Assembly (NCBI GenBank): GCA_051942245.1
Contig: JAVECL010000006.1
Location: forward strand, 1-64,000
Length of the DNA: 64,000 nucleotides
Reading direction: 5' to 3'
Source of the DNA: Trypethelium eluteriae
Lineage: Eukaryota
The notes under the pieces are model-generated. The model ran no database searches, was not told the origin of the DNA, and worked only from the letters and a program-made list of their open reading frames with translations. The first letter of the stretch is position 1. The number at the start of each line of letters is the position of its first letter. Below, in pieces: positions 1 to 64,000 of this stretch. A program made the position numbers and the translations under genes.

Positions 1-266
1 CTGGTGGGCTGGTGGGGTTCTATGACGTATCGCTGCGCATCTACCAGGGTCGATGGAGTTTTGAAGTCATTGATTGAAATTAGAGGGACTATGAAACACA
101 AGATTGCAAGGGGCACAGAAGCCAAGTGGGAGAGTAGCACCGTAGATTATCATCAGACGAGTGTTGTGCTACCTAGGCTGCATGTCGCGCTGCACACTTG
201 CAGAGGGATCTGTGCTATCGAAACCCCGGCTCGAGGTTCCAAGTGATCGGACCCATCTGGAATACC

Positions 267-2012
267 TCAAACAGCTTCAATGTATCTTTTCACCTCCCTA
301 CATATGTCAATCAGTCATTTGTTCGAGACTTCGGTGCGGCTTTGCACTCACCAATCCGTGACGGCCTCATCCCAAAGCCTGATCTCATGTTCTCTGGTGC
401 CGACGAAATGGTCGACAAACTCATCACCGAGAACCTCTCTCGCAATGCTTTCTCTACGTCCCATTTTTGCTACCGCTTCCTTCAAGCTTTTTGCCAGCCG
501 TTCCCCTTCGTCCCCTTCACTTCCAACTTCTTGTCCTTTTCCCAACGGCGGCACCGGAATCTGTAGCTTATGTTCGATCCCCCACATACCCAGGGCCAAG
601 ACAGAACCAAGCACGAGATGAGGATTCGCATCGGCCCCAGAGACACGGATCTCGAAGCGAGTAGCTTTGGGTGAAGCTGTGGGCGGGGCAATGAGTCGAA
701 TGCTGGCCGCTCGATGTTCCAAGCCCCAAGACACTGTCACTGGCGCCCAGAAGTTCTCGACCAACCGCTTGTACGAATTGATGGTGGGCGCAACAATGGG
801 CATGATATCCGGAAGGCCCCGGAGAAGGCCTGCGAGAAAAGCTCTGCCAAGGTCGGAGAGGTACTCAAGGTCAGGATATGGGGGGTTCGGATCAGGTTCG
901 TCCCGTGCGAAGAGGTTCTTGCTAGCAGAATCTACGATTGAGAGATGCATGTGGCCGGAATTCCCAGGTAGATTTTGTCTGGGCTTGGCCATGAAACACG
1001 GCGTGATTGCATGTTTGCTCCCTATGGACTTGGCGACAAGCCTGCGTCAGACGTATCAGTGATCGAGATCGCCTTTGAAACAAGAACTAGAGAGACTGAC
1101 TTGAAGAGTGCGGCTTTATCAGCCATTTCAGTGACCTCGCCGTATTCGAGCGCCTGCAACGAGCTGGTCAGTGGCTGACATGACCATCTAGCCTTGCTCA
1201 AGTCTGTTGAAGACTGACAGCCTCGAATACACCAGGACCACTCTCCGTATGCCAACCTTCAAGCGGACATCGAAACCTCTGACACGCATCGAACATGCCG
1301 TAATAGTATTCTTGATTATGCACGGGCCGAGTAATACTGTATCCGAACATACCCTCCGTCAACGACGGTAGTGTATCGACCGGATTCTCCTTCAAGTAGG
1401 ATGCGGTAGAGGAAGAATTGCGCTCGCGGCCGTCGTTTGCAGGAGGAGCTCGGAATTGGTAAAATTCATATTCGGCTAGTGCCCACCAGCGATAGGGCGT
1501 CAGCCAGCTCCAAGGTAAACAGGAATTCCTGTAGGTGATGCTACAGTTCGTATAGCATTAAGAGAACCCATTAGAAGGTGCTCACCTCCTGCTAAAGCCC
1601 TGCATCCTTTCTCTGCCAGTCTGGCAGCCGCTCTGCCCAGTAAGCTCCTCGGGCACACGCTCAAGCTTTCACCCGTGTCCGGATCTAGAAAACTGACGAG
1701 GAAGAATGGCACGTTGTTTTCCCAAGGGATCCTTCTGAAGCTTTGCAGGTCGGGTGTCGCTATGATATCTCTGTAGCCATTCTCCTTGTTGCTGATGGCG
1801 AGCTCTTTGAAGTATGTTTGATCATGCATGTCCCAGCCAAAGATGACGCTGCAGAAGCCGAAGCCAGAGGCGGCGATTGAGAGGAATTTGCTTTTGCTCA
1901 TGAGCTTGCCACGGAGCATTCCATCAATGTCAATTCCTGCAACCTTCACCGCACTGTCATCGCTCAAAATCTGCGGCAAGGTTTCGACCGTGATATCCAG
2001 GAAGCTCGCCAT
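267..2012 (-). CDS. Glutamine synthetase-like gamma-glutamyl-amine ligase (GlnA4/PuuA/FluG-C-type), 5 exons
   Basis: Spliced from ORFs 1500-2093, 1198-1395, 348-992. Motifs DIDGMLRGK, AEYEF, HTESGPGVFE, GNSGHMHLS, NSYKRL, RFEIR. ATG at 2012; last exon EVKRYIEAV* after the GT-AG intron at ~299-350. Confidence 0.9.
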
Positions 2013-2168
2013 AGCAAAAGAGGCAATAGCCCGAGGACAAGAGCTTGTCGACGACAGTCGTGTTTGACCGTCAAGTGGGTGACAACCTCTCAAAGATAAT
2101 TGGGTAGGGGAGAATATACTCTGTTATCGAGGGTGCATCATGATAACAAGCGGCTTGACGCCCAGATA

Positions 2169-2203
2169 GCTGACCGCGCTGACCGTGCTGAACCGTGCTG
2201 ACC
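2169..2203. repeat. Four tandem copies of GCTGA(A)CC(G) in the GS/SDR bidirectional promoter
   Basis: gctgaccgc gctgaccgt gctgaaccgt gctgacc read directly. Confidence 0.7.
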
Positions 2204-2702
2204 TCCGAGCGGCAGAAAGGGAGAGGGGGAAGCAGCTGGAGGTCGTTCAATTCTCGAGCCAATCAGCGTAAAGGCTACTACAGTTTAGGTATGCACAAAG
2301 CATTTTATGCTTGAGTGGCGGGCCTCGTCCACTTCTAGTCATTCTGGAACTGTCGAGTCATCTCTAAAGATTAGGTAACTCTGACAAGTCTCGACGAGGT
2401 CTGGAGAATTGATATCTTGCAGAAAGTTTTCTAGTCTGAAATAGACTGTAGAGTAGGTAGGTAGAGTGTCGGTCGAGTCGGCCCACCGCTTCCGTTATCG
2501 CAATGTCACCATGCTCGATTGCCCAGAGAAGACCGTCAGGTCAGGCTTTTACAGCTCAGTTTGCTACCTTATCAGTCAAGAGATTGTGTCTGAGCTCGCG
2601 TGATATCTATTCCAGTCATACAGGTGTCCGCTTTCAAGCACTATCGTACCTCATCCAGTTTGCTCTCCATTAAGGGAAGCCAAGACTTCAACCTCTCCAA
2701 CC

Positions 2703-4005
2703 ATGACTACGGTCTCTCAGGGTCGACTCTCTGGCAAGAACGCCATCATCACTGGCGCTGCTGGGTAAGTATGCACGAACTCGACTTTGTCTACCTTACG
2801 GCGGCTGGGGGTTCCTTAGCTGGTAATTAATAGAATGTTACCTCAGTTTAACTGTGATTACTATGTTAGCCCATGTTCAGGCGGTGTTAACATGGACCAA
2901 CAAGGTCGTAACAGTAAAGTCGAAATAACATTGTATTAATTACCAGTTGAGGAACCCCCCCAGCCGCCGTAAGGCATACATCCAACTCTTCCGCACTTGG
3001 TTTCACTGTTAGCTGTCCACTTGTTGGTCGTAACTCGCATGAGTTTTCTCCAAATTCATTTCTTAGACGTAGCAAGCCCCTTCTCCCAGCGAAAAGAGAA
3101 GGATGGGAGTTGCTGATTGAGAATTTATGCTTTCGGAATATGGTCTGATATCATCGGTAGTGGCATCGGCCTGCAAACTACCATCCTTTTTGCGCGCGAA
3201 GGTGCTTCGGTCCTAATGGCCGACATCTCAGAAGAAGCCCTTCAGAAGGCTCTGGCAAGAGTGAAAGAAAATGTCGGCTCACACGTTGGCCGCATCGAAA
3301 TGATGAAAGTCGACGTGACTAAGGAATCGGATGTTGAGGCCGCGATTGCCCACCTGGATACGTGGCCCTCTCCCGGCATCGATATTATGTTCAACAACGC
3401 TGGGATCATGCACGCCGACGATGCTGATGCAATCGATACCCCAGAGAGGATCTGGGATCTCACGCACAACATTAACGTCAAAGGTGTGTGGTTCGGGTGT
3501 AAGCACGCAGTGCTGAGCATGAGGAAGCATGGTAAGAAGAAGGGCAGCGTAATAAACACTGCGAGTGTAGTGGCTTTGGTGGGGAGCGCCACACCTCAGC
3601 TGGCGTATACGGCGAGTAAAGGGGCAGTTCTTGCGCTGACGCGGGAGCTGGCGATTGTACATGCGAGGGAAGGGATCAGGTTTAATTCGCTCTGCCCAGC
3701 ACCATTAAAGTAAGTCAAAGCCCTTCGCCCACCGTTCAATACCTCTTGTGTGAGACTGAGGTCTATGCAGCACGCCGCTCCTTCAGGACTGGCTTGGTGA
3801 TGACAAACAGAAGCGGTTGCGCCGTGAGATCCACTTCCCAGCTGGTCGCTTCGGCGAAGCCATAGAGCAAGCTCAAGCAGTGTTGTTCCTCGCGTCAGAT
3901 GAGAGCAGCTTCGTCAATGGCACTGACTTTACCGTTGACGGTGGCATGACAAAGGCCTACGTGACGCCCGAAGGAGATCCAACACTGGCACCCAAGAATT
4001 TCTGA
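2703..4005 (+). CDS. Classical short-chain dehydrogenase/reductase, 3 exons (introns 2765-3160, 3710-3770)
   Basis: Splicing restores TGAAGGIG. Also NNAG, YTASK catalytic motif and C-terminal DGGMTKAYVTP. Confidence 0.92.
2788..2980. repeat. Long imperfect inverted repeat (foldback/MITE-like or structured RNA) inside SDR intron 1
   Basis: Arm 2788-2877 pairs with arm 2889-2980 around an 11-nt loop; outer ~47 bp almost perfect. Confidence 0.9.
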
Positions 4006-4186
4006 CGAGAGTGCTCTTCTGAGGCAGCATTTCGTAGAATGCAATAGGCTGAAGCTCCTTTCCTTTCACTACCTCGAGGTCTAACTAAATATATTATCGA
4101 ACCAATATCATACACGCTGTTGGCTGGATAGCCGGGTATTTGTCAAACGCATCTCAATCCAAAATTACAGGGCAAACCAAAATCCC

Positions 4187-7100
4187 TTAGTCAAAATCTC
4201 TTAACTCCATTTCTATGCAATTGAAGCACTCCCCTCCGATTATCACAGCGCAATCATTATGCATCGCCGCTCCGCAACTCATACAAGCCGCACACAAATC
4301 TCGCTTGATTGTTTCTCGACAAACCCTGCAATATCTCACTTTCGGTTTGTGCTCTTCGCTCTTATTTCCAGATGCCACCATCAGATTGGGACTTGCCTTT
4401 TTGATTGGGTGTAAGGGTTCATTGCTGGCCAAACCTTTAAGACTTAAATGGAGAATTTTCTCCATTTCCGCCGCCAGGTACCATTGTCCAAGACTTCGGA
4501 GGAGAGATGCACACTTCGATCGATAAATATGACAGCGCTGCGCAATATCCTGAGTGAGGACCAGAGGCGCCTCGTAGTGACCTTCATCTTCAAATCGATC
4601 TTGGTTTTTGAGGTCAACGTACAGCTGAGGACGATGACTAGTCGCATTGCCATATACCGGAAAGTCTTCACTACCCAGTGAAGTCGAAGGCGTGGAGAAA
4701 GGAGTGATAGGCTCGGATGACTCTCGCCGAAGTGATGCTAGCTTCGAGAATTCGGATAGAGAGCCACGACGGACCTCTGGCCCCTCTTTTTTCAACGAAT
4801 CGTCGGATGCGGGCACGTTGGCGGTGACGGAGAAGTCCATGCAAGCCTCAACAGAAGGCGCGTAGTCCAAGGAGTACCCAGGCAACGATGGAACAAAGGG
4901 TTGCTTTGGATGTTCCGTTCGCATCGGCTCTGCAAGAACAGTAGCGATCATGCCTAACATTAGTAGGTCACCTTGAGCCTCGTAGTAGTCGAGCAACTTG
5001 GGAACGAGCCATGCTCCACCAAAGGGATGATTGCCCCATTTGATCCGGCCTGTATATTTTGGGCGAACGACCACATCAGGCTCATCGAAAATGAGATCGA
5101 AATCACCATCGGGCAAGCCGCTACCTTTAGTGCGCTTGATCTGAACCAGGGCACGTCTCGCCACGACAAGTATATCCTCTCGGTAGAAAAGGTCGTCAGG
5201 TTTGGGGCGCTGCACGACTTGAAGAGGCACATTGTCTTCAAGTACAAATGCGAGGAGCGCCCAGACATCTGCGTGATCCCGATATTCTAGGGTAGCAGCT
5301 GCTCTGGCATTGTGCTCGCAGACCTCGACTCCAGTCCCGACTATAATGTAGTTCTCTGCCAAGGCCTTGAGCGGAGGAAGGCTGTATGTCATATCGAATC
5401 TCCGGATGCATGATTCTTTCTTAGATTGCTGTTGTTGCTTTTGTTTCAGTGCAATCCCGCTCGCAAGATGCGAACTGTCCGCAGACCGCGAGTGATGAGG
5501 TCTTGATCTACCAGATAACCACCCAGCTAAAGGCTCGCTCGAAGTGACTTCGAGATCTTCCGACGAAGAGCTACCTGATGATGAGGACGAGGCCCTCCCC
5601 ATGCCATAAACCCTACTCACTCTGCCAACGTTTGAGCGTGTGTATTTATGCAAGATCTCCGAAAACCGGGAGGATTGCTCTTCGACCGTCTCTTGTGTGG
5701 CAACAAAGGCGCAGACAAGCTGACCATCGTTGGACCAACGAGCCGTGCAAGTTGCTGCCATTGGAGCGTTCGCAGTGGCCTTTGGGATGATATCGGTGGC
5801 GCTTGCGTCCATATCTTGCAGACCACCGATGATGCCGGACTCGTCGCCTTCATCACTGGAGCTCTCCCCGTCGGCTGACGGCACGTTGGAGAAGAGCTCC
5901 GATTGATTGATACATTCTTCTTTGTTGCGTTCTCCAAGCAGGTACATCACTACGTATTCAAGACATCCGGCTGATCGCTGAGAATGAAATTCAGCAATCT
6001 CGAGGAGTTCTTGGCTCAACTTTCTGGCGGTCATCTTGTTGACGCTCGAAGTTTCATCGATAGTGAAACGAGGTGGAGCGGTCTTCGGATAATGTCGCGG
6101 GAAATTAATAGTAAGTCTCATGGGACAAACCTCAGCGTTGTCGCCCCAAGGTCCGTAGAGGAAAATCACAGCGTATCTACGGGATACATTTGCTTCTTCG
6201 AACGTGATTCTCTTGAATTGGTCACCAACTTGGGTGATCTCGTCGCCAAGATCTTCTAGATCTTCGTATTTTTTGCTATACTGATCGGATTCATTACCAT
6301 TGCATATTTCAGGAGCATTTTCGGTTGTCTCCCACTCACGAGGAGCAAGAGAGACGTTTTTCATCCACGATATTACATTGTCTTCCTTCTTTGCATTGGC
6401 TCTCGCTGGGCCTAGATATGACATTCCGCTACCAAATCCTTGTGGGTAGGGAACAATGGGAGCATGTGTAGCTTTGCGTTGTGCATCGCCCTTGATCAAG
6501 TTCGTCAGGGCAGATTCCCGATGGCCGCCAATTTGTAAGGGCTGCACAGCTTCAGAGCCCAATAGCTCACTTTCGTCTGTAGGGGTCTCTGTGAAGGTGT
6601 GATACGTGGCTCCTTGGCGGGTGAGGTTGAAATTTCGATGCACAGCCTTGCCCTTTTCGTAGCCCACAGATTGGAGGTTCTCCTTTTTGATACGATGAAG
6701 CTTGAGCAACCTATCTCTACCCCATGAGACTAACTGGAATTCACGATTGTCCACGCCATCGTCACTGATGCCTCCTCTCGAACGCCAGAGGAACTCCTTA
6801 ACGGAATCACCGTGACCTGAGAAATTGCAGACAGGTTCTATCTGAGCAAATCTGCTTTGGCCTTCATGCAACCGACGATCATACATGTGCAGATCATTGC
6901 TGTCGCGCTGTGGCATTGCCAATATACCCCAACCGAATGGAGTATGCCTAGCACGCCATACGGGAAATGGGGTGTGGATAATGCGCTCCAGATTCTGGTT
7001 GTCAGGATTAGCGATCGCATAGTCCCAAAGTTTAATAGTGCGATCCAAAGAACACGTGAGAATTGCCGTAGACCTCAAGCGGTTCCAATCGATGCCGTAG

Positions 7101-7810
7101 ATTTTTGTGTTGTGAGCATCGACAGACCACAGAGGTTCGTTACCGTGTCGACAGTCCCAAATCACCAACTTGCTGTCATGCGAAGATGCAACTATGTTGG
7201 GATCTTGCCTATTCCATTTCACTTGAGTTGCACCAGCTTGGAAATAACTAAACTTCATGCTTGGTTTTCCCGCATCCCGCAAATCCCAACACGCAATGCT
7301 GGAGTCAACAGAGCATGTTGCAAGCAAGTCAGGATGGTGAGCAGAGAAATTGATATCAGTAATTGCTCTTGAATGGCCATGCAACACGTACTCAATCGGG
7401 GCAGGGCTTTGACGCATGTTCAAGTTCCAGACAAGAGCCTTCTGATTGGTGGTACTAATAAGCCATGCATCTCTCGAGGCGAAAGGAGACCATTGGACGT
7501 CCGCCACATCACCGGTAGTGAAGTGCTTAACAAGGCGAGGTGGCGAGTACACGTTGTCAAGATCAATGATATGCAGGCCTTCATTTCTGCGAGCAGCATA
7601 TAAGTTTTAATGAGGGTGGATTGATGGGGGAAAAGCAGAGGCGTACGAGGCAAGCGCAATGTCGCGACCACACGGGGAAATAGTTGCTGAGCCAACAGGT
7701 TCATTGATCTTGACTGTAACCTCGCGCTCGAAGAATGGGCTTTCGAACGCATTCTGATATTGACCTTTGTTAAAGGTACCGGGGCCGTACTTCATGCGAG
7801 CGTGCAGCAT
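4187..7810 (-). CDS. MTC5: WD40 + RWD + C-terminal RING-like protein, SEACAT/GATOR2 subunit (Mtc5/Sea3/WDR59)
   Basis: WD repeats (LHGHSRAITDINF, TPFPVWRARHTPFG), RWD-like INFPRHYP, C-terminal Cys/His cluster. One intron at ~7587-7646; start ATG uncertain (7810 or 7795). Confidence 0.85.
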
Positions 7811-8281
7811 GATGAGTGGATCGGACGAGCCAGCCAAGCTGGTCTGCTCAATAACTCATTAACCACAGGAAGTCGATTCCGTCATGACCAAAAAGTTTAG
7901 GCCGAGTGAGTGCTTGAAGATGAGATGACGGACAGGACGAGACGGAATGTTGCAGCTTCGCCTATACACGTGATTGAGTCTCGAGCTGGAAATGACCGGG
8001 GAGCACTCACGAATGTCAACCCCACCATCGCCGAGCCTAGCTTTCCATACTGCGTCGCAACATTTATGCGACATTACGGATAGGATTTCGAGTTTCGACG
8101 AACGTGACATATTTGACTGAGTGACGACAAATCCAGGAGGACAACACATACCCCGAATTTGACCAGATTTCTCTTGAAGCTTTCCCCTTGTCCATCCATT
8201 TGAATCTTTGACGTTTGGACTTCAGGACTTGTGGGACTGTCAACCGACAGGTCTTCAAAGATATCACCCTAGAGGCCGAGG

Positions 8282-8905
8282 ATGGCGTTGCCAAAAAGGA
8301 TCGTCAAAGAGACTGAGCGCCTTATGGCTGAGCCGTATGAAGATACATACCCCGCAACCCCGTTCTCTACAAGTCTGATCGCATTTCACTAGGGTTCCAG
8401 GTATCAGTGCAGTACCTCACGAAGACAATCTCAGATACTTTGATGTTACGGTGGAAGGACCATCTCAGTCGCCGTATGAAGGTCTGCCGTCCACGCAACC
8501 ACCTTGCTCTAGCCTGGAATTGTAATAGGATGCTAATTCCTGTAGGCGGAATCTTCAAGCTCGAGCTCTTCCTTCCAGATGACTATCCAATGACGCCTCC
8601 TAAAATTCGGTTCCTAACCAAGATTTACCATCCGAATATTGATAAGTTGGGTCGGATATGTTTGGACGTTTTGAAGAGTAAGCTTGCCGGTGGAGTTCGA
8701 GCAATCACATTGCTTATCGGCTGCAGGTAACTGGTCACCAGCTCTACAAATACGCACAATATTGCTCTCAATACAGGCTCTACTCGGCGCACCGAATCCC
8801 GATGATCCCCTTGCCAACGATGTTGCCCAACATTGGAAGGAGAATCAAAATGCAGCAATTCAAACCGCAAGAGAGTGGACCCAACAATATGCGAAGCCAC
8901 AATGA
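8282..8905 (+). CDS. UBC13: Ubiquitin-conjugating enzyme E2 N, 4 exons
   Basis: [14 protein letters not shown]...[36 protein letters not shown]. Confidence 0.95.
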
Positions 8906-9879
8906 TTCAATTTCCTATTCTCCTGTGATCTAGGCAAACAGCGCCTTGGTTCGGGAATTACAAGTTTGCTTGACTTGATCCCACTGGCGTGATGAAGCCA
9001 TTGGAGAAGGGGCGAAGTTACATGAGGTAATGTTATATGCCTGCAGAGGAGAAAATATACTAGATATGGATCTTCCCAGCAAGAAGTGCGCAGGCGCCAC
9101 GGTATTTTATGAATTTCTGACTGCATATCGATCTCAGTCAAGGACAGCCCTTCATCTGAGGCACTGTTCCTTATTGTAATGCAGTCGATATGGCAATTCT
9201 CACTTCTGCTATACCTCCGTCTTCCGAAAGTGAATCTGTCTACTGGTCACTGGCGATCTATTTTTTTTTTTGGTTTCCTTTTTGCCGCTTCGAGAAGGGA
9301 GCTTCGAATGTCAGCCCAATCGTAAGACTTGACCTCTGACCAAGGCATTGGCTCTACGTCCTCATCTTTCCGACGTCGACACACTCGGTGCGATAAGACG
9401 AATAGCTTACAATGATATTGAAGCCAAGGTGTGAAAGGTTTGATCATTCATGAATAGGTAGATACTTGGTAGCAGCCTCTATATGGAGCCCTCTAGGTGA
9501 ACGGAGATTATTTGCATTCGAATGAAAATGCATCAATGATGCACCCAGACCACGTGCTTCAAATGATCATGAACTTCGCATGTTCACACTTGTCTGAAAG
9601 TGCTTCTGCTGTCGATGGGACCTGCATGCCATGGCTCCGAGGTACAGGTTAGGTGGCACTGTACGGAGTATCGTTAGTAGGTACGTTAGTACTGTCGGGT
9701 CAGTGTGGTCAGGTAGCTTGGCACGCTTGGTTAAGGTAGATATTCGCTTAGAAGGACGCGCTTATTATGTAAGAGGTGCCCACAGACGGCAAATTCCGCT
9801 CGACTATCGTGTGTTCAACCTCCGCCACCATCGAAATTGCGACGACAGGCACAACAGGTACTGCATCACCACCATCAAG

Positions 9880-10608
9880 ATGCGTACGTACGACGATACA
9901 TTCAGCGGTCAGAAAATATATCCCGGGAAGGTTCGTTTGTGCTTTTCACGCAGAAGCCACTCTCACAGAGCTTATCTCTGTGCTCCGCCAACTCTTCCGG
10001 ACTTTCCACTGACTTCTGATTGCGCGTTAGGGCAAGCTCTATGTCCGTGGTGATAGCAAAATCTTTCGATTTCAGAATGGCAAAACGGAGTCTCTGTTCT
10101 TACAACGCAAAAACCCTCGCCGGATAGCCTGGACGACTCTTTACCGGCGGCAACACCGGAAGGGTATCTCTGAGGTTAGTTAACCGTTGATCTCCACCGA
10201 TTCCATCATATCCCCTAAGGACCGCTTTGTTCCTCTCTATTATAAATCCCAGTGTGATGGCAGACTCAGAACAGAGGGTTTTATCGTAATGAGAGCGACC
10301 ACTCATTGTACTCGTTATAGGAAGTTGCCAAGAAGCGCACTCGTCGAACAGTCAAGCACCAGCGTGCCATTGTTGGCGCATCCCTCGACGTCATCAAAGA
10401 GCGCCGCTCACAGCGGCCGGAGGCACGTAACGCAGCTCGTGCTCAGGCTATCAAAGAGGGCAAGGAGAAGAAGGCCGCCGCTGAGAGCAAGAAGAAGGCT
10501 GAAAAAGCAAAGACGGCAGCCAAATCCGCGACGGGGCAGACACAAAGGATTCAGAGCAAGCAAGGAGCAAAGGGTGCGCCGTCAAAGGTCCAGGCAAAGA
10601 CCCGTTAG
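9880..10608 (+). CDS. RPL24: 60S ribosomal protein L24 (eL24); introns 9931-10030 and 10175-10320
   Basis: [31 protein letters not shown]...[10 protein letters not shown], Lys/Ala-rich tail. Confidence 0.95.
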
Positions 10609-11439
10609 GTTCATGGTAGAGAAATGAATGGCTTGATGCGGCTTCAGAACAGTAGGGGCCCAGGTGTTACTGTGTATCTATGCTTGCCGGCATGCAGCTT
10701 TGCTGGTTCTGAGCATAATGGAATTGCATCGGACGATCCTTTACTTTTTCTAAGGGATTGAATCCGAGGTCACCAACACTACTACGTTTTGTCAAGCCTA
10801 CTAGGCCGTGCTGTAGGTAGAAAGCCTCACTGTCTAACCTATCTGGGCAAAGATATCCGGCGACGATGGAAAGCATCACTACTGCCTCTGAAGCGAACTA
10901 GTGGTATCTATGTACCAATGTTGTTTAGGGGTAAGAAGACTCCACGGTGTCATATGTAAGTGCACAATCTATAGGTAGGTTGGTAGGTGTCTCATGGCCT
11001 ACGGAATACACCATAAGGTAGCTTGAGCAATATCGGCAGTCGTGGCAGTTAAGGGAAACGCTACCATAATGCAGCTTTTTCATCCAATTTCTTGTCTTTG
11101 ATCACATACGAGTTCAGTTTTAGTATCCCACTAACAGTTATTTCCTGACCAAGGAAATGGCATTGGTGACAATGGACAGGCACTTGGAATCTCAAGCGCC
11201 GTCACAGAGGTATTCCGTACATCTGAATTGTCCTGCGTCTAAGGCTTTCATCTATTTGTCCGCGACAGATGCAAACACCCAAGGTCAATTTGATCTTTCA
11301 GCTAAAGCAGCTGATGTGAGACCCACAATAGGAGGGTCGCCTCCCGCCAAATTCCATACATGAAAGTGCAATGCTCTGGTTCTCACAAAACGTTTTGTAC
11401 CTTCACTGAATGGGATTGGGGTCGCAACGGCGTTCTTGG

Positions 11440-12100
11440 CTCCAATATATCGGAAAAGGGGTTCGCAGAAGCACGGGAGGAGCGAGGAGTAGATGGGGAA
11501 AAGGTTGGCGGTGCACGCAGGAGCCAGATTGAGGGACACAGATGTGATGGAGGCCGCGGTGGAGTTTGCAGGGGTGGTCTTCAGTAGGACAGCACGTACT
11601 GGGGATCAGGTCAGGCTACTGAGGGAGAACTGGGAGGACCGATCGTGCTTAAGGGGATTCAGCATCCGGAACACGCGCTCAACGCTCTGGAAGTTGGAAT
11701 GGATGGCATTGTGGTGTCGAATCATGGTGGGAGACAGGTGGATGGAGCAATCGGAAGTCTCGATATGCTGCCTGAGGTTGTCGATTGTGTAAAGGGACCA
11801 AAGACAATGAGAGGAGATGGTCTGCTGGTGCTGTTCGATGGTGGGGTTCGCACGGAGGTAGATATTATTAAGGTGCTGTGCCTGGGTGCGCAAGGTGTAT
11901 TGATGGGCAGACCATGGGTGTACAGCTTTGGGACTGCAGGAAAAGAGGGTATGGAGGAGTTAATCAAAGGTATTCTAGCCGATCTTGATCAAAGCATGGG
12001 ATTATTATGAGGGATCGGGACGATAGGGGATTACAACAGGGATCTTTTTACGGAGGCAGGAGGGTACATTACCCAGGGGACCGACACTCTTCGAATTGAT
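11440..12100 (+). pseudogene. Degraded FMN-dependent alpha-hydroxy acid dehydrogenase (lactate 2-monooxygenase-like)
   Basis: LKGI, VSNHGGRQVDG, DGGVR, GRP motifs. Frameshift at ~11635 (ENWE/GPIVLKG), in-frame TGA at 12008, no intact N-terminal half. Ends approximate. Confidence 0.8.
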
Positions 12101-12876
12101 TGCTTACTGCTTAGACCGTATCCAAGAATAATACCAGAAGATAGGGGTCGGCCCCCTGATGATACAGCGCCTGCCACAGGTTGTAGCCAGTGCACGCCAA
12201 TCTTGACGAGAGACAGCCAGGCAGTACCTCGTCTGGATCACCTTCTATGTGGAGAGAGCATGCAGAGACGGCAGAATTGAATGCAATCCATCAGCCCTGT
12301 TTCCAGGACCAGGAAGATGTACTCCGTACGGTACGTGGGGTGGGTCCAGAGCTGTAAGGCTGCATGCTCGTCGTTCCGGAAGGGGAGAAGACTGCGGCCA
12401 CCATTGCACGGGTCTAGCGCAGGACGGAAAGGCAGGAAAAGGTGTCGAATGGCTAGGTATGTAGCTCGATGGATAGGTCGACATGGGAGGTGTGGTTGCA
12501 TTTCTCGCAGAAGCAAAAAAAGGTCCGGCGCTGTGGAGGTTGTGGAGGTGTGGAGGTGTGGGCGGCGTTCCTTCCATCGCGTCCGCGTCTCGTTCGAAAA
12601 AAGTCTTCCACCGAGGCTCGTCTCCTGTGTTACCACCACCCTTCTTGCCCTCACTCTCTCGCTCTCACGCGCTGCTCTGTTGCTGTGCCCAACGACAGGG
12701 CCTGCCACTCCCCTCTCGTAGAGTCGCAGTCTGTCTCCTCCGTCAAGTCGCTCCGCAATGCCTCTCCACGCTGCAGCTTGCATCATCCTTCCGCAGCTCA
12801 GCACCCACTCCTCCCTCAGCGCATGCAGAGCACGGCAGCTGTGATATGGCCCACTCCTCCGTCGCCTTGAGCTCCG

Positions 12877-13378
12877 ATGGCCTCTCCCCGGGCCTCTATT
12901 CCCGATACCCGACTTGGCCTTGCGCCGGACGAGGTGCAGCTGCTGCGCCGCCATCAGCAGATTGCTCTCTCACAGGCTGGCTCCTCGAGCTCGCGCGCCG
13001 CCAGCAATGCTTCCTCTCAAGGCCGTCTGCTGCTAGATCCAGGCAGCCTACAGGCGCTAAGCTATCACTTTGATAGGCTGATGCAGGCAATTCAGCACCG
13101 AATGCAGCAGGTAAGCTTCGAGCGACACTCGTAGATTTTGACCCGCCACCGAAGCTCACGACTGCTAGCTCAATCAACAAACCCAAATTGCCACTCAAGT
13201 GCAGTACGATCGGGCCGGCAATGCAATTCAGATGGCCGATGCTGAGATTGCGCGCTTTCGAGAAATACTGCGGCAGATTGACGAACTGGAAGTGGAGTTC
13301 GACAAAGTGCGCCGCATACGCGAAATCGTTCGTCAGTACCGAGCTCGCGTTGAACATCTCGGTCGAAGACTAGGCTGA
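12877..13378 (+). CDS. BLOC-1 subunit Cnl1-like coiled-coil protein (intron 13111-13168)
   Basis: SSRAASNASSQGRLLLDP and YDRAGNAIQMADAEIARFREIL match my recollection of the fungal Cnl1 family; clean splice gives a 147 aa ORF. Confidence 0.7.
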
Positions 13379-16300
13379 GCGAAGATCTCCGAACCTGCAC
13401 GCCCAACCCATTTCTCCCCCATCTCTCTTCGCGTTTCACCGCCGACTGGCCGTGTGCTCCTTCAAGCCCCGAGCGGCTAACCTCCCAATCTACGACGATG
13501 CAACGACGATATACATAAGCGCCCTCATGGGCACCAAAGATTGACTGGCCTCGCGGCACAAAATCATTAGAACAATAATGCCTCGCGGCATGATACCAAA
13601 AGCTACACAGCTTTGTGCGACCACCAGTGGACTCATTTCGCTGGACTCATTCCTCTTCATTCCGTTATGGTGTTGGGTGATTGATTGATTACTCAGGGAT
13701 ACCCAGTCCGTCTTGAAAAGTTCTTTGATTGTAAGATCTTGCTTTCGAAGCGGTGGCATTCCCTATCTCATATCGCCTCTTTCCGTTTCGTCCACTTCGA
13801 ACATGTGTCCCATTTCCCTCGTGTACCTGATGCTTGGCACTTCGTTTGCACGGTTAAGTTGTTTTTCCTGCCCATACTGGTCGATTTGTCGTTCTGCCTT
13901 CTCCTCTGTTTCTGCAGCTTAGCAGGCCCTCTATGCAAACACCCACTTCTATCCTAAAGTACAACCAATGCTACGGGAAGTTCCGACCTTCTGCTTGAAA
14001 AACTCAGTCGAGCTCGAGAATTTTGTGATTGAAGCGCAGTCTCTAGTGTAATCCTGTGCGCACTGATCTGCCCTGACAAGGGAAGTCCTAGTGGTACCAG
14101 CATTCGCCGGAAAAGCCGGAAGTCGTCTTGACCTCGATTTGTTCGAAAACAAATTACAGGCTGATCATTACCAGAAAACAGCTTTAATGCCGCTGGTCTC
14201 ACGCAGAAGGTGTCATAATATGCCAATGCTAAGCAGCAGGGTCGGTCTATCGAACCAGCCGCTGGCCTTAGCTTGGTTTGCGAGTCATCTCGATCGTCAA
14301 TGCTCGAACTGGGCTCCAGTTTGGGCTTCTATCATTCCAGATCCAAGAGAGAGCCTGTCGCGTTTACTAGGCAATGACAAGGGATGGTCTAGGGCAGCCG
14401 AATCCATTATTGTTAACATTAGAATTGCTCGCGTAAAACCAGATTCGGTCCGTAACTCACGCCCGCACAGGTATGGATAATTCCATTATCTAACGTGTTG
14501 TTGAAACCTAGAACATAGTTGATGCATAGTGCTTTCACGTTAAAGTTATGTATAGGTAGGTACGTCCACGTCCAGGTGGGCGTGGCAGGCTGGCAGGTAG
14601 GTACTCCGTACATGATTATATTGCCTAGGACGCCTAGGTAGAATTGGGTTAGAAGAACCTGGGACTGCTGTCTTTCGACTGACTTGTCCTAGGTGTGTAT
14701 TTTGCTTTGTTCCCGTCAATTGACGTCTCGACTGCCTTAGGAGCCTAAGTAAACGTCCAACGCCATAATTTATCATGATGGTACGATTTTCCAATACACC
14801 TGAGACTTGTTGAAGTCTACAAGACTTGTTGCACGTATAGCAACCACACAACAATAGTAACGGGATTGCGCTGTAAAAGCACAACTGCGCGAAAAACATG
14901 TCGGATCTGTCGTGCGGCTAAGCGTGCACCGCCCGATACGATTGATAGATAAGAGCGAAGAATGACGGGTCTTTCAGTAGGTATATCTCAAATCCACGTT
15001 TTCTCCCCTCTCAAAGTTTGCTTTTCGAGCGGTTTCGTACTTTCCATCCGCACTGGTGTTTCCATTCGTCCCCTATGCAAGGTGGAGGATGTTGGTATCA
15101 ATGTTGGATATTGTGGTCAAATATAGGTAATCTGCCATGAATCATTCTTCTTAACAGCCGTAGGAGCCGTGTCTTCCAGTAATCCTCCATTGGCCTGCTG
15201 TTTTCGCCAAGGGGGCTAGCCATGGCGGGACTACTACAACCGCCCTTGAAGACAGAGACATCGGCCTCAACCTGGAACACATCACAAGATTTGAGAGTTG
15301 GTTCAGACTATGATCTAATAGACGATAGCATAGAGTGCTGGACGAGAAACCCCTCACTATAGCCCCTTCTCAGAGACACGCGCCTACTTTCAGAGCTTGT
15401 TCAGTTCGAAAAAGTGGTTGACTGAATTCTGTGTCAAAGGGGCACCAGCGCTCTGGCTCTACTACTGCTACTGCTGTGAACATCCCATGTTGATGATTTC
15501 TTTCAGTGTTTACGAAAGGCCAAAAACAAACATTCGTCTAGACTTCCTTGGAAGGCTCGAGATCATCCTCCCAAGTTCAAAGACGAGATAGCTAGTCAAC
15601 AGGCCGATGATATGGTTAGCACTCAGGGGGTACATGTTGATAGCCTTGAGGGTGGCTAGGGATTTCCTAAGCCTTGCATTCTTCACACGGGCCACCACGA
15701 GCACCGGTTTCATCGCTATTCAGCCAGACAGCCTGGTAGGCGGATACCGAAAATATAAGTGAATCTGCAGACTTATGTTGCATCCACGGCGCGACATCCG
15801 CGCTTACATTTTGCTTGCAGGAAGAACTGCATCTCTCATCTGGTGAAATCTGTGGCATATTTGCAACACAGCGGACCCTCATCTGCATCTTCCCTAGAAT
15901 GATGCACATGATCGCGCATGTCGCGACCTGCATGTTCGCCAATGGATATCTCTACCACGATGAGGCCTACTATGTCAGTTCATCTGCCTGCGATCAGGAT
16001 ATTGTTAGATGCACAATGCCTATGCACTTTCTGCCTCGCCTGCTTCGAGTGCTACTAGGTCTTCTTATCTCCGTTCTGGATGACGTCCGTGGGCCGAGTT
16101 CAAAGGATTGAATAATTTGATTGAATAGGACTCGCCAACGTGGCAAGGAAGAGGAGAGAGACCGACAACGATAAGCGCCGGACGATGAGAGAATCTGGCA
16201 TCTCGAGATGGTCACAGTGGAGAGAAGGACTGTTCATCGGAGAAGGCCTACACGGCTCCATCTCGAGCCACGCTCCTTGTTAACGTCTATAACATTCAAT

Positions 16301-16873
16301 ATCGCCTAGGAAGTACTGGGATTAGTGGACCTACGATGCGTTTCTGCTCTCGGACTAGGTCAGACATGATGGAAATAACCCTGTGGGGGTAAGGAATAAG
16401 AAAGGGACAACAGTGATGAAGCAACGGGGGTTGCTGCGCGTGAGATCGTTTTACCATTCGGACATAGTAGGCCTGCTTAGTTGGTAACTCTTTTGGATGG
16501 ATTGGGCGTTGGCATTTGACGAGAAATCCTTTCCGAGTCCTCCATTCCGAGCTGATTTCTTGTCAACACCGAGCTGGAGATGCCAGTGGCTTACCTGCCT
16601 GTAAAGTGAAAATTTGGCATTGGCCTGAACAGCAAAAAGATGACTGGATTGGAGTGCCGTTTTTCCAACGATGACACGACAATCCAGGTTGGTCAGAGGT
16701 CCAAGACTACAGGGACATAATAACGAACATGTTGATTTAGAAGTCGCTTTTGCTCACATATAAAATCCTCGTGACTGGCCTCCTAGGACCATTGTGGGCA
16801 TTTCTAGCGCGAATATTGGAAGAAAATCTTGTCTCCTGTGGATTTTGTCCACGACGATTGAAGAGACTATTCA

Positions 16874-18280
16874 TTATGGTTCTCCAGGCCAAACCTCATC
16901 CGCAATATTCCTCACCAGCGTCAACTTCTTCCTCATATCCTCATAACCCAACGCGTTCCCCTCGGCATGACTAGCAAATCCACATTGTGGACTCACACTC
17001 AACCTTTTGAGAGCCTCTTCCCTTGTCCCTGTGCTCTCCCCCTCTGCCACAAAATCTGCCGCCTTATAGACCCGTTCCACCATCTCCTTCTTGTCCTCGA
17101 GTGTCGGGAATTTGCTCGTCACAACCCCTAATACCACGTTTTTATTCCGCGGCAAAAATTTCAACGGCTCGAATCCGCCAGCACGCGGTGTGTCGTATTC
17201 GAGGTAGAAGGTGCTGACGTTGAGCGTGTTGAACATGATCGATGCAATGTTGTCGTAAGCGCCTTCGCTGAAATGCTGGCTGTTGAGGTAGTTGCCTCGG
17301 CAAAGATGGATGCCAAGGTGCAGGTCTGCTGGACGCTCGAAGCAGGCATTGTAAAACTTCATGTAGGCGGCAAACTGCTTGTCAGCGGTTTGAAAGTTGA
17401 GCGGGTCAGCTTTCCAGCCTGAGAGCATGGCATCGGAGCAGAAGTCTGCCGGTAAAGGATGAATTAGTGGATGGGAAGGGAGCGATAGAGCAAGGAAGGA
17501 GACACACAGGCTAGGTTCGGGTCGTCGACTTGGGCATTGCGGAGACCAGCTTCGTAGAGGATACTGAGCTCGGCTTGGTAGGCTTTGGCAACATCGGCGA
17601 AGTATTCGTCATCGTTGGCGTATACGCCCTTGACATATGCTCGATTTGGACCGTATCTGAAGTGGTACCTGGAGACAGGATTGGTATCAGATTCAAGTCC
17701 TGACAACTTCCGCGGAATGGAGACATGGTTACCATGAGGGGCTCGCTAAAGTAATTTTAATGTTCTTCCATTGATCCTTGGGTACAAGCGTCTTCATAAA
17801 TTCGAACTCGGGCAAGTAACTAGATTTGCCAGTATGGGAGATTTTACCCGTAGCAACTGTTACCGAGTTCGGGATGGTTTTGGCATGCATGAAGGACTTG
17901 ACGTCTGGTGATCTCTGGAGTTACTTGAAGGAATCGCTACATGACGGGGTAAAAACGCGGGTGGTACCTGGAGCATATTGTCGAAAAATACTCATGTCAT
18001 ACCCTCCTTCTCGCAGATTCACCTCCTCCATCCCATTGAGAGTCTCGAAGAAAGTTCCCCAGAACTGGTGCCGCGAATATTCCCCGTTGGTGATGCTATG
18101 AATTCCGCAAGACTGCTGTAAAGCGACAACATCTCGGATTGCTTTCTGCTCAATGGGTACCAGAGACTCGGGAGTTGCAGACTGGTCGGCCACAGCGTAA
18201 CGGTGTTTGACCAATTCGTCAGGTCGAAGCAAGGAGCCGATATGCTCTGCACGGAAAGGTGGCGACCGGGGCGAGGCCAT
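16874..18280 (-). CDS. Single-domain (core) cobalamin-independent methionine synthase-like Zn enzyme (YxjH/UROD-MetE-like)
   Basis: PPFRAEHIGSLLRP, ITNGEYSR; Zn ligands HLCRGN, LEYD, SPQCGFAS; lacks the N-terminal folate-binding barrel of full MetE; 3 introns. Confidence 0.85.
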
Positions 18281-19186
18281 GACAGAGATGAGAAATCAGG
18301 AATAATTGAGCGTAGAGTTCATAAGTCAACAGTGTGATAGATGAGGAAATATAGAGAGAGGCATCCAGCCGAACCCTAGAAGTTCGACACAAGACCACTA
18401 GCAAAGCTGAATGCCATAATACCTGCTCCAATCCTCATACGGCACAGATGACCGCGGGGCCATGCCATGGCCGGGATACCATACCCCGCAGACGTAATGC
18501 CTACAGCTTACGGTATGGCAATGAAGAGTTCTCTAGGCCACGGAAGCTATTCTCTCTGCGTAGACTGCTAAGTGATTAGCGTCTCTAGTTGGTGCCCGAG
18601 TCTGTGAGGCGAGCAAGTAGCATCGATAGGCCAATCTGCAGAAACCATTTAGGATAAATGCAAGCCAAACCAGCAGAATTGTGGCTCCAGGTCAGCAACA
18701 CCTGTCGGAGAGGAATATGGATGACCTTGAAGCTTTCGACGAATGCATCCACGACGCATGGTTCTCTCGTCGATAGGAATCTGTCTGCAAAAGAGAAAAG
18801 ATGGATTGAAGTTGAGGCTAGCCTGCACTGTCTGCAGCCGTCTTTTTTGCCGAAGCTGTCACCCGCGCGCCGTGATTGCTTCTCCTCACCCACTGCGGCA
18901 CTCACCAACCCACCCACGCCTCCTCAGACAACAAGTCTTCCAGTCTCGCTTCGTCCCGTCATGTCTTGCCGACCACTCGGGTGTAGGCGCCTCGCAGGCT
19001 TCAGGTTGTTCCCAATCCGATAACGTTTTGCCAGGGTTCATAATAAGGCCGATCTCGGATCCTACTTCAGAGTCCCGGCTACGTCAACTGCTTAAGTATT
19101 ATTTTACTATCTTACGCCCTATGTCCTGTTATTGAGTTTACATACTGTTTTTGTCTTTTCTTCTTCTTTCATTCAGGGTAGATACG

Positions 19187-20642
19187 ATGAATGGAACGAA
19201 CTCATTGAACAACCTCCACATCGCCGTCATTGGCGCTGGTAAGAATTCATCCCATCTCACGCAGCCTTCGAATCATGGACTAACGTTGAATAGGGATGGG
19301 GGGTCTGGCCTGCGCCCTTGCTTTGAAGAAACATGGCTTTGATCGCGTCGAAGTATACGAATCTGCCTCAAACCTTGGTTTCGTTGGCGCGGGTATCCAA
19401 ATGGCACCCAATATGGCGCGGATACTCGATAGGCTGGGCTGCTGGGATGATATAGCCAAGGAGGCAACAAACATAAAATCTACAAGCATCCGGCGTACGT
19501 TTGAATTCGAGATCTCTTTGCAATGCAAGAGACTGACAAAAGCAGAGGGAAATACAAATAAAGAACTAGCGTTCGTAGAATTACTCGATATCAAGGAAAA
19601 TTACGGATACCCCCACATGGTTGGACATCGTTCATCTCTCGCAGGCAACATATACGAAGGTTGTAAGCGTGAAAAGGTGGCCTTTTTCTTTTCAACCACC
19701 GTCGAGTCCATCACCACGTTCGGACCGAAACCTTCGTTCATTGCTCAACCTCGTCATGGGAATGCCTATACCGTTGAGGCGGACATCATACTTGCCGCAG
19801 ATGGTATCAAGAGCAACTGTCGCGTATCAATGCTGAAGGAGCTGAATGCCGATGCCAATGTAGAAGATACAGGCCAGTCGGCCTATCGTATCATGCTCAA
19901 GCGAGAACAGATGGAAAATGATCCAGAACTCAAGGAGCTCATTGACAGCGATCGCGTAACCCGATGGATTGGCGAAAAGCGACACATCATCGCGTATCCC
20001 GTATCCAATAAGAACATTTATAACATCTCAACTGCGCATCCCGATACCCATTTCGCCGAGGCACCCTCCGCGACGTACACGACTCGAGGCTCCAAATCTG
20101 ACATGTTCCATACGTATTCATCCTTTGGCGAGCTGTGTCATCGGATGCTTGATCTAGTGCCGGAAGGTGAAGTTTGCGAATGGAAGCTCCGCGTACATGC
20201 TCCATTGCCGACGTGGGTCCATGGTTCTGTCGCTCTGGTTGGTGATGCCTGTCATCCAACGCTTCCTCATCTAAACCAAGGCGCCGGGCAGGCTATCGAA
20301 GATGCCGGCGTGCTTGCTGTTGTGCTATCAAAATGCCCTGATGGTAGTCCACAGAGTATCAACAAGGCTCTACAAGTCTACGAAAGGGTACGGAAAGAGC
20401 GCGCGGAACTTCTTGTGGGCCTTGCAGCTGCCTCGGGGAAGGCGTTGCAATTGGGCGAAGGTGCCGCAAAGGAGGAAAGAGATCGACAATTTGCTGCACT
20501 GAGAGCTGGCAAAGGGCCGGTACCTGATAAATGGGCTGATGGCGACACACAGAGGATGATCTTTGGTCATGACTGCATGAAGGTAGCCGAGGAGTCGTTT
20601 GACGAGATATTCAAAAGTCTAACACAAGATGCACGGCTCTAG
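19187..20642 (+). CDS. FAD-dependent monooxygenase (salicylate hydroxylase-like, class A), C-terminal ARL
   Basis: GAGMGG (split by intron at ~19239-19293), AADG, GDACHPTLPHLNQGAGQAIEDA. Confidence 0.9.
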
Positions 20643-20738
20643 ACTGATTGCACTGTCTTCGTACTTTGAGGTAGTTGTATATATTTCTATTCTTCCCATA
20701 TAAACTTGGAGATTTTCTAGCCCCTTTGGTAGCGACGA

Positions 20739-22469
20739 TCAAATGTCGGTCATGAACTCGTTCAGGAACTGGTTTCGCGAGATCCAGCTCCGAATCCGCT
20801 TTCCAAAGATCCACAAAGGTATAGTCAATGCTACGACCCCGAGAAAGCAGGAACCAAGGATACTGAACACAGCCAGGGCTCCTTGTTCAGCAAGCCAGTC
20901 ATTGACGAAGTACGTCAAGCCAAAAGTCAGAAAGTTTCGTGCGTTGATGGCCACAAATGCCTCCTCTGCCAGTTTTGGATAGGCATCAAGCACATAACCA
21001 AACACACACGTGCTTGCAAATGCAAGTGCCATATTGGCCAGACCAAAAGTCAATACTGGACCGGACCAATGTGTCTGGTAATGCACAGTCGCACCGAAGC
21101 CATAGAAGCCTACAGTGCCTAGTATGGCTACCACGGCCATCAGGACTAATCTAAACTCGGGCTCATATACACCATGGTTGCGCTGAGCAAGCCTTAGACA
21201 GATCCAGTCATTGATGGGTCCAGACATCAGTTCTCCGATGATGGTCAGAATGAACGGAGATAAGCTAATGAGGCCCGTCTGAGAAACGCTGAAGTTGTAG
21301 GGAGGCTCAACGAATATGACCCCGTTGACAACAGAGAACACAACAATCCAGGTCAAGGTTGTCCCGTAAATAAGGAAAGCCCATAGCACCGCTGGATAGA
21401 AGAACACGACGAAGGGCCTTGCAAAGACTTTCCAGTACGAAGCATGGGTATAACGACCAGTGAAAATTCTCAGACTTTGCGCATACGACATCTTCTTCCG
21501 TACCGGTTGGGACGTAGGTGATTGAGAGACTTGCTCAATCTCGACATCATCCCGCTTTTCCATCACCTCCGTGCCAGCCTCTTGTGCTTTTATGCCGTCG
21601 GGATTTTCTGCAACAGTTACGCCAGCTGCGATCTTCTTGCGATTGTACGCGGTCTCTGGCACCGCCATAACAATTCCAACGGCAAAGACACCAAAGAGGA
21701 TTGCACACACTCCGAATGTCCAGCGATATCCAAGATCCTGAATGATATATCCTGAAACGAGACTGCCGCCGGCAATTCCGCACAACAAGAACAGATTCCA
21801 GGCGGCAATTCTCGTTGCACGTTGATGCACATAATACAAATCTCCAATCGTAGCCTGTACCAACACCTCATATGGCGCCATTCCCAGCCCCCCTACGATC
21901 CGACTCCCTAAAAAGGACGAATACTCTGTCGTCACCGCACCCCAAATACTCGCAGCTAAGAGTAGAAGACTCGCCAGTACATACACTGGACGCTTCCCGT
22001 ACACCTTCGCAAACGGATTCGCAATGAAGAGCGTCGCCCCCAGGGTGAGAATCAGCCAAGCGGTGCTCTGAGAAAGCACAGAAACCGTAATGTGTAATTG
22101 AGCGCTGATAGGCACGAAGCCGGGGCTCAGCATGGGACCGTAGGCACCAACGACAGCGGCCGAGAGACCGACGAGGAAGAGGATGCCGTCCTTTTGCCAA
22201 AGGGGCCAGTTGAGCGGATCGTTCGGGTCGTCGCTGGGTTGCGGAACAAGCAAGATGTGTGCATAGCGCCCGGTGCCGTGTTTGAGGCGGGAGGTCGGGA
22301 TAGAATGGAGTTCGGGGGGGAGATCGGTCTGGTCGTTGAGGCACGCTGGTTTCGTATATTAGTTCACGAGGTGGAAAAGGACCTGTAGCTATGTCTGGAA
22401 GGACCGAATACCTGTGCCGGGAACAGCAGTGCTTTGAAGCACCTTGTCTTCTAGTATTCCAAAAGGCAT
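20739..22469 (-). CDS. Major facilitator superfamily transporter (DHA1/HOL1-like)
   Basis: PQPSDDPNDPLNWP, YGKRPVY, VPETAY, YEPEFRL; many hydrophobic helices; first exon MPFGILED plus a ~66 nt intron. Confidence 0.9.
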
Positions 22470-23450
22470 TGTAGTCCCCCGATGCGGTCTTTTGGATTGT
22501 ACGAAGCAGCACGAGGCAGGAATGAGGGTTTGCTATGTGGATCAGACATGACCTGCATGTTAACCAGCAGCTGTCGTTCTCAGCTCCTCGTCAGCTTCAA
22601 CTGCCGACACCTGCTGGGGTCGTGGGATAATTCGACATGCACCAACATGACTCGCCCAAAGTTTGTGGGGAAGCGTCCGGCGCGATCCATGATCTCCGGC
22701 CTGGCACCCTGGGGTAATTCGTTCTATTAGCCGTGTCGATCAGCGGAACGGCGCCGCGAAACCAGCACGTGGAAGCATCGACAGCGCATGGAGGGATCTT
22801 GTAACCATAGAGTGAGAGATGACTGCTTCTGCTGCTGTCGTGTCTCTTGGGCAGCCACTGATCTGTGCGCCACAGTCGACGACGATAAGGTAGAGAGAGG
22901 AAAAACAAAACGCCGAGGCTCCTGGGAGGGCTTGCCAGAGCCACATAACCTATATAAAATGTGTGTCAGATTGGATATCAGGCAAATCGAGTAGATGCCC
23001 ACCGATACACAAGTGCCAGCTGTTTTCAGAAGCGTTAGATTTTGACAGGATTTTACTCCGTTGTGCGATGCTCCGTACTCTAGAGCTAACTAGTGGTTCG
23101 TGCACATCATTTCACCACAATAGGGGCACGAGGAGCACGCGAAATTCTCTGCTCCAAGACCCTACGCTTGCTTCCCAAGTCGTTCTCACTCATCAGGTAG
23201 AGTCCCTCGGCACTGGCTATTCTCACAGCAATGTTTCAGGCACGGCTAGGAATTGCTCACTGTTTAACCGCGTAGGTGAACCACCTTTACTATCCGCAAA
23301 CGACAGGGCGCAATGTCTTTTCCCTTCTCCAAATTCAGTACGTTGTAACTACGTATCGAGATCCATCAGCAGGTCTTCGCACCAAACGAACATGAAACGT
23401 ATTTGAACGGACGGTGCAAAGCTTACTCTCTGTAGAGTACCTGATGAGAG

Positions 23451-24801
23451 CTACAGTTTCGATATTCCATTGTCCTCGTCTCTTATCTGCGCAACTGTCG
23501 TCTCGAATTGATCATGGGCGTGTTTCTCGGCATCATGATCAAGTAGCCATGCCTCCCTTTTGAGCTTAATTGACTCTGGGTTCTGCCTCACGCGGTCAAA
23601 GTCTGCTTTGTGCCACGTGTCTCTCGTCGAGACCCCTGTTTCTTGTGCTTTCTTCACCCTTTCGTATCTCATCCTCTCAAAAGCACGCAGCGCCGTTGGG
23701 ACATCATCTTTCCCGCTCAAAGCCAAACAGACGGCAATACATGTGCCATCCTCCATTGACTGAGACGCGCCTTGAATTGACGTTGGTAAGAAAGGGTGAG
23801 CTGCATCACCTATCAGGGCAATACGCTTTTGGGGGGATAGCCATGTGGGAAGAGGGTCCCGATACACGAGCTTCCAATCCACAAGCTTGGCGGCCGGAGT
23901 GGCGCGCACAATTGCATGCGTCGTAGGATCCCATCCTTCAAGAACCCGCAAGGCATCAGAAACGGAGCCGGGAGCTTGCCAGGATTCTTCAACATCGGCT
24001 TCGTCTTTGTGAGTACATACCCAGCTGAACTCCCTTCCGTTCTTTATAGAAGCGGCTAAGAAATGGATATCGGGACCGAGCCAACCTGTGTGGCTGTCAC
24101 CGTTTACGACCAGATCAGCAGTCAACGGGTTCTTCGCAAGTTCGTCGGAGTCCATCCAGGCACGGTAAACAGCGTAACTGTTCGTACAATGGCCACGTTA
24201 GTAACTTGCTGTGCTGAGAGCCCTGACGAGTCTCTTCCGCTCACCCCGAAGATTTAGGCTTGTCCTCGTACCCCAAGACAATTGTCCTGGCCTTCGACCG
24301 AACTCCGTCCGCTGCTAAAACTACATCCGCTGCCATTCTCTCTCCGTTCAGAACAACACCTGCTTCCGTGTCCGTCTCCCAATACTCCATCACCTGCTGA
24401 CCTAGACGAATCTCTATGCCTAGCTCCCTAGCATACTCGTATACGATCTCATGTATCTCTCCGCGATGGCCATTGAATTTTTTCCCGTAAGCCTGCTCTG
24501 GTTCCCAATACTGTTTTAGCAAATATTCCCCATCATACGTCTTGAAAACTATGCCATCGGAATTGTGGCATATAGGATCTAGGCGCTCTTCGATCCCAGG
24601 CCAGCTCTGAAAAATCCGACCCGAATTTGAGCTGAAAGAGATTATGTCCCCCAAGACTTTTAATTGAGGAAACGACTCGAGAACGATAGGTTTGTGGCCA
24701 TACCGCAAACACTCAATTGCGGCGGTGAGGCCTGCAAAACCTGCGCCTACGATTAAGACTCTGATCCCGGTGGGTCTAGGAGGAGGATCAAAGGTAGGCA
24801 T
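23451..24801 (-). CDS. FAD-dependent aromatic monooxygenase (MAK1/salicylate hydroxylase-like), C-terminal SKL
   Basis: GAGFAG, AADGVRS, GDAAHPFLPTSIQGASQSMEDG; one intron at ~24179-24244. Confidence 0.9.
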
Positions 24802-25259
24802 TTGTATTGAACACCACTTATTTGGATAAATATTGAATGGCAATTTCAACAGAGTATGAAGACTTAGAAACGGGGTTTACAACTCAAAGGACAAGGTCTC
24901 AAATTTTCACGCGGACCTGAACCCTTGCGATAAATGTACGGAGCACTGATTACTTGTAATCGTAGATTCACAGCATTTACCAACAGGAAAAGCGGAAAGA
25001 ATCCGCAAGATATGCCATGTTGACGATTCTGAGAGGTGGCCTGAGGAGCCCCTCACTGTATCGTACATCAGAGCTTTACCCCACGCTAGAGACATGACTT
25101 ACCAATTGTGCCATCATCGGCAGTTGGCACATCCAGCCGAAATCCTGAGCATGACTTCCCTGACAACCTCGAAAGCATAGCTCTAGAAAAGCCATTGCAG
25201 GTAAGGCATTCATTCTGTCCTTCAACTTCCTTCAGTTCGCAGACAGGACGGCTGTCAAA

Positions 25260-27011
25260 ATGCTCTTCAACGTACCCGCCGCCTTTGAGAGTTTTACAAG
25301 CCATCTCTATTCATCATGGTTCTATCTCATTATCATCGCTATCCTCACACCTCTTCTCTACACTCTGAGCTACGACCTTCTACGTGTCCTACTCATGCCA
25401 CCGGGACCATTGCCCATCCCGTTCGTGGGCAACACCTCTATGCTCCCAAAAACCTCGCCGTGGCTCACTTTTCAACACTGGTCCCAAGTTTATGGTCCCA
25501 TGTTCACCATCTGGCAAGGGCGACGCGCTACAGTCGTCGTCTCGGACCCACAGATCACGTTCGATCTATTGGAGAAACGCAGTGCCAAATTCAGTAGCCG
25601 GCCTCGCACTGTCGCTATGGGAGAGCTCCTTTGGGAAATGGGCAGTATCCTTGTCCAGCCATACGGTAAGGAATGGAGCATTCGTCGAAAACTGCTGCAC
25701 GCGGCGCTTACGCCGAAGGCGCTTCGACTGTACAAGCCGACGCAGGAGGCTGAGGCCAACCGGTTATGCATGCAACTGCTGAGACTGTCGGAAGAGCCGT
25801 CGGGGAGGACAGGTTGGGATTGGGACCGTCTGTTCGAGCGCTTTACCGCGAGTATTGTATTTTGCGTTGCCTACGGTCACCGTATCGATAGTCTCAACGC
25901 GAAAATTATCCGGCAGCGCTTCGAGTTCATGCACTTCTCTGCCTTGCTCAACGTACCTGGCGCGTATCTCGTAGAATCATTTCCTCTGCTGAAGTACGTC
26001 CCAGAGTGTCTGGCGCCATGGAAGGCGGAGATCAAACGCAACGGGAGGAGAGAGGCCAAAGCAAACATGGAATTGGTGGATCTGGTGCGGAAGGACATGC
26101 GTAGGGCCAAGGAGAAGGGTGAAGACCAAATTCCGGATAGTCTGACAAAGATGTTATTGGAGATGAAGGAAAAGGAAGATGTTCCGCTGAGTGACCGGAA
26201 TTTTGCGTTTGTTCCAGCGAGCTTATTTGGGGCAGGGAGCGATACGACTGCGAGCTCGATGTGCTCGGCTGTGCTGGCGCTTGTAACACACCCGGCTACT
26301 CTAAAGCAAGCGCAGAAAGAATTGGATGCAACAATTGGCAAAGAGCGCAGTCCCACGTTTGCAGACGAACCAAACCTACCGTACCTGAGGGCTCTCGTGA
26401 AGGAGGTACTGAGGTGGAGACCTGTGGCCGTGCTAGGAGGAACACCGCACGCGAGTACGGGGAATGATTGGTATCTCGGAAAATGGATTCCCAAGGGCAC
26501 CACGATCCTAGGAAACAATTGGGCGATTAATTTGAACGAGGAGTACTATCCTGAACCGCATCTCTTTGAGCCAAGGAGATTTCTTGCGCTTGAGATGAAC
26601 AAGCTATCCAAATTCGAGGCTGCACCAGGCTACTTACCGGTGACCGACGGAACGGCAGGCTTTACAATTACCCCGCCGGAGCTCACTGGAAAGGCCCATC
26701 CTTCTCCAAAGGGGCACTCTTCCTTTGGTTGGGGCCGAAGGATATGTCCGGGAGCTGATCTTGCGTCCAATACACTGTTCATCGTGCTTGCTAAGCTAAT
26801 TTGGGCATTTGATTTCTTGCCTGCAGACGGGAGACAGCCGGAGGACTACGACATCTTTGCGTATACTCAAGGCTTCAACATCCGACCACAGCGTTTCGAG
26901 TGCAAGATACGATTGAGAGATGGAGACCGAAAGGTAGTTCTAAATCGGGATCTGCAAGATGCTGAAGCATGGTTGGAAAGATTCAGCGCTTTCGGAGAAC
27001 AAGCAGGCTAA
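25260..27011 (+). CDS. Cytochrome P450, intronless
   Basis: N-terminal TM anchor, PPGP, AGSDTT, EVLR (ExxR), FEPRRF, heme motif FGWGRRICPG. Confidence 0.95.
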   Translation: MLFNVPAAFESFTSHLYSSWFYLIIIAILTPLLYTLSYDLLRVLLMPPGPLPIPFVGNTSMLPKTSPWLTFQHWSQVYGPMFTIWQGRRATVVVSDPQITFDLLEKRSAKFSSRPRTVAMGELLWEMGSILVQPYGKEWSIRRKLLHAALTPKALRLYKPTQEAEANRLCMQLLRLSEEPSGRTGWDWDRLFERFTASIVFCVAYGHRIDSLNAKIIRQRFEFMHFSALLNVPGAYLVESFPLLKYVPECLAPWKAEIKRNGRREAKANMELVDLVRKDMRRAKEKGEDQIPDSLTKMLLEMKEKEDVPLSDRNFAFVPASLFGAGSDTTASSMCSAVLALVTHPATLKQAQKELDATIGKERSPTFADEPNLPYLRALVKEVLRWRPVAVLGGTPHASTGNDWYLGKWIPKGTTILGNNWAINLNEEYYPEPHLFEPRRFLALEMNKLSKFEAAPGYLPVTDGTAGFTITPPELTGKAHPSPKGHSSFGWGRRICPGADLASNTLFIVLAKLIWAFDFLPADGRQPEDYDIFAYTQGFNIRPQRFECKIRLRDGDRKVVLNRDLQDAEAWLERFSAFGEQAG

Positions 27012-27126
27012 GATATACTCTTCCCCACTTTCTGCCTCAGGGCGAATGCAAGTGACGCCGCGGCGTCAGCACTACTTTTGCTTCATGCCATCCACCTTCC
27101 TGCCTACGATACGAATGACCGGCCCG

Positions 27127-28963
27127 CTAACGCACGGCATTCTCGTGTCTTATAATCTTGTCGATCTCTGCCTTGCGAGAACCTTGGCCTCGGTAGCTCC
27201 GACGGCCACGTATAAGCCAGTCCGCACAAATAATGAGGCAGACTATCCCATAAACTGCCGGCACGTAGTTCATTGTGCTGGGCTTCACGGGCATTGAATC
27301 TACGAATAACGGTCAGTTCTTGGTAGTGGTTGATAGGAGAAGTTGACACCCGAGCTGAGGGTGAGTAGGCTACTCACAGGGAAAGCTATACATCACGAGC
27401 GTAAAGACAGTCCATAGTAGTAGTACTATGTTACAGAGGAGACCAATCTGACCAAGCCAGAACGGCCCATGTTTGATATTGTTGCGGCCCTTGATAAGGA
27501 GGCAGATCACAGGAATCGAGTATGAGACGTAGAGGAGGACGATGCAGGCAGCTATCACGCTGTGTTTCCATCTCAAGTCAGTGGATTATCAGAGTACCAT
27601 ACTCCTATCCAGGGATGACTTAATCAAGATTGGATTGAGGGCGACTTACCTGTTCAAGGCTGTGTACGAGCCTAGGTACAAACATCCCACTGCCGCAACC
27701 AGCAGACAGCTTACAATGTGCGCCGAAAGTGGTACATTGAGACCAGGTGTGACTCTGCTTAGCCACTGATGACCGGGAATGCCTTTGTCTCTGGCGAAGC
27801 TCCAGCATAATCGGTTCTGCCATGTGTGACTTGCGACAAGACAACCCAGTCCTGTTGCAATGATCAAGGCTTCTAGAATGACGGCTCCGGCAGTGCTTGA
27901 TACTGCATTCTTGAATAGTTGTAAGATTGGGACCCCCGTGCTCGAACCTACTAGGTCGTTGAAGTCTCCAACAATGCTAAAGAACATGCTTATACCGTAG
28001 AACCAGCTTGTCACAAATCCAACGGCAACCGTTCCCATAATAGCAATTGGAACCATGCGTTCCGGCTGGTGAACTTCCTCGGCCAGATGAGTCGCACAAT
28101 CCAAGCATGCAAATGCCCAGTTGGTATTGACGAGTCCGACAATGAATGCAACACCGTTCGACGACCAACCGGTGTTGTTGATGAAAGTTGCGAAGACGAA
28201 TCGAGCATGTTGATGAGTAGGGGCAGCTGCAGGGATGGTGATGAGGATTACAAGGAATGAGACAAGGGAGCAGTATAGAGTTGCATGACCGATGAAAGGC
28301 AGGATGCTTCCATAGGTATTGAAGAAGAAACAGAAGACATTGGCCATTTGGTAAGCAACAAAGACGTGCCAGGGCTTAACAGTGCTAAGCAACATAAGGT
28401 CAGCTTGGTTCATCATGATTTCGAAGTTTCAAGAGTTGTACAGGGAAACCTCACAAATCAGGATGGCCCAACTGATAGCATCCCACAAGTGCTGCCCCCG
28501 TTGCTAATGCCACGCTCGCGCTCGTGAAAATGCTTCCAGCCCATGCAAACCACCCCGTCAGATAGCTTGCGAAATTGGCGTATTTCCTAGGAGCTAGTTC
28601 ATTCGTCCAAAAGTACTGTCCACCAGCATTTGGGAAGGCGCTTGCCAGCTCACTTAGGCTCACGCCCACACAGATGCTGATCAGGGCAATGAGAATGATG
28701 CCGTAGATAATAAGCAAAGGGCCGCCGGAGCTGATACCAGTCACTAGCGCCGCTGAAATGGCATACCACGAGTTGGTGAGGGAGAAACCAACTCCGAGGA
28801 CTGACCAGACACCGTAGTTGCGCTTCATGTCTTGCGTGTAGCCCATTTCAGCGAGCTTGAGGGCATCGACATCGAGTGATTTGGTATCGAAGTTGTCGTG
28901 GTCCGAGGAATCCAACCCGGATGCTATAGCAGGTGGATTCTTTTCTACGTCAATTGTCTCCAT
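27127..28963 (-). CDS. APC-family amino acid/choline permease (Hnm1-like), 4 exons
   Basis: LSELASAFPNAGGQYFW, FINNTGW, DCATHLAEE, RLCWSFARD; last exon MNYV..DWLIRGRRSY ending at 27127. Confidence 0.88.
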
Positions 28964-30408
28964 TATGGTCCAAACGTAGGGACAGCTTCGAAGAGTCGTA
29001 ACGTTGAGGGCACTCTGGTACCTCTAATTATGAAGAAGAGTGGAGAATGGAGACGAATGATGCGCTTGAGCTAAGGTCAAAAGTGGGCCAGATTTGCGGT
29101 CGGCCTGTGCTACAAGGCGAGGTACAGTTGAAGCTTCCGTAAATGCCAGGGAAACGGTAATCCAAGCTTGGCAAGAAGGTGGAGCAGTGAGCACGAAGCA
29201 CTAGCGGTGAATTACCAACAAGCTCATCGATGCTCCGTACCTACATGTCTCTTTGGGTGGAAACCTGTCACTTTACTAGTAGCTTCCTCATGCCATCGGT
29301 GCCATCATAAGGTTCCGGCTTATCTGCCTCGAACACCCGATTGGGCAAATTCAAGGAAAAGATGACTCAATGGGGGTAAGGCGTGGACGGAGGTGGGTGT
29401 CGTCTGTTACACAAGCGATAGCACCCCGCTATCTCTGCCTGCAAGATTCCCTGCCACGCACGAGGGGATAGACGCAGATAAGGTGGGCAGGCACCTGCTC
29501 TTCTGATGCAGGTCCCTAGCATTTTTGAAGTGGTGGAGTGAGTAAGGTGTGAAGTACGAAAAGTGGTACTTCCATGCACCCTAACCCATCCTAACTCATC
29601 CTTCTTTTCGTCGTCTGTATGGCGGCTACTTGCCCCTACATGAAGCTCTGCGCATCCGCGATGCGGTCTTCACATCATATGACGAACCCGATCTCAGAGC
29701 TATCATGGAGTACTCTGTACAGCGTTGAGAATGTCTTCAACAGACTGCTGGACTAGGTATGCGATAACACTCAGTGGGCAAGTGCTTAGATTCTTGACGG
29801 TCGGGGGATCCGGAGGGAACCGAATCACAATTCTCTTACGTCATTCCTGAGAAGCGCCAAACGTCGCTGCCAACCAATCACAATCGTACCATATCCGTCA
29901 GTGCCGCCCCTACTTAGGTACTTGCCTTGCCTGCTCTACTCTACCGTACCGTAACCTAATACCCCACCATTCCACAGCACTTACTGAAGGCAAGTCACTA
30001 CAACAATGCTTCGCTTTACTCGTTGCTCAATTCTGCACACTCTCCATATGATTGCTTAAAGTATGGGATGCCGGAACTGAACCTTCATTGTCATTGATAG
30101 ATACCTAGTTGTTCTTCAATCCGGAGTCTGACCTTACAGGTGGTCATCATGCTATTTCCCTGGACTGTGTCACGGAGCCAATTCATTCTTGCCGCCCGGA
30201 ATACCGAGAATGTTGTGGACCACCGTAGTTTGGTCGATCTTGGTGGGGTACACGGATTGATCCTGTCGCGCTCAAGGGAAAAGTTGGTTATTTAAGTGCA
30301 CCCAGCCCTTGATAGGGCCTCTGACTTTCAGGTGAAGATCCTTCCACATCCCATCTTCGAGCGATACTCCTGCATGAGCGCCAAATATCGTTTCAAAGAT
30401 TGACCAGC

Positions 30409-31419
30409 ATGACAACCAGAATTCCCGTCTCTTTTGCTTGCGCGGGCTACGATCGCATGCAGGCCCTCTTGACTGGCGAGGTGGTACCATCTGGCATTGA
30501 TCTAAATTTCATCACAAGCAATCATCCACGTGATACATTTGATCGAATGCAAGGGGGCCACGAGTTCGACTGCAGTGAGATGTCATCCAGCGAATACATC
30601 TGCCATTATGCTGCCGGTGAACGCTTTTTCACCGCTTTGCCTGTCTTTCCTAGTAGAGTGTTCCGCCATGGCTTCATTGCCGTTAATTCAGACCTTGTAA
30701 AGAATCCAAAGGATCTAGAAGGCCAAAAGGTCGGAGTACAGTTGTACACCATGACCGCCGCGGTATGGATCCGTGGATTGCTGGCGCAGGAAGGCGTAGA
30801 CCTCTCTAAAATCGAATGGCTTGAGGGCGCAATGGAAGGCCCTGGGGCACATGGCAAACCCAAACCGACAGTACTCCCGCAATCAAAGCAAGTCAAGATC
30901 AGCCAGAACTTGTCGCAGACCAAATCTCTCTCTGATCTCCTTGCCGACGGCGAGATTGCGGCAACCATCGGGGCCGATCTTCCCACTAACATTGGCAAAG
31001 CTCCTAACGTTAAGCGTCTCTTTCCAAACTTCAAAGAAGCAGAAAAGAGATATTATAGAGACCATGGGCTATTTCCAATCATGCATCTGATCTGCATCAA
31101 GCGCTCTCTCGTTCAACAACATCCATGGATTCCGAGCTCTCTTTACGCCGCCTTCGCAAAGTCCAAGAACCTCGCGCTTCAGCGAATGAAATTTCTCGGG
31201 GCATTGCGTTACATGCTACCCTGGCTGCCGGCTGAGCTCGACGAGATCGAGGAAGTCTTCAAGGACACCGATGGTGATCCGTGGCCATACGGCGTAGAAG
31301 CGAATCGGAAGACGTTGGAGACCCTCGTACAATTCTTGTGGGAACAGGGAATGATCGAGCGTCAGCCAAGCATTCAAGAGCTATTTGAAACCGTGAGACT
31401 CCCGCAGTGGGATATTTGA
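30409..31419 (+). CDS. 4,5-dihydroxyphthalate decarboxylase-like protein (periplasmic-binding-protein fold), intronless
   Basis: YDR..AL..GEV..GIDL, FDCSEMSSS, LPVFPSRVFRH, DLEGQKVGV..YTMTAAVWIRG, FPIMH, PWPYGVEANR resemble the bacterial Pht5/OphC family. Confidence 0.8.
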   Translation: MTTRIPVSFACAGYDRMQALLTGEVVPSGIDLNFITSNHPRDTFDRMQGGHEFDCSEMSSSEYICHYAAGERFFTALPVFPSRVFRHGFIAVNSDLVKNPKDLEGQKVGVQLYTMTAAVWIRGLLAQEGVDLSKIEWLEGAMEGPGAHGKPKPTVLPQSKQVKISQNLSQTKSLSDLLADGEIAATIGADLPTNIGKAPNVKRLFPNFKEAEKRYYRDHGLFPIMHLICIKRSLVQQHPWIPSSLYAAFAKSKNLALQRMKFLGALRYMLPWLPAELDEIEEVFKDTDGDPWPYGVEANRKTLETLVQFLWEQGMIERQPSIQELFETVRLPQWDI

Positions 31420-32071
31420 AGGGAAAGGTCCTTGATCTTGGACGAATGTTAGTCTCGGAAGGATGTAGCATGTGTGAAGCTCAGCCGTCGTCGTGACAGC
31501 AGGACTTAGTTGCTACTGAGAAAGCGTGCTTCTGTCAGAAAATCGAGTCCTCTTTACCGGTCGTAGCACAAACACCTGTTGAATTGGTCAAGGAACTGAC
31601 TTGGGCGCTGGCTTGTACACATACCCAGCGACGAGTACCATGTTTGCAGACCAGTGGCCCCTAGATACACGAGCGAATTAGGAAGACTTTGAACTTGACC
31701 CATAATGAGAGTGTGACTGTGATGTGCAAAGCATTATCAGCAGTATACTTTCCATCTCCCTTATACGGGTGCTTTATGACACTATTTGTGCTGTCACTTG
31801 TTCTTGAGAAGTCTTTTAGTTCAGTGAATTGTAAAAGAATTGTATATTGTGAATTTCTCGGTCAAACGGCGAAGTATCGACCAGCGGCTCTACAGATCTT
31901 GAGATTGTCCAAATGCAAAGCACACATTGATTACTCAAGAAATGAATCTCTTCATCGGAGGTCCAATGCCAGTGCAGGCATACCTGTAGGCATGGGCTAT
32001 CATCGCGGTGCATACCTAGTCGTAATTTGACTCCGAAGCTCTTCCAATCGCATCATACTAGCTTTGCACTC

Positions 32072-32705
32072 TCATGCAGCACCTTCCTTTCTCGCGCCGG
32101 TCTGTAGAATAGTTGTTAGCATAAAATTAGATAAAATTAGATAACTGGATAGTGGCCCAGGCAATGTAGTACCACGGCGATTAAAAGAATAGCAACACGA
32201 ACAGAGAACATTGAACTTACATAGAAGGCTAAACCGTAGTCCTCGGTAGTGAATGTGATCTTGGCTCCCTTGGGGAAGTAAAAGACGTCGCCTGATACGG
32301 CGTGGACTTTGTTTCCGGCTTCGTCGGAGATGTCAAAGCTGCCTTCAAGGATAATCTTCATCTCGTGGTAAGTGTAGTGATAGACGAGTGGGGTGCCCTT
32401 TTCGAGACGGTAGAAGCCGGAGGTAATAGGAGAGGTGGAGTCGATTTTGTCACTGAGATAAGCCAGAAAGGTCAGTTAATGGGATTGAATAATGTTGTTC
32501 TGCAACAGACGACAAGGAGACAAGATTGCTTCACGACACAAATACGGGAACTTGGAGAGAAATTTGTACCAAGAACGGACCTTGAAGCTATATCGCCGAG
32601 GTAGGCATTCTCGTTGGCGATGAGGGGTGGCTTGAAGGTCGATTGAGCCTTGCCAAAGTAATTGAGCGCCACAGGACTGCTTGTGTCTTCGCCGACAGAT
32701 CCCAT
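32072..32705 (-). CDS. EutQ-like cupin (ethanolamine utilization protein-like); introns 32453-32580 and 32102-32220
   Basis: Spliced product NAYLGDIASSD..ITSGFYRLEKGTPLVYHYTYHEMKIILEG..GDVFYFPKGAKITF..GLAFYTGAR fits the EutQ/cupin_3 pattern. Confidence 0.85.
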
Positions 32706-33683
32706 CCTCGTCGCTTGGTTGTTGTAGATTTGGTGCGAATTTCTCTTGAAAAAGGGCAAGAAGCTGGCTGAGAGGGACTGTGGAGGAAGAGATTTCAGGC
32801 TCAACTTGAGAAGGTTTACGCAAATCCCTACAGTAATATGGGAGACTCGATACTAGATACGCTCTTTACCAAGCCTAAGGAAAGTGTGTACTAAAGAGGA
32901 AATCTCGCGCAAACGTGTACCTATGTCATGAGTCTCGAGATTTGCACTAGATACGAAACTTACGATCACCAGCCATTGATATCACCTAACCTACCCTGGG
33001 CTATCGTGCATTTGAAACAGTGACTAAGACAAGTGTCGGCGGAGTCGGTATCGTATCAGATGCTCTGGACATCAGACATTTGAAGAAAATCGAGCATATC
33101 GCTGAAGACGCTCATGCAGATCGGCAGGCCTTGAGACGTCGCAATCTGCGTCTCTGCAACTAAAAGAAGATTGAGGTAACCGTAGGTGTCTGGATTTCTT
33201 CTCCCAATGCAGTAAAGCGATGAGGGCTGTTCTGCCGCATGCTACCGCCTTGGAAAGCCTGTTGTTGAACCCTTGCGTGCCTTCGTACGCGTGGATGGGA
33301 CTGAAAGTGGTAGACAATGTGAAGACAGTTTGCGCTAAGTACCATATTCGGGACAAAAATCCCGTGAGAAAATTGTGGTGGTAAAGTATATGCTTTAAGA
33401 TATGGAAGCGAATAGATGGCCAGTATATAGGTGCCAAGCCCCGGATCACAAGGATCGGCCAGGCTGATCCATCAGATTGCCTAAGACATAAATCGTGTCG
33501 TCCAAGCTGTTTCCCCCTCTCCCTCCCTCGATGCTCCTTACGCCTCGCTGGAAAGCAGTGAAACTATGACGGAACTCCTTCGCACTCCGAGCGCCATCAC
33601 TGTACCTCTTACCTCACCCTGCCCATTGGTCCTTTCAGTATGAGCCCGGTACACCACCACCAGAGCATAGGCCGTCGAGGACA

Positions 33684-36197
33684 TCAACCAAGAAGCACTT
33701 CCCACTCCCAACTCTTCATCACACCAAGCCAATGCAAATCGCCTCTTACCGTATATTCAAAGTCCATTTCCCCTGCAATCCTACGCTTCGGAGGGGAGAC
33801 CGGGGAGCTGATCGTTCCATCCAGATCTAATCCGGCCAGATACAGGAGATCCGGAAATTGCGTATCCTCAACTAGTGGATCTTCAAACTCTCTATCGTTG
33901 CTCGGCACAATGCGTAACTCATACTCGTCCCTTCGCCTCCACACCTCCTCCACTACGTTCTGGGACGCCTCGATAACACCGATGCCCATTTTTTTGCCCA
34001 TGTTTTGCCAGCGGTCCTTGACCCACTCACGCATTTCTTGATCCACCATCTCACAGCCTGCTGCAAGAAGAGGGTAGATCTGCACAATGACAGCTCGGCT
34101 TGCAAGTGGCACCGTAGCGAGAAGGTTGAGGGTCTGATGGGCAAGCTGCTCACACGAGCGAGTTGCTATCTCGGGCACCGCCTGGAACAAATGCAGAAGC
34201 GTCGCCCAACGGTAGGCCTGAGCTGTTCTGAGACAGTCTTCGATGGAGGTTTGGGGGTCTTCTGGTACCGTATAGACCGAAGCTGGAAGGGGTTCCCATA
34301 ACTGAAGCTGTGTCTTGAGCTCACTGGCTGCTGCAATGATGGGCGCATTGTTGACTGTTGTGCGGCAGACACGACGGACGAGATTCGCTGTGTGGCCAAT
34401 GATTGGAAATAGAGAAGAGGCGCAGCCCATGAGCGTATCTAGGCTTGAATAACTGGGAGATGACATGCTTTTCGGATACAGTGTGGAGGGAAGCTGGGGA
34501 AATGGCCAAGACGGGGAAAGGCTTCGGCAGATTTCGTCAAATTCACGTTGGTCAGTGCTGCTTGTGGACGTCAGACGAGCAATGACATCCATGTATGCCC
34601 AAGTGCTGCAGAGAAATCGCAATCGCTGAAGATCTCTTCCCACTAAAGGATTTTCTTTATGTTCTGAAAGCGCGTGCTGTAGCATGGAGCCGGCGCCTTT
34701 GATGTGATCGATGCCGGTACTAATTTTCTTGTCCCAGGATTCGGCAAATGCCAGAGCAAGGGAAGTTGCAACGGCGGTGTCTGCTCGCATGAGCGGAAGG
34801 TCAGATATCAAGCCATTTATACTCGCTTGCATGTGTTCTATGCCTTGCTGACGCAGGTATGGCACTTGCTTGGCTAGATGGAATGACGTCAATGCAGCCA
34901 CTGCGTGGTAAAGGGGTGCACAATTATGCACCATAGGTAATACCAGTGTACGCCAGCCGTTCTCCGTAGGTCCATCTTTGACTGAGAGGATACCGCATGT
35001 CTCTCGGTCAAAACGTGAAAACAATACGTCCGGGCATCCCAGTTCGACTTGAGGTTGATGCAACATCATGCCAAGTAAATTCGTAGATGCTACTGGCTGT
35101 GCGATCCGGCTCCGAACCAACGACATGTGTCTACATGAGACTACCGTATCCATTGGATGCAGGTCGTCTACATTGTTAGCACCTGATCCTTCGAACTGCG
35201 ATATGCTCTCGTCATTCCCGGAATGATTGCCGCGAGAGGGAATAGCTGAGCAGTTTTGGTCAGACACGGTTGACATGAAGCTAGATGTCAGTGGATCATC
35301 CGGGCCCAAACCAGCTAATGAGTCGCAATGGAGGTCCAGCAAATCGTCGGCTGAGGAAATGCTGGACGGCGCAGTGTCTATTGCTTCTTCAACGAGTATG
35401 TCCTCTGTGGTAGATGTATATGCCGCATTGTAAACCTCTCGATCCTGACTACAGGAAGAAGGTGCTGCGAAAGAGAGCGAGGGTGATATCTGGGCTGATT
35501 GAATGCCCAGCGACTCCTTGGGAAAGCATTTCTGCTCCGCAGGTCTGTCATTATAGATTTGATGAGCCTGAGCAGAGTCGTTGCGTGGGGCAACTGCAAC
35601 ATCACTGTTACTGGAAGGGGGTTCAGATCCTGAAGATTCCTTGCGTGCCGATTTCAGAGTAGCTGACGGGGACGAGGCTGAAAAAGAGACTGTAGAGCGT
35701 CAGTCTTACCAATTTCTTACTTTTCAGTCATGTTTTACCCTTCTTGCCCCGAGCGATTGCCGTTTTCTGAGCTAGCTGTGGTTCGTCAAAAGTACGCCAT
35801 TTAAAGTCTTTAGCATAACCTCCGCAAATTGCATTACGCTTGGTGCATTGTTGACACCCGGGCTTCGTCTCATCACATTTCAGCCGCTTCTGCTTGCACG
35901 TGGCGCAGCCTAGGCAAAGTTTCTCACATTAATACACTGGACTGGCCTGATCATGGCATGAGAGTAACAGCCTCAGAAGGCTTAGCTTAGTCACTTACCA
36001 TTGCGGCTCTTGGTCTGCTTTGGCCTTGGATTGCCAGACGCTGCTGTAGCGTTCTTGGACTTTCCTGTAGAAGGGCGCCGCCTGTTGGGCTTTGGATGAG
36101 TAGGTAGATCAGCTTCGGCGGGGTCTTGTGCGTGAGTTGGGGCAGTGGACGACTGTAAAAATACTGAGGGAGAGGGAATGTGAATATTGTCTGCCAT
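33684..36197 (-). CDS. Zn2Cys6 transcription factor with fungal-specific TF domain
   Basis: Exon at ~35740-35910, missing from the ORF track, encodes CATCKQKRLKCDETKPGCQQCTKRNAICGGY; two short introns join it in frame to ORF 33684-35342. Confidence 0.9.
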
Positions 36198-37567
36198 GCG
36201 ACAGCGATATGCAGGAGAAGACCACTGTCGGTCACGAATACCTGAGGAAGAAGAAGAGATAGGCGTGGGTGAATAGAGATACCCACCCTAGCGTTTGCCC
36301 CAGCCCAGGAACCTGTGAAAGCCCCTCATGTGCATCTAACGTGGGGAAGGGACGAATAGTGCCTTCGAGCAGCATTCATGACGCCCCGGCCCAGCTGACG
36401 CGCCCGTCCGCCTCAGACCACTTCTTGGACTTTGTAGGCGAGCTCGTTGATAGGCTTTGTCGGCGATAAAGCTTGATTGCGCTGGAGACACTTGGGACCT
36501 GTACCTCGCATCCAGCTTTCGCGTCACTTACCCTGCGAGCCTATGGCTCATTGCATCAAAGTATCAAGCTGCTTTCCGTACTTTCGTCCCTTTCCTGTCG
36601 CGCTGCAACTCAGAATTTGTCATCACATGGTCACGACGCAGCAGATAACCGCCGCGCAACGAACAACAATTGATCCGGAAGACAAGCGACAAGGCCACTC
36701 GTTTTACGGCCGACGCTTGTTGCGTACGATACTGGCGCACTGGTTTCACAGAGACGCGTGGCGAGCTCCTCTATCTAGTTTCTGACTTAGATACACCCCA
36801 TAAGCGTACCGGGCGTTGCGGCTGCACCTAGAGAAAAGCAATACTGGAGCGGTGAAAAACATTATTTATTGAGACAAAGATTCGTGAGAGGTGAAGGTGA
36901 AAACCAGCGGGTATGGGGGCACTAAGCGCGCACAGGCACCGACAGTATTCATCCAATTACACGCCTCCAATTGTTGCCCTGACAGTCGCAATGAATACTA
37001 AGTATAGACTACATTGCTAGAGAGATCCATTGCGACGACCGTAATGACAGTCATTTTATGATGATTGAAGCTATTGTATATGCCCTCGAGGTCTCTATTA
37101 TTTGCCTAATGCTTATTGTGCATGCGATAACATCCGCAGATCAAAACATCTAGCCAAGCATGCAGCTCCCCTGCAGTAGTCCAGACGTATATTTACAGGT
37201 ATGGACTATTCGGCCTCAGCTAGGCCGGAAGTCTCTCTTCCTAAGCGAAATTAATTCCGAGAATCACAATTAGAGATGCATACCCAAGCGGTGCTGGGAG
37301 ATAGAAACTTGATAATATGTCCGTTACAATAGATTTCGTCTCTGCCTTCAATGACCGTCGTCCTGTTCACCCAGGTTAACTCTTCATAGATATATGAGTA
37401 ATCTTTTTGCATTAGGTATGTACATGTAGGAATTGAGGTGATAACACATGATTTAATGCATGGATTTACTTTTGCGTTGAAGAAGACACAATTATGTTGA
37501 TATCAATCAAACATTAAAAAGGAGTTTCCGATATAATCAGTGAATGACGAGATTATCAACCACGACA

Positions 37568-37641
37568 GCCCGGCTGGCACAATTGGTTAGCGCGTGAGAC
37601 TTTTAATCTCAAGGCTCTGGGTTCGAGTCCCAGGTCGGGCG
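37568..37641 (+). tRNA. tRNA-Lys (anticodon UUU), intronless
   Basis: Acceptor GCCCGGC/GTCGGGC, anticodon arm TGAGA-CTTTTAA-TCTCA, T arm CTGGG-TTCGAGT-CCCAG; one A-C mismatch in the D stem; poly-T tract at ~37688. Confidence 0.93.
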
Positions 37642-38162
37642 TAAGATGGAAAGTGTGTGCGCGCACTTCGCTTTCCGAAATCAGTTCTTTTTTTTTCTTT
37701 TTTGTTTCCTTCGTTTGTCTTTCTTTCTCTCCTCCCTTCCTCTCTTCCTTTTCTTTTCATATGATTCAAACATTACAGAACTACATAAAATCTAAAGAGA
37801 AGCCTTCACAGAGACCAGCAAGACCAGCGCGAGGATGAGAGGTCTAAGCGGAGATAAGAAAGAGGTCTACGCAGGGATCAGGAAACTAGCAGAGATTAGA
37901 AGTTACCTACACAGAGAATCTATAGTGTTAGTGGTAACAGTAGTAGCAGCTCATACAGGAAATTTGAGTTCTCGACAAATTTTGGTAGGGTCGAACATGG
38001 CACCTGCGGCTAAAGGACGCGGAACCTGAGAACTTGTGCAAAGCAGCGTGAGCAGGCGTGGCAGGTAGCGCGAGGAGCCGTAGAGCTTTAGCCGTGTCAG
38101 GGTCGGCATCAGTCAAAGCACTAAATGGACCACATGCCGAAGTCCTTTCCCCAGACCTGAAG

Positions 38163-38792
38163 ATGAATGTCCTCAAAAATCTCTTCAAGGAGGTGAGGTG
38201 AAGTCAGGCTGATCTTAGCCAGTGCTTATACTAATTTTCTGAAAAGGGTGCCGGCACGAGAGATGTCATCACTCTTTTCCACAAACCATCTGTCCCTTCC
38301 TCCGTTCGTGCGGTAACTCTCCTCAAACAAGCCAACGGAACTGCGCAATCGACTGCGACAGAAGATCAAGCTAGCTCTCATGACACTCATAGCAAAGCGC
38401 AGCGTACAGACTTTGATTTAGACATAACGGAAGCGGCCCCAACGAGCGATCAGTTCCAGAATATATTAGAATACATTGGGAAGCACAATGCAAGCAAGCT
38501 TATTCAAGGAGCGCGGGACGAGGCAGATGCTATAAAGAAGCTCAAAGAGGATGGAAATAGTTTCCAAAGACCTGTGGTGAGCTTAGCAATACCCGTTTCC
38601 GTCATGCATGAGCTGATTGACGATAATAGTTGGTGGACTGGAATAATGGGCGAGCAGGTAGGAACCCAGTGCTAGCTGGGAAATAAAACAGATAAGACGG
38701 CATTGCTGATAAGAGTTCTAGTTGCTGGTGACGATCACTCAGAAATTCTAAAGCTACTGCGGACGCTTCCAAAGGAGACTTCCTCTGCGTAA
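38163..38792 (+). CDS. FMP46: DUF1687/Fmp46-like thioredoxin-fold protein, 4 exons (missing from the ORF track)
   Basis: Spliced DVITLFHKPSVPSSVR...EAAPTSDQFQNILEY...FQRPVVVDWNNGRAV. Confidence 0.8.
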
Positions 38793-39461
38793 AATGTTGA
38801 CACTTGAAACCTTCGGTCATCCAACCATGTGTATTAGTAAAGCAATACATATTGAGCCATGAATATACTCTTCTCTCCCCCGAAAAGTAGCGTCAAAGGA
38901 AAAACGGAAAGGAGGGTTGAAGTCATGGATTCTCTGTGGAAAGGTCTCGTGATCCAAGATTTCGATGAATGCCTTTGTGCAACGTGAGTCTCCGTATAGG
39001 CGGTAGTGCTCATTCAGTTGGAGATATTCGTACGGTCTCGTGTTGACTGTAAGCCGTGCCCCGCAGTTTATGGTGATAATCAGCAAGTTCTTTGGTGTTT
39101 TGGTGTTTGGGTACGCGAACTGGCTTTCAAACGCGTTGACGCGACTGCCATAAGTGAGAGCCATTTGCAGTGTTCTTCCTCCATCTGGCGTCACTTTCCA
39201 CATACCTCACATACTTTGTCACTTCACGACCCACAACTTTCCTATTTCTACTCTACATGTGTACCCTTACTTTGACTTGCTCTTTGCTTTACTTGTGACG
39301 CACCGTCCCAGAAGCTGTTCTAGCTATCGTTACTCTGCTGCTTGATAGTAATCATCAAAGTCACTCCTTTGTGCTTTGGACGACTGCTTGCCGGGGCGAT
39401 ATCTCGTAGCTCAACAGGAGCTTTGCTTTGCAGCTCGACAATCTGACGCGCACAAGTAGCT

Positions 39462-42400
39462 ATGGATGCGTCCAAAGTCTCTGATACGGCTGCAAAAGCT
39501 GACGTCCACAAGACTGAAACGGCCGCTCCGACTTTCCTTGGCACGGCAATGTTTTCTACTAGATTTGGAGAACTTGCGCTGCGGTCTGCCTTTGAACCCA
39601 AGGTAAGCTCTCCGAGGGCGTGAAACGCACATTCACTAATCGCTCGCGTAGTGTGGCGCGATCGTTCGAAGCGCACCTGCCTTCGACAGCCAAAAAGCCG
39701 CTGAGCATTACCAGAACCTCTATCCGAAACAATGCAGAGACATCCTTCACAATTTTAAAATTCAGGACTGGTTTGACGAGCACGACATTCACCTCCATGG
39801 TAGTCGGTTTGTATGGAACGTGCTTTACAAAATTGCAACCAAAAATACGGCCGATATGGACGATTTCAACGTTCGGTGGAGCTCAGACAATTTTTCGAGG
39901 CTGCCAGAACTTTGCGAAGCAGTGACGATAGAACAAATATTCGGACATGCAGAACGTCAAGAGTATGGTGATATTTTCCTCGACTGTGCGCTGAAGCGCA
40001 TGCGTCATTCCCTCCAACAACTCTCTCAGCTACAGGGGAAATTGCCCTCTGATGACCAAACCCACGAGACTACGCAGAGTCTCTGGAGCGAGGACGAGCA
40101 AACTAATCAAGCTCGCATGGAGCAAATGCAAAGTGCGCAGGAGGCGGTTCGTACTGCCTTAACTACTGGACAAGGGAAACACCTGTTTGTCGACGATATG
40201 TGGAGCCGCTCTGATGCAGAAACTTCCACCAGTGCGGATCTTGCATGTACGAAAGGCAAAACTCCTCGTCGTTCTTCTTTCCATGGTACGTCGTCCCGTG
40301 ATCATTGTCAAGGAGATGTCCTTATGACTTCTATAGGTATCTCTAGAGTTCCTGCAGGCGAGTTCGTCATTCCAAGGAACCGACCAGTAGCCACAGAAGC
40401 GCCCACTCCACAACAAAACGAAGCTCTTGTCCCACAAGTACCTCAAAATGTTACGAATCAAATCTGGCGTGAACGCCTACAAGAACCGCGGCCTTCCTCT
40501 GCGGATGTCAGCTCAAGAACTGCCGGGATGGCTCCTACGACTTCCAAGCATAGCTCGCAATACCCAGAAGGCTCCACCTTTCAACGTCCCCCTCTACGCC
40601 CAGTGAGTCAAGGTCGTAGACCATCATCAAATTTGCGCGTGCAAGTCATGGAAGGAACCGAACAACCCCGTGCCACGCCATATCGCTCACTGAACGAGGT
40701 TGTCCACCAACAAGCTCCTGCTTTTGGTCAACTTGCACAAGGTGGACTGCAGAATTCACCTGTCACGTACACCGTGGATGGACGTTTGATGATGCCGTCC
40801 GGTCGGGCTACTCAACCTCATTTCCAACCATCTCTCCATGCGCCCGGGTTTTTGCCCTTTTCGCCGTCGCACAACCAGACCATTAGCCCTGCACATTCGC
40901 GGCAAATGACACCAGTCCCCCATCTGACTCCTTTCCAATTATATGGCGAGCAGTTCGAGCCCGGGAGATTAGAACACCAACCTAGCCACACTTACGATGG
41001 ACCATCGCTGTATTCTACAAGATCTCTGCCACCCGATCGATATAACGCAGGAGCGAGGCGGGAAAAGCTTCCCAAGCAATGGCTCGCTCAAACCGCATCT
41101 CACGAATCGTCTACGAAGCAAATGCAGCACGACTATAAGAACCAGAACCAGCCAATCTCGCCAGTCTTTTATCCATATGGCGGCCAAGGCAAGGGCATTA
41201 CTCGTAAAGATAGCAATACAACGCAACGATTTCATCGCAGTCGATCTGATTCAGTGGAACCCTTCCCTCCTTTCTACGACCCTACGTTTCCTCCGACTTT
41301 CCATCAGACAGATCATCAGTTGATTGGATCGCTTAACTTGGAAGACTTTACGTGCACTTCTCAATCAATTGGTCGTCTGAGAGAGGATGTCTGCAGTCTA
41401 TGGGTTGCCGATTTTCCGGAAGAGATCACCAACGATATGCTTGCGAATGTTTTTGATTCAGTGGCACAGATTCGAGCCGTGCACATGAAGGGTAAACGTC
41501 GTTTCAACGATCTACGATTTGGTTTCATAGAGTTGGTAAAGCCCTACCTCTCGTCAGTGATATTGCTAACATCTTACAGCTTCACTTCTGGAAGTGAAGC
41601 TAGAAAGGCTCTTAGCGCGTATAATGAGGGCCGTTTGCGACTTCATTTCCCTATGGATGTCCGTGTTCCCGAGCAGCATTGCAGAAACAACCATCCAAAT
41701 TACATGCCCCCAGAAGTTTATGCAGCACAATACCAAATCTCTATGCGGGAGGGACTATCTACGCTGCCTCCGCCGGGGTCCCCTTGGTTAGGACGGCGGC
41801 TGTCGAGCTCGTTTCAGCAAGGGCGTGAGTCCAACTACCGTCGTTCGTTCGGTTCCTCCGGCCGACGAGCATCGTTTGGCAGACACTCTCGAGTCGAAGA
41901 ACAGAAGACACGCGAAGGCTACAGGCGATATTCACCACAGGATGCTCGCAGCGGCGACTTACACGGTTCTCAGATCGTGATGAATAAATTGTCTATTTCT
42001 GAGGATGTCAACCAAGAGCCTAACACTACTGAGCCTACTAATTCAGATAAACTGAAGGAGAGTACTCGAAGCTCGAAATCGTCTGGTGGAGTTACCCCAA
42101 AGAGAAAAAAGAAAGGTCGACTCGGCAATGAGAGCTTTACCCAATCTCCCACAAAGACAATTCGCCAAGAAACAAGCGGATGTACTTCTGATACAGTCAC
42201 GTCTTCTCAGAGTTCCCGGGATCAGGGAAACCTTTCGAAAGGTCCTGGCTCTGGTATTATCGCTGATCCTGGAGCTACGGCTATTGTCGAGGAACCACTG
42301 AGCATCCCAGAGGAAAACGATCCTGACCTCACCAATTCTACCACAGAAGATGAAAACGTCCCTTCATCTTTTGGTCCTGTGGACTACGAATCGAAGCTCA

Positions 42401-44891
42401 AGGGAGAGCCGACAATTCCCTGGAGCAGCGGCGATATCACCATTCAAGAGTTGCGAGCAAGCTCCACAGAAATCTCTCATACGGCAGAGTCCGAGGATTC
42501 CCCATTCGCTTTGTCCAAAACTCCTACTCGAATGACTGAAACACTCAAACACGGTGCCACAGCTCAGATTACTGGACAGATGGTAGCTAGCAGTACCATA
42601 GCTCCTGCCGAATCTGAAATGCGTGATACCAGAGCTGAGAGTCGAGTTGATAAGGCTGTGTTTGCCGTCGATACGGGGGCTGGGCTGATTGATGCTGCTT
42701 CCAATATCCAAGTAGAACACGCAAGTCAACCAACATCAGAAACACAATTCACTTCTCTAGAGCTTGGCAAAGAATTATTCCAAGCATCTAGGGTTGACTT
42801 TGAACCAGCTGATGTTCCCATGCAGAGGAAAACTAACTCCGGAGTAGTGAGCTCGAAAAAAATTGTCGGTACTGGGCTCGAAGTTACCGCACCGCAGCCG
42901 AAAGCCAACCCATTGGTCCACAAACAAGGTCCAGCGCAAACTGAGTCTCTGTCGCCATTCGGTCGCAAGAAGCCGGTGAAGCAGCAAGCGAAAAAAGAGA
43001 GCAAGAAGAAGAATAAATTGAAGGGAAAAGGCAAAGGAAAGGCACAGCTCTCGGCGCCTACTGCGCCATCGGATCCGGTATCTGAAAGCTCTCGTGGAAG
43101 CCGTGCGGTCTCTTCGGACTCCTATCATACAGCGGATGAGCCTGACAATGATCGCTTTGAAGACGGTAAGAGCGATGATGCCGTTCTGCAAGGCGATTCT
43201 TCGGATACTCTACAGGGGGATGTTTCCGGTACCACGTCCGGTTTACAGACTGCTACAGATGTTGGGTCGCCCGCTTTATCTGTGGCAGGGCGCCAAGATA
43301 GCATGTTTGCAACAGATCCGGAACCGCCTGATAACATAGAGGACGGGGCGGGCGTTATGTCTTCTGCCGTAGCAATGGCGGTGCAGCTTCATGACCGTGG
43401 TCGAGACGAAATCACAGAGAAGGTTCTAGCAACGGTGACTAACGTTTTGGCAGCGTCCCGTGACAAGTCCCCAAAGACAGAGTCTGGTGGTGGGCAGGAC
43501 TATCAAAATGATCCCTCTTCCACCACTGGGTCGAGGGGCGAACCACATCCTCTTCTTCACCACGTGCCACATGCTGCCACTAGCGAAGCTCAAAAAGCTG
43601 AACCACCAAGCACATATACAGGGTCTCCGCATTCCCATGACAACTCTCCGGAGTCCAGCGGAGTGGTCATCACGACGGTGCAGCCTTCTACTTCAATGCC
43701 AGTTGTGTCCGAAAAGCGTAGGCCACCACGTCTAGAACTCTCAGACATTACGAATTTATCTTCTGCATCAGGCAAGGCGCCTGCCAAAGAGGCAGCTCGC
43801 AATACTAGTCCGTCCGTACAGCGCAGTCCTCCTCCCAATCCAGGTACGGAGGAAACGGCTACGACCCCACCACAGAAGAAAAAGAGAAATACGCAGAAGA
43901 AGAAGAAAAAGCAACGAGTAAGTGAAGAGAGTGAGACGAGTAAGACAGAAGGTTCTCCAGGATCTGCTCAGTATAGCGTCCCATCGACGAGCTATCCACC
44001 GTTACATCATGCCGCAAGCACTACTGTAGTCGGAATATGGAGCGCGAGTGCCACTAAGAGCCTACAGCCTTCCGCTAACACCGAAAAGGCTACAGTGTCG
44101 GAGGGGTTAGCATCTCTAGATACGGCAAAATCTGTTCAAGGCTACAGTAGCCAGAAGTCGCCCACCATTTCGGAAGAACGAGGCAAGGATCAGCAGCAAT
44201 CTATCCAGGGCGAATATGAGGAATCGGTGGGAAAAGTACAGAAGCAATCATTGGAAGAGCAAGGGTCTCGGCCCAGTGTTACGGTAGGTGTTCTAGATCC
44301 ATGGAAGTACCTGTGATTGACTTTCTGAGATAGACGAGCGAGTCGTCCACAGTGGAAATAGAAGAAACTTTCGAGCCGCTCGGAAACATATCGGGTACGC
44401 GTGTGCTAACGGACGAAGTGTACGCTGCGGATCCGATTCGTTCCGAAGATACGATATACGGGGAGCAAACAGGGAGAAGCGAAGAAATGTGCGTTTCAGG
44501 AATGGAAAAGAAGAAAAATAACCCTTGGGCAACGAGTCCCATGATACCAAAGGTGCCCTTCCATGCCATTCAAGCAGATGATGAAGCAAAGAAAGAGGAA
44601 GAAAAGGCTGAGAAGCTTAGGACTAAGGGACAGAAGGGTAAAGAGTCAGCTGCGGAAGTTGCAGTAGAAGAGAAGAGTGAGATGGAGAGAGAGATTACGG
44701 GGACTGCGCAAGACGCAGAATGGACCAAGGTGGAGAAAGGCAAGGCACCAGCCAAAAAACTCTACAAAGGATGGGAAACACAGAATCAAGGCAAGGTCGC
44801 CGGAGAGATTGAAGACGTGAAACGAGCTAATGCATTTACACAGACGGGAAAATCTAAGTGCGCTTATGGTGGGGCATATTGCAAGAGATGA
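39462..44891 (+). CDS. Large low-complexity protein with one RRM-like domain and Lys-rich NLS-like patches
   Basis: 1498 aa ORF plus flanking exons (introns at ~39603-39651, ~41532-41579, ~44284-44333); RNP-like SLWVADF and RFGFI. Confidence 0.7.
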
Positions 44892-45009
44892 TAGCATAGC
44901 ATTTGCTCCGAGTTCTCTGCAAGATCATGCCAAGTCAGAAGCCAGATCATTGAAGACTAGAAGCGCTCAAGCGTTTCACTCCAGAGCTTGACTAATACCG
45001 AGGCACCCG

Positions 45010-45282
45010 TCAATCATTTACGCGCATTCTCCACCAGTCTCGCTGGACCCTTGTGGCCATAGCCCTCGTGGCATCCTTCTGCTTCATCTCCAGAGCATCA
45101 AGCGCCTTGCGATCTTGAAGGGACAAGACGGACATCAATGCAAGACTCGATGAGATGGGGGATATGCATCTGAAGGACCCAGATGGTGGGTTAGGTGCAT
45201 TGAAGACCTCCAGTGGATGAATATTGCAATGGCGGAAGTGTGAATCAATGGAGTGAAACAAATCCGTGATGTAGATAGCCAT
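45010..45282 (-). CDS. Hypothetical small protein
   Basis: ATG-initiated 90 aa ORF with a TATA-like element ~50 nt upstream; no recognisable family. Confidence 0.3.
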   Translation of the reverse strand: MAIYITDLFHSIDSHFRHCNIHPLEVFNAPNPPSGSFRCISPISSSLALMSVLSLQDRKALDALEMKQKDATRAMATRVQRDWWRMRVND

Positions 45283-45737
45283 ACTCGGATAGGTGGCAAT
45301 GATTACCTGCCTTCAGCTGCGCGCGCTCTGTGATATATAAAAACCAGGGGATGTTGACCCCTTGTGTGCCTGAGTTTCTGGGATCAGTGCACGAGTGATG
45401 CCAAACCGATCTCGTGAGGCAGCTCCAGCAACGCTGGCAAACTCAACATAACTTACATTTCCTACTTCCTAGGGATCCCCGAGCTTTGCGCCTTCCAGAG
45501 CAAGAAGTCTCTCATGATCCAACTTGCATAAAGTTCACGATGTTCAATTCTATGCCATCCGCGATGATTCAACTGGCCTAGCGACAATATACATATCATA
45601 CTTTCCCTTAGATTGCTGGGCTGAGCGACTGTCCTACTCAGCGAAAATACATGAGTTAACTTACAAAGTACTCCGTAGGTACTCCGTACCTTACAAATCA
45701 CTACAGAAAGCACGGAAAGGTCGGCGAATTCAGGGGC

Positions 45738-45836
45738 TGAGTGAGGCAGCGAGGGTGGGCGGGTGGCGTGAGTGGCGTGAGTGGGTTGAGTGGGTGAGTG
45801 GGTGCGTGGGTGAGTGCACCGAGTGGGTGGAGGGGG
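45738..45836 (+). repeat. Degenerate G-rich tandem repeat (GAGTGGGT-like)
   Basis: Repeated gagtgg(g/c)(g)t units read directly. Confidence 0.75.
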
Positions 45837-47222
45837 TGCCGAGGTCCCGGAGATCGGAGGAAAGCTTGGCGCCTTAGCGTCGTCAGCACCCGGGGTTTGT
45901 CATACGGTAGACCAGTTTCGGCTATAGATGCCGTTGGGTCCCTGAAGGTGATCGATGTTACGTACAGAAGCGAGATGAACGCCGTCTTTGCATGTTTGCC
46001 AACAGCAACCCAACCACCAACCACGACTCACTCCGAATCTCCCTACAAATCTCCCTACAAATCCGAGCCGTCTCAATCCAATCACCACCGACTCGTACGG
46101 AAACTGCCTGAGCATTCGTCCGATTGAAATGATGCTGTTAGATAATCGTCAGCTATTAGCTTTACCCGCCCAATTATCCATCAAGCAAGACTTTGAGGAC
46201 AGGCCTATTGTATTTCGAGGTTGGAAGTTCAGCTCCCGCTCTTACCTCTGCGCTATCTACGCGCCAAAGAATCTTGTCCATTGAAGCCGCGTAAACGACC
46301 TCGATGCATACCTAGCTACCCGTGATCTGGTCATCGTCTACAACATCAAGCAAAGACCCTCGGCAGGTGAAACCTGGGGAAGCCTGCAGAGTAAGAAGCT
46401 ACAGTGCAAGATCATGTTGGTCAATCCGAGCTCCATCCCCCAGGACGAATCCTTCCCAAAAACCGTCCGGAGAATAATCGGGAATAGGCTTGGCGCATCG
46501 TGCCTTGCATTGGTGTGAAATACGTTCCAAATGAAAATTTGGACGCAACTGCTTGCGTCTTCTTAACCACCTTCGATCACACTCCGGCGTCTCGCTCAGG
46601 TGGCTGACAACGCCACCTCTGAAAAGAGCAGCTCGCGTTCAAAGCGCGCTTCCTCCCATCACTCCTTCCCGCTGTCATCATGCTGCTACTCTACATATCG
46701 GGCTTAGAGAATTCTTGAAGCTAAGTTATCGGCAGCATCCATTGGACGTGCCCTGAACGGGGGAGCTCGGAGATGGCCTACATCTGTGACTTCGAATGGA
46801 GAAGGTCATTTTCTGTTGCCCCGTTCCCTCTACTACTATTCTTCACATCTCCTAGATCCTGCATACTCCGATCACGTTCCCCATCTCCTTTGCTGCCAAC
46901 ATTAGGGCGATGTAACCCAATCTTATTTAACAGGCTGGGGTACCAGGCTTGTAGATGTGCGTACGCCCTGAGATGCTGCAACAGTGCAGTAAATGTAGAG
47001 TAAAATATAAGCCCTTAGGAGCCATGACTGCGTGTTTCTGTATCTCCCAAAGATTTCTTTCTTTCCCCTCATTCTTTTTACTCCTGTCTTCTTTGAAGAC
47101 AAGCCATTCTTTTTGGACACTCTTTTTAACAAAAACCGTTTGCTATTCAGCCAACAGTCCGTTCTTTCGTTCTGTTGGCAAAGTTGGTCTTATCAATAAG
47201 CAAATAAATCTATTCATTCATT

Positions 47223-48533
47223 ATGCGTGCCTTTTCGACCCTTCTCTTTGGTACGCTGGCTGGTCTCATTGGCCATGCTCTAGCTGCCCCATTGATCGTG
47301 TCTCCTGGAACTGCCAGCGATGTTGTTATTACTCAGGAAAACACCGTGAACACAACCGAAGCCGTCAGCAACTCCACTGGAAGTAGCCCCACACAGCAAC
47401 TCAAAATCAACATGGTGAACAACTTTGCTGGAAGCGTCAACGCCTACGTAACGGGTTTAGACTCTAACGACCAGCTTGTCGTGCTCCAGACTGACGGGAC
47501 CTGGCTATATCCGAACGCGAATGGCGCCAGTGTACCCCAGCCCATTACCGGTAACATAGCTCTGCCTCTTGGTGGGCAAGGGAGTACCACTACTATCACC
47601 CTGCCTGACTATATTTCTTCTGGTCGTATTTGGTTCGCAGCTAATGGTGACTTACAATTCTTCGTCGTGGAATCGGGAACAGGGGGCTCCTCACTTGTCG
47701 AACCATCTTCAGCAAATCCTCATGACCCAAGCGCAGCAGTCAATTGGGGATTTGTCGAGCTCACCAACACCGAGGATGATGGCCTATTTGCCAATATTAG
47801 CTACGTGGACTTCGTTGGCCTCCCACTAGGAATGTCGCTCTCGGGAGGCGGAGGACTTCAAACCGCTCAGGGCTTGCCCGCGAATGCTGTTAGCTCAATC
47901 TGTAACGACTTGAAAGCGCAAGCTGACTCGGACGGCCAGCCCTGGGATCAACTTTGTGTTACTGATGTCAATGGAAACCCTCTCCGTGTGATTGCTCCTA
48001 GCGACTATTCCTCGGTCAACTCAGACGCATTTAGCAACTACTGGACCGACTATATCAACCAAGTCTGGCAGAAATATAGCAGTCAGCCTTTGACAATCAA
48101 TACTCAGGTGTCTGCCGGTGACGTGCAGTGCACTGTCTCCGATGGACTCCTAAACTGCAATGGAGACAACCGTGGTTATGCTCAGCCTATTGCTTCCGAC
48201 ATTTGGGGCTGTAACAGCGGGCCGTTCGCCATCGAAGCTGGCGATAATGATGTTCACCGAGCCGTTGTTCCGCGTCTGTGCGCGGCATTTGACCGTAGCA
48301 CTCTCTTGCTCGCCGGTGGAAACACGCAGCCTGGTCTGGGCTCGAGTGCCTATTATACGGTTTCTCCAACGAATTTCTACAGTAAATTCATTCACCAATA
48401 TGAGTTAGATGGAAGAGGCTATGCATTCCCTTATGACGATGTCAATCCTGACGGCGCCAGCAATGCCTCAGGAGAGCTCTCTGATGGCACTCCATCCAGT
48501 CTCACCGTTACTGTTGGTGGTCCATCTTCGTGA
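47223..48533 (+). CDS. Secreted GH64 beta-1,3-glucanase
   Basis: Signal peptide; SGRIWF, NWGFVELT, ANISYVDFVG, GRGYAFPYDDV. Confidence 0.9.
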   Translation: MRAFSTLLFGTLAGLIGHALAAPLIVSPGTASDVVITQENTVNTTEAVSNSTGSSPTQQLKINMVNNFAGSVNAYVTGLDSNDQLVVLQTDGTWLYPNANGASVPQPITGNIALPLGGQGSTTTITLPDYISSGRIWFAANGDLQFFVVESGTGGSSLVEPSSANPHDPSAAVNWGFVELTNTEDDGLFANISYVDFVGLPLGMSLSGGGGLQTAQGLPANAVSSICNDLKAQADSDGQPWDQLCVTDVNGNPLRVIAPSDYSSVNSDAFSNYWTDYINQVWQKYSSQPLTINTQVSAGDVQCTVSDGLLNCNGDNRGYAQPIASDIWGCNSGPFAIEAGDNDVHRAVVPRLCAAFDRSTLLLAGGNTQPGLGSSAYYTVSPTNFYSKFIHQYELDGRGYAFPYDDVNPDGASNASGELSDGTPSSLTVTVGGPSS

Positions 48534-48810
48534 AGGGACTTTCTGCATGGAACAAAAGGATAGACAACAAATGACTTGTTCTGATGCCCATGGAGAAATT
48601 ATTTGTACATAGTTTTCTTTAAGTCTACCTGCCGATTTGCATTTTTATGTAAATATCTAATTGAATTTCATCTACCCATACGCCTCACCACCCCTACGAA
48701 CGGCTCTCAACGTATATTATACAAAACATACACCAACATCTTCTAGGTAGCATGATATGAACGGCAATGACTCTTTTTATGCTGAGCCCAGCACCTGAGC
48801 GACCTGTCGG

Positions 48811-50169
48811 TCATCTGAACAATTCTTCTTCAAGGCAGTCATAGCCCACTAATTTTGTATCGCTGCCGCTGCTAGTACGTGTTGAGGGAGGTGCGCGACT
48901 CTGGAAAGCATTATTGCCATCGTGGCTATGATTGTTGTTGAGCGCGCTGTCCCCATCGCCTGTGCCGTCTTTTTGTGGACGAGTTTTGCGCATCTTTGAG
49001 CGAAGGCTAGACATCTTGAGCGAGTCGGACAAGTGATTTGATGACGTTCGGGACTGGTATGCGTCGGCTGCACGTCTGAACAGGCTCGGTGTTGGGGGGA
49101 GGCAAGCGGCAACGAGGTAAGCAGTTGGTTCGACCAGGCTGAGAATTTCCGCATTGTTGGCAGCACCTGTAAAGTTGCTTCTGATTAGCGAATGACTTTC
49201 TTTTGCTCTAAATTCAAGTCGCGAGATACTCAATATGTGCAAGGAACAGAACTCCCTTACTTTCACTCCGTGGAAAAAAGAATGCCCACCTAACCGCTGA
49301 TCCTGCTAGGCCGATTATTCCAGTGGAGAAGATGATCACCAATCCAAATCGCCTCGCTTTACTCGCATGTAATGTCCATACAGTTTTGATCGGAAGGGCT
49401 AGCATGATGACATCGCTGATAATGTTTGGCGGGTTATAGGCAAGGGCTAGGGCACGGCCATGGATGTGCTTCGGGCTGACATTCTGTTGAATAGCGCTAT
49501 AAGACGTGCAATCGGACAGGATGCATCCAAGTACCGTCAGGATTGTAAAAGTAATGCAGTTGAGGATGAGAAACCATACTACCAACCAAGTCACTAGACG
49601 AAGGCTGGGTTGGGCAAAGATTCGGAGGTATAGAGCACCGAGAGACAGTTTGGGAAATGTGGTTGCTGCAGAGTAGAGAAGCGTCCCGATATAGCCATCC
49701 CTAATGGAAATGGATATATCGTAGATGGTCTGATCCGGAGTTTCAAGAGAATTAAGGCTGTTGATACTCGCTTTCGCCGCGACTGCAATGAAACGTTCGT
49801 CAGTACTAGTATCAAAGTATTCTTTCCGCATGTCAGGATTACTCATGCAAACCCCCTGCCTTGTTCGAGATCAACTAAAAGTAATCAAAAGCAATGGAAG
49901 GCATTGGTCACCTGTTTCCATTTCTTATACGGACTCAGGAAAGACATACCTATCCAGGTCACCCCAATTACTACATTAGTGACCAACCCGAGGAAGGCCA
50001 TTACTCCATCCCATCCAATCCATGTCCAAACCGACTGTCGTCCACGTGAGCACCATTGAGATGCGAAGCGTAAGGTAAAGAAGACGATTGAGATGACCAG
50101 CAGTGCGATATACCATTCAATCTGGACTGCATATGGGCGAGTGGCGTCCGTGTCAGGACCGGAGGACAT
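48811..50169 (-). CDS. PTH11-like rhodopsin-domain integral membrane protein
   Basis: GWDG, PKLSLGALYLRIF, NIISDVIMLALPI..VWTL, VEP...LVAACLP; multi-exon, exact splicing uncertain. Confidence 0.75.
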
Positions 50170-51277
50170 ACTGTGGAGTCCAATGATAGATGTATCTTTC
50201 TCTTTCAGCTAATGAAAGACTGAGCCTCAATCAATGGGGACAATCAGAGTTGTTTCGCCGACGATGGCTACAAGTTGCTTCTGAGATCGAAAAGGGGTTT
50301 TGGCTGCGAAGCTTGTAATATGCTCTAGCATACGAGGTCAAGGCCTTGGCCAGAGACGCTGCATATACTATACTCGAAATCACAAGTTATTGCCGTATCC
50401 ACGTGAAAACGATCCTTCCTCACTGCCTTCCAAATAAAATGTAGCCACGAACTCCATACCTCCCCAGTCAGCTCAGTGATATACGAGAGATCTAGTGATG
50501 GGATCTGAAACCTAAAGCTCTGGCTAGGAGAAACTGTAGAGGCGGCTGATCGTGTCCCATGATGTGCTCCTGTGTGATATGAGCTCAGTCTCCCTGCAGA
50601 TTAGGGCAGGCTTCAAAAACAGTTAGCCTCGGACTGATGCTCGGCCAAGTCTTGCGACGAAGAGAAGGAGAAAGGTGATCACTGCCGCTTAATTACAGCA
50701 CCGCCAATAGATAGATGAACTCTATGTGATTTCAGTAAATGAAGATTTGGCGCGAGGCACGGGCTACCGAAAGCTTGCGGTGGTGGACAGCCAGTCAAAG
50801 GACCTTGGACCTGCTTAATCAATGGTTTCTCACTGTGAGCCATATCGTAGAGCTTTAGACAGAGTTTGCCAATTACGCCACCTATGATTTTAGTGTGCGC
50901 ATAGTTGTGATAAAACTTGGAGTCACCTTGCTGGAAGGTGCGAAGCCTTTGAATCGGCGTAGCTGGACACAATTGTGCGACCATATTGGGGTTTTGCATG
51001 TGGACTGTCATGCAAGAAAGAGCAAAATCTAGATTGGATCTGGAGTCTCATTGCTTAGCTGAAGAAGCTGAGCGATGGTCTGACGAATGGCCGTGGCTTA
51101 CTAGAATACACCGAGCTGCTGCATGATGTCATGCGGAAACGTGAACCAACAAAACCGTATTCAACCATATCTAATCTTTTCCTATTTTCTTTAGTTATCG
51201 CAGGAGAAGTCTGTCCTATCGATTTGCATCTTATCTCGTATTTGACTCATGCTCGACCTTTAGCTCTGACCATACTT

Positions 51278-51613
51278 CTACTCTAAGCCTCCCTGGGTAT
51301 TTTCCAAGATATCTTCTTCGGTATCTTGCTTCCCAATAACACTCACGTCTTCGCTAAATCGGACCTTTTTCCCCTTCCCCTTCATTCGCTGTACCCTGGC
51401 TCGGACCTTTTTACTGATTGCTGTGCATCTTTTTTGAGACACTATTTCTTGCATTTGTTCAGTTACTTCGTGCTTGCAAGATTCGCAATAGCCTGCAACC
51501 GACTTTCCTTTCGGGTGTAGAACGTGGCATTGTGTTGCGTTCTCAGAACATCTCTCGATAGCGGTATAGTAATGACCACAAATGGAGTAAACTACTCGTT
51601 TGTCAAAACACAT
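51278..51613 (-). CDS. Small Cys/His-rich hypothetical protein (MC..Y..CGH..C..C..CxxC)
   Basis: Pattern common in small fungal ORFs; ATG at 51613. Confidence 0.55.
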   Translation of the reverse strand: MCFDKRVVYSICGHYYTAIERCSENATQCHVLHPKGKSVAGYCESCKHEVTEQMQEIVSQKRCTAISKKVRARVQRMKGKGKKVRFSEDVSVIGKQDTEEDILENTQGGLE

Positions 51614-52713
51614 GCTTGTCGATCTTCGTCTTGGAATATCTTTGATAGGTTTCACGCATGCTTACGGCCGTCTTTTAAGGTCTTGGACTCATGTTGAGGT
51701 ACACGAGATCGTGTGACAAGCAGAGTAAGGGTATTGTAAAGAAGCCTTGTTGAATTTGAGAACTGTCCTTGTGTTGATTACATGGGCATTGTTCTGTGTT
51801 AAATTTGCGATGACAAAGAGAAGCACTCTTTGTACTCGGACATGAGCCGAGTGTGCAGTCTGCATGCTAATTGGAGAATAGACAGTCTTTTTTACATGCA
51901 TTCCCTTGACTGAGATAGAACACCTCACTTACAGCTCTTTTGGTGTCCTGTAGACCAATCGATCGTCCCTCATCGTTGGCTGATCTCGGCTTCCAGGTAA
52001 GAGATATCTGTCATCGTGCTCACGGAAGTCTTTGTCTTTGTTCAATCGGTGCTTGGCAAACGAAAACATGCTCAGCCAAGCAATCTTCTAACACCATTTT
52101 TAAAGAGCCAATGACTATCTCGAAAAAGAAATAGAGAAGAGATAGGTCTGAGAGGACGCTTGGAGACGTCATGAATAGAAAAACGTCCACACTCACTGAA
52201 GAGCTTTCGTACATGGAAAAAGCTTTACTGAAGTATGATTGTCATTGGTGACCCTCCTCTTAGATTGAAAAGGAATTACTTGGATGAGTTCAGCCCAACT
52301 GACCATCAATCGACATAAAACCCCGCGATAAGAGGAGGAAAGAGGACTTAAAAAGCGCATGTCGTGGCGAATGTTCGACTGTCAACAAAATTATCGAGAT
52401 ACGAAAGCTTTGCGCGATTACTGTTGGATAGATTGACTGCGACGCAGTCGAGCTTTTTCTGCGAAGTTAACCTCTGCCTGTCAAAATTTCGAGCTGGAGT
52501 GGAGGAGAATGACAGTGCAACAGACAAGATGCATCAGATTCATACAACGGGGTATAGCAATAAATCTACCCTTCTAATATAGCCAAAACCATTTCCCTGA
52601 TTTGGCCGTACGCCTAGCAATGCAAACTCTGGAAATGCAACGAGAGAGAAAGGCGAAGAATTAGACAACTAATGAGAAGCAAGCCGACTTTCCGTGATAT
52701 CCATGCCAGTTCG

Positions 52714-55700
52714 TTATCCTGCATCCTCCAATTGGACGTCAAAGCTTCTTCTCACAGGCCCATTCGCTTCGCCAATAATTTGTCCTTTTGCTTTGAGAGG
52801 TAGATCTCGGCTGCTGAATCCAATCGAGAACTCGAACTCTCCCTTAGGCAGCCTCCAATTCTGCGCACCAATATCCCAATAACTCAGGTCCCGCCTGTTA
52901 ATGTCAAACGCTACCGTTCTCTTGGCTCCAGCAGGCACTTGAACCTTCTCGAAACCTCTCAAGACACGTACAGGAAAGTCTACCCTGGGATTATATTCTT
53001 CCATTGTCTCAGTGCTGCAAGATGTGATGTTTCTTCCATTCACGTCCAAAAATGAGTTCAAGGGATTGGTCTCGTTGGCTGTGAGAGGATCGTTCGTCAT
53101 ATTGTAAGTGCAGTTGGCAAAATGCGTCGCGTTCCAGGTGTGATCGAAAACATCGTCAGGAAAGCCTACGTAAAGCTGGACGACGGCCGCACCGTCGGTG
53201 TCCCCTATGTTTGCAACGTGTACCTCCACATGCATGGCACGAATCCAGAGGTCTGGATGGCCACCCTGGGAGCCGCCCGCAGGATGAGGCGGCTTGACCC
53301 AAGTGTAGCCGTGAGGATAGTGGTACCGACCCTTTTTGACTTCGGAGAGCGAGTCGAGCCAGGGATATACATACTTCTTAATTTTAGTAAAATTGGACGG
53401 TATGAGAGCCTCTTGAGGATTTGGTAACTGCATGGGATAACCCGGAGGTGTAACGCCCCCAGGTCGGCCAATAGGGAATGACTCATTATTTTGTGCAACA
53501 TGCTCAAGCTTAAAACCAGAGAGCTCAAACGTGGTGTAGCTGAGTCCATATCCAAATTCGTAACGCGGTGTGATTTCGTTCTTATCAAAGTAACGATAAT
53601 CAATATAGAGGCCTTTTGTAAAATTTTGTTGTGGCCTTAGCCCATTCGCATTAAACAGAATCTGAGCGTCGGGCCCGTAATCTTGAAGTGATTTGCCAAC
53701 GGTATAGGGAAGGCGGCCAGAAGGATTGACGTCCCCAAAGAGAACGTCCGCAAGAGAACTACCTGACTCCTGGCTGGGTAAATGTGCAAGAATCACGCCC
53801 TTGATAGCAGGATGCTCAATCCAGGGCTCAACGGTCACAGGGCCTACGGCATGGATAATGACGACAACGGCTGCCTCACCTCTCCCACAGTGATCGGCAA
53901 TATGCTTGATCAATCGATCGCCGCCTTTCTGAAGGCCAAGATCGTTGCGATCACCTTTTATATTCCCACTGGCGATGTATCCTTCACCTCCATCGGAGTT
54001 GGCAAACACGAGACAGAGATCCTGATTGGAAAGGACACTAGCTGATGGTAGGTTATTTGTGGTTGACTCGGTTATCGAAACACTGTCGTTGAACGCTTGA
54101 CGGAGCGCTTCCACGGGCGATATGAGGTACGGATACTCCGCAGTTCCAGAGCCCCAACCTTGCCCGAGTGTGCCTACATTGCATCCGCGATCCTCACAAG
54201 CATTGCGTCCCCTAGGATTCGTTGCCGCGTCTTCGCCAAATATTCCAACGTGGAATTCTTTCCCTTCTCCATTCAGAACTTCTTTGGCCGACCAGCCAAT
54301 CCTGGATAGGGGGAGAATATTGTCAACGTTCTCAACAATGACGATCCCTTCAGCAGCAATGGCACGAGCAAGGAGCTGGTGAGAATCAGACCCATTACCT
54401 CCGACGTTTTGCACATCCATGTATTTGTTCACGATGCCGGTAGTAGGATCGTCACTGCCTGGATGCAAAAGTCCCGTCTCGTTAAGGGTCCAACTGGAGA
54501 AGTTTGGTCCACCGTCTCCTTCTGGAGGCGGCAGTGGCCAGTTGAGCGTATTGTCCTGCCCCATGTGGTACCATGCTGCCACAACCCTTGCGACCATATC
54601 ATTCAGTCTGTCAATGGGTACACTTCCATTTAACACGGCCTTGGTCAATTCTTTACCCCACAGACTTCTACCATCAGCCCATCGAAGTCCATCTCCTGGC
54701 ATGGTCATGTCTAACCCCGCGAGGGCGCTCGCGACACCACTTCGTTGAGCTAGCCAATCACTTTGCACGAAGCCTTGAAAGCCAAATTCGTCCTTGAGGA
54801 TGCCGTTCAAGAGCTTGCTGTTTTGGCAGGCATATGAATTGTTGACTTGATTGTAGCTGCACATGATACTACCGACATCTGCGCCAACAGCATCCATAAA
54901 AGGCCAAGCATATACCTCATGCATTGTGCGGTCGTCAACGTTACTCGAAATGGCATTCGGAGTTCCCCATTCCCAAGCTTGTCGGAAATGCTCTTGTTCA
55001 TTGGCAACAAAATGCTTCGCAGTCGCGATGACCCCCTCCCCTTGGATACCTCTGATGGTTTGGCTCGATGCCCAGCCTGCAAGAACGGGATCAGGTGAAA
55101 ACCCCTCCCAATTTCGACCACCAGCGGGCATGCGCCCCAGAGGCCCCATAGATGGTCCGAGAATAATATTGATGCCTTTGAGTCGGGCCTCAATCGCTTG
55201 AGCTTGACCGCGTCTGCGCATCAAGTCCTTGTTCCAGGTTGCACCGACGGTCAGTCCTGCGGGCCAGGCTGTTGCATGATCCGCGAATCGAAGGCCTAGA
55301 GGGCCATCCTGAAGACACAAGCTTGGGAAGCCCAAACGTGGTACAGCACCAGTATTGCCGACACACATTTCCATTGACCAGCCCACGCCCGTTGTAACAT
55401 TGACTTTCTCGGGTAGAGTCATTTGCTTGACCAAGATTTGTGCTTTTCTAAATGAATCTGTCCATCCAGCATATCGCCCTCCTTTTGGTGTGGGATAGTA
55501 CGGCTCAGACTCGCCATAGGGAGAAGCGGCACCATCATTGTAGATCCAAAGGCTGCCTGCAAAGAAGAGGAGCAGGATGGCAGACAAGATCGTGAGCACT
55601 AGAAGACAGAAAGATCGACTGGTGCCAGAGCACCGTCGCCATAGTCGCCAGCGAGGTGGGCGGTAGCTTCTGAGAAGCTTCTCTTGTATTGAGTTCCCTT

Positions 55701-55977
55701 CACGCAGGGGCGCTGTCTCGGAGTCGAACCTCTTTGCTATCCTTCGTCCACTTCTCCTTGTATGCCTGGTCTCGTAATTCAGAGGGTCGAGTTCCCCGAC
55801 GTCAGAGAGGTCTTCGTTCTCCCGTTCATCTTCGCTTTCAGAAGAACCGTGATAAGCGGCATCGAGAGAGAAGCGAGCGAGGGATGTGCTATGCGGAGGC
55901 GAGGGCGGAGTTCTCTGCTGATATGGCTGGCGTAGATTACACGAATTTTGCCTGCGATGTGTTGCCGAATTTAACAT
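52714..55977 (-). CDS. GH3 beta-glucosidase with N-terminal tail and TM anchor (BglE-like)
   Basis: CLQDGPLG, GGRNWEGF, KHF, MCSYN, nucleophile QSDW, FGYGLSYT, Fn3-like LRGFEKV; TM at ~aa 122-144. Confidence 0.93.
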   Translation of the reverse strand: MLNSATHRRQNSCNLRQPYQQRTPPSPPHSTSLARFSLDAAYHGSSESEDERENEDLSDVGELDPLNYETRHTRRSGRRIAKRFDSETAPLREGNSIQEKLLRSYRPPRWRLWRRCSGTSRSFCLLVLTILSAILLLFFAGSLWIYNDGAASPYGESEPYYPTPKGGRYAGWTDSFRKAQILVKQMTLPEKVNVTTGVGWSMEMCVGNTGAVPRLGFPSLCLQDGPLGLRFADHATAWPAGLTVGATWNKDLMRRRGQAQAIEARLKGINIILGPSMGPLGRMPAGGRNWEGFSPDPVLAGWASSQTIRGIQGEGVIATAKHFVANEQEHFRQAWEWGTPNAISSNVDDRTMHEVYAWPFMDAVGADVGSIMCSYNQVNNSYACQNSKLLNGILKDEFGFQGFVQSDWLAQRSGVASALAGLDMTMPGDGLRWADGRSLWGKELTKAVLNGSVPIDRLNDMVARVVAAWYHMGQDNTLNWPLPPPEGDGGPNFSSWTLNETGLLHPGSDDPTTGIVNKYMDVQNVGGNGSDSHQLLARAIAAEGIVIVENVDNILPLSRIGWSAKEVLNGEGKEFHVGIFGEDAATNPRGRNACEDRGCNVGTLGQGWGSGTAEYPYLISPVEALRQAFNDSVSITESTTNNLPSASVLSNQDLCLVFANSDGGEGYIASGNIKGDRNDLGLQKGGDRLIKHIADHCGRGEAAVVVIIHAVGPVTVEPWIEHPAIKGVILAHLPSQESGSSLADVLFGDVNPSGRLPYTVGKSLQDYGPDAQILFNANGLRPQQNFTKGLYIDYRYFDKNEITPRYEFGYGLSYTTFELSGFKLEHVAQNNESFPIGRPGGVTPPGYPMQLPNPQEALIPSNFTKIKKYVYPWLDSLSEVKKGRYHYPHGYTWVKPPHPAGGSQGGHPDLWIRAMHVEVHVANIGDTDGAAVVQLYVGFPDDVFDHTWNATHFANCTYNMTNDPLTANETNPLNSFLDVNGRNITSCSTETMEEYNPRVDFPVRVLRGFEKVQVPAGAKRTVAFDINRRDLSYWDIGAQNWRLPKGEFEFSIGFSSRDLPLKAKGQIIGEANGPVRRSFDVQLEDAG

Positions 55978-56615
55978 TGTCGCACTTGGATTGACCCGAG
56001 CCCAAGCCGTAGCTCATGTGTTGTGAGCGGTGGCCAGTGGATGGTGCGGATAGAATGAGACGCGAAAGACGAGAGGAACGAGAGGGACGAGAGGGATGAT
56101 TGAGAGCTATCGTCCTCACATTGGGAGAGCGCACGGCAGAGTGACGATGCTGGTGAACCGTCGAGGCCAGCGTGGGCCCTACGACGGCTCACCGCAGTTG
56201 GAGAGATACCACAGGAGTCTTGGCATTCTGTCTTTAGTAGGGGTTGGACTTGGGCTTGGGATGGTGGGACCACGGCATGACCCATGATCGCATACGGCCC
56301 TGTCTAGGTACGGTAAGAACTGGTACCACAGATACGACCGAACAGATGGCCCCGGATCGAGTCAGTCCTCTCTCGTAACTAATCTCTCGATGAGCCAGGT
56401 GTTCGGCACACTGAAACCCGACACTTCAGCAATTAGGGCGAACTCGCTTGTCTCATCTCAAGGACGGGTGCGCATTTTACGCGTCGCTTCGGCTCGTTAC
56501 CATGGCTTTCCACGCGTCACTGATCTTCACCTTTGGCTAGGTCGAAATGACAATGCCATGCCTTATGCAACAGCCCTGCCACAGGGTACCGATGCTCTAT
56601 ATCAACATTTTCTAT

Positions 56616-58228
56616 CTACATCTCGCCTATCTGCTCCAGGATTCCTGCTAAATTGATGCTCTTGGGACGCTCTATGGGGAGTCCCAGAGCACGATCCCAA
56701 ATCAATTGCGCCAACGGCCCAAGCCCACGGCTGACTCCAAAAGTTGCCGTGTAGTACAGCGTTTCTTTGAATCCGAAGTGATGGAATAGCACACCAGAAG
56801 ATGAGTCGACATTCGGGAAGGGATTCTTGGTCTGTTCGCGACTCTTCGCATTAGCTGAGGTTTTTTCTGGTGGGGCCTAGATTACGGTATGCAACAAATA
56901 ACACCCAACTCACCTTGCCGTGCTCCATGAGTACACCAGGTGCAACTTCGGAATTCATCCGGACAAGTTGGAACACCGGGTCTTCAGCGATTTCTGGACG
57001 AGCCTTGGCGAAGTCCATCAGCGCTTCAAATCTGGGATCAGGTTTCCGTAGCACGGCGTGGCCATAGCCGGGAACCACTCGTCCAGATTTGAGTGTACTC
57101 CAAAGGTACTCCTTTACTTCCTTTTCGCTGAACTTCGTACCTACATGTTCCTGCATTTGCAAGATCCAGCGTAGCACTTCCTGTGCAGCCAAGCCATGCA
57201 ATGGACCTGAGAGACCCTGCAAGCCAGCGCTGTAACTCAAAAATGGATCGCTGAGCGCACTGCCGACAAGATGCGTTGCATGTGCTGAGACGTTGCCTCC
57301 CTCATGATCACCATGCAGCGCAAGATACAGTCGAAGCAAATCTTGGAACCCTTCATTGTCCTTGCCGCTCTTCCCAAGCATGGCAGCAAAGTTGTATGAC
57401 CAATCTTGCTCCATATCAACCTCTGCGGGTAGCGCGCCTCCGCCGCGATATGCATTTTGATAGATGCGCGCGGCAATTGTAGGAAGCTTTGCAAGCAGTG
57501 TCACGCAATCATCATACGTCGGCTCCCAGTAGTCTGCCTTATTCATGCCTTGCTCATATCTTTTTGCAAAGACACTTTCGTAATTGAGTGCCGAGACTGC
57601 GCAGGCGAATTGCGTCATTGGATGCAAGTCCTTGGGGAAATTATTCAGCATATCTTCCACAAACTTCGGTATCTGACTTTTCTGCGCAAGCTCCTTACTG
57701 AATCCGCGAACTTGGGTGATGGAGGGTACTTCCCCCGTCAGGAGGAGCCAGAACATCCCTTCCGGAAGCATCTCTGTGCCGGAAGTGCCCTTAGGAAGCT
57801 GCGACTGGCAGTCCTTGATCGTTCGCCCATGAAAGCGAATGCCTTCGTTCGCATCCAGTACGGAACCTTCCCAAAGCATTGCTTTCAGCCCTCTTCACTT
57901 GTGTTAGCAGGATGCGCTAGCCATTGGTAATCCACGAGGAAATCACCTCATGCCTCCTAGGGTATTTTCTACTTTGACATCTCCAAGCTTTCTGTCTGCA
58001 TGTCCCTTAACTTTCCTGAGCAGTTCTCGCTTTGTAGGTATTACTCGGGAAAGGGTTTCTTTGAGGTCGGGTTCTCGTGTTGAGGCATATCTTCGCTTAG
58101 ACGTAGCTCGTACTGTGGAGGACTTGCAAGAGTTAGTACGTTCTTCACTACGAGAAATCTAAGACAGGGATTTGAGTAACCTTGAGAGCTCTAAGGGCTC
58201 GAGGGGTTGAGCGGGCATTGAGCGCCAT
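56616..58228 (-). CDS. mcsA: Mitochondrial 2-methylcitrate synthase (citrate synthase family)
   Basis: [37 protein letters not shown]; Arg-rich presequence; divergent from the methylisocitrate lyase gene. Confidence 0.85.
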
Positions 58229-58394
58229 TGCGCCCAGGAGAAGAATTCTTAGTTAGCAATATACAGGCAGACAATCCAAAGCTGCAAGACCGACGCCAAA
58301 CTCGGCGCCAGTGGACTGAGAGTTAGCAAAGTAGCTCCGGCGGGATCAGTGGGATTCAGAGGTGTTTGCGGGGACGAGTGTGATGTTTTCTGAG

Positions 58395-58400
58395 CCGAGG
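58395..58400 (-). promoter_or_regulatory. Candidate FarA/FarB site (CCTCGG) in the mcsA/mclA promoter
   Basis: ccgagg on the + strand; a 6-mer, so weak alone. Confidence 0.35.
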
Positions 58401-58686
58401 ATTGCCGCGATCCCTGGCGTCATCTTTCGGAGATAATAGCGTCTACTCTACCCACTCTAAATACGAATCACACTGGAGAACGTACAGACCCAACGACAAG
58501 CAAGTCAATCTGGCACTGGACGGCCGACTCAACGCACACCAGACTCAAGCATCGAGAAGCCTTATCGGAATGAAAAAGAAGCTGCTCCATCAACTTTATT
58601 AAGATCGCATTCCAGAACAAACCTTGTAGGCGAGCCTTTGGATACTTGCATCATAGCCTCTGACGCCGTCAGTGGCGTAGGGAAAG

Positions 58687-60798
58687 ATGTTGCGAAGAGT
58701 TATAAGACCGAGACCGAGACCTTTATGTCCTTACTTGAGGTTGAGTTGTCCTCATCGACTGACCTGTCCTCGAAGCCTCGCCATCCCGACGCGTCAGATG
58801 TCGAATTCCCTTCTCCCGTCCGTATCCCCTCCAGTATTCTCGGCATCCCCTTCAGACGCCTTCCAACTTTTATCTGAGCAGGAAAAAACAGGCCAGGCAG
58901 AAGATGTACTTTTCAATGCTGAAGTTGAGCAAGTTCAGGATTGGTGGAAGACTCCCCGATATGCGGGTATCAAGCGACCATACTCTGCGGCGGACGTTGT
59001 CAGTAAGAGGGGGACCCTACAGCAGACGTATCCAAGCTCGTTAATGGCAAGGAAACTTTTCAACCTTCTAAGCGAGAGGGCAGGGAAGGGGGAGCCTGTA
59101 CATACCAGTGCGTTATCGACCAATCGAATGTTAGCCTCGTCTTTGGTCATCGCTGATTTCGATACTTGAGCACGAAAGTGGGAGCTATTGACCCTGTGCA
59201 AATGACTCAACAAGCACCCAATCAAGAGATACTATATGTCTCAGGATGGGCCTGTTCTTCCGTTCTAACTACTACCAATGAAGTATCTGCCGATTTTGGT
59301 GACTACCCTTACAATACGGTTCCTAACCAGGTTCAACGTCTTTTCAAAGCCCAGCAGCTACACGACCGCAAACAATTTGACTCTCGAAGGACAATGTCTG
59401 CTACAGAAAGATCGGAACAACCATATCTGGATTATCTAAGGCCGATCGTTGCAGATGGTGATACCGGGTATGTGCTTCAGATGACCCATCTGTACCGGTG
59501 CGTACCTAGCTCATCGCTTCTCTAACTTCGCGACAGTCATGGTGGTCTCACTGCGGTAATGAAGCTCGCGAAGTTATTTGCGGAGAATGGAGCGGCAGGT
59601 GTGCACTTTGAAGATCAACTTCATGGTGGCAAGAAATGTGGACATTTAGCTGGGAAAGTTCTCGTTCCCATGTCGGACCATATCAATCGTCTCGTCGCTG
59701 CCAGATTCCAGTGGGACATCATGGGCACTGAAAACCTCGTGATCGCGAGGACTGATAGCGAAAGTGGCAAATTGCTGTGTAGCGCGGTAGATGTAAGAGA
59801 TCATGAATTTTTGCTAGGGACCACAACCGAAGATGAGCAACCACTGAGTGAAATACTACAAGAGATGGAGATGAAAGGGGCGGATGGTGCAGCAATCGAC
59901 GCTACTGAAGCAGAATGGGTTAAGAATCATAAACTGGTTACGTTTGATGAGGGTAATCATGCACTTTCTCCTATCCACACCATCCTTTCTTTCAAATCTC
60001 TGGCCCATGTGTAGAACTGATACCTCTCTAGCTGCGCTGGTTCATCTTCAAAAGGAGGGCGCGTCCGAAGCTGTGGTCAAGAAATATCAAGACCAAACGC
60101 AGCAGAATCCCAACATGTCCTTGTCACAGCGTTCTCGTCTTACTACTTCCCTTGCCCCTTCCAAGACCGCTCCAAGTTTTTCCATCGACATACCCCGCAC
60201 TCGGGAAGGCTTCTATCACTACCGTGCCGGTCTGCACGCGGCGACAAAACGTGCCATCGAATTCGCGCCTTTCGCTGACCTTCTCTGGCTTGAAACTGCA
60301 GATCCAAATGTGGAAAAGGCAGCGGGCTTTGCCCGAGAGATCAAAGCCGCTACCGAAGGCATGGGCCTCGGCGGCAAAGGAGGCAAAAGTTTGGTGTACA
60401 ATCTTTCGCCGAGTTTCAACTGGGCAGGCCACGGGTTCAGTGACTCTGCACTCCGAAATTTCATATGGGATCTTGCGAAGGAGGGGTTTGTCCTTCAACT
60501 GATCTCTCTTGCTGGCCTACACTCGACAGCTACCATTACCAATGAGCTGTCCAAAGGGTTTAAGGAAGACGGTATGCTGGCATATGTAAATCTGGTTCAG
60601 AAGAGAGAAAAGGATTTGGGCTGTGACGTTCTGACGCATCAAAAGTGGAGCGGAGCGAGCTATGTAGATGGCATGGTCGGCGCTGTGCAGAGTGGTAGCA
60701 GTGGAACCAAAGGCATGGGTGAAGGTAACACGGAAGCCGGTAAGTTCTCCCAATCGTTTCCAGAATATAGTCAGCTGAAGTTGAGAATAGGATTTTGA
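58687..60798 (+). CDS. mclA: Mitochondrial 2-methylisocitrate lyase (ICL family)
   Basis: YVSGW, KKCGH catalytic motif, [17 protein letters not shown]; Arg-rich presequence [11 protein letters not shown]; 4 introns. Confidence 0.88.
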
Positions 60799-61904
60799 AT
60801 GTTCTATTCACATCAAGGAGAAAAAAAAAAAAAAAGAAGAGAAGTGGGTATGACGAAACAGATGATGGATACCGGCTGCAGTCGTCTAACAAAAGGGCGG
60901 TCTGGTACGGATTGTGCTCCCACAACGGTTACTTCGAGCTTTTCCTCGACGCTACAGTAAAGTGGTTTTCATACACTTCAGAGGCCCGACGAGCCAAGGT
61001 CAAGGTACCGGTGTAGCTACTCAAGTTAAATTGCCCAGTACGCACATTCCCATATCTGCTGTGGTGTAATCGTGCATTAGCACCACCGGCCACGTGGAGC
61101 GCAGCTGGCACCCTTGCACCGTTGATTGCTCATGGCAAGCAATGGACCAGTGGAGATACCATTCCGAGAAATACTGACTCTGACTCCAGATGCGAGAGGA
61201 GAGAGTAAGACTTCGTCAATTCCAGGGTACTGTCACTGCTCGGTGGCCCGCTAAATTATTAGTGGCTGCCCCACATCGGTTGCAATTGTTTAGTCCTGAT
61301 TTCGTCGGCAATTGTTTGGTAGCTCATTGCGGCCGTGATTACAAACTGGAGCATCCCACCATGCTTTACATCGACTCTCGAAGGTCCGATATGAAGAAGC
61401 AAGACTCCTACATCAGAACCGATTCGGCTCCCTCATACTCTACCTGCTCCTTTCTCCTCTGATTTCCGTCTGGTGGCTACGTGCTCACAATCGGCAGAGG
61501 ATCTATTGCTATGCCCCGCAAACGGCCACTAATGCCTCAAACCCCTGCCATTTGCGGGGCGGCATTATCGAGCTTGCTTCAAGATTACGCAGAGGCACTT
61601 GGGAAGGCAGCGTATTGTGAATGCGTCGAGTTCCGACCTAACCAATCATGTTGTGCATCATGTACATCTTGCCGAGGATAAATCAGAGAAGGGAACCGAT
61701 GGGTTTGGCCAAACTGCAGCAACCTCATGTAACCTGGAGCTCCGCAAGCTTGCGCCGGCTTGCTTGCATCATGCCTCACGTTGACTTGATTTTCCTCATT
61801 CCTTTCCATCAAATGTCTCGTCTGTAATGGATGGGTTTTGGCAATTTTGAAATAGACTCCGTCAATCTTTCGTCTCGCTTTCATATTATTCGTGTTCGCA
61901 ATCG

Positions 61905-63970
61905 ATGGCACTCGGTACACCTACATCTTTCCAATTCTCCATGTCAGAATACTGACAGCTTCGATAGCGACTGGAACTGCTGTCGTAGCTGGGGCAACAG
62001 CAGTAGCCGCTTACATTGATGCGAAATGGCAGATCCGGCAAGACCTTAAAGCTCTAAGCCATATAAGATGGGCAGAAAAAGGCGTTCAAGAAGCAGGTAG
62101 TTCCATTTGTCCGTCGGATGCGAAAACAGCACTACTCACGTCTCTCGGTACTCAGAAGCGAAGAAACGAGCGTGTCTCTGGTACTTCTTCGAGGACCAAG
62201 CTCAGCGCCTTACATCTGATCGCTGTATTTGGTCGAGGGCAGCTATCTTCACCTGGAGTGAAACGTACGATCAGGCCTGTCGATATGGCACTCTACTACG
62301 CTCCATGGGCATACAACCCCGGGACTTGTGCGCATTCTATCTCCAAAACTCCCCGGAATTCATGATGGCGTTGCTGGGCAGCTGGGCTGTAGGATCTGCC
62401 CCAGCAATGGTCAACTATAATCTGAGTGGGGACGCGCTAGTACATTGCTTACGGCTCGCCAATGCAAAGGTTCTGCTCGTTGATGAGGATGAGGCTTGTC
62501 GAGCCCGGGTCGAGGAAGAACGCCATAGGATTGAAGAACAGTTGGGCATGAAGATTGTGATCCTCGACATGGCAAAGAAAGAAGAGGTGAGTAGCACTCC
62601 CGCCGTCCGCCCGCCAGACACATTACGAGAACTACTGGATGGAGAATTCCCAATTTTTTTGCTCTACACCAGCGGAACTACGGGAATGCCCAAAGCCTGT
62701 CGATTTCCAATAGCAAGAGCTTGGCCTTTTGGTGGGCCGATGTTGACTAGTCTTGGCTTAAAACCCGGTCCAAATGGAGATACTTGGTACGATTGCATGC
62801 CTTTATACCATGGGACGGGTTGCTGTACAGCCTTGGCAGCACTTTGTTCGGGGATCAGTCTTGCAATCGGCAAGAAATTCTCTGCCGCGAAATTCTGGGA
62901 TGACGTGAGAGACAGCGGAGCAAATGCATTCGTCTATGTAGGCGAGACGGCAAGGTACCTGCTCGCGCGACCTCCAAGTCCTAGAGATAGAGATCACAAT
63001 GTAAAAGTCATGTATGGAAATGGGATGAGGCCGGACGTGTGGAAAAATTTTAGAGATCGGTTCGGCATTGACACCATCATGGAGTTTTTCAACAGCACCG
63101 AAGGTGTCTTCGGCCTCGCAAATCCCTCTAGAGGTCTGCTCTTCCACGGCACGCAGCCCAGAACAGGATTGAAGCTAACACGATTGGATAGGGGACTTCA
63201 CCGCTACAGCCGTTGGCCATCATGGAGGCATCCTTCGCTTCCGTGTCCGCAATTATTTCATCGCTGTCGAGCCAGACTATGAGACCGGCGATCTGCTTCG
63301 GGACCCTGAAACCGGCTGGGTAAAGCGGAATACACTCGAAGAAGGCGGGGAAATCATTGTCGCCGTGCCAGATGAGAATCTTTTCCCTGGTTATCACAAC
63401 AATCCTGAAGCCACCGCCAAAAAATTCGTTCGAAACGTCTTTCGGGAAGGCGACTTGTACTTTCGAAGTGGCGATGCTCTCAGACGAGACAGTGAAGGCA
63501 GGTGGTTCTTCTTGGATAGACTAGGGGATACCTTCCGATGGAAAAGCGAGAACGTTTCGACGGCCGAGGTTGCCGAGGTTATTGGCCGTTATCCAGGTGT
63601 CGTAGAGGCAAATGTCTATGGAGTCCTGGTTCCCGGCCATGACGGCCGAGCAGGCTGTGCAGCAATTTTCATTGATCCACAAGCACGGCAGGGATTCGAC
63701 TTTAATGATTTATTGAAACATGCCCAGACTGTGCTTCCGCGCTATGCTGTCCCAGTATTCCTGAGGATTGTCGAGGAAATGACGCCGATTCACAATAACA
63801 AGCAGAACAAGGTGCCTCTAAGGAAAGAGGGCGTAGATCCAGATGCCATAATTCAAGGCGTAGCAGGACAGAACGACACGTTACTCTGGTGTCCTCCGCC
63901 GGGATCCAGTTATATCCCGTTCGGACAGAAAGATTGGGAGGGACTGCAAGGCGGGAAGGCAAGGCTCTAG
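61905..63970 (+). CDS. FAT1: Very-long-chain acyl-CoA synthetase/fatty acid transport protein, C-terminal ARL (PTS1)
   Basis: YTSGTTGMPK AMP-binding motif, YVGETARYL, DRLGDTFRWKSENVST; 3 introns. Confidence 0.9.
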
Positions 63971-64000
63971 CAGAGTAGCTGCGATCTAGAATACGCAACA

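Follow-up and report, generated by a model that had tools for sequence, protein, structure and literature searches.

A divergent fungal gene pair that may gamma-glutamylate and oxidize ethanolamine or a similar amino alcohol

We propose that a gene for a glutamine synthetase (GS)-like ligase and a neighboring gene for a classical SDR form a co-regulated and nitrogen-controlled catabolic module in fungi, which probably attaches a gamma-glutamyl group to an amino alcohol and then oxidizes it; ethanolamine is the most likely substrate. We have moderate confidence in this proposal. The GS-like enzyme would use ATP to form an amide between the gamma-carboxyl group of glutamate and the amine of a small amino alcohol, which would yield gamma-glutamylethanolamide if the substrate is ethanolamine. 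The SDR, which is probably NAD-dependent, would oxidize the hydroxyl group of gamma-glutamylethanolamide to an aldehyde. The aldehyde would next be converted to glycine and glutamate (or 5-oxoproline) by an unlinked aldehyde dehydrogenase (ALDH) together with a gamma-glutamyl hydrolase or cyclotransferase. We infer the reaction and its substrate, the sequence in which the steps occur, the control by AreA, and the later steps from conservation, from the promoter, and from the operon contexts of the relatives of each gene. Taken separately, each gene points to bacterial operons of the gamma-glutamyl ethanolamine type.

The window (the whole 64-kb stretch of DNA that we analyzed) encodes the putative gamma-glutamyl-amine ligase on the minus strand at 267..2012. 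Its exons are at 2012-1586, 1475-1219, 1153-1101, 1041-352, and 297-267, with the stop codon at 269-267. The spliced model encodes 485 amino acids and is identical, letter for letter, to a protein annotated in Viridothelium virens (P0250). Its sole domain is PF00120, which matches exon 4 with E = 6.9e-57. The SDR gene is on the plus strand at 2703..4005, with exons at 2703-2764, 3161-3709, and 3771-4005; the spliced model encodes 281 amino acids, and its translation has no differences from P0254. The SDR matches both adh_short and adh_short_C2 (E = 4.2e-39 for adh_short_C2). Its predicted first intron (2765..3160 on the plus strand, 396 nt) contains an inverted-repeat element of about 190 bp (2788-2980). 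Between the two start codons lies a divergent intergenic or promoter region of 690 bp (2013..2702). The original prediction, which was made from the sequence alone, had the gene content, the coordinates, and the divergent arrangement right.

The ligase has an intact catalytic core. In an alignment with E. coli GlnA, the 11 core GS residues, which bind metal, ATP, or glutamate, are all conserved in the window's protein (E144, E146, E220, E227, H276, H278, R338, R356, R361, E376, and R378) and in 12/12 fungal rows. The counterparts in GlnA are, in order, E129, E131, E212, E220, H269, H271, R321, R339, R344, E357, and R359. In contrast, two residues of the ammonium site are altered. The original prediction noted FWAP (residues 343-346) in place of the glutamate flap, and indeed, both MAFFT and hhalign place Trp344 opposite the flap Glu327 of GlnA. 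Tryptophan is present at this position in 10/12 fungal rows and 22/22 bacterial operon rows, and Tyr179 of GlnA is replaced by Phe186. According to PMC6478659, the gamma-glutamyl ligase PA5508 and FluG also have tryptophan at the flap position. The FDGSS motif is absent from the 485-amino-acid protein, as had been claimed. The pairing of FDGSS with FCSVIFGWD (residues 53-61) was made by eye: around the Asp50/Ser53 loop of GlnA, the MAFFT alignment is gappy, and the hhalign alignment of the family with GlnA does not start before residue 84. The intact core and the changes at E327 and Y179 suggest that this protein is a ligase of the gamma-glutamyl-amine type.

We inferred a tree for 54 ligase sequences, including PuuA, GlnA, and GlnA4-type proteins, using a quick IQ-TREE run with E. 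coli GlnA as the outgroup and SH-aLRT support values. The fungal ligases form a clade (support of 100) that is nested within clades of bacterial ligases with 28 rows (98) and 39 rows (99). A FastTree of 122 rows agrees that the fungal ligases are inside the bacterial operon clade. Four SDR-linked ligases and one unnamed representative form a clade of their own (99), and PuuA is in a separate clade. We rejected the ligase as an ortholog of GlnA4 (29-33% identity to the SDR-linked ligases, separate clade) and as an ortholog of PuuA (separate clade, and 165.2 bits with the PuuA model NF045547, which has a cutoff of 650). PuuA is 26.6% identical to the fungal ligase and likewise lacks the flap glutamate (it has tyrosine instead). 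The Puu pathway of E. coli (PuuA, PuuB, PuuC, and PuuD) has a similar series of steps (gamma-glutamylate, oxidize, oxidize, and hydrolyze), but its oxidant is a flavin oxidase that acts on the amine, and not an alcohol dehydrogenase.

The bacterial members of the ligase's clade are often encoded near an Fe-alcohol dehydrogenase (Fe-ADH), ALDH, or C26 hydrolase. For the 52 bacterial loci that had 5 kb or more of flank on each side, with Pfam used to identify neighbors, we found within 6 kb Fe-ADH at 40 loci, ALDH at 36, both at 34, and C26 hydrolase at 17, while 9/52 had none of the four marker genes. Some members of the clade have other contexts, such as GGACT with HAD. Of the Bacteroidota ligases tested, the two closest (with 41.7% and 44.9% identity to the fungal ligase) each have a permease immediately upstream that passes the curated cutoff for ethanolamine permease (TIGR00908; 427.1 and 413.6 bits versus 381.75). 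Locus L019 contains a choline/ethanolamine-kinase-like gene.

PMC10132767 describes operons of this Fe-ADH type, for gamma-glutamylation of ethanolamine, from Chromohalobacter salexigens, Agrobacterium, and Phaeobacter MED193. Our comparisons represent them by loci from Bacteroidota and Proteobacteria (such as L044, L036, L054, and L013), which we matched to the published operons by type. The fungal ligase is in the same clade (at most 44.9% identity) and has the same substitutions (W for E at the flap and F for Y179), and the logic of a ligase with an alcohol-oxidizing enzyme is shared. However, the bacteria use Fe-ADH where the fungi have the SDR. Also, the fungal genes are divergent, contain introns, and share a GATA-rich promoter, and the ALDH, hydrolase, and permease are unlinked. 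We found matches to the SDR at just 3/80 bacterial ligase loci, with 27-30% identity; these matches are weak, and Fe-ADH is used instead, so the fungal pairing has no direct bacterial template.

The SDR has its own bacterial connections. The classical signature (TGxxxGxG, NNAG, and YxxxK) is complete: TGAAGGIG is at residue 17, NNAG at 99, and YTASK at 170. VDGG at 259 and AYVTP at 266 agree with the C-terminal motif that had been described for it. Aspartate at the end of strand beta-2 favors NAD rather than NADP, so Asp42 (within MADI) fits NAD, which suits an oxidative role. The best NCBIfam model for the fungal SDR is NF004713 (PRK06057), with 269.7 bits for the Bathelium ortholog (P0253) and 211 bits for the next-best model; this is below the cutoff of 404 bits. 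Exon 2 of the window's SDR also has NF004713 as its best model, with 154.1 bits on its own. The SDRs from clusters in Streptomyces and Arthrobacter pass the cutoff (507 and 496 bits). When we searched two genomes and 14 control genomes with the NF004713 profile, we found no match above the cutoff.

The closest plasmid-borne relatives of the SDR (E ≤ 1e-40, 45-56% identity) all adjoin a GS-like gene (7/7), and all are in GlnA4-type clusters. ALDH was also nearby for 6/7, C26 hydrolase for 5/7, and a permease for 4/7 (three by tblastn and one annotated in the Streptomyces record). In Thermomicrobium roseum, the gene order is GS-like, SDR, and then ethanolamine permease. The ligases beside these SDRs belong to another clade, and their identity to the fungal ligase is only 29-33%. 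In the GlnA4 cluster of Streptomyces coelicolor (SCO1610-1615), a GS-like ligase is encoded with an SDR that is predicted to oxidize gamma-glutamylethanolamide (PMC6529630). In our comparisons, a cluster of the same architecture from S. viridifaciens stood in for SCO1610-1615. The fungal SDR is 46-55% identical to the SDRs of such clusters, with the same AYVTP at the C-terminus and the same best model, but it does not reach the cutoff that the Streptomyces SDR passes. The fungal ligase is just 29.8% identical to the Streptomyces ligase. The original interpretation, a fungal equivalent of the GlnA4 route, is supported, as both genes have their closest bacterial relatives in gamma-glutamyl ethanolamine-type operons. 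It needs one correction: the likeness to the GlnA4 cluster holds for the SDR and not for the ligase, which is outside the GlnA4 clade.

The pair might carry out the same two steps on a different amino alcohol or hydroxylated amine, such as alaninol, 1-amino-2-propanol, 3-aminopropanol, or serinol, or on an alcohol derived from a polyamine. We consider this somewhat unlikely. If the substrate were a secondary alcohol, the product would be a ketone and no ALDH would be needed. In keeping with this, secondary alcohols and ketones are the more common substrates of classical SDRs, and most of the fungal pairs have no adjoining ALDH: we found one beside the pair at only four fungal loci (L126, L132, L133, and L160). 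In the window, we found no homologs of ALDH, C26 hydrolase, Fe-ADH, or ethanolamine-type permease (tblastn, 1e-6). The varied contexts of the ligase's clade also fit another substrate, and so does IpuC from plasmid pTC1 of Paenarthrobacter aurescens. IpuC is annotated as gamma-glutamylisopropylamide synthetase, is 34.5% identical to the fungal ligase, and is encoded with an SDR, ALDH, amidotransferase, and P450. IpuC acts on isopropylamine, and amine specificity cannot be read from similarity. The IpuC cluster does differ from the fungal pair: its P450 works with a ferredoxin and a reductase to hydroxylate isopropylamide, and its SDR is 30.2% identical to the fungal SDR. Against another amine, the TIGR00908 permeases and the choline/ethanolamine-kinase-like gene are the only substrate-specific markers that we found next to the closest relatives of the two genes, and the SDR's best family, NF004713, is the one found in GlnA4-type clusters.

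The pairing of the two genes is widespread. We examined 31 distinct fungal metagenome loci, each with at least 2.5 kb upstream of the ligase. The SDR ortholog is divergent and within 2.5 kb of the ligase at 23 of these loci, in tandem with it at two, and 3.3 or 6.9 kb upstream at two; it is absent from four. Overall, the two genes are adjacent at 25/31 loci and within 7 kb at 27/31. After grouping the loci, every cluster of open reading frames that is common to at least 9 of the 30 groups overlaps the coordinates of the ligase or the SDR, and no other neighbor is conserved in more than six groups. In assemblies, the ligase and SDR have consecutive accession or locus-tag numbers in 6/9 cases; in Elsinoe batatas, they are 68 locus tags apart. 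The expectation that the pair would be kept in other fungi is borne out.

A shared promoter can keep two genes together even when their functions are unrelated, so in principle, the ligase might gamma-glutamylate an amine while the SDR is functionally unrelated and is kept nearby by the bidirectional promoter alone. The lack of this SDR near the bacterial relatives of the ligase (apart from the three weak matches) would fit. However, the linkage persists when the genes are in tandem or several kb apart (two loci of each kind), and no other neighbor is conserved. Also, it would be unexpected for an unrelated SDR that all seven of its closest plasmid-borne relatives adjoin GS-like genes in gamma-glutamyl operons. 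We view an unrelated SDR as improbable.

The shared promoter suggests control by nitrogen. The spacer contains seven AreA-type HGATAR sites, starting at 2094, 2124, 2141, 2164, 2495, 2569, and 2641, as well as CCAAT boxes at 2099 and 2259. The mean across 690-bp segments of the 64 kb is 1.76 sites, and 0.16% of segments reach seven. Shuffled sequences gave similar values (a mean of 2.03, with 0.15% reaching seven). This confirms the several GATA sites that had been noted in the shared promoter. The same enrichment is seen at 29 other fungal loci, for which the flanking DNA that served as a control for GATA density included coding sequence. Their spacers contain 186 HGATAR sites in total, versus 105.6 ± 10.3 in shuffles (the maximum of 500 was 140), and the enrichment of HGATAR was the highest in a comparison with 10 permuted-core control motifs. 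From these sites, we predict that AreA controls the ligase-SDR pair.

Instead of catabolizing nitrogen sources, the pair could make or modify a gamma-glutamylated metabolite with a signaling or protective role, as proposed for FluG. FluG from Aspergillus nidulans is another fungal GS-like protein with tryptophan at the flap, and it has no reported GS activity; PMC6478659 describes a developmental role for it through an unknown gamma-glutamyl compound. The very strong conservation of the ligase (68-76% full-length identity across fungal classes) might also suit such a role. But FluG has an N-terminal amidohydrolase fusion, and its GS-like region spans roughly residues 387 to 865 (PMC6478659), whereas the window's protein is a stand-alone protein of 485 amino acids with PF00120 only, which is why we rejected the ligase as FluG. 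Among the best 150 representatives of the ligase, we found no protein of FluG-like length. The GATA-rich promoters and the catabolic operons of the relatives point to nutrient use, and we consider a signaling or protective product quite improbable.

It is very improbable that the protein is a second true GS, as its name in public records and its intact core might suggest: besides the tryptophan at the flap, the phenylalanine for Tyr179, and the lack of FDGSS, we rejected it as a GS ortholog because it scores 208.3 bits with the type I glutamine synthetase model (TIGR00653), versus a cutoff of 429.15, and it is only 27.7% identical to E. coli GlnA, the outgroup, than which no row in the 54-row tree is more distant. 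The separation from canonical GS that had been predicted is thus upheld, and the "glutamine synthetase" label in public fungal records is almost certainly wrong. Solved structures do not identify the substrate, because the closest ones (11zs at 158 bits and 5dm3 at 156 bits) are too distant. 5dm3, which we take to be the C. salexigens enzyme, has just 207 bits with the ligase from L013.

The ligase is also present in Glomeromycota, Kickxellomycotina, and Saccharomycotina, so the route might be wider among fungi. Tentatively, and with less confidence than in the two steps themselves, we suggest that filamentous ascomycetes, and maybe other fungi too, assimilate ethanolamine (a phospholipid head group) via gamma-glutamyl intermediates under AreA-type control. 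The module would be a chimera, with a ligase from the lineage of the Bacteroidota and Proteobacteria operons and a dehydrogenase from the lineage of the actinobacterial GlnA4 clusters. It would be the first gamma-glutamyl pathway for amine catabolism described in eukaryotes, and it might be the chief way in which fungi obtain nitrogen from ethanolamine. In the literature we searched, whose coverage excluded subscription journals, we found no report of a fungal gamma-glutamyl route for ethanolamine or other amines, and all of the papers we found with "glutamylethanolamide" or its variants were about bacteria or archaea.

One member of this ligase family may already have been studied genetically: MoGln3 of Magnaporthe (MGG_02538) may be its ortholog. 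The passages of PMC8229676 on spore production, appressorium formation, and virulence report no defect of the MoGln3 knockout; as only a beta-grasp domain is described for the protein, we base none of our argument on it. If our proposal is correct, then a "GS" paralog that is among the most conserved in Pezizomycotina gains a function, and a pathway known only from bacteria gains a eukaryotic example. It would also provide a genetic entry point to the use of membrane lipids as a nitrogen source by molds, lichen fungi, and pathogens such as Blastomyces. More broadly, the modules of this pathway seem to be swapped: some lineages fill the alcohol-oxidizing step with an SDR, and others with Fe-ADH or a GMC oxidoreductase.

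Sequence reading with GT-AG splicing yields two divergent genes whose start codons are 690 bp apart. The GS-like ligase (485 amino acids; minus strand) has five exons (2012–1586, 1475–1219, 1153–1101, 1041–352, and 297–267), and exon 4 carries the GS catalytic domain (Pfam, E = 6.9e-57). The short-chain dehydrogenase, or SDR (281 amino acids; plus strand), has three exons (2703–2764, 3161–3709, and 3771–4005) and matches adh_short_C2 (Pfam, E = 4.2e-39). Both models agree letter for letter with public proteins: the ligase with P0250, which is annotated in Viridothelium virens, and the SDR with P0254.

The pairing of these genes is kept across fungi. The best 120 of 4,833 ligase matches are 72–90% identical over exon 4, and every named one among them belongs to the Dothideomycetes, Lecanoromycetes, Eurotiomycetes, or Sordariomycetes. 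Twelve full-length orthologues are 68–76% identical. More remote members are found in Glomeromycota (55%), Kickxellomycotina (47%), and the yeast Trichomonascus (45%), with bacteria next at about 35–45%. Among nine assemblies in which both proteins could be traced, their accession or locus-tag numbers are consecutive in six (V. virens, two Bathelium assemblies, Trypethelium eluteriae, Elsinoe ampelina, and Blastomyces percursus); the numbers differ by 2 or 3 in two others and by 68 in Elsinoe batatas. Scanning metagenome contigs, we identified 80 fungal loci, which fall into 68 distinct groups; in 31 distinct loci, the upstream side of the ligase extends for 2.5 kb or more. An SDR orthologue (56–89% identity) is divergent and within 2.5 kb in 23/31. 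It is in tandem in two and upstream by 3.3 or 6.9 kb in two, and the available contig DNA of the other four contains none.

We also clustered every ORF from the 30 fungal locus groups that span 6 kb or more. All clusters present in 9 or more groups overlap the ligase or the SDR, and no other family (such as Abhydrolase_2, LigB, or dienelactone hydrolase) reaches more than 6/30. An aldehyde dehydrogenase (ALDH) adjoins the pair, forming a three-gene cluster, in only four fungal metagenome loci (L126, 5634–7099; L133, 5863–7375; L160, 3950–5008; and L132, 31–975).

The original prediction described several GATA sites in the shared promoter. The 690-bp spacer contains 7 HGATAR (AreA-type) sites, as compared to a mean of 1.76 per 690-bp window in the 64 kb, and just 0.16% of such windows attain 7. 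Across 29 distinct divergent fungal spacers (36.4 kb), we counted 186 sites; composition-matched shuffles gave 105.6 ± 10.3 (maximum 140 in 500), and ten control motifs with permuted cores gave 57 to 145. Site density in the spacer exceeds that in the rest of the locus, coding DNA included, in all 21 loci that have 2 kb or more of additional flanking sequence. This enrichment is consistent with AreA-type nitrogen control but is short of proof.

The ligase does not belong to the named GS families. It scores below the cut-off of each of three models: 208 bits for type I glutamine synthetase (TIGR00653; cut-off 429), 192 for TIGR03105 (cut-off 470), and 165 for PuuA (NF045547; cut-off 650). Nor is it FluG, because it lacks the amidohydrolase domain. 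Its sequence identity is 27.7% with E. coli GlnA, 26.6% with E. coli PuuA, 29.8% with a GlnA4-type ligase from Streptomyces, and 34.5% with an annotated IpuC.

Aligned with GlnA, the ligase retains 11/11 metal, ATP, and glutamate residues. The predicted flap change is real: FWAP is at residues 343–346, Trp344 replaces Glu327 of GlnA, and hhalign gives the identical flap alignment. Also, Phe186 replaces Tyr179. Both changes are found in 10 of 12 fungal sequences, and the bacterial relatives have tryptophan at the flap (22/22) and usually phenylalanine at the Tyr179 position (20/22). Both FluG and the gamma-glutamyl ligase PA5508 are reported to carry tryptophan instead of the catalytic glutamate at the flap (PMC6478659). 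As for the other proposed difference, FCSVIFGWD is present (residues 53–61) and is a putative counterpart of the FDGSS loop, to which it cannot be aligned residue by residue. The ligase family aligns to GlnA only from residue 84 onward (hhalign).

We placed the ligase with FastTree (122 sequences: 12 fungal, 32 from bacterial loci, 76 unnamed representatives of 425–500 amino acids, and E. coli PuuA and GlnA) and with a short IQ-TREE search under a mixture model (54 sequences: a subset of these plus four SDR-linked ligases). In both trees, the fungal clade is nested among operon ligases. In the 54-sequence tree, which was rooted on one GlnA, includes several long branches, and has SH-aLRT support only, the fungal clade (100) lies within a 28-member clade (98) that contains Bacteroidota and Betaproteobacteria, itself within a 39-member clade (99). 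The SDR-linked GlnA4-type ligases (99) and PuuA (98) form separate clades, and the fungal ligase belongs to neither.

A prokaryote scan with one genome per species found 80 loci with ligases 34.6–44.9% identical to the fungal protein. A recurrent operon encodes an amino-acid permease, the ligase, an iron alcohol dehydrogenase (Fe-ADH), a peptidase C26 hydrolase, and ALDH; as judged by Pfam, it is complete in L044 and L036 and partial in L054, L013, L035, L019, and L008. Among the 52 loci that extend for 5 kb or more on both sides, 40 have Fe-ADH, 36 have ALDH, 34 have both, 17 have the C26 hydrolase, 11 have the permease, and 9 have none of these four. The permeases of L044 and L036 score above the curated threshold of the ethanolamine permease model TIGR00908. 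Published work describes this architecture in C. salexigens, Agrobacterium, and Phaeobacter, where it underlies gamma-glutamyl ethanolamine catabolism (PMC10132767). Matches to the fungal SDR occur in just 3 of the 80 loci, at 27–30% identity.

On plasmids, we found 11 ligase matches, and in all four that we examined, ALDH is accompanied by either an amidotransferase or a C26 gene. The enzyme that would oxidise the alcohol varies: it is Fe-ADH in Legionella, a GMC oxidoreductase in Rhizobium, and an SDR with a P450 in the ipuC cluster; none was seen in the Burkholderia plasmid locus. The Rhizobium leguminosarum locus (L179, 1558–8738; GMC oxidoreductase, ligase, ALDH, and C26 hydrolase) suggests that GMC enzymes are a third interchangeable module.

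A Mucilaginibacter-type subgroup of Bacteroidota has GGACT (gamma-glutamyl cyclotransferase-like) and HAD hydrolase genes instead (L067, 8365–12577; L079, 8277–12549; L070, 9262–12849). The chemistry is still that of gamma-glutamyl amines, and the gene context is a different, undescribed one. These loci also encode a ~345-amino-acid protein without a Pfam family beside the ligase, and L067 and L079 have a second, short GS-like gene (336 amino acids).

The SDR ends in VDGG...AYVTP (residues 259–270), as anticipated, and shares AYVTP with its nearest solved structure, 4wec (213.6 bits; the next scores 154.9). With tblastn against plasmids and replicons filed as plasmids, we found seven relatives (E ≤ 1e-40, 45–56% identity). 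All seven have a GS-like gene beside them on the same strand, and neighbours include ALDH (6/7), a C26 hydrolase (5/7), and a permease (4/7; three by tblastn and one annotated in a Streptomyces record). Thermomicrobium roseum has the order ligase, SDR, permease, with the permease scoring 436 bits on TIGR00908. The Streptomyces viridifaciens and Arthrobacter clusters match the architecture of S. coelicolor SCO1610–1615, whose SDR, SCO1611, is proposed to oxidise gamma-glutamylethanolamide (PMC6529630). The SDRs of those two clusters pass NF004713 (507 and 496 bits; cut-off 404), which is also the top model for the fungal SDR, below the cut-off at 269.7 bits.

The two fungal genes thus stay linked, with a GATA-rich promoter in common. 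Independently for each gene, the nearest prokaryotic relatives lie in operons predicted to glutamylate and then oxidise an amino alcohol. Because of this linkage, promoter, and operon context, we consider the proposed route (glutamylation, then oxidation) to have comparative-genomic support. The pair is a mosaic: its ligase belongs to the lineage that usually partners Fe-ADH, and its dehydrogenase to the one that usually partners a GlnA4-type ligase. The sole substrate flagged by a curated model in the relatives' operons is ethanolamine, which is the leading, unproven candidate for the fungal route; the 35–45% identity between fungal and bacterial ligases is too low to read substrate specificity. 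The literature we searched (on GlnA4 and ethanolamine, on fungal GS-like proteins with an SDR or AreA, and on ethanolamine nitrogen in Aspergillus; few subscription journals) held no report of such a route in fungi, and all seven papers that name glutamylethanolamide, in any spelling, concern bacteria or archaea.

The SDR of the V. virens record (P0121, 242 amino acids) begins at Met40, without exon 1. That exon encodes the nucleotide-binding glycine motif, so an enzyme without it would have no GxxxGxG. A hairpin-like inverted repeat of ~190 bp (2788–2980; outer arms of 24 nt with 92% complementarity, inner arms of 71 nt with 77%) lies within intron 1 (2765–3160), and exon 1 was perhaps skipped because the repeat enlarges the intron. 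It looks like an inserted miniature transposon, and the 64-kb window contains no further copies.

The window contains neither ALDH nor a hydrolase nor an ethanolamine-type permease for such a route. The SDR is directly followed by an unrelated 1,139-amino-acid single open frame (4190–7606, minus strand); it has WD40 repeats at its N terminus as well as a weak RWD domain, and we take it to resemble WDR59/Mtc5-type proteins. An unrelated AA_permease_2 gene (27649–29023), 24 kb from the pair, is in a run of genes such as small oxidative or secondary-metabolite clusters typically contain, along with an FAD monooxygenase (19290–20639), an MFS transporter (20742–22358), a second FAD-binding protein (24244–24876), a cytochrome P450 (25164–27008), and a fungal-specific transcription factor (33687–35699). 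A 1,554-amino-acid uninterrupted frame (39652–44313, plus strand) has no Pfam match at E ≤ 1e-4. Finally, three genes that sit together look like a methylcitrate/propionate cluster: one of the citrate-synthase family (56854–57894, minus strand), one of the isocitrate-lyase family (58681–60795, plus strand; three exon pieces), and one for an AMP-binding acyl-CoA synthetase (62101–63967, plus strand).
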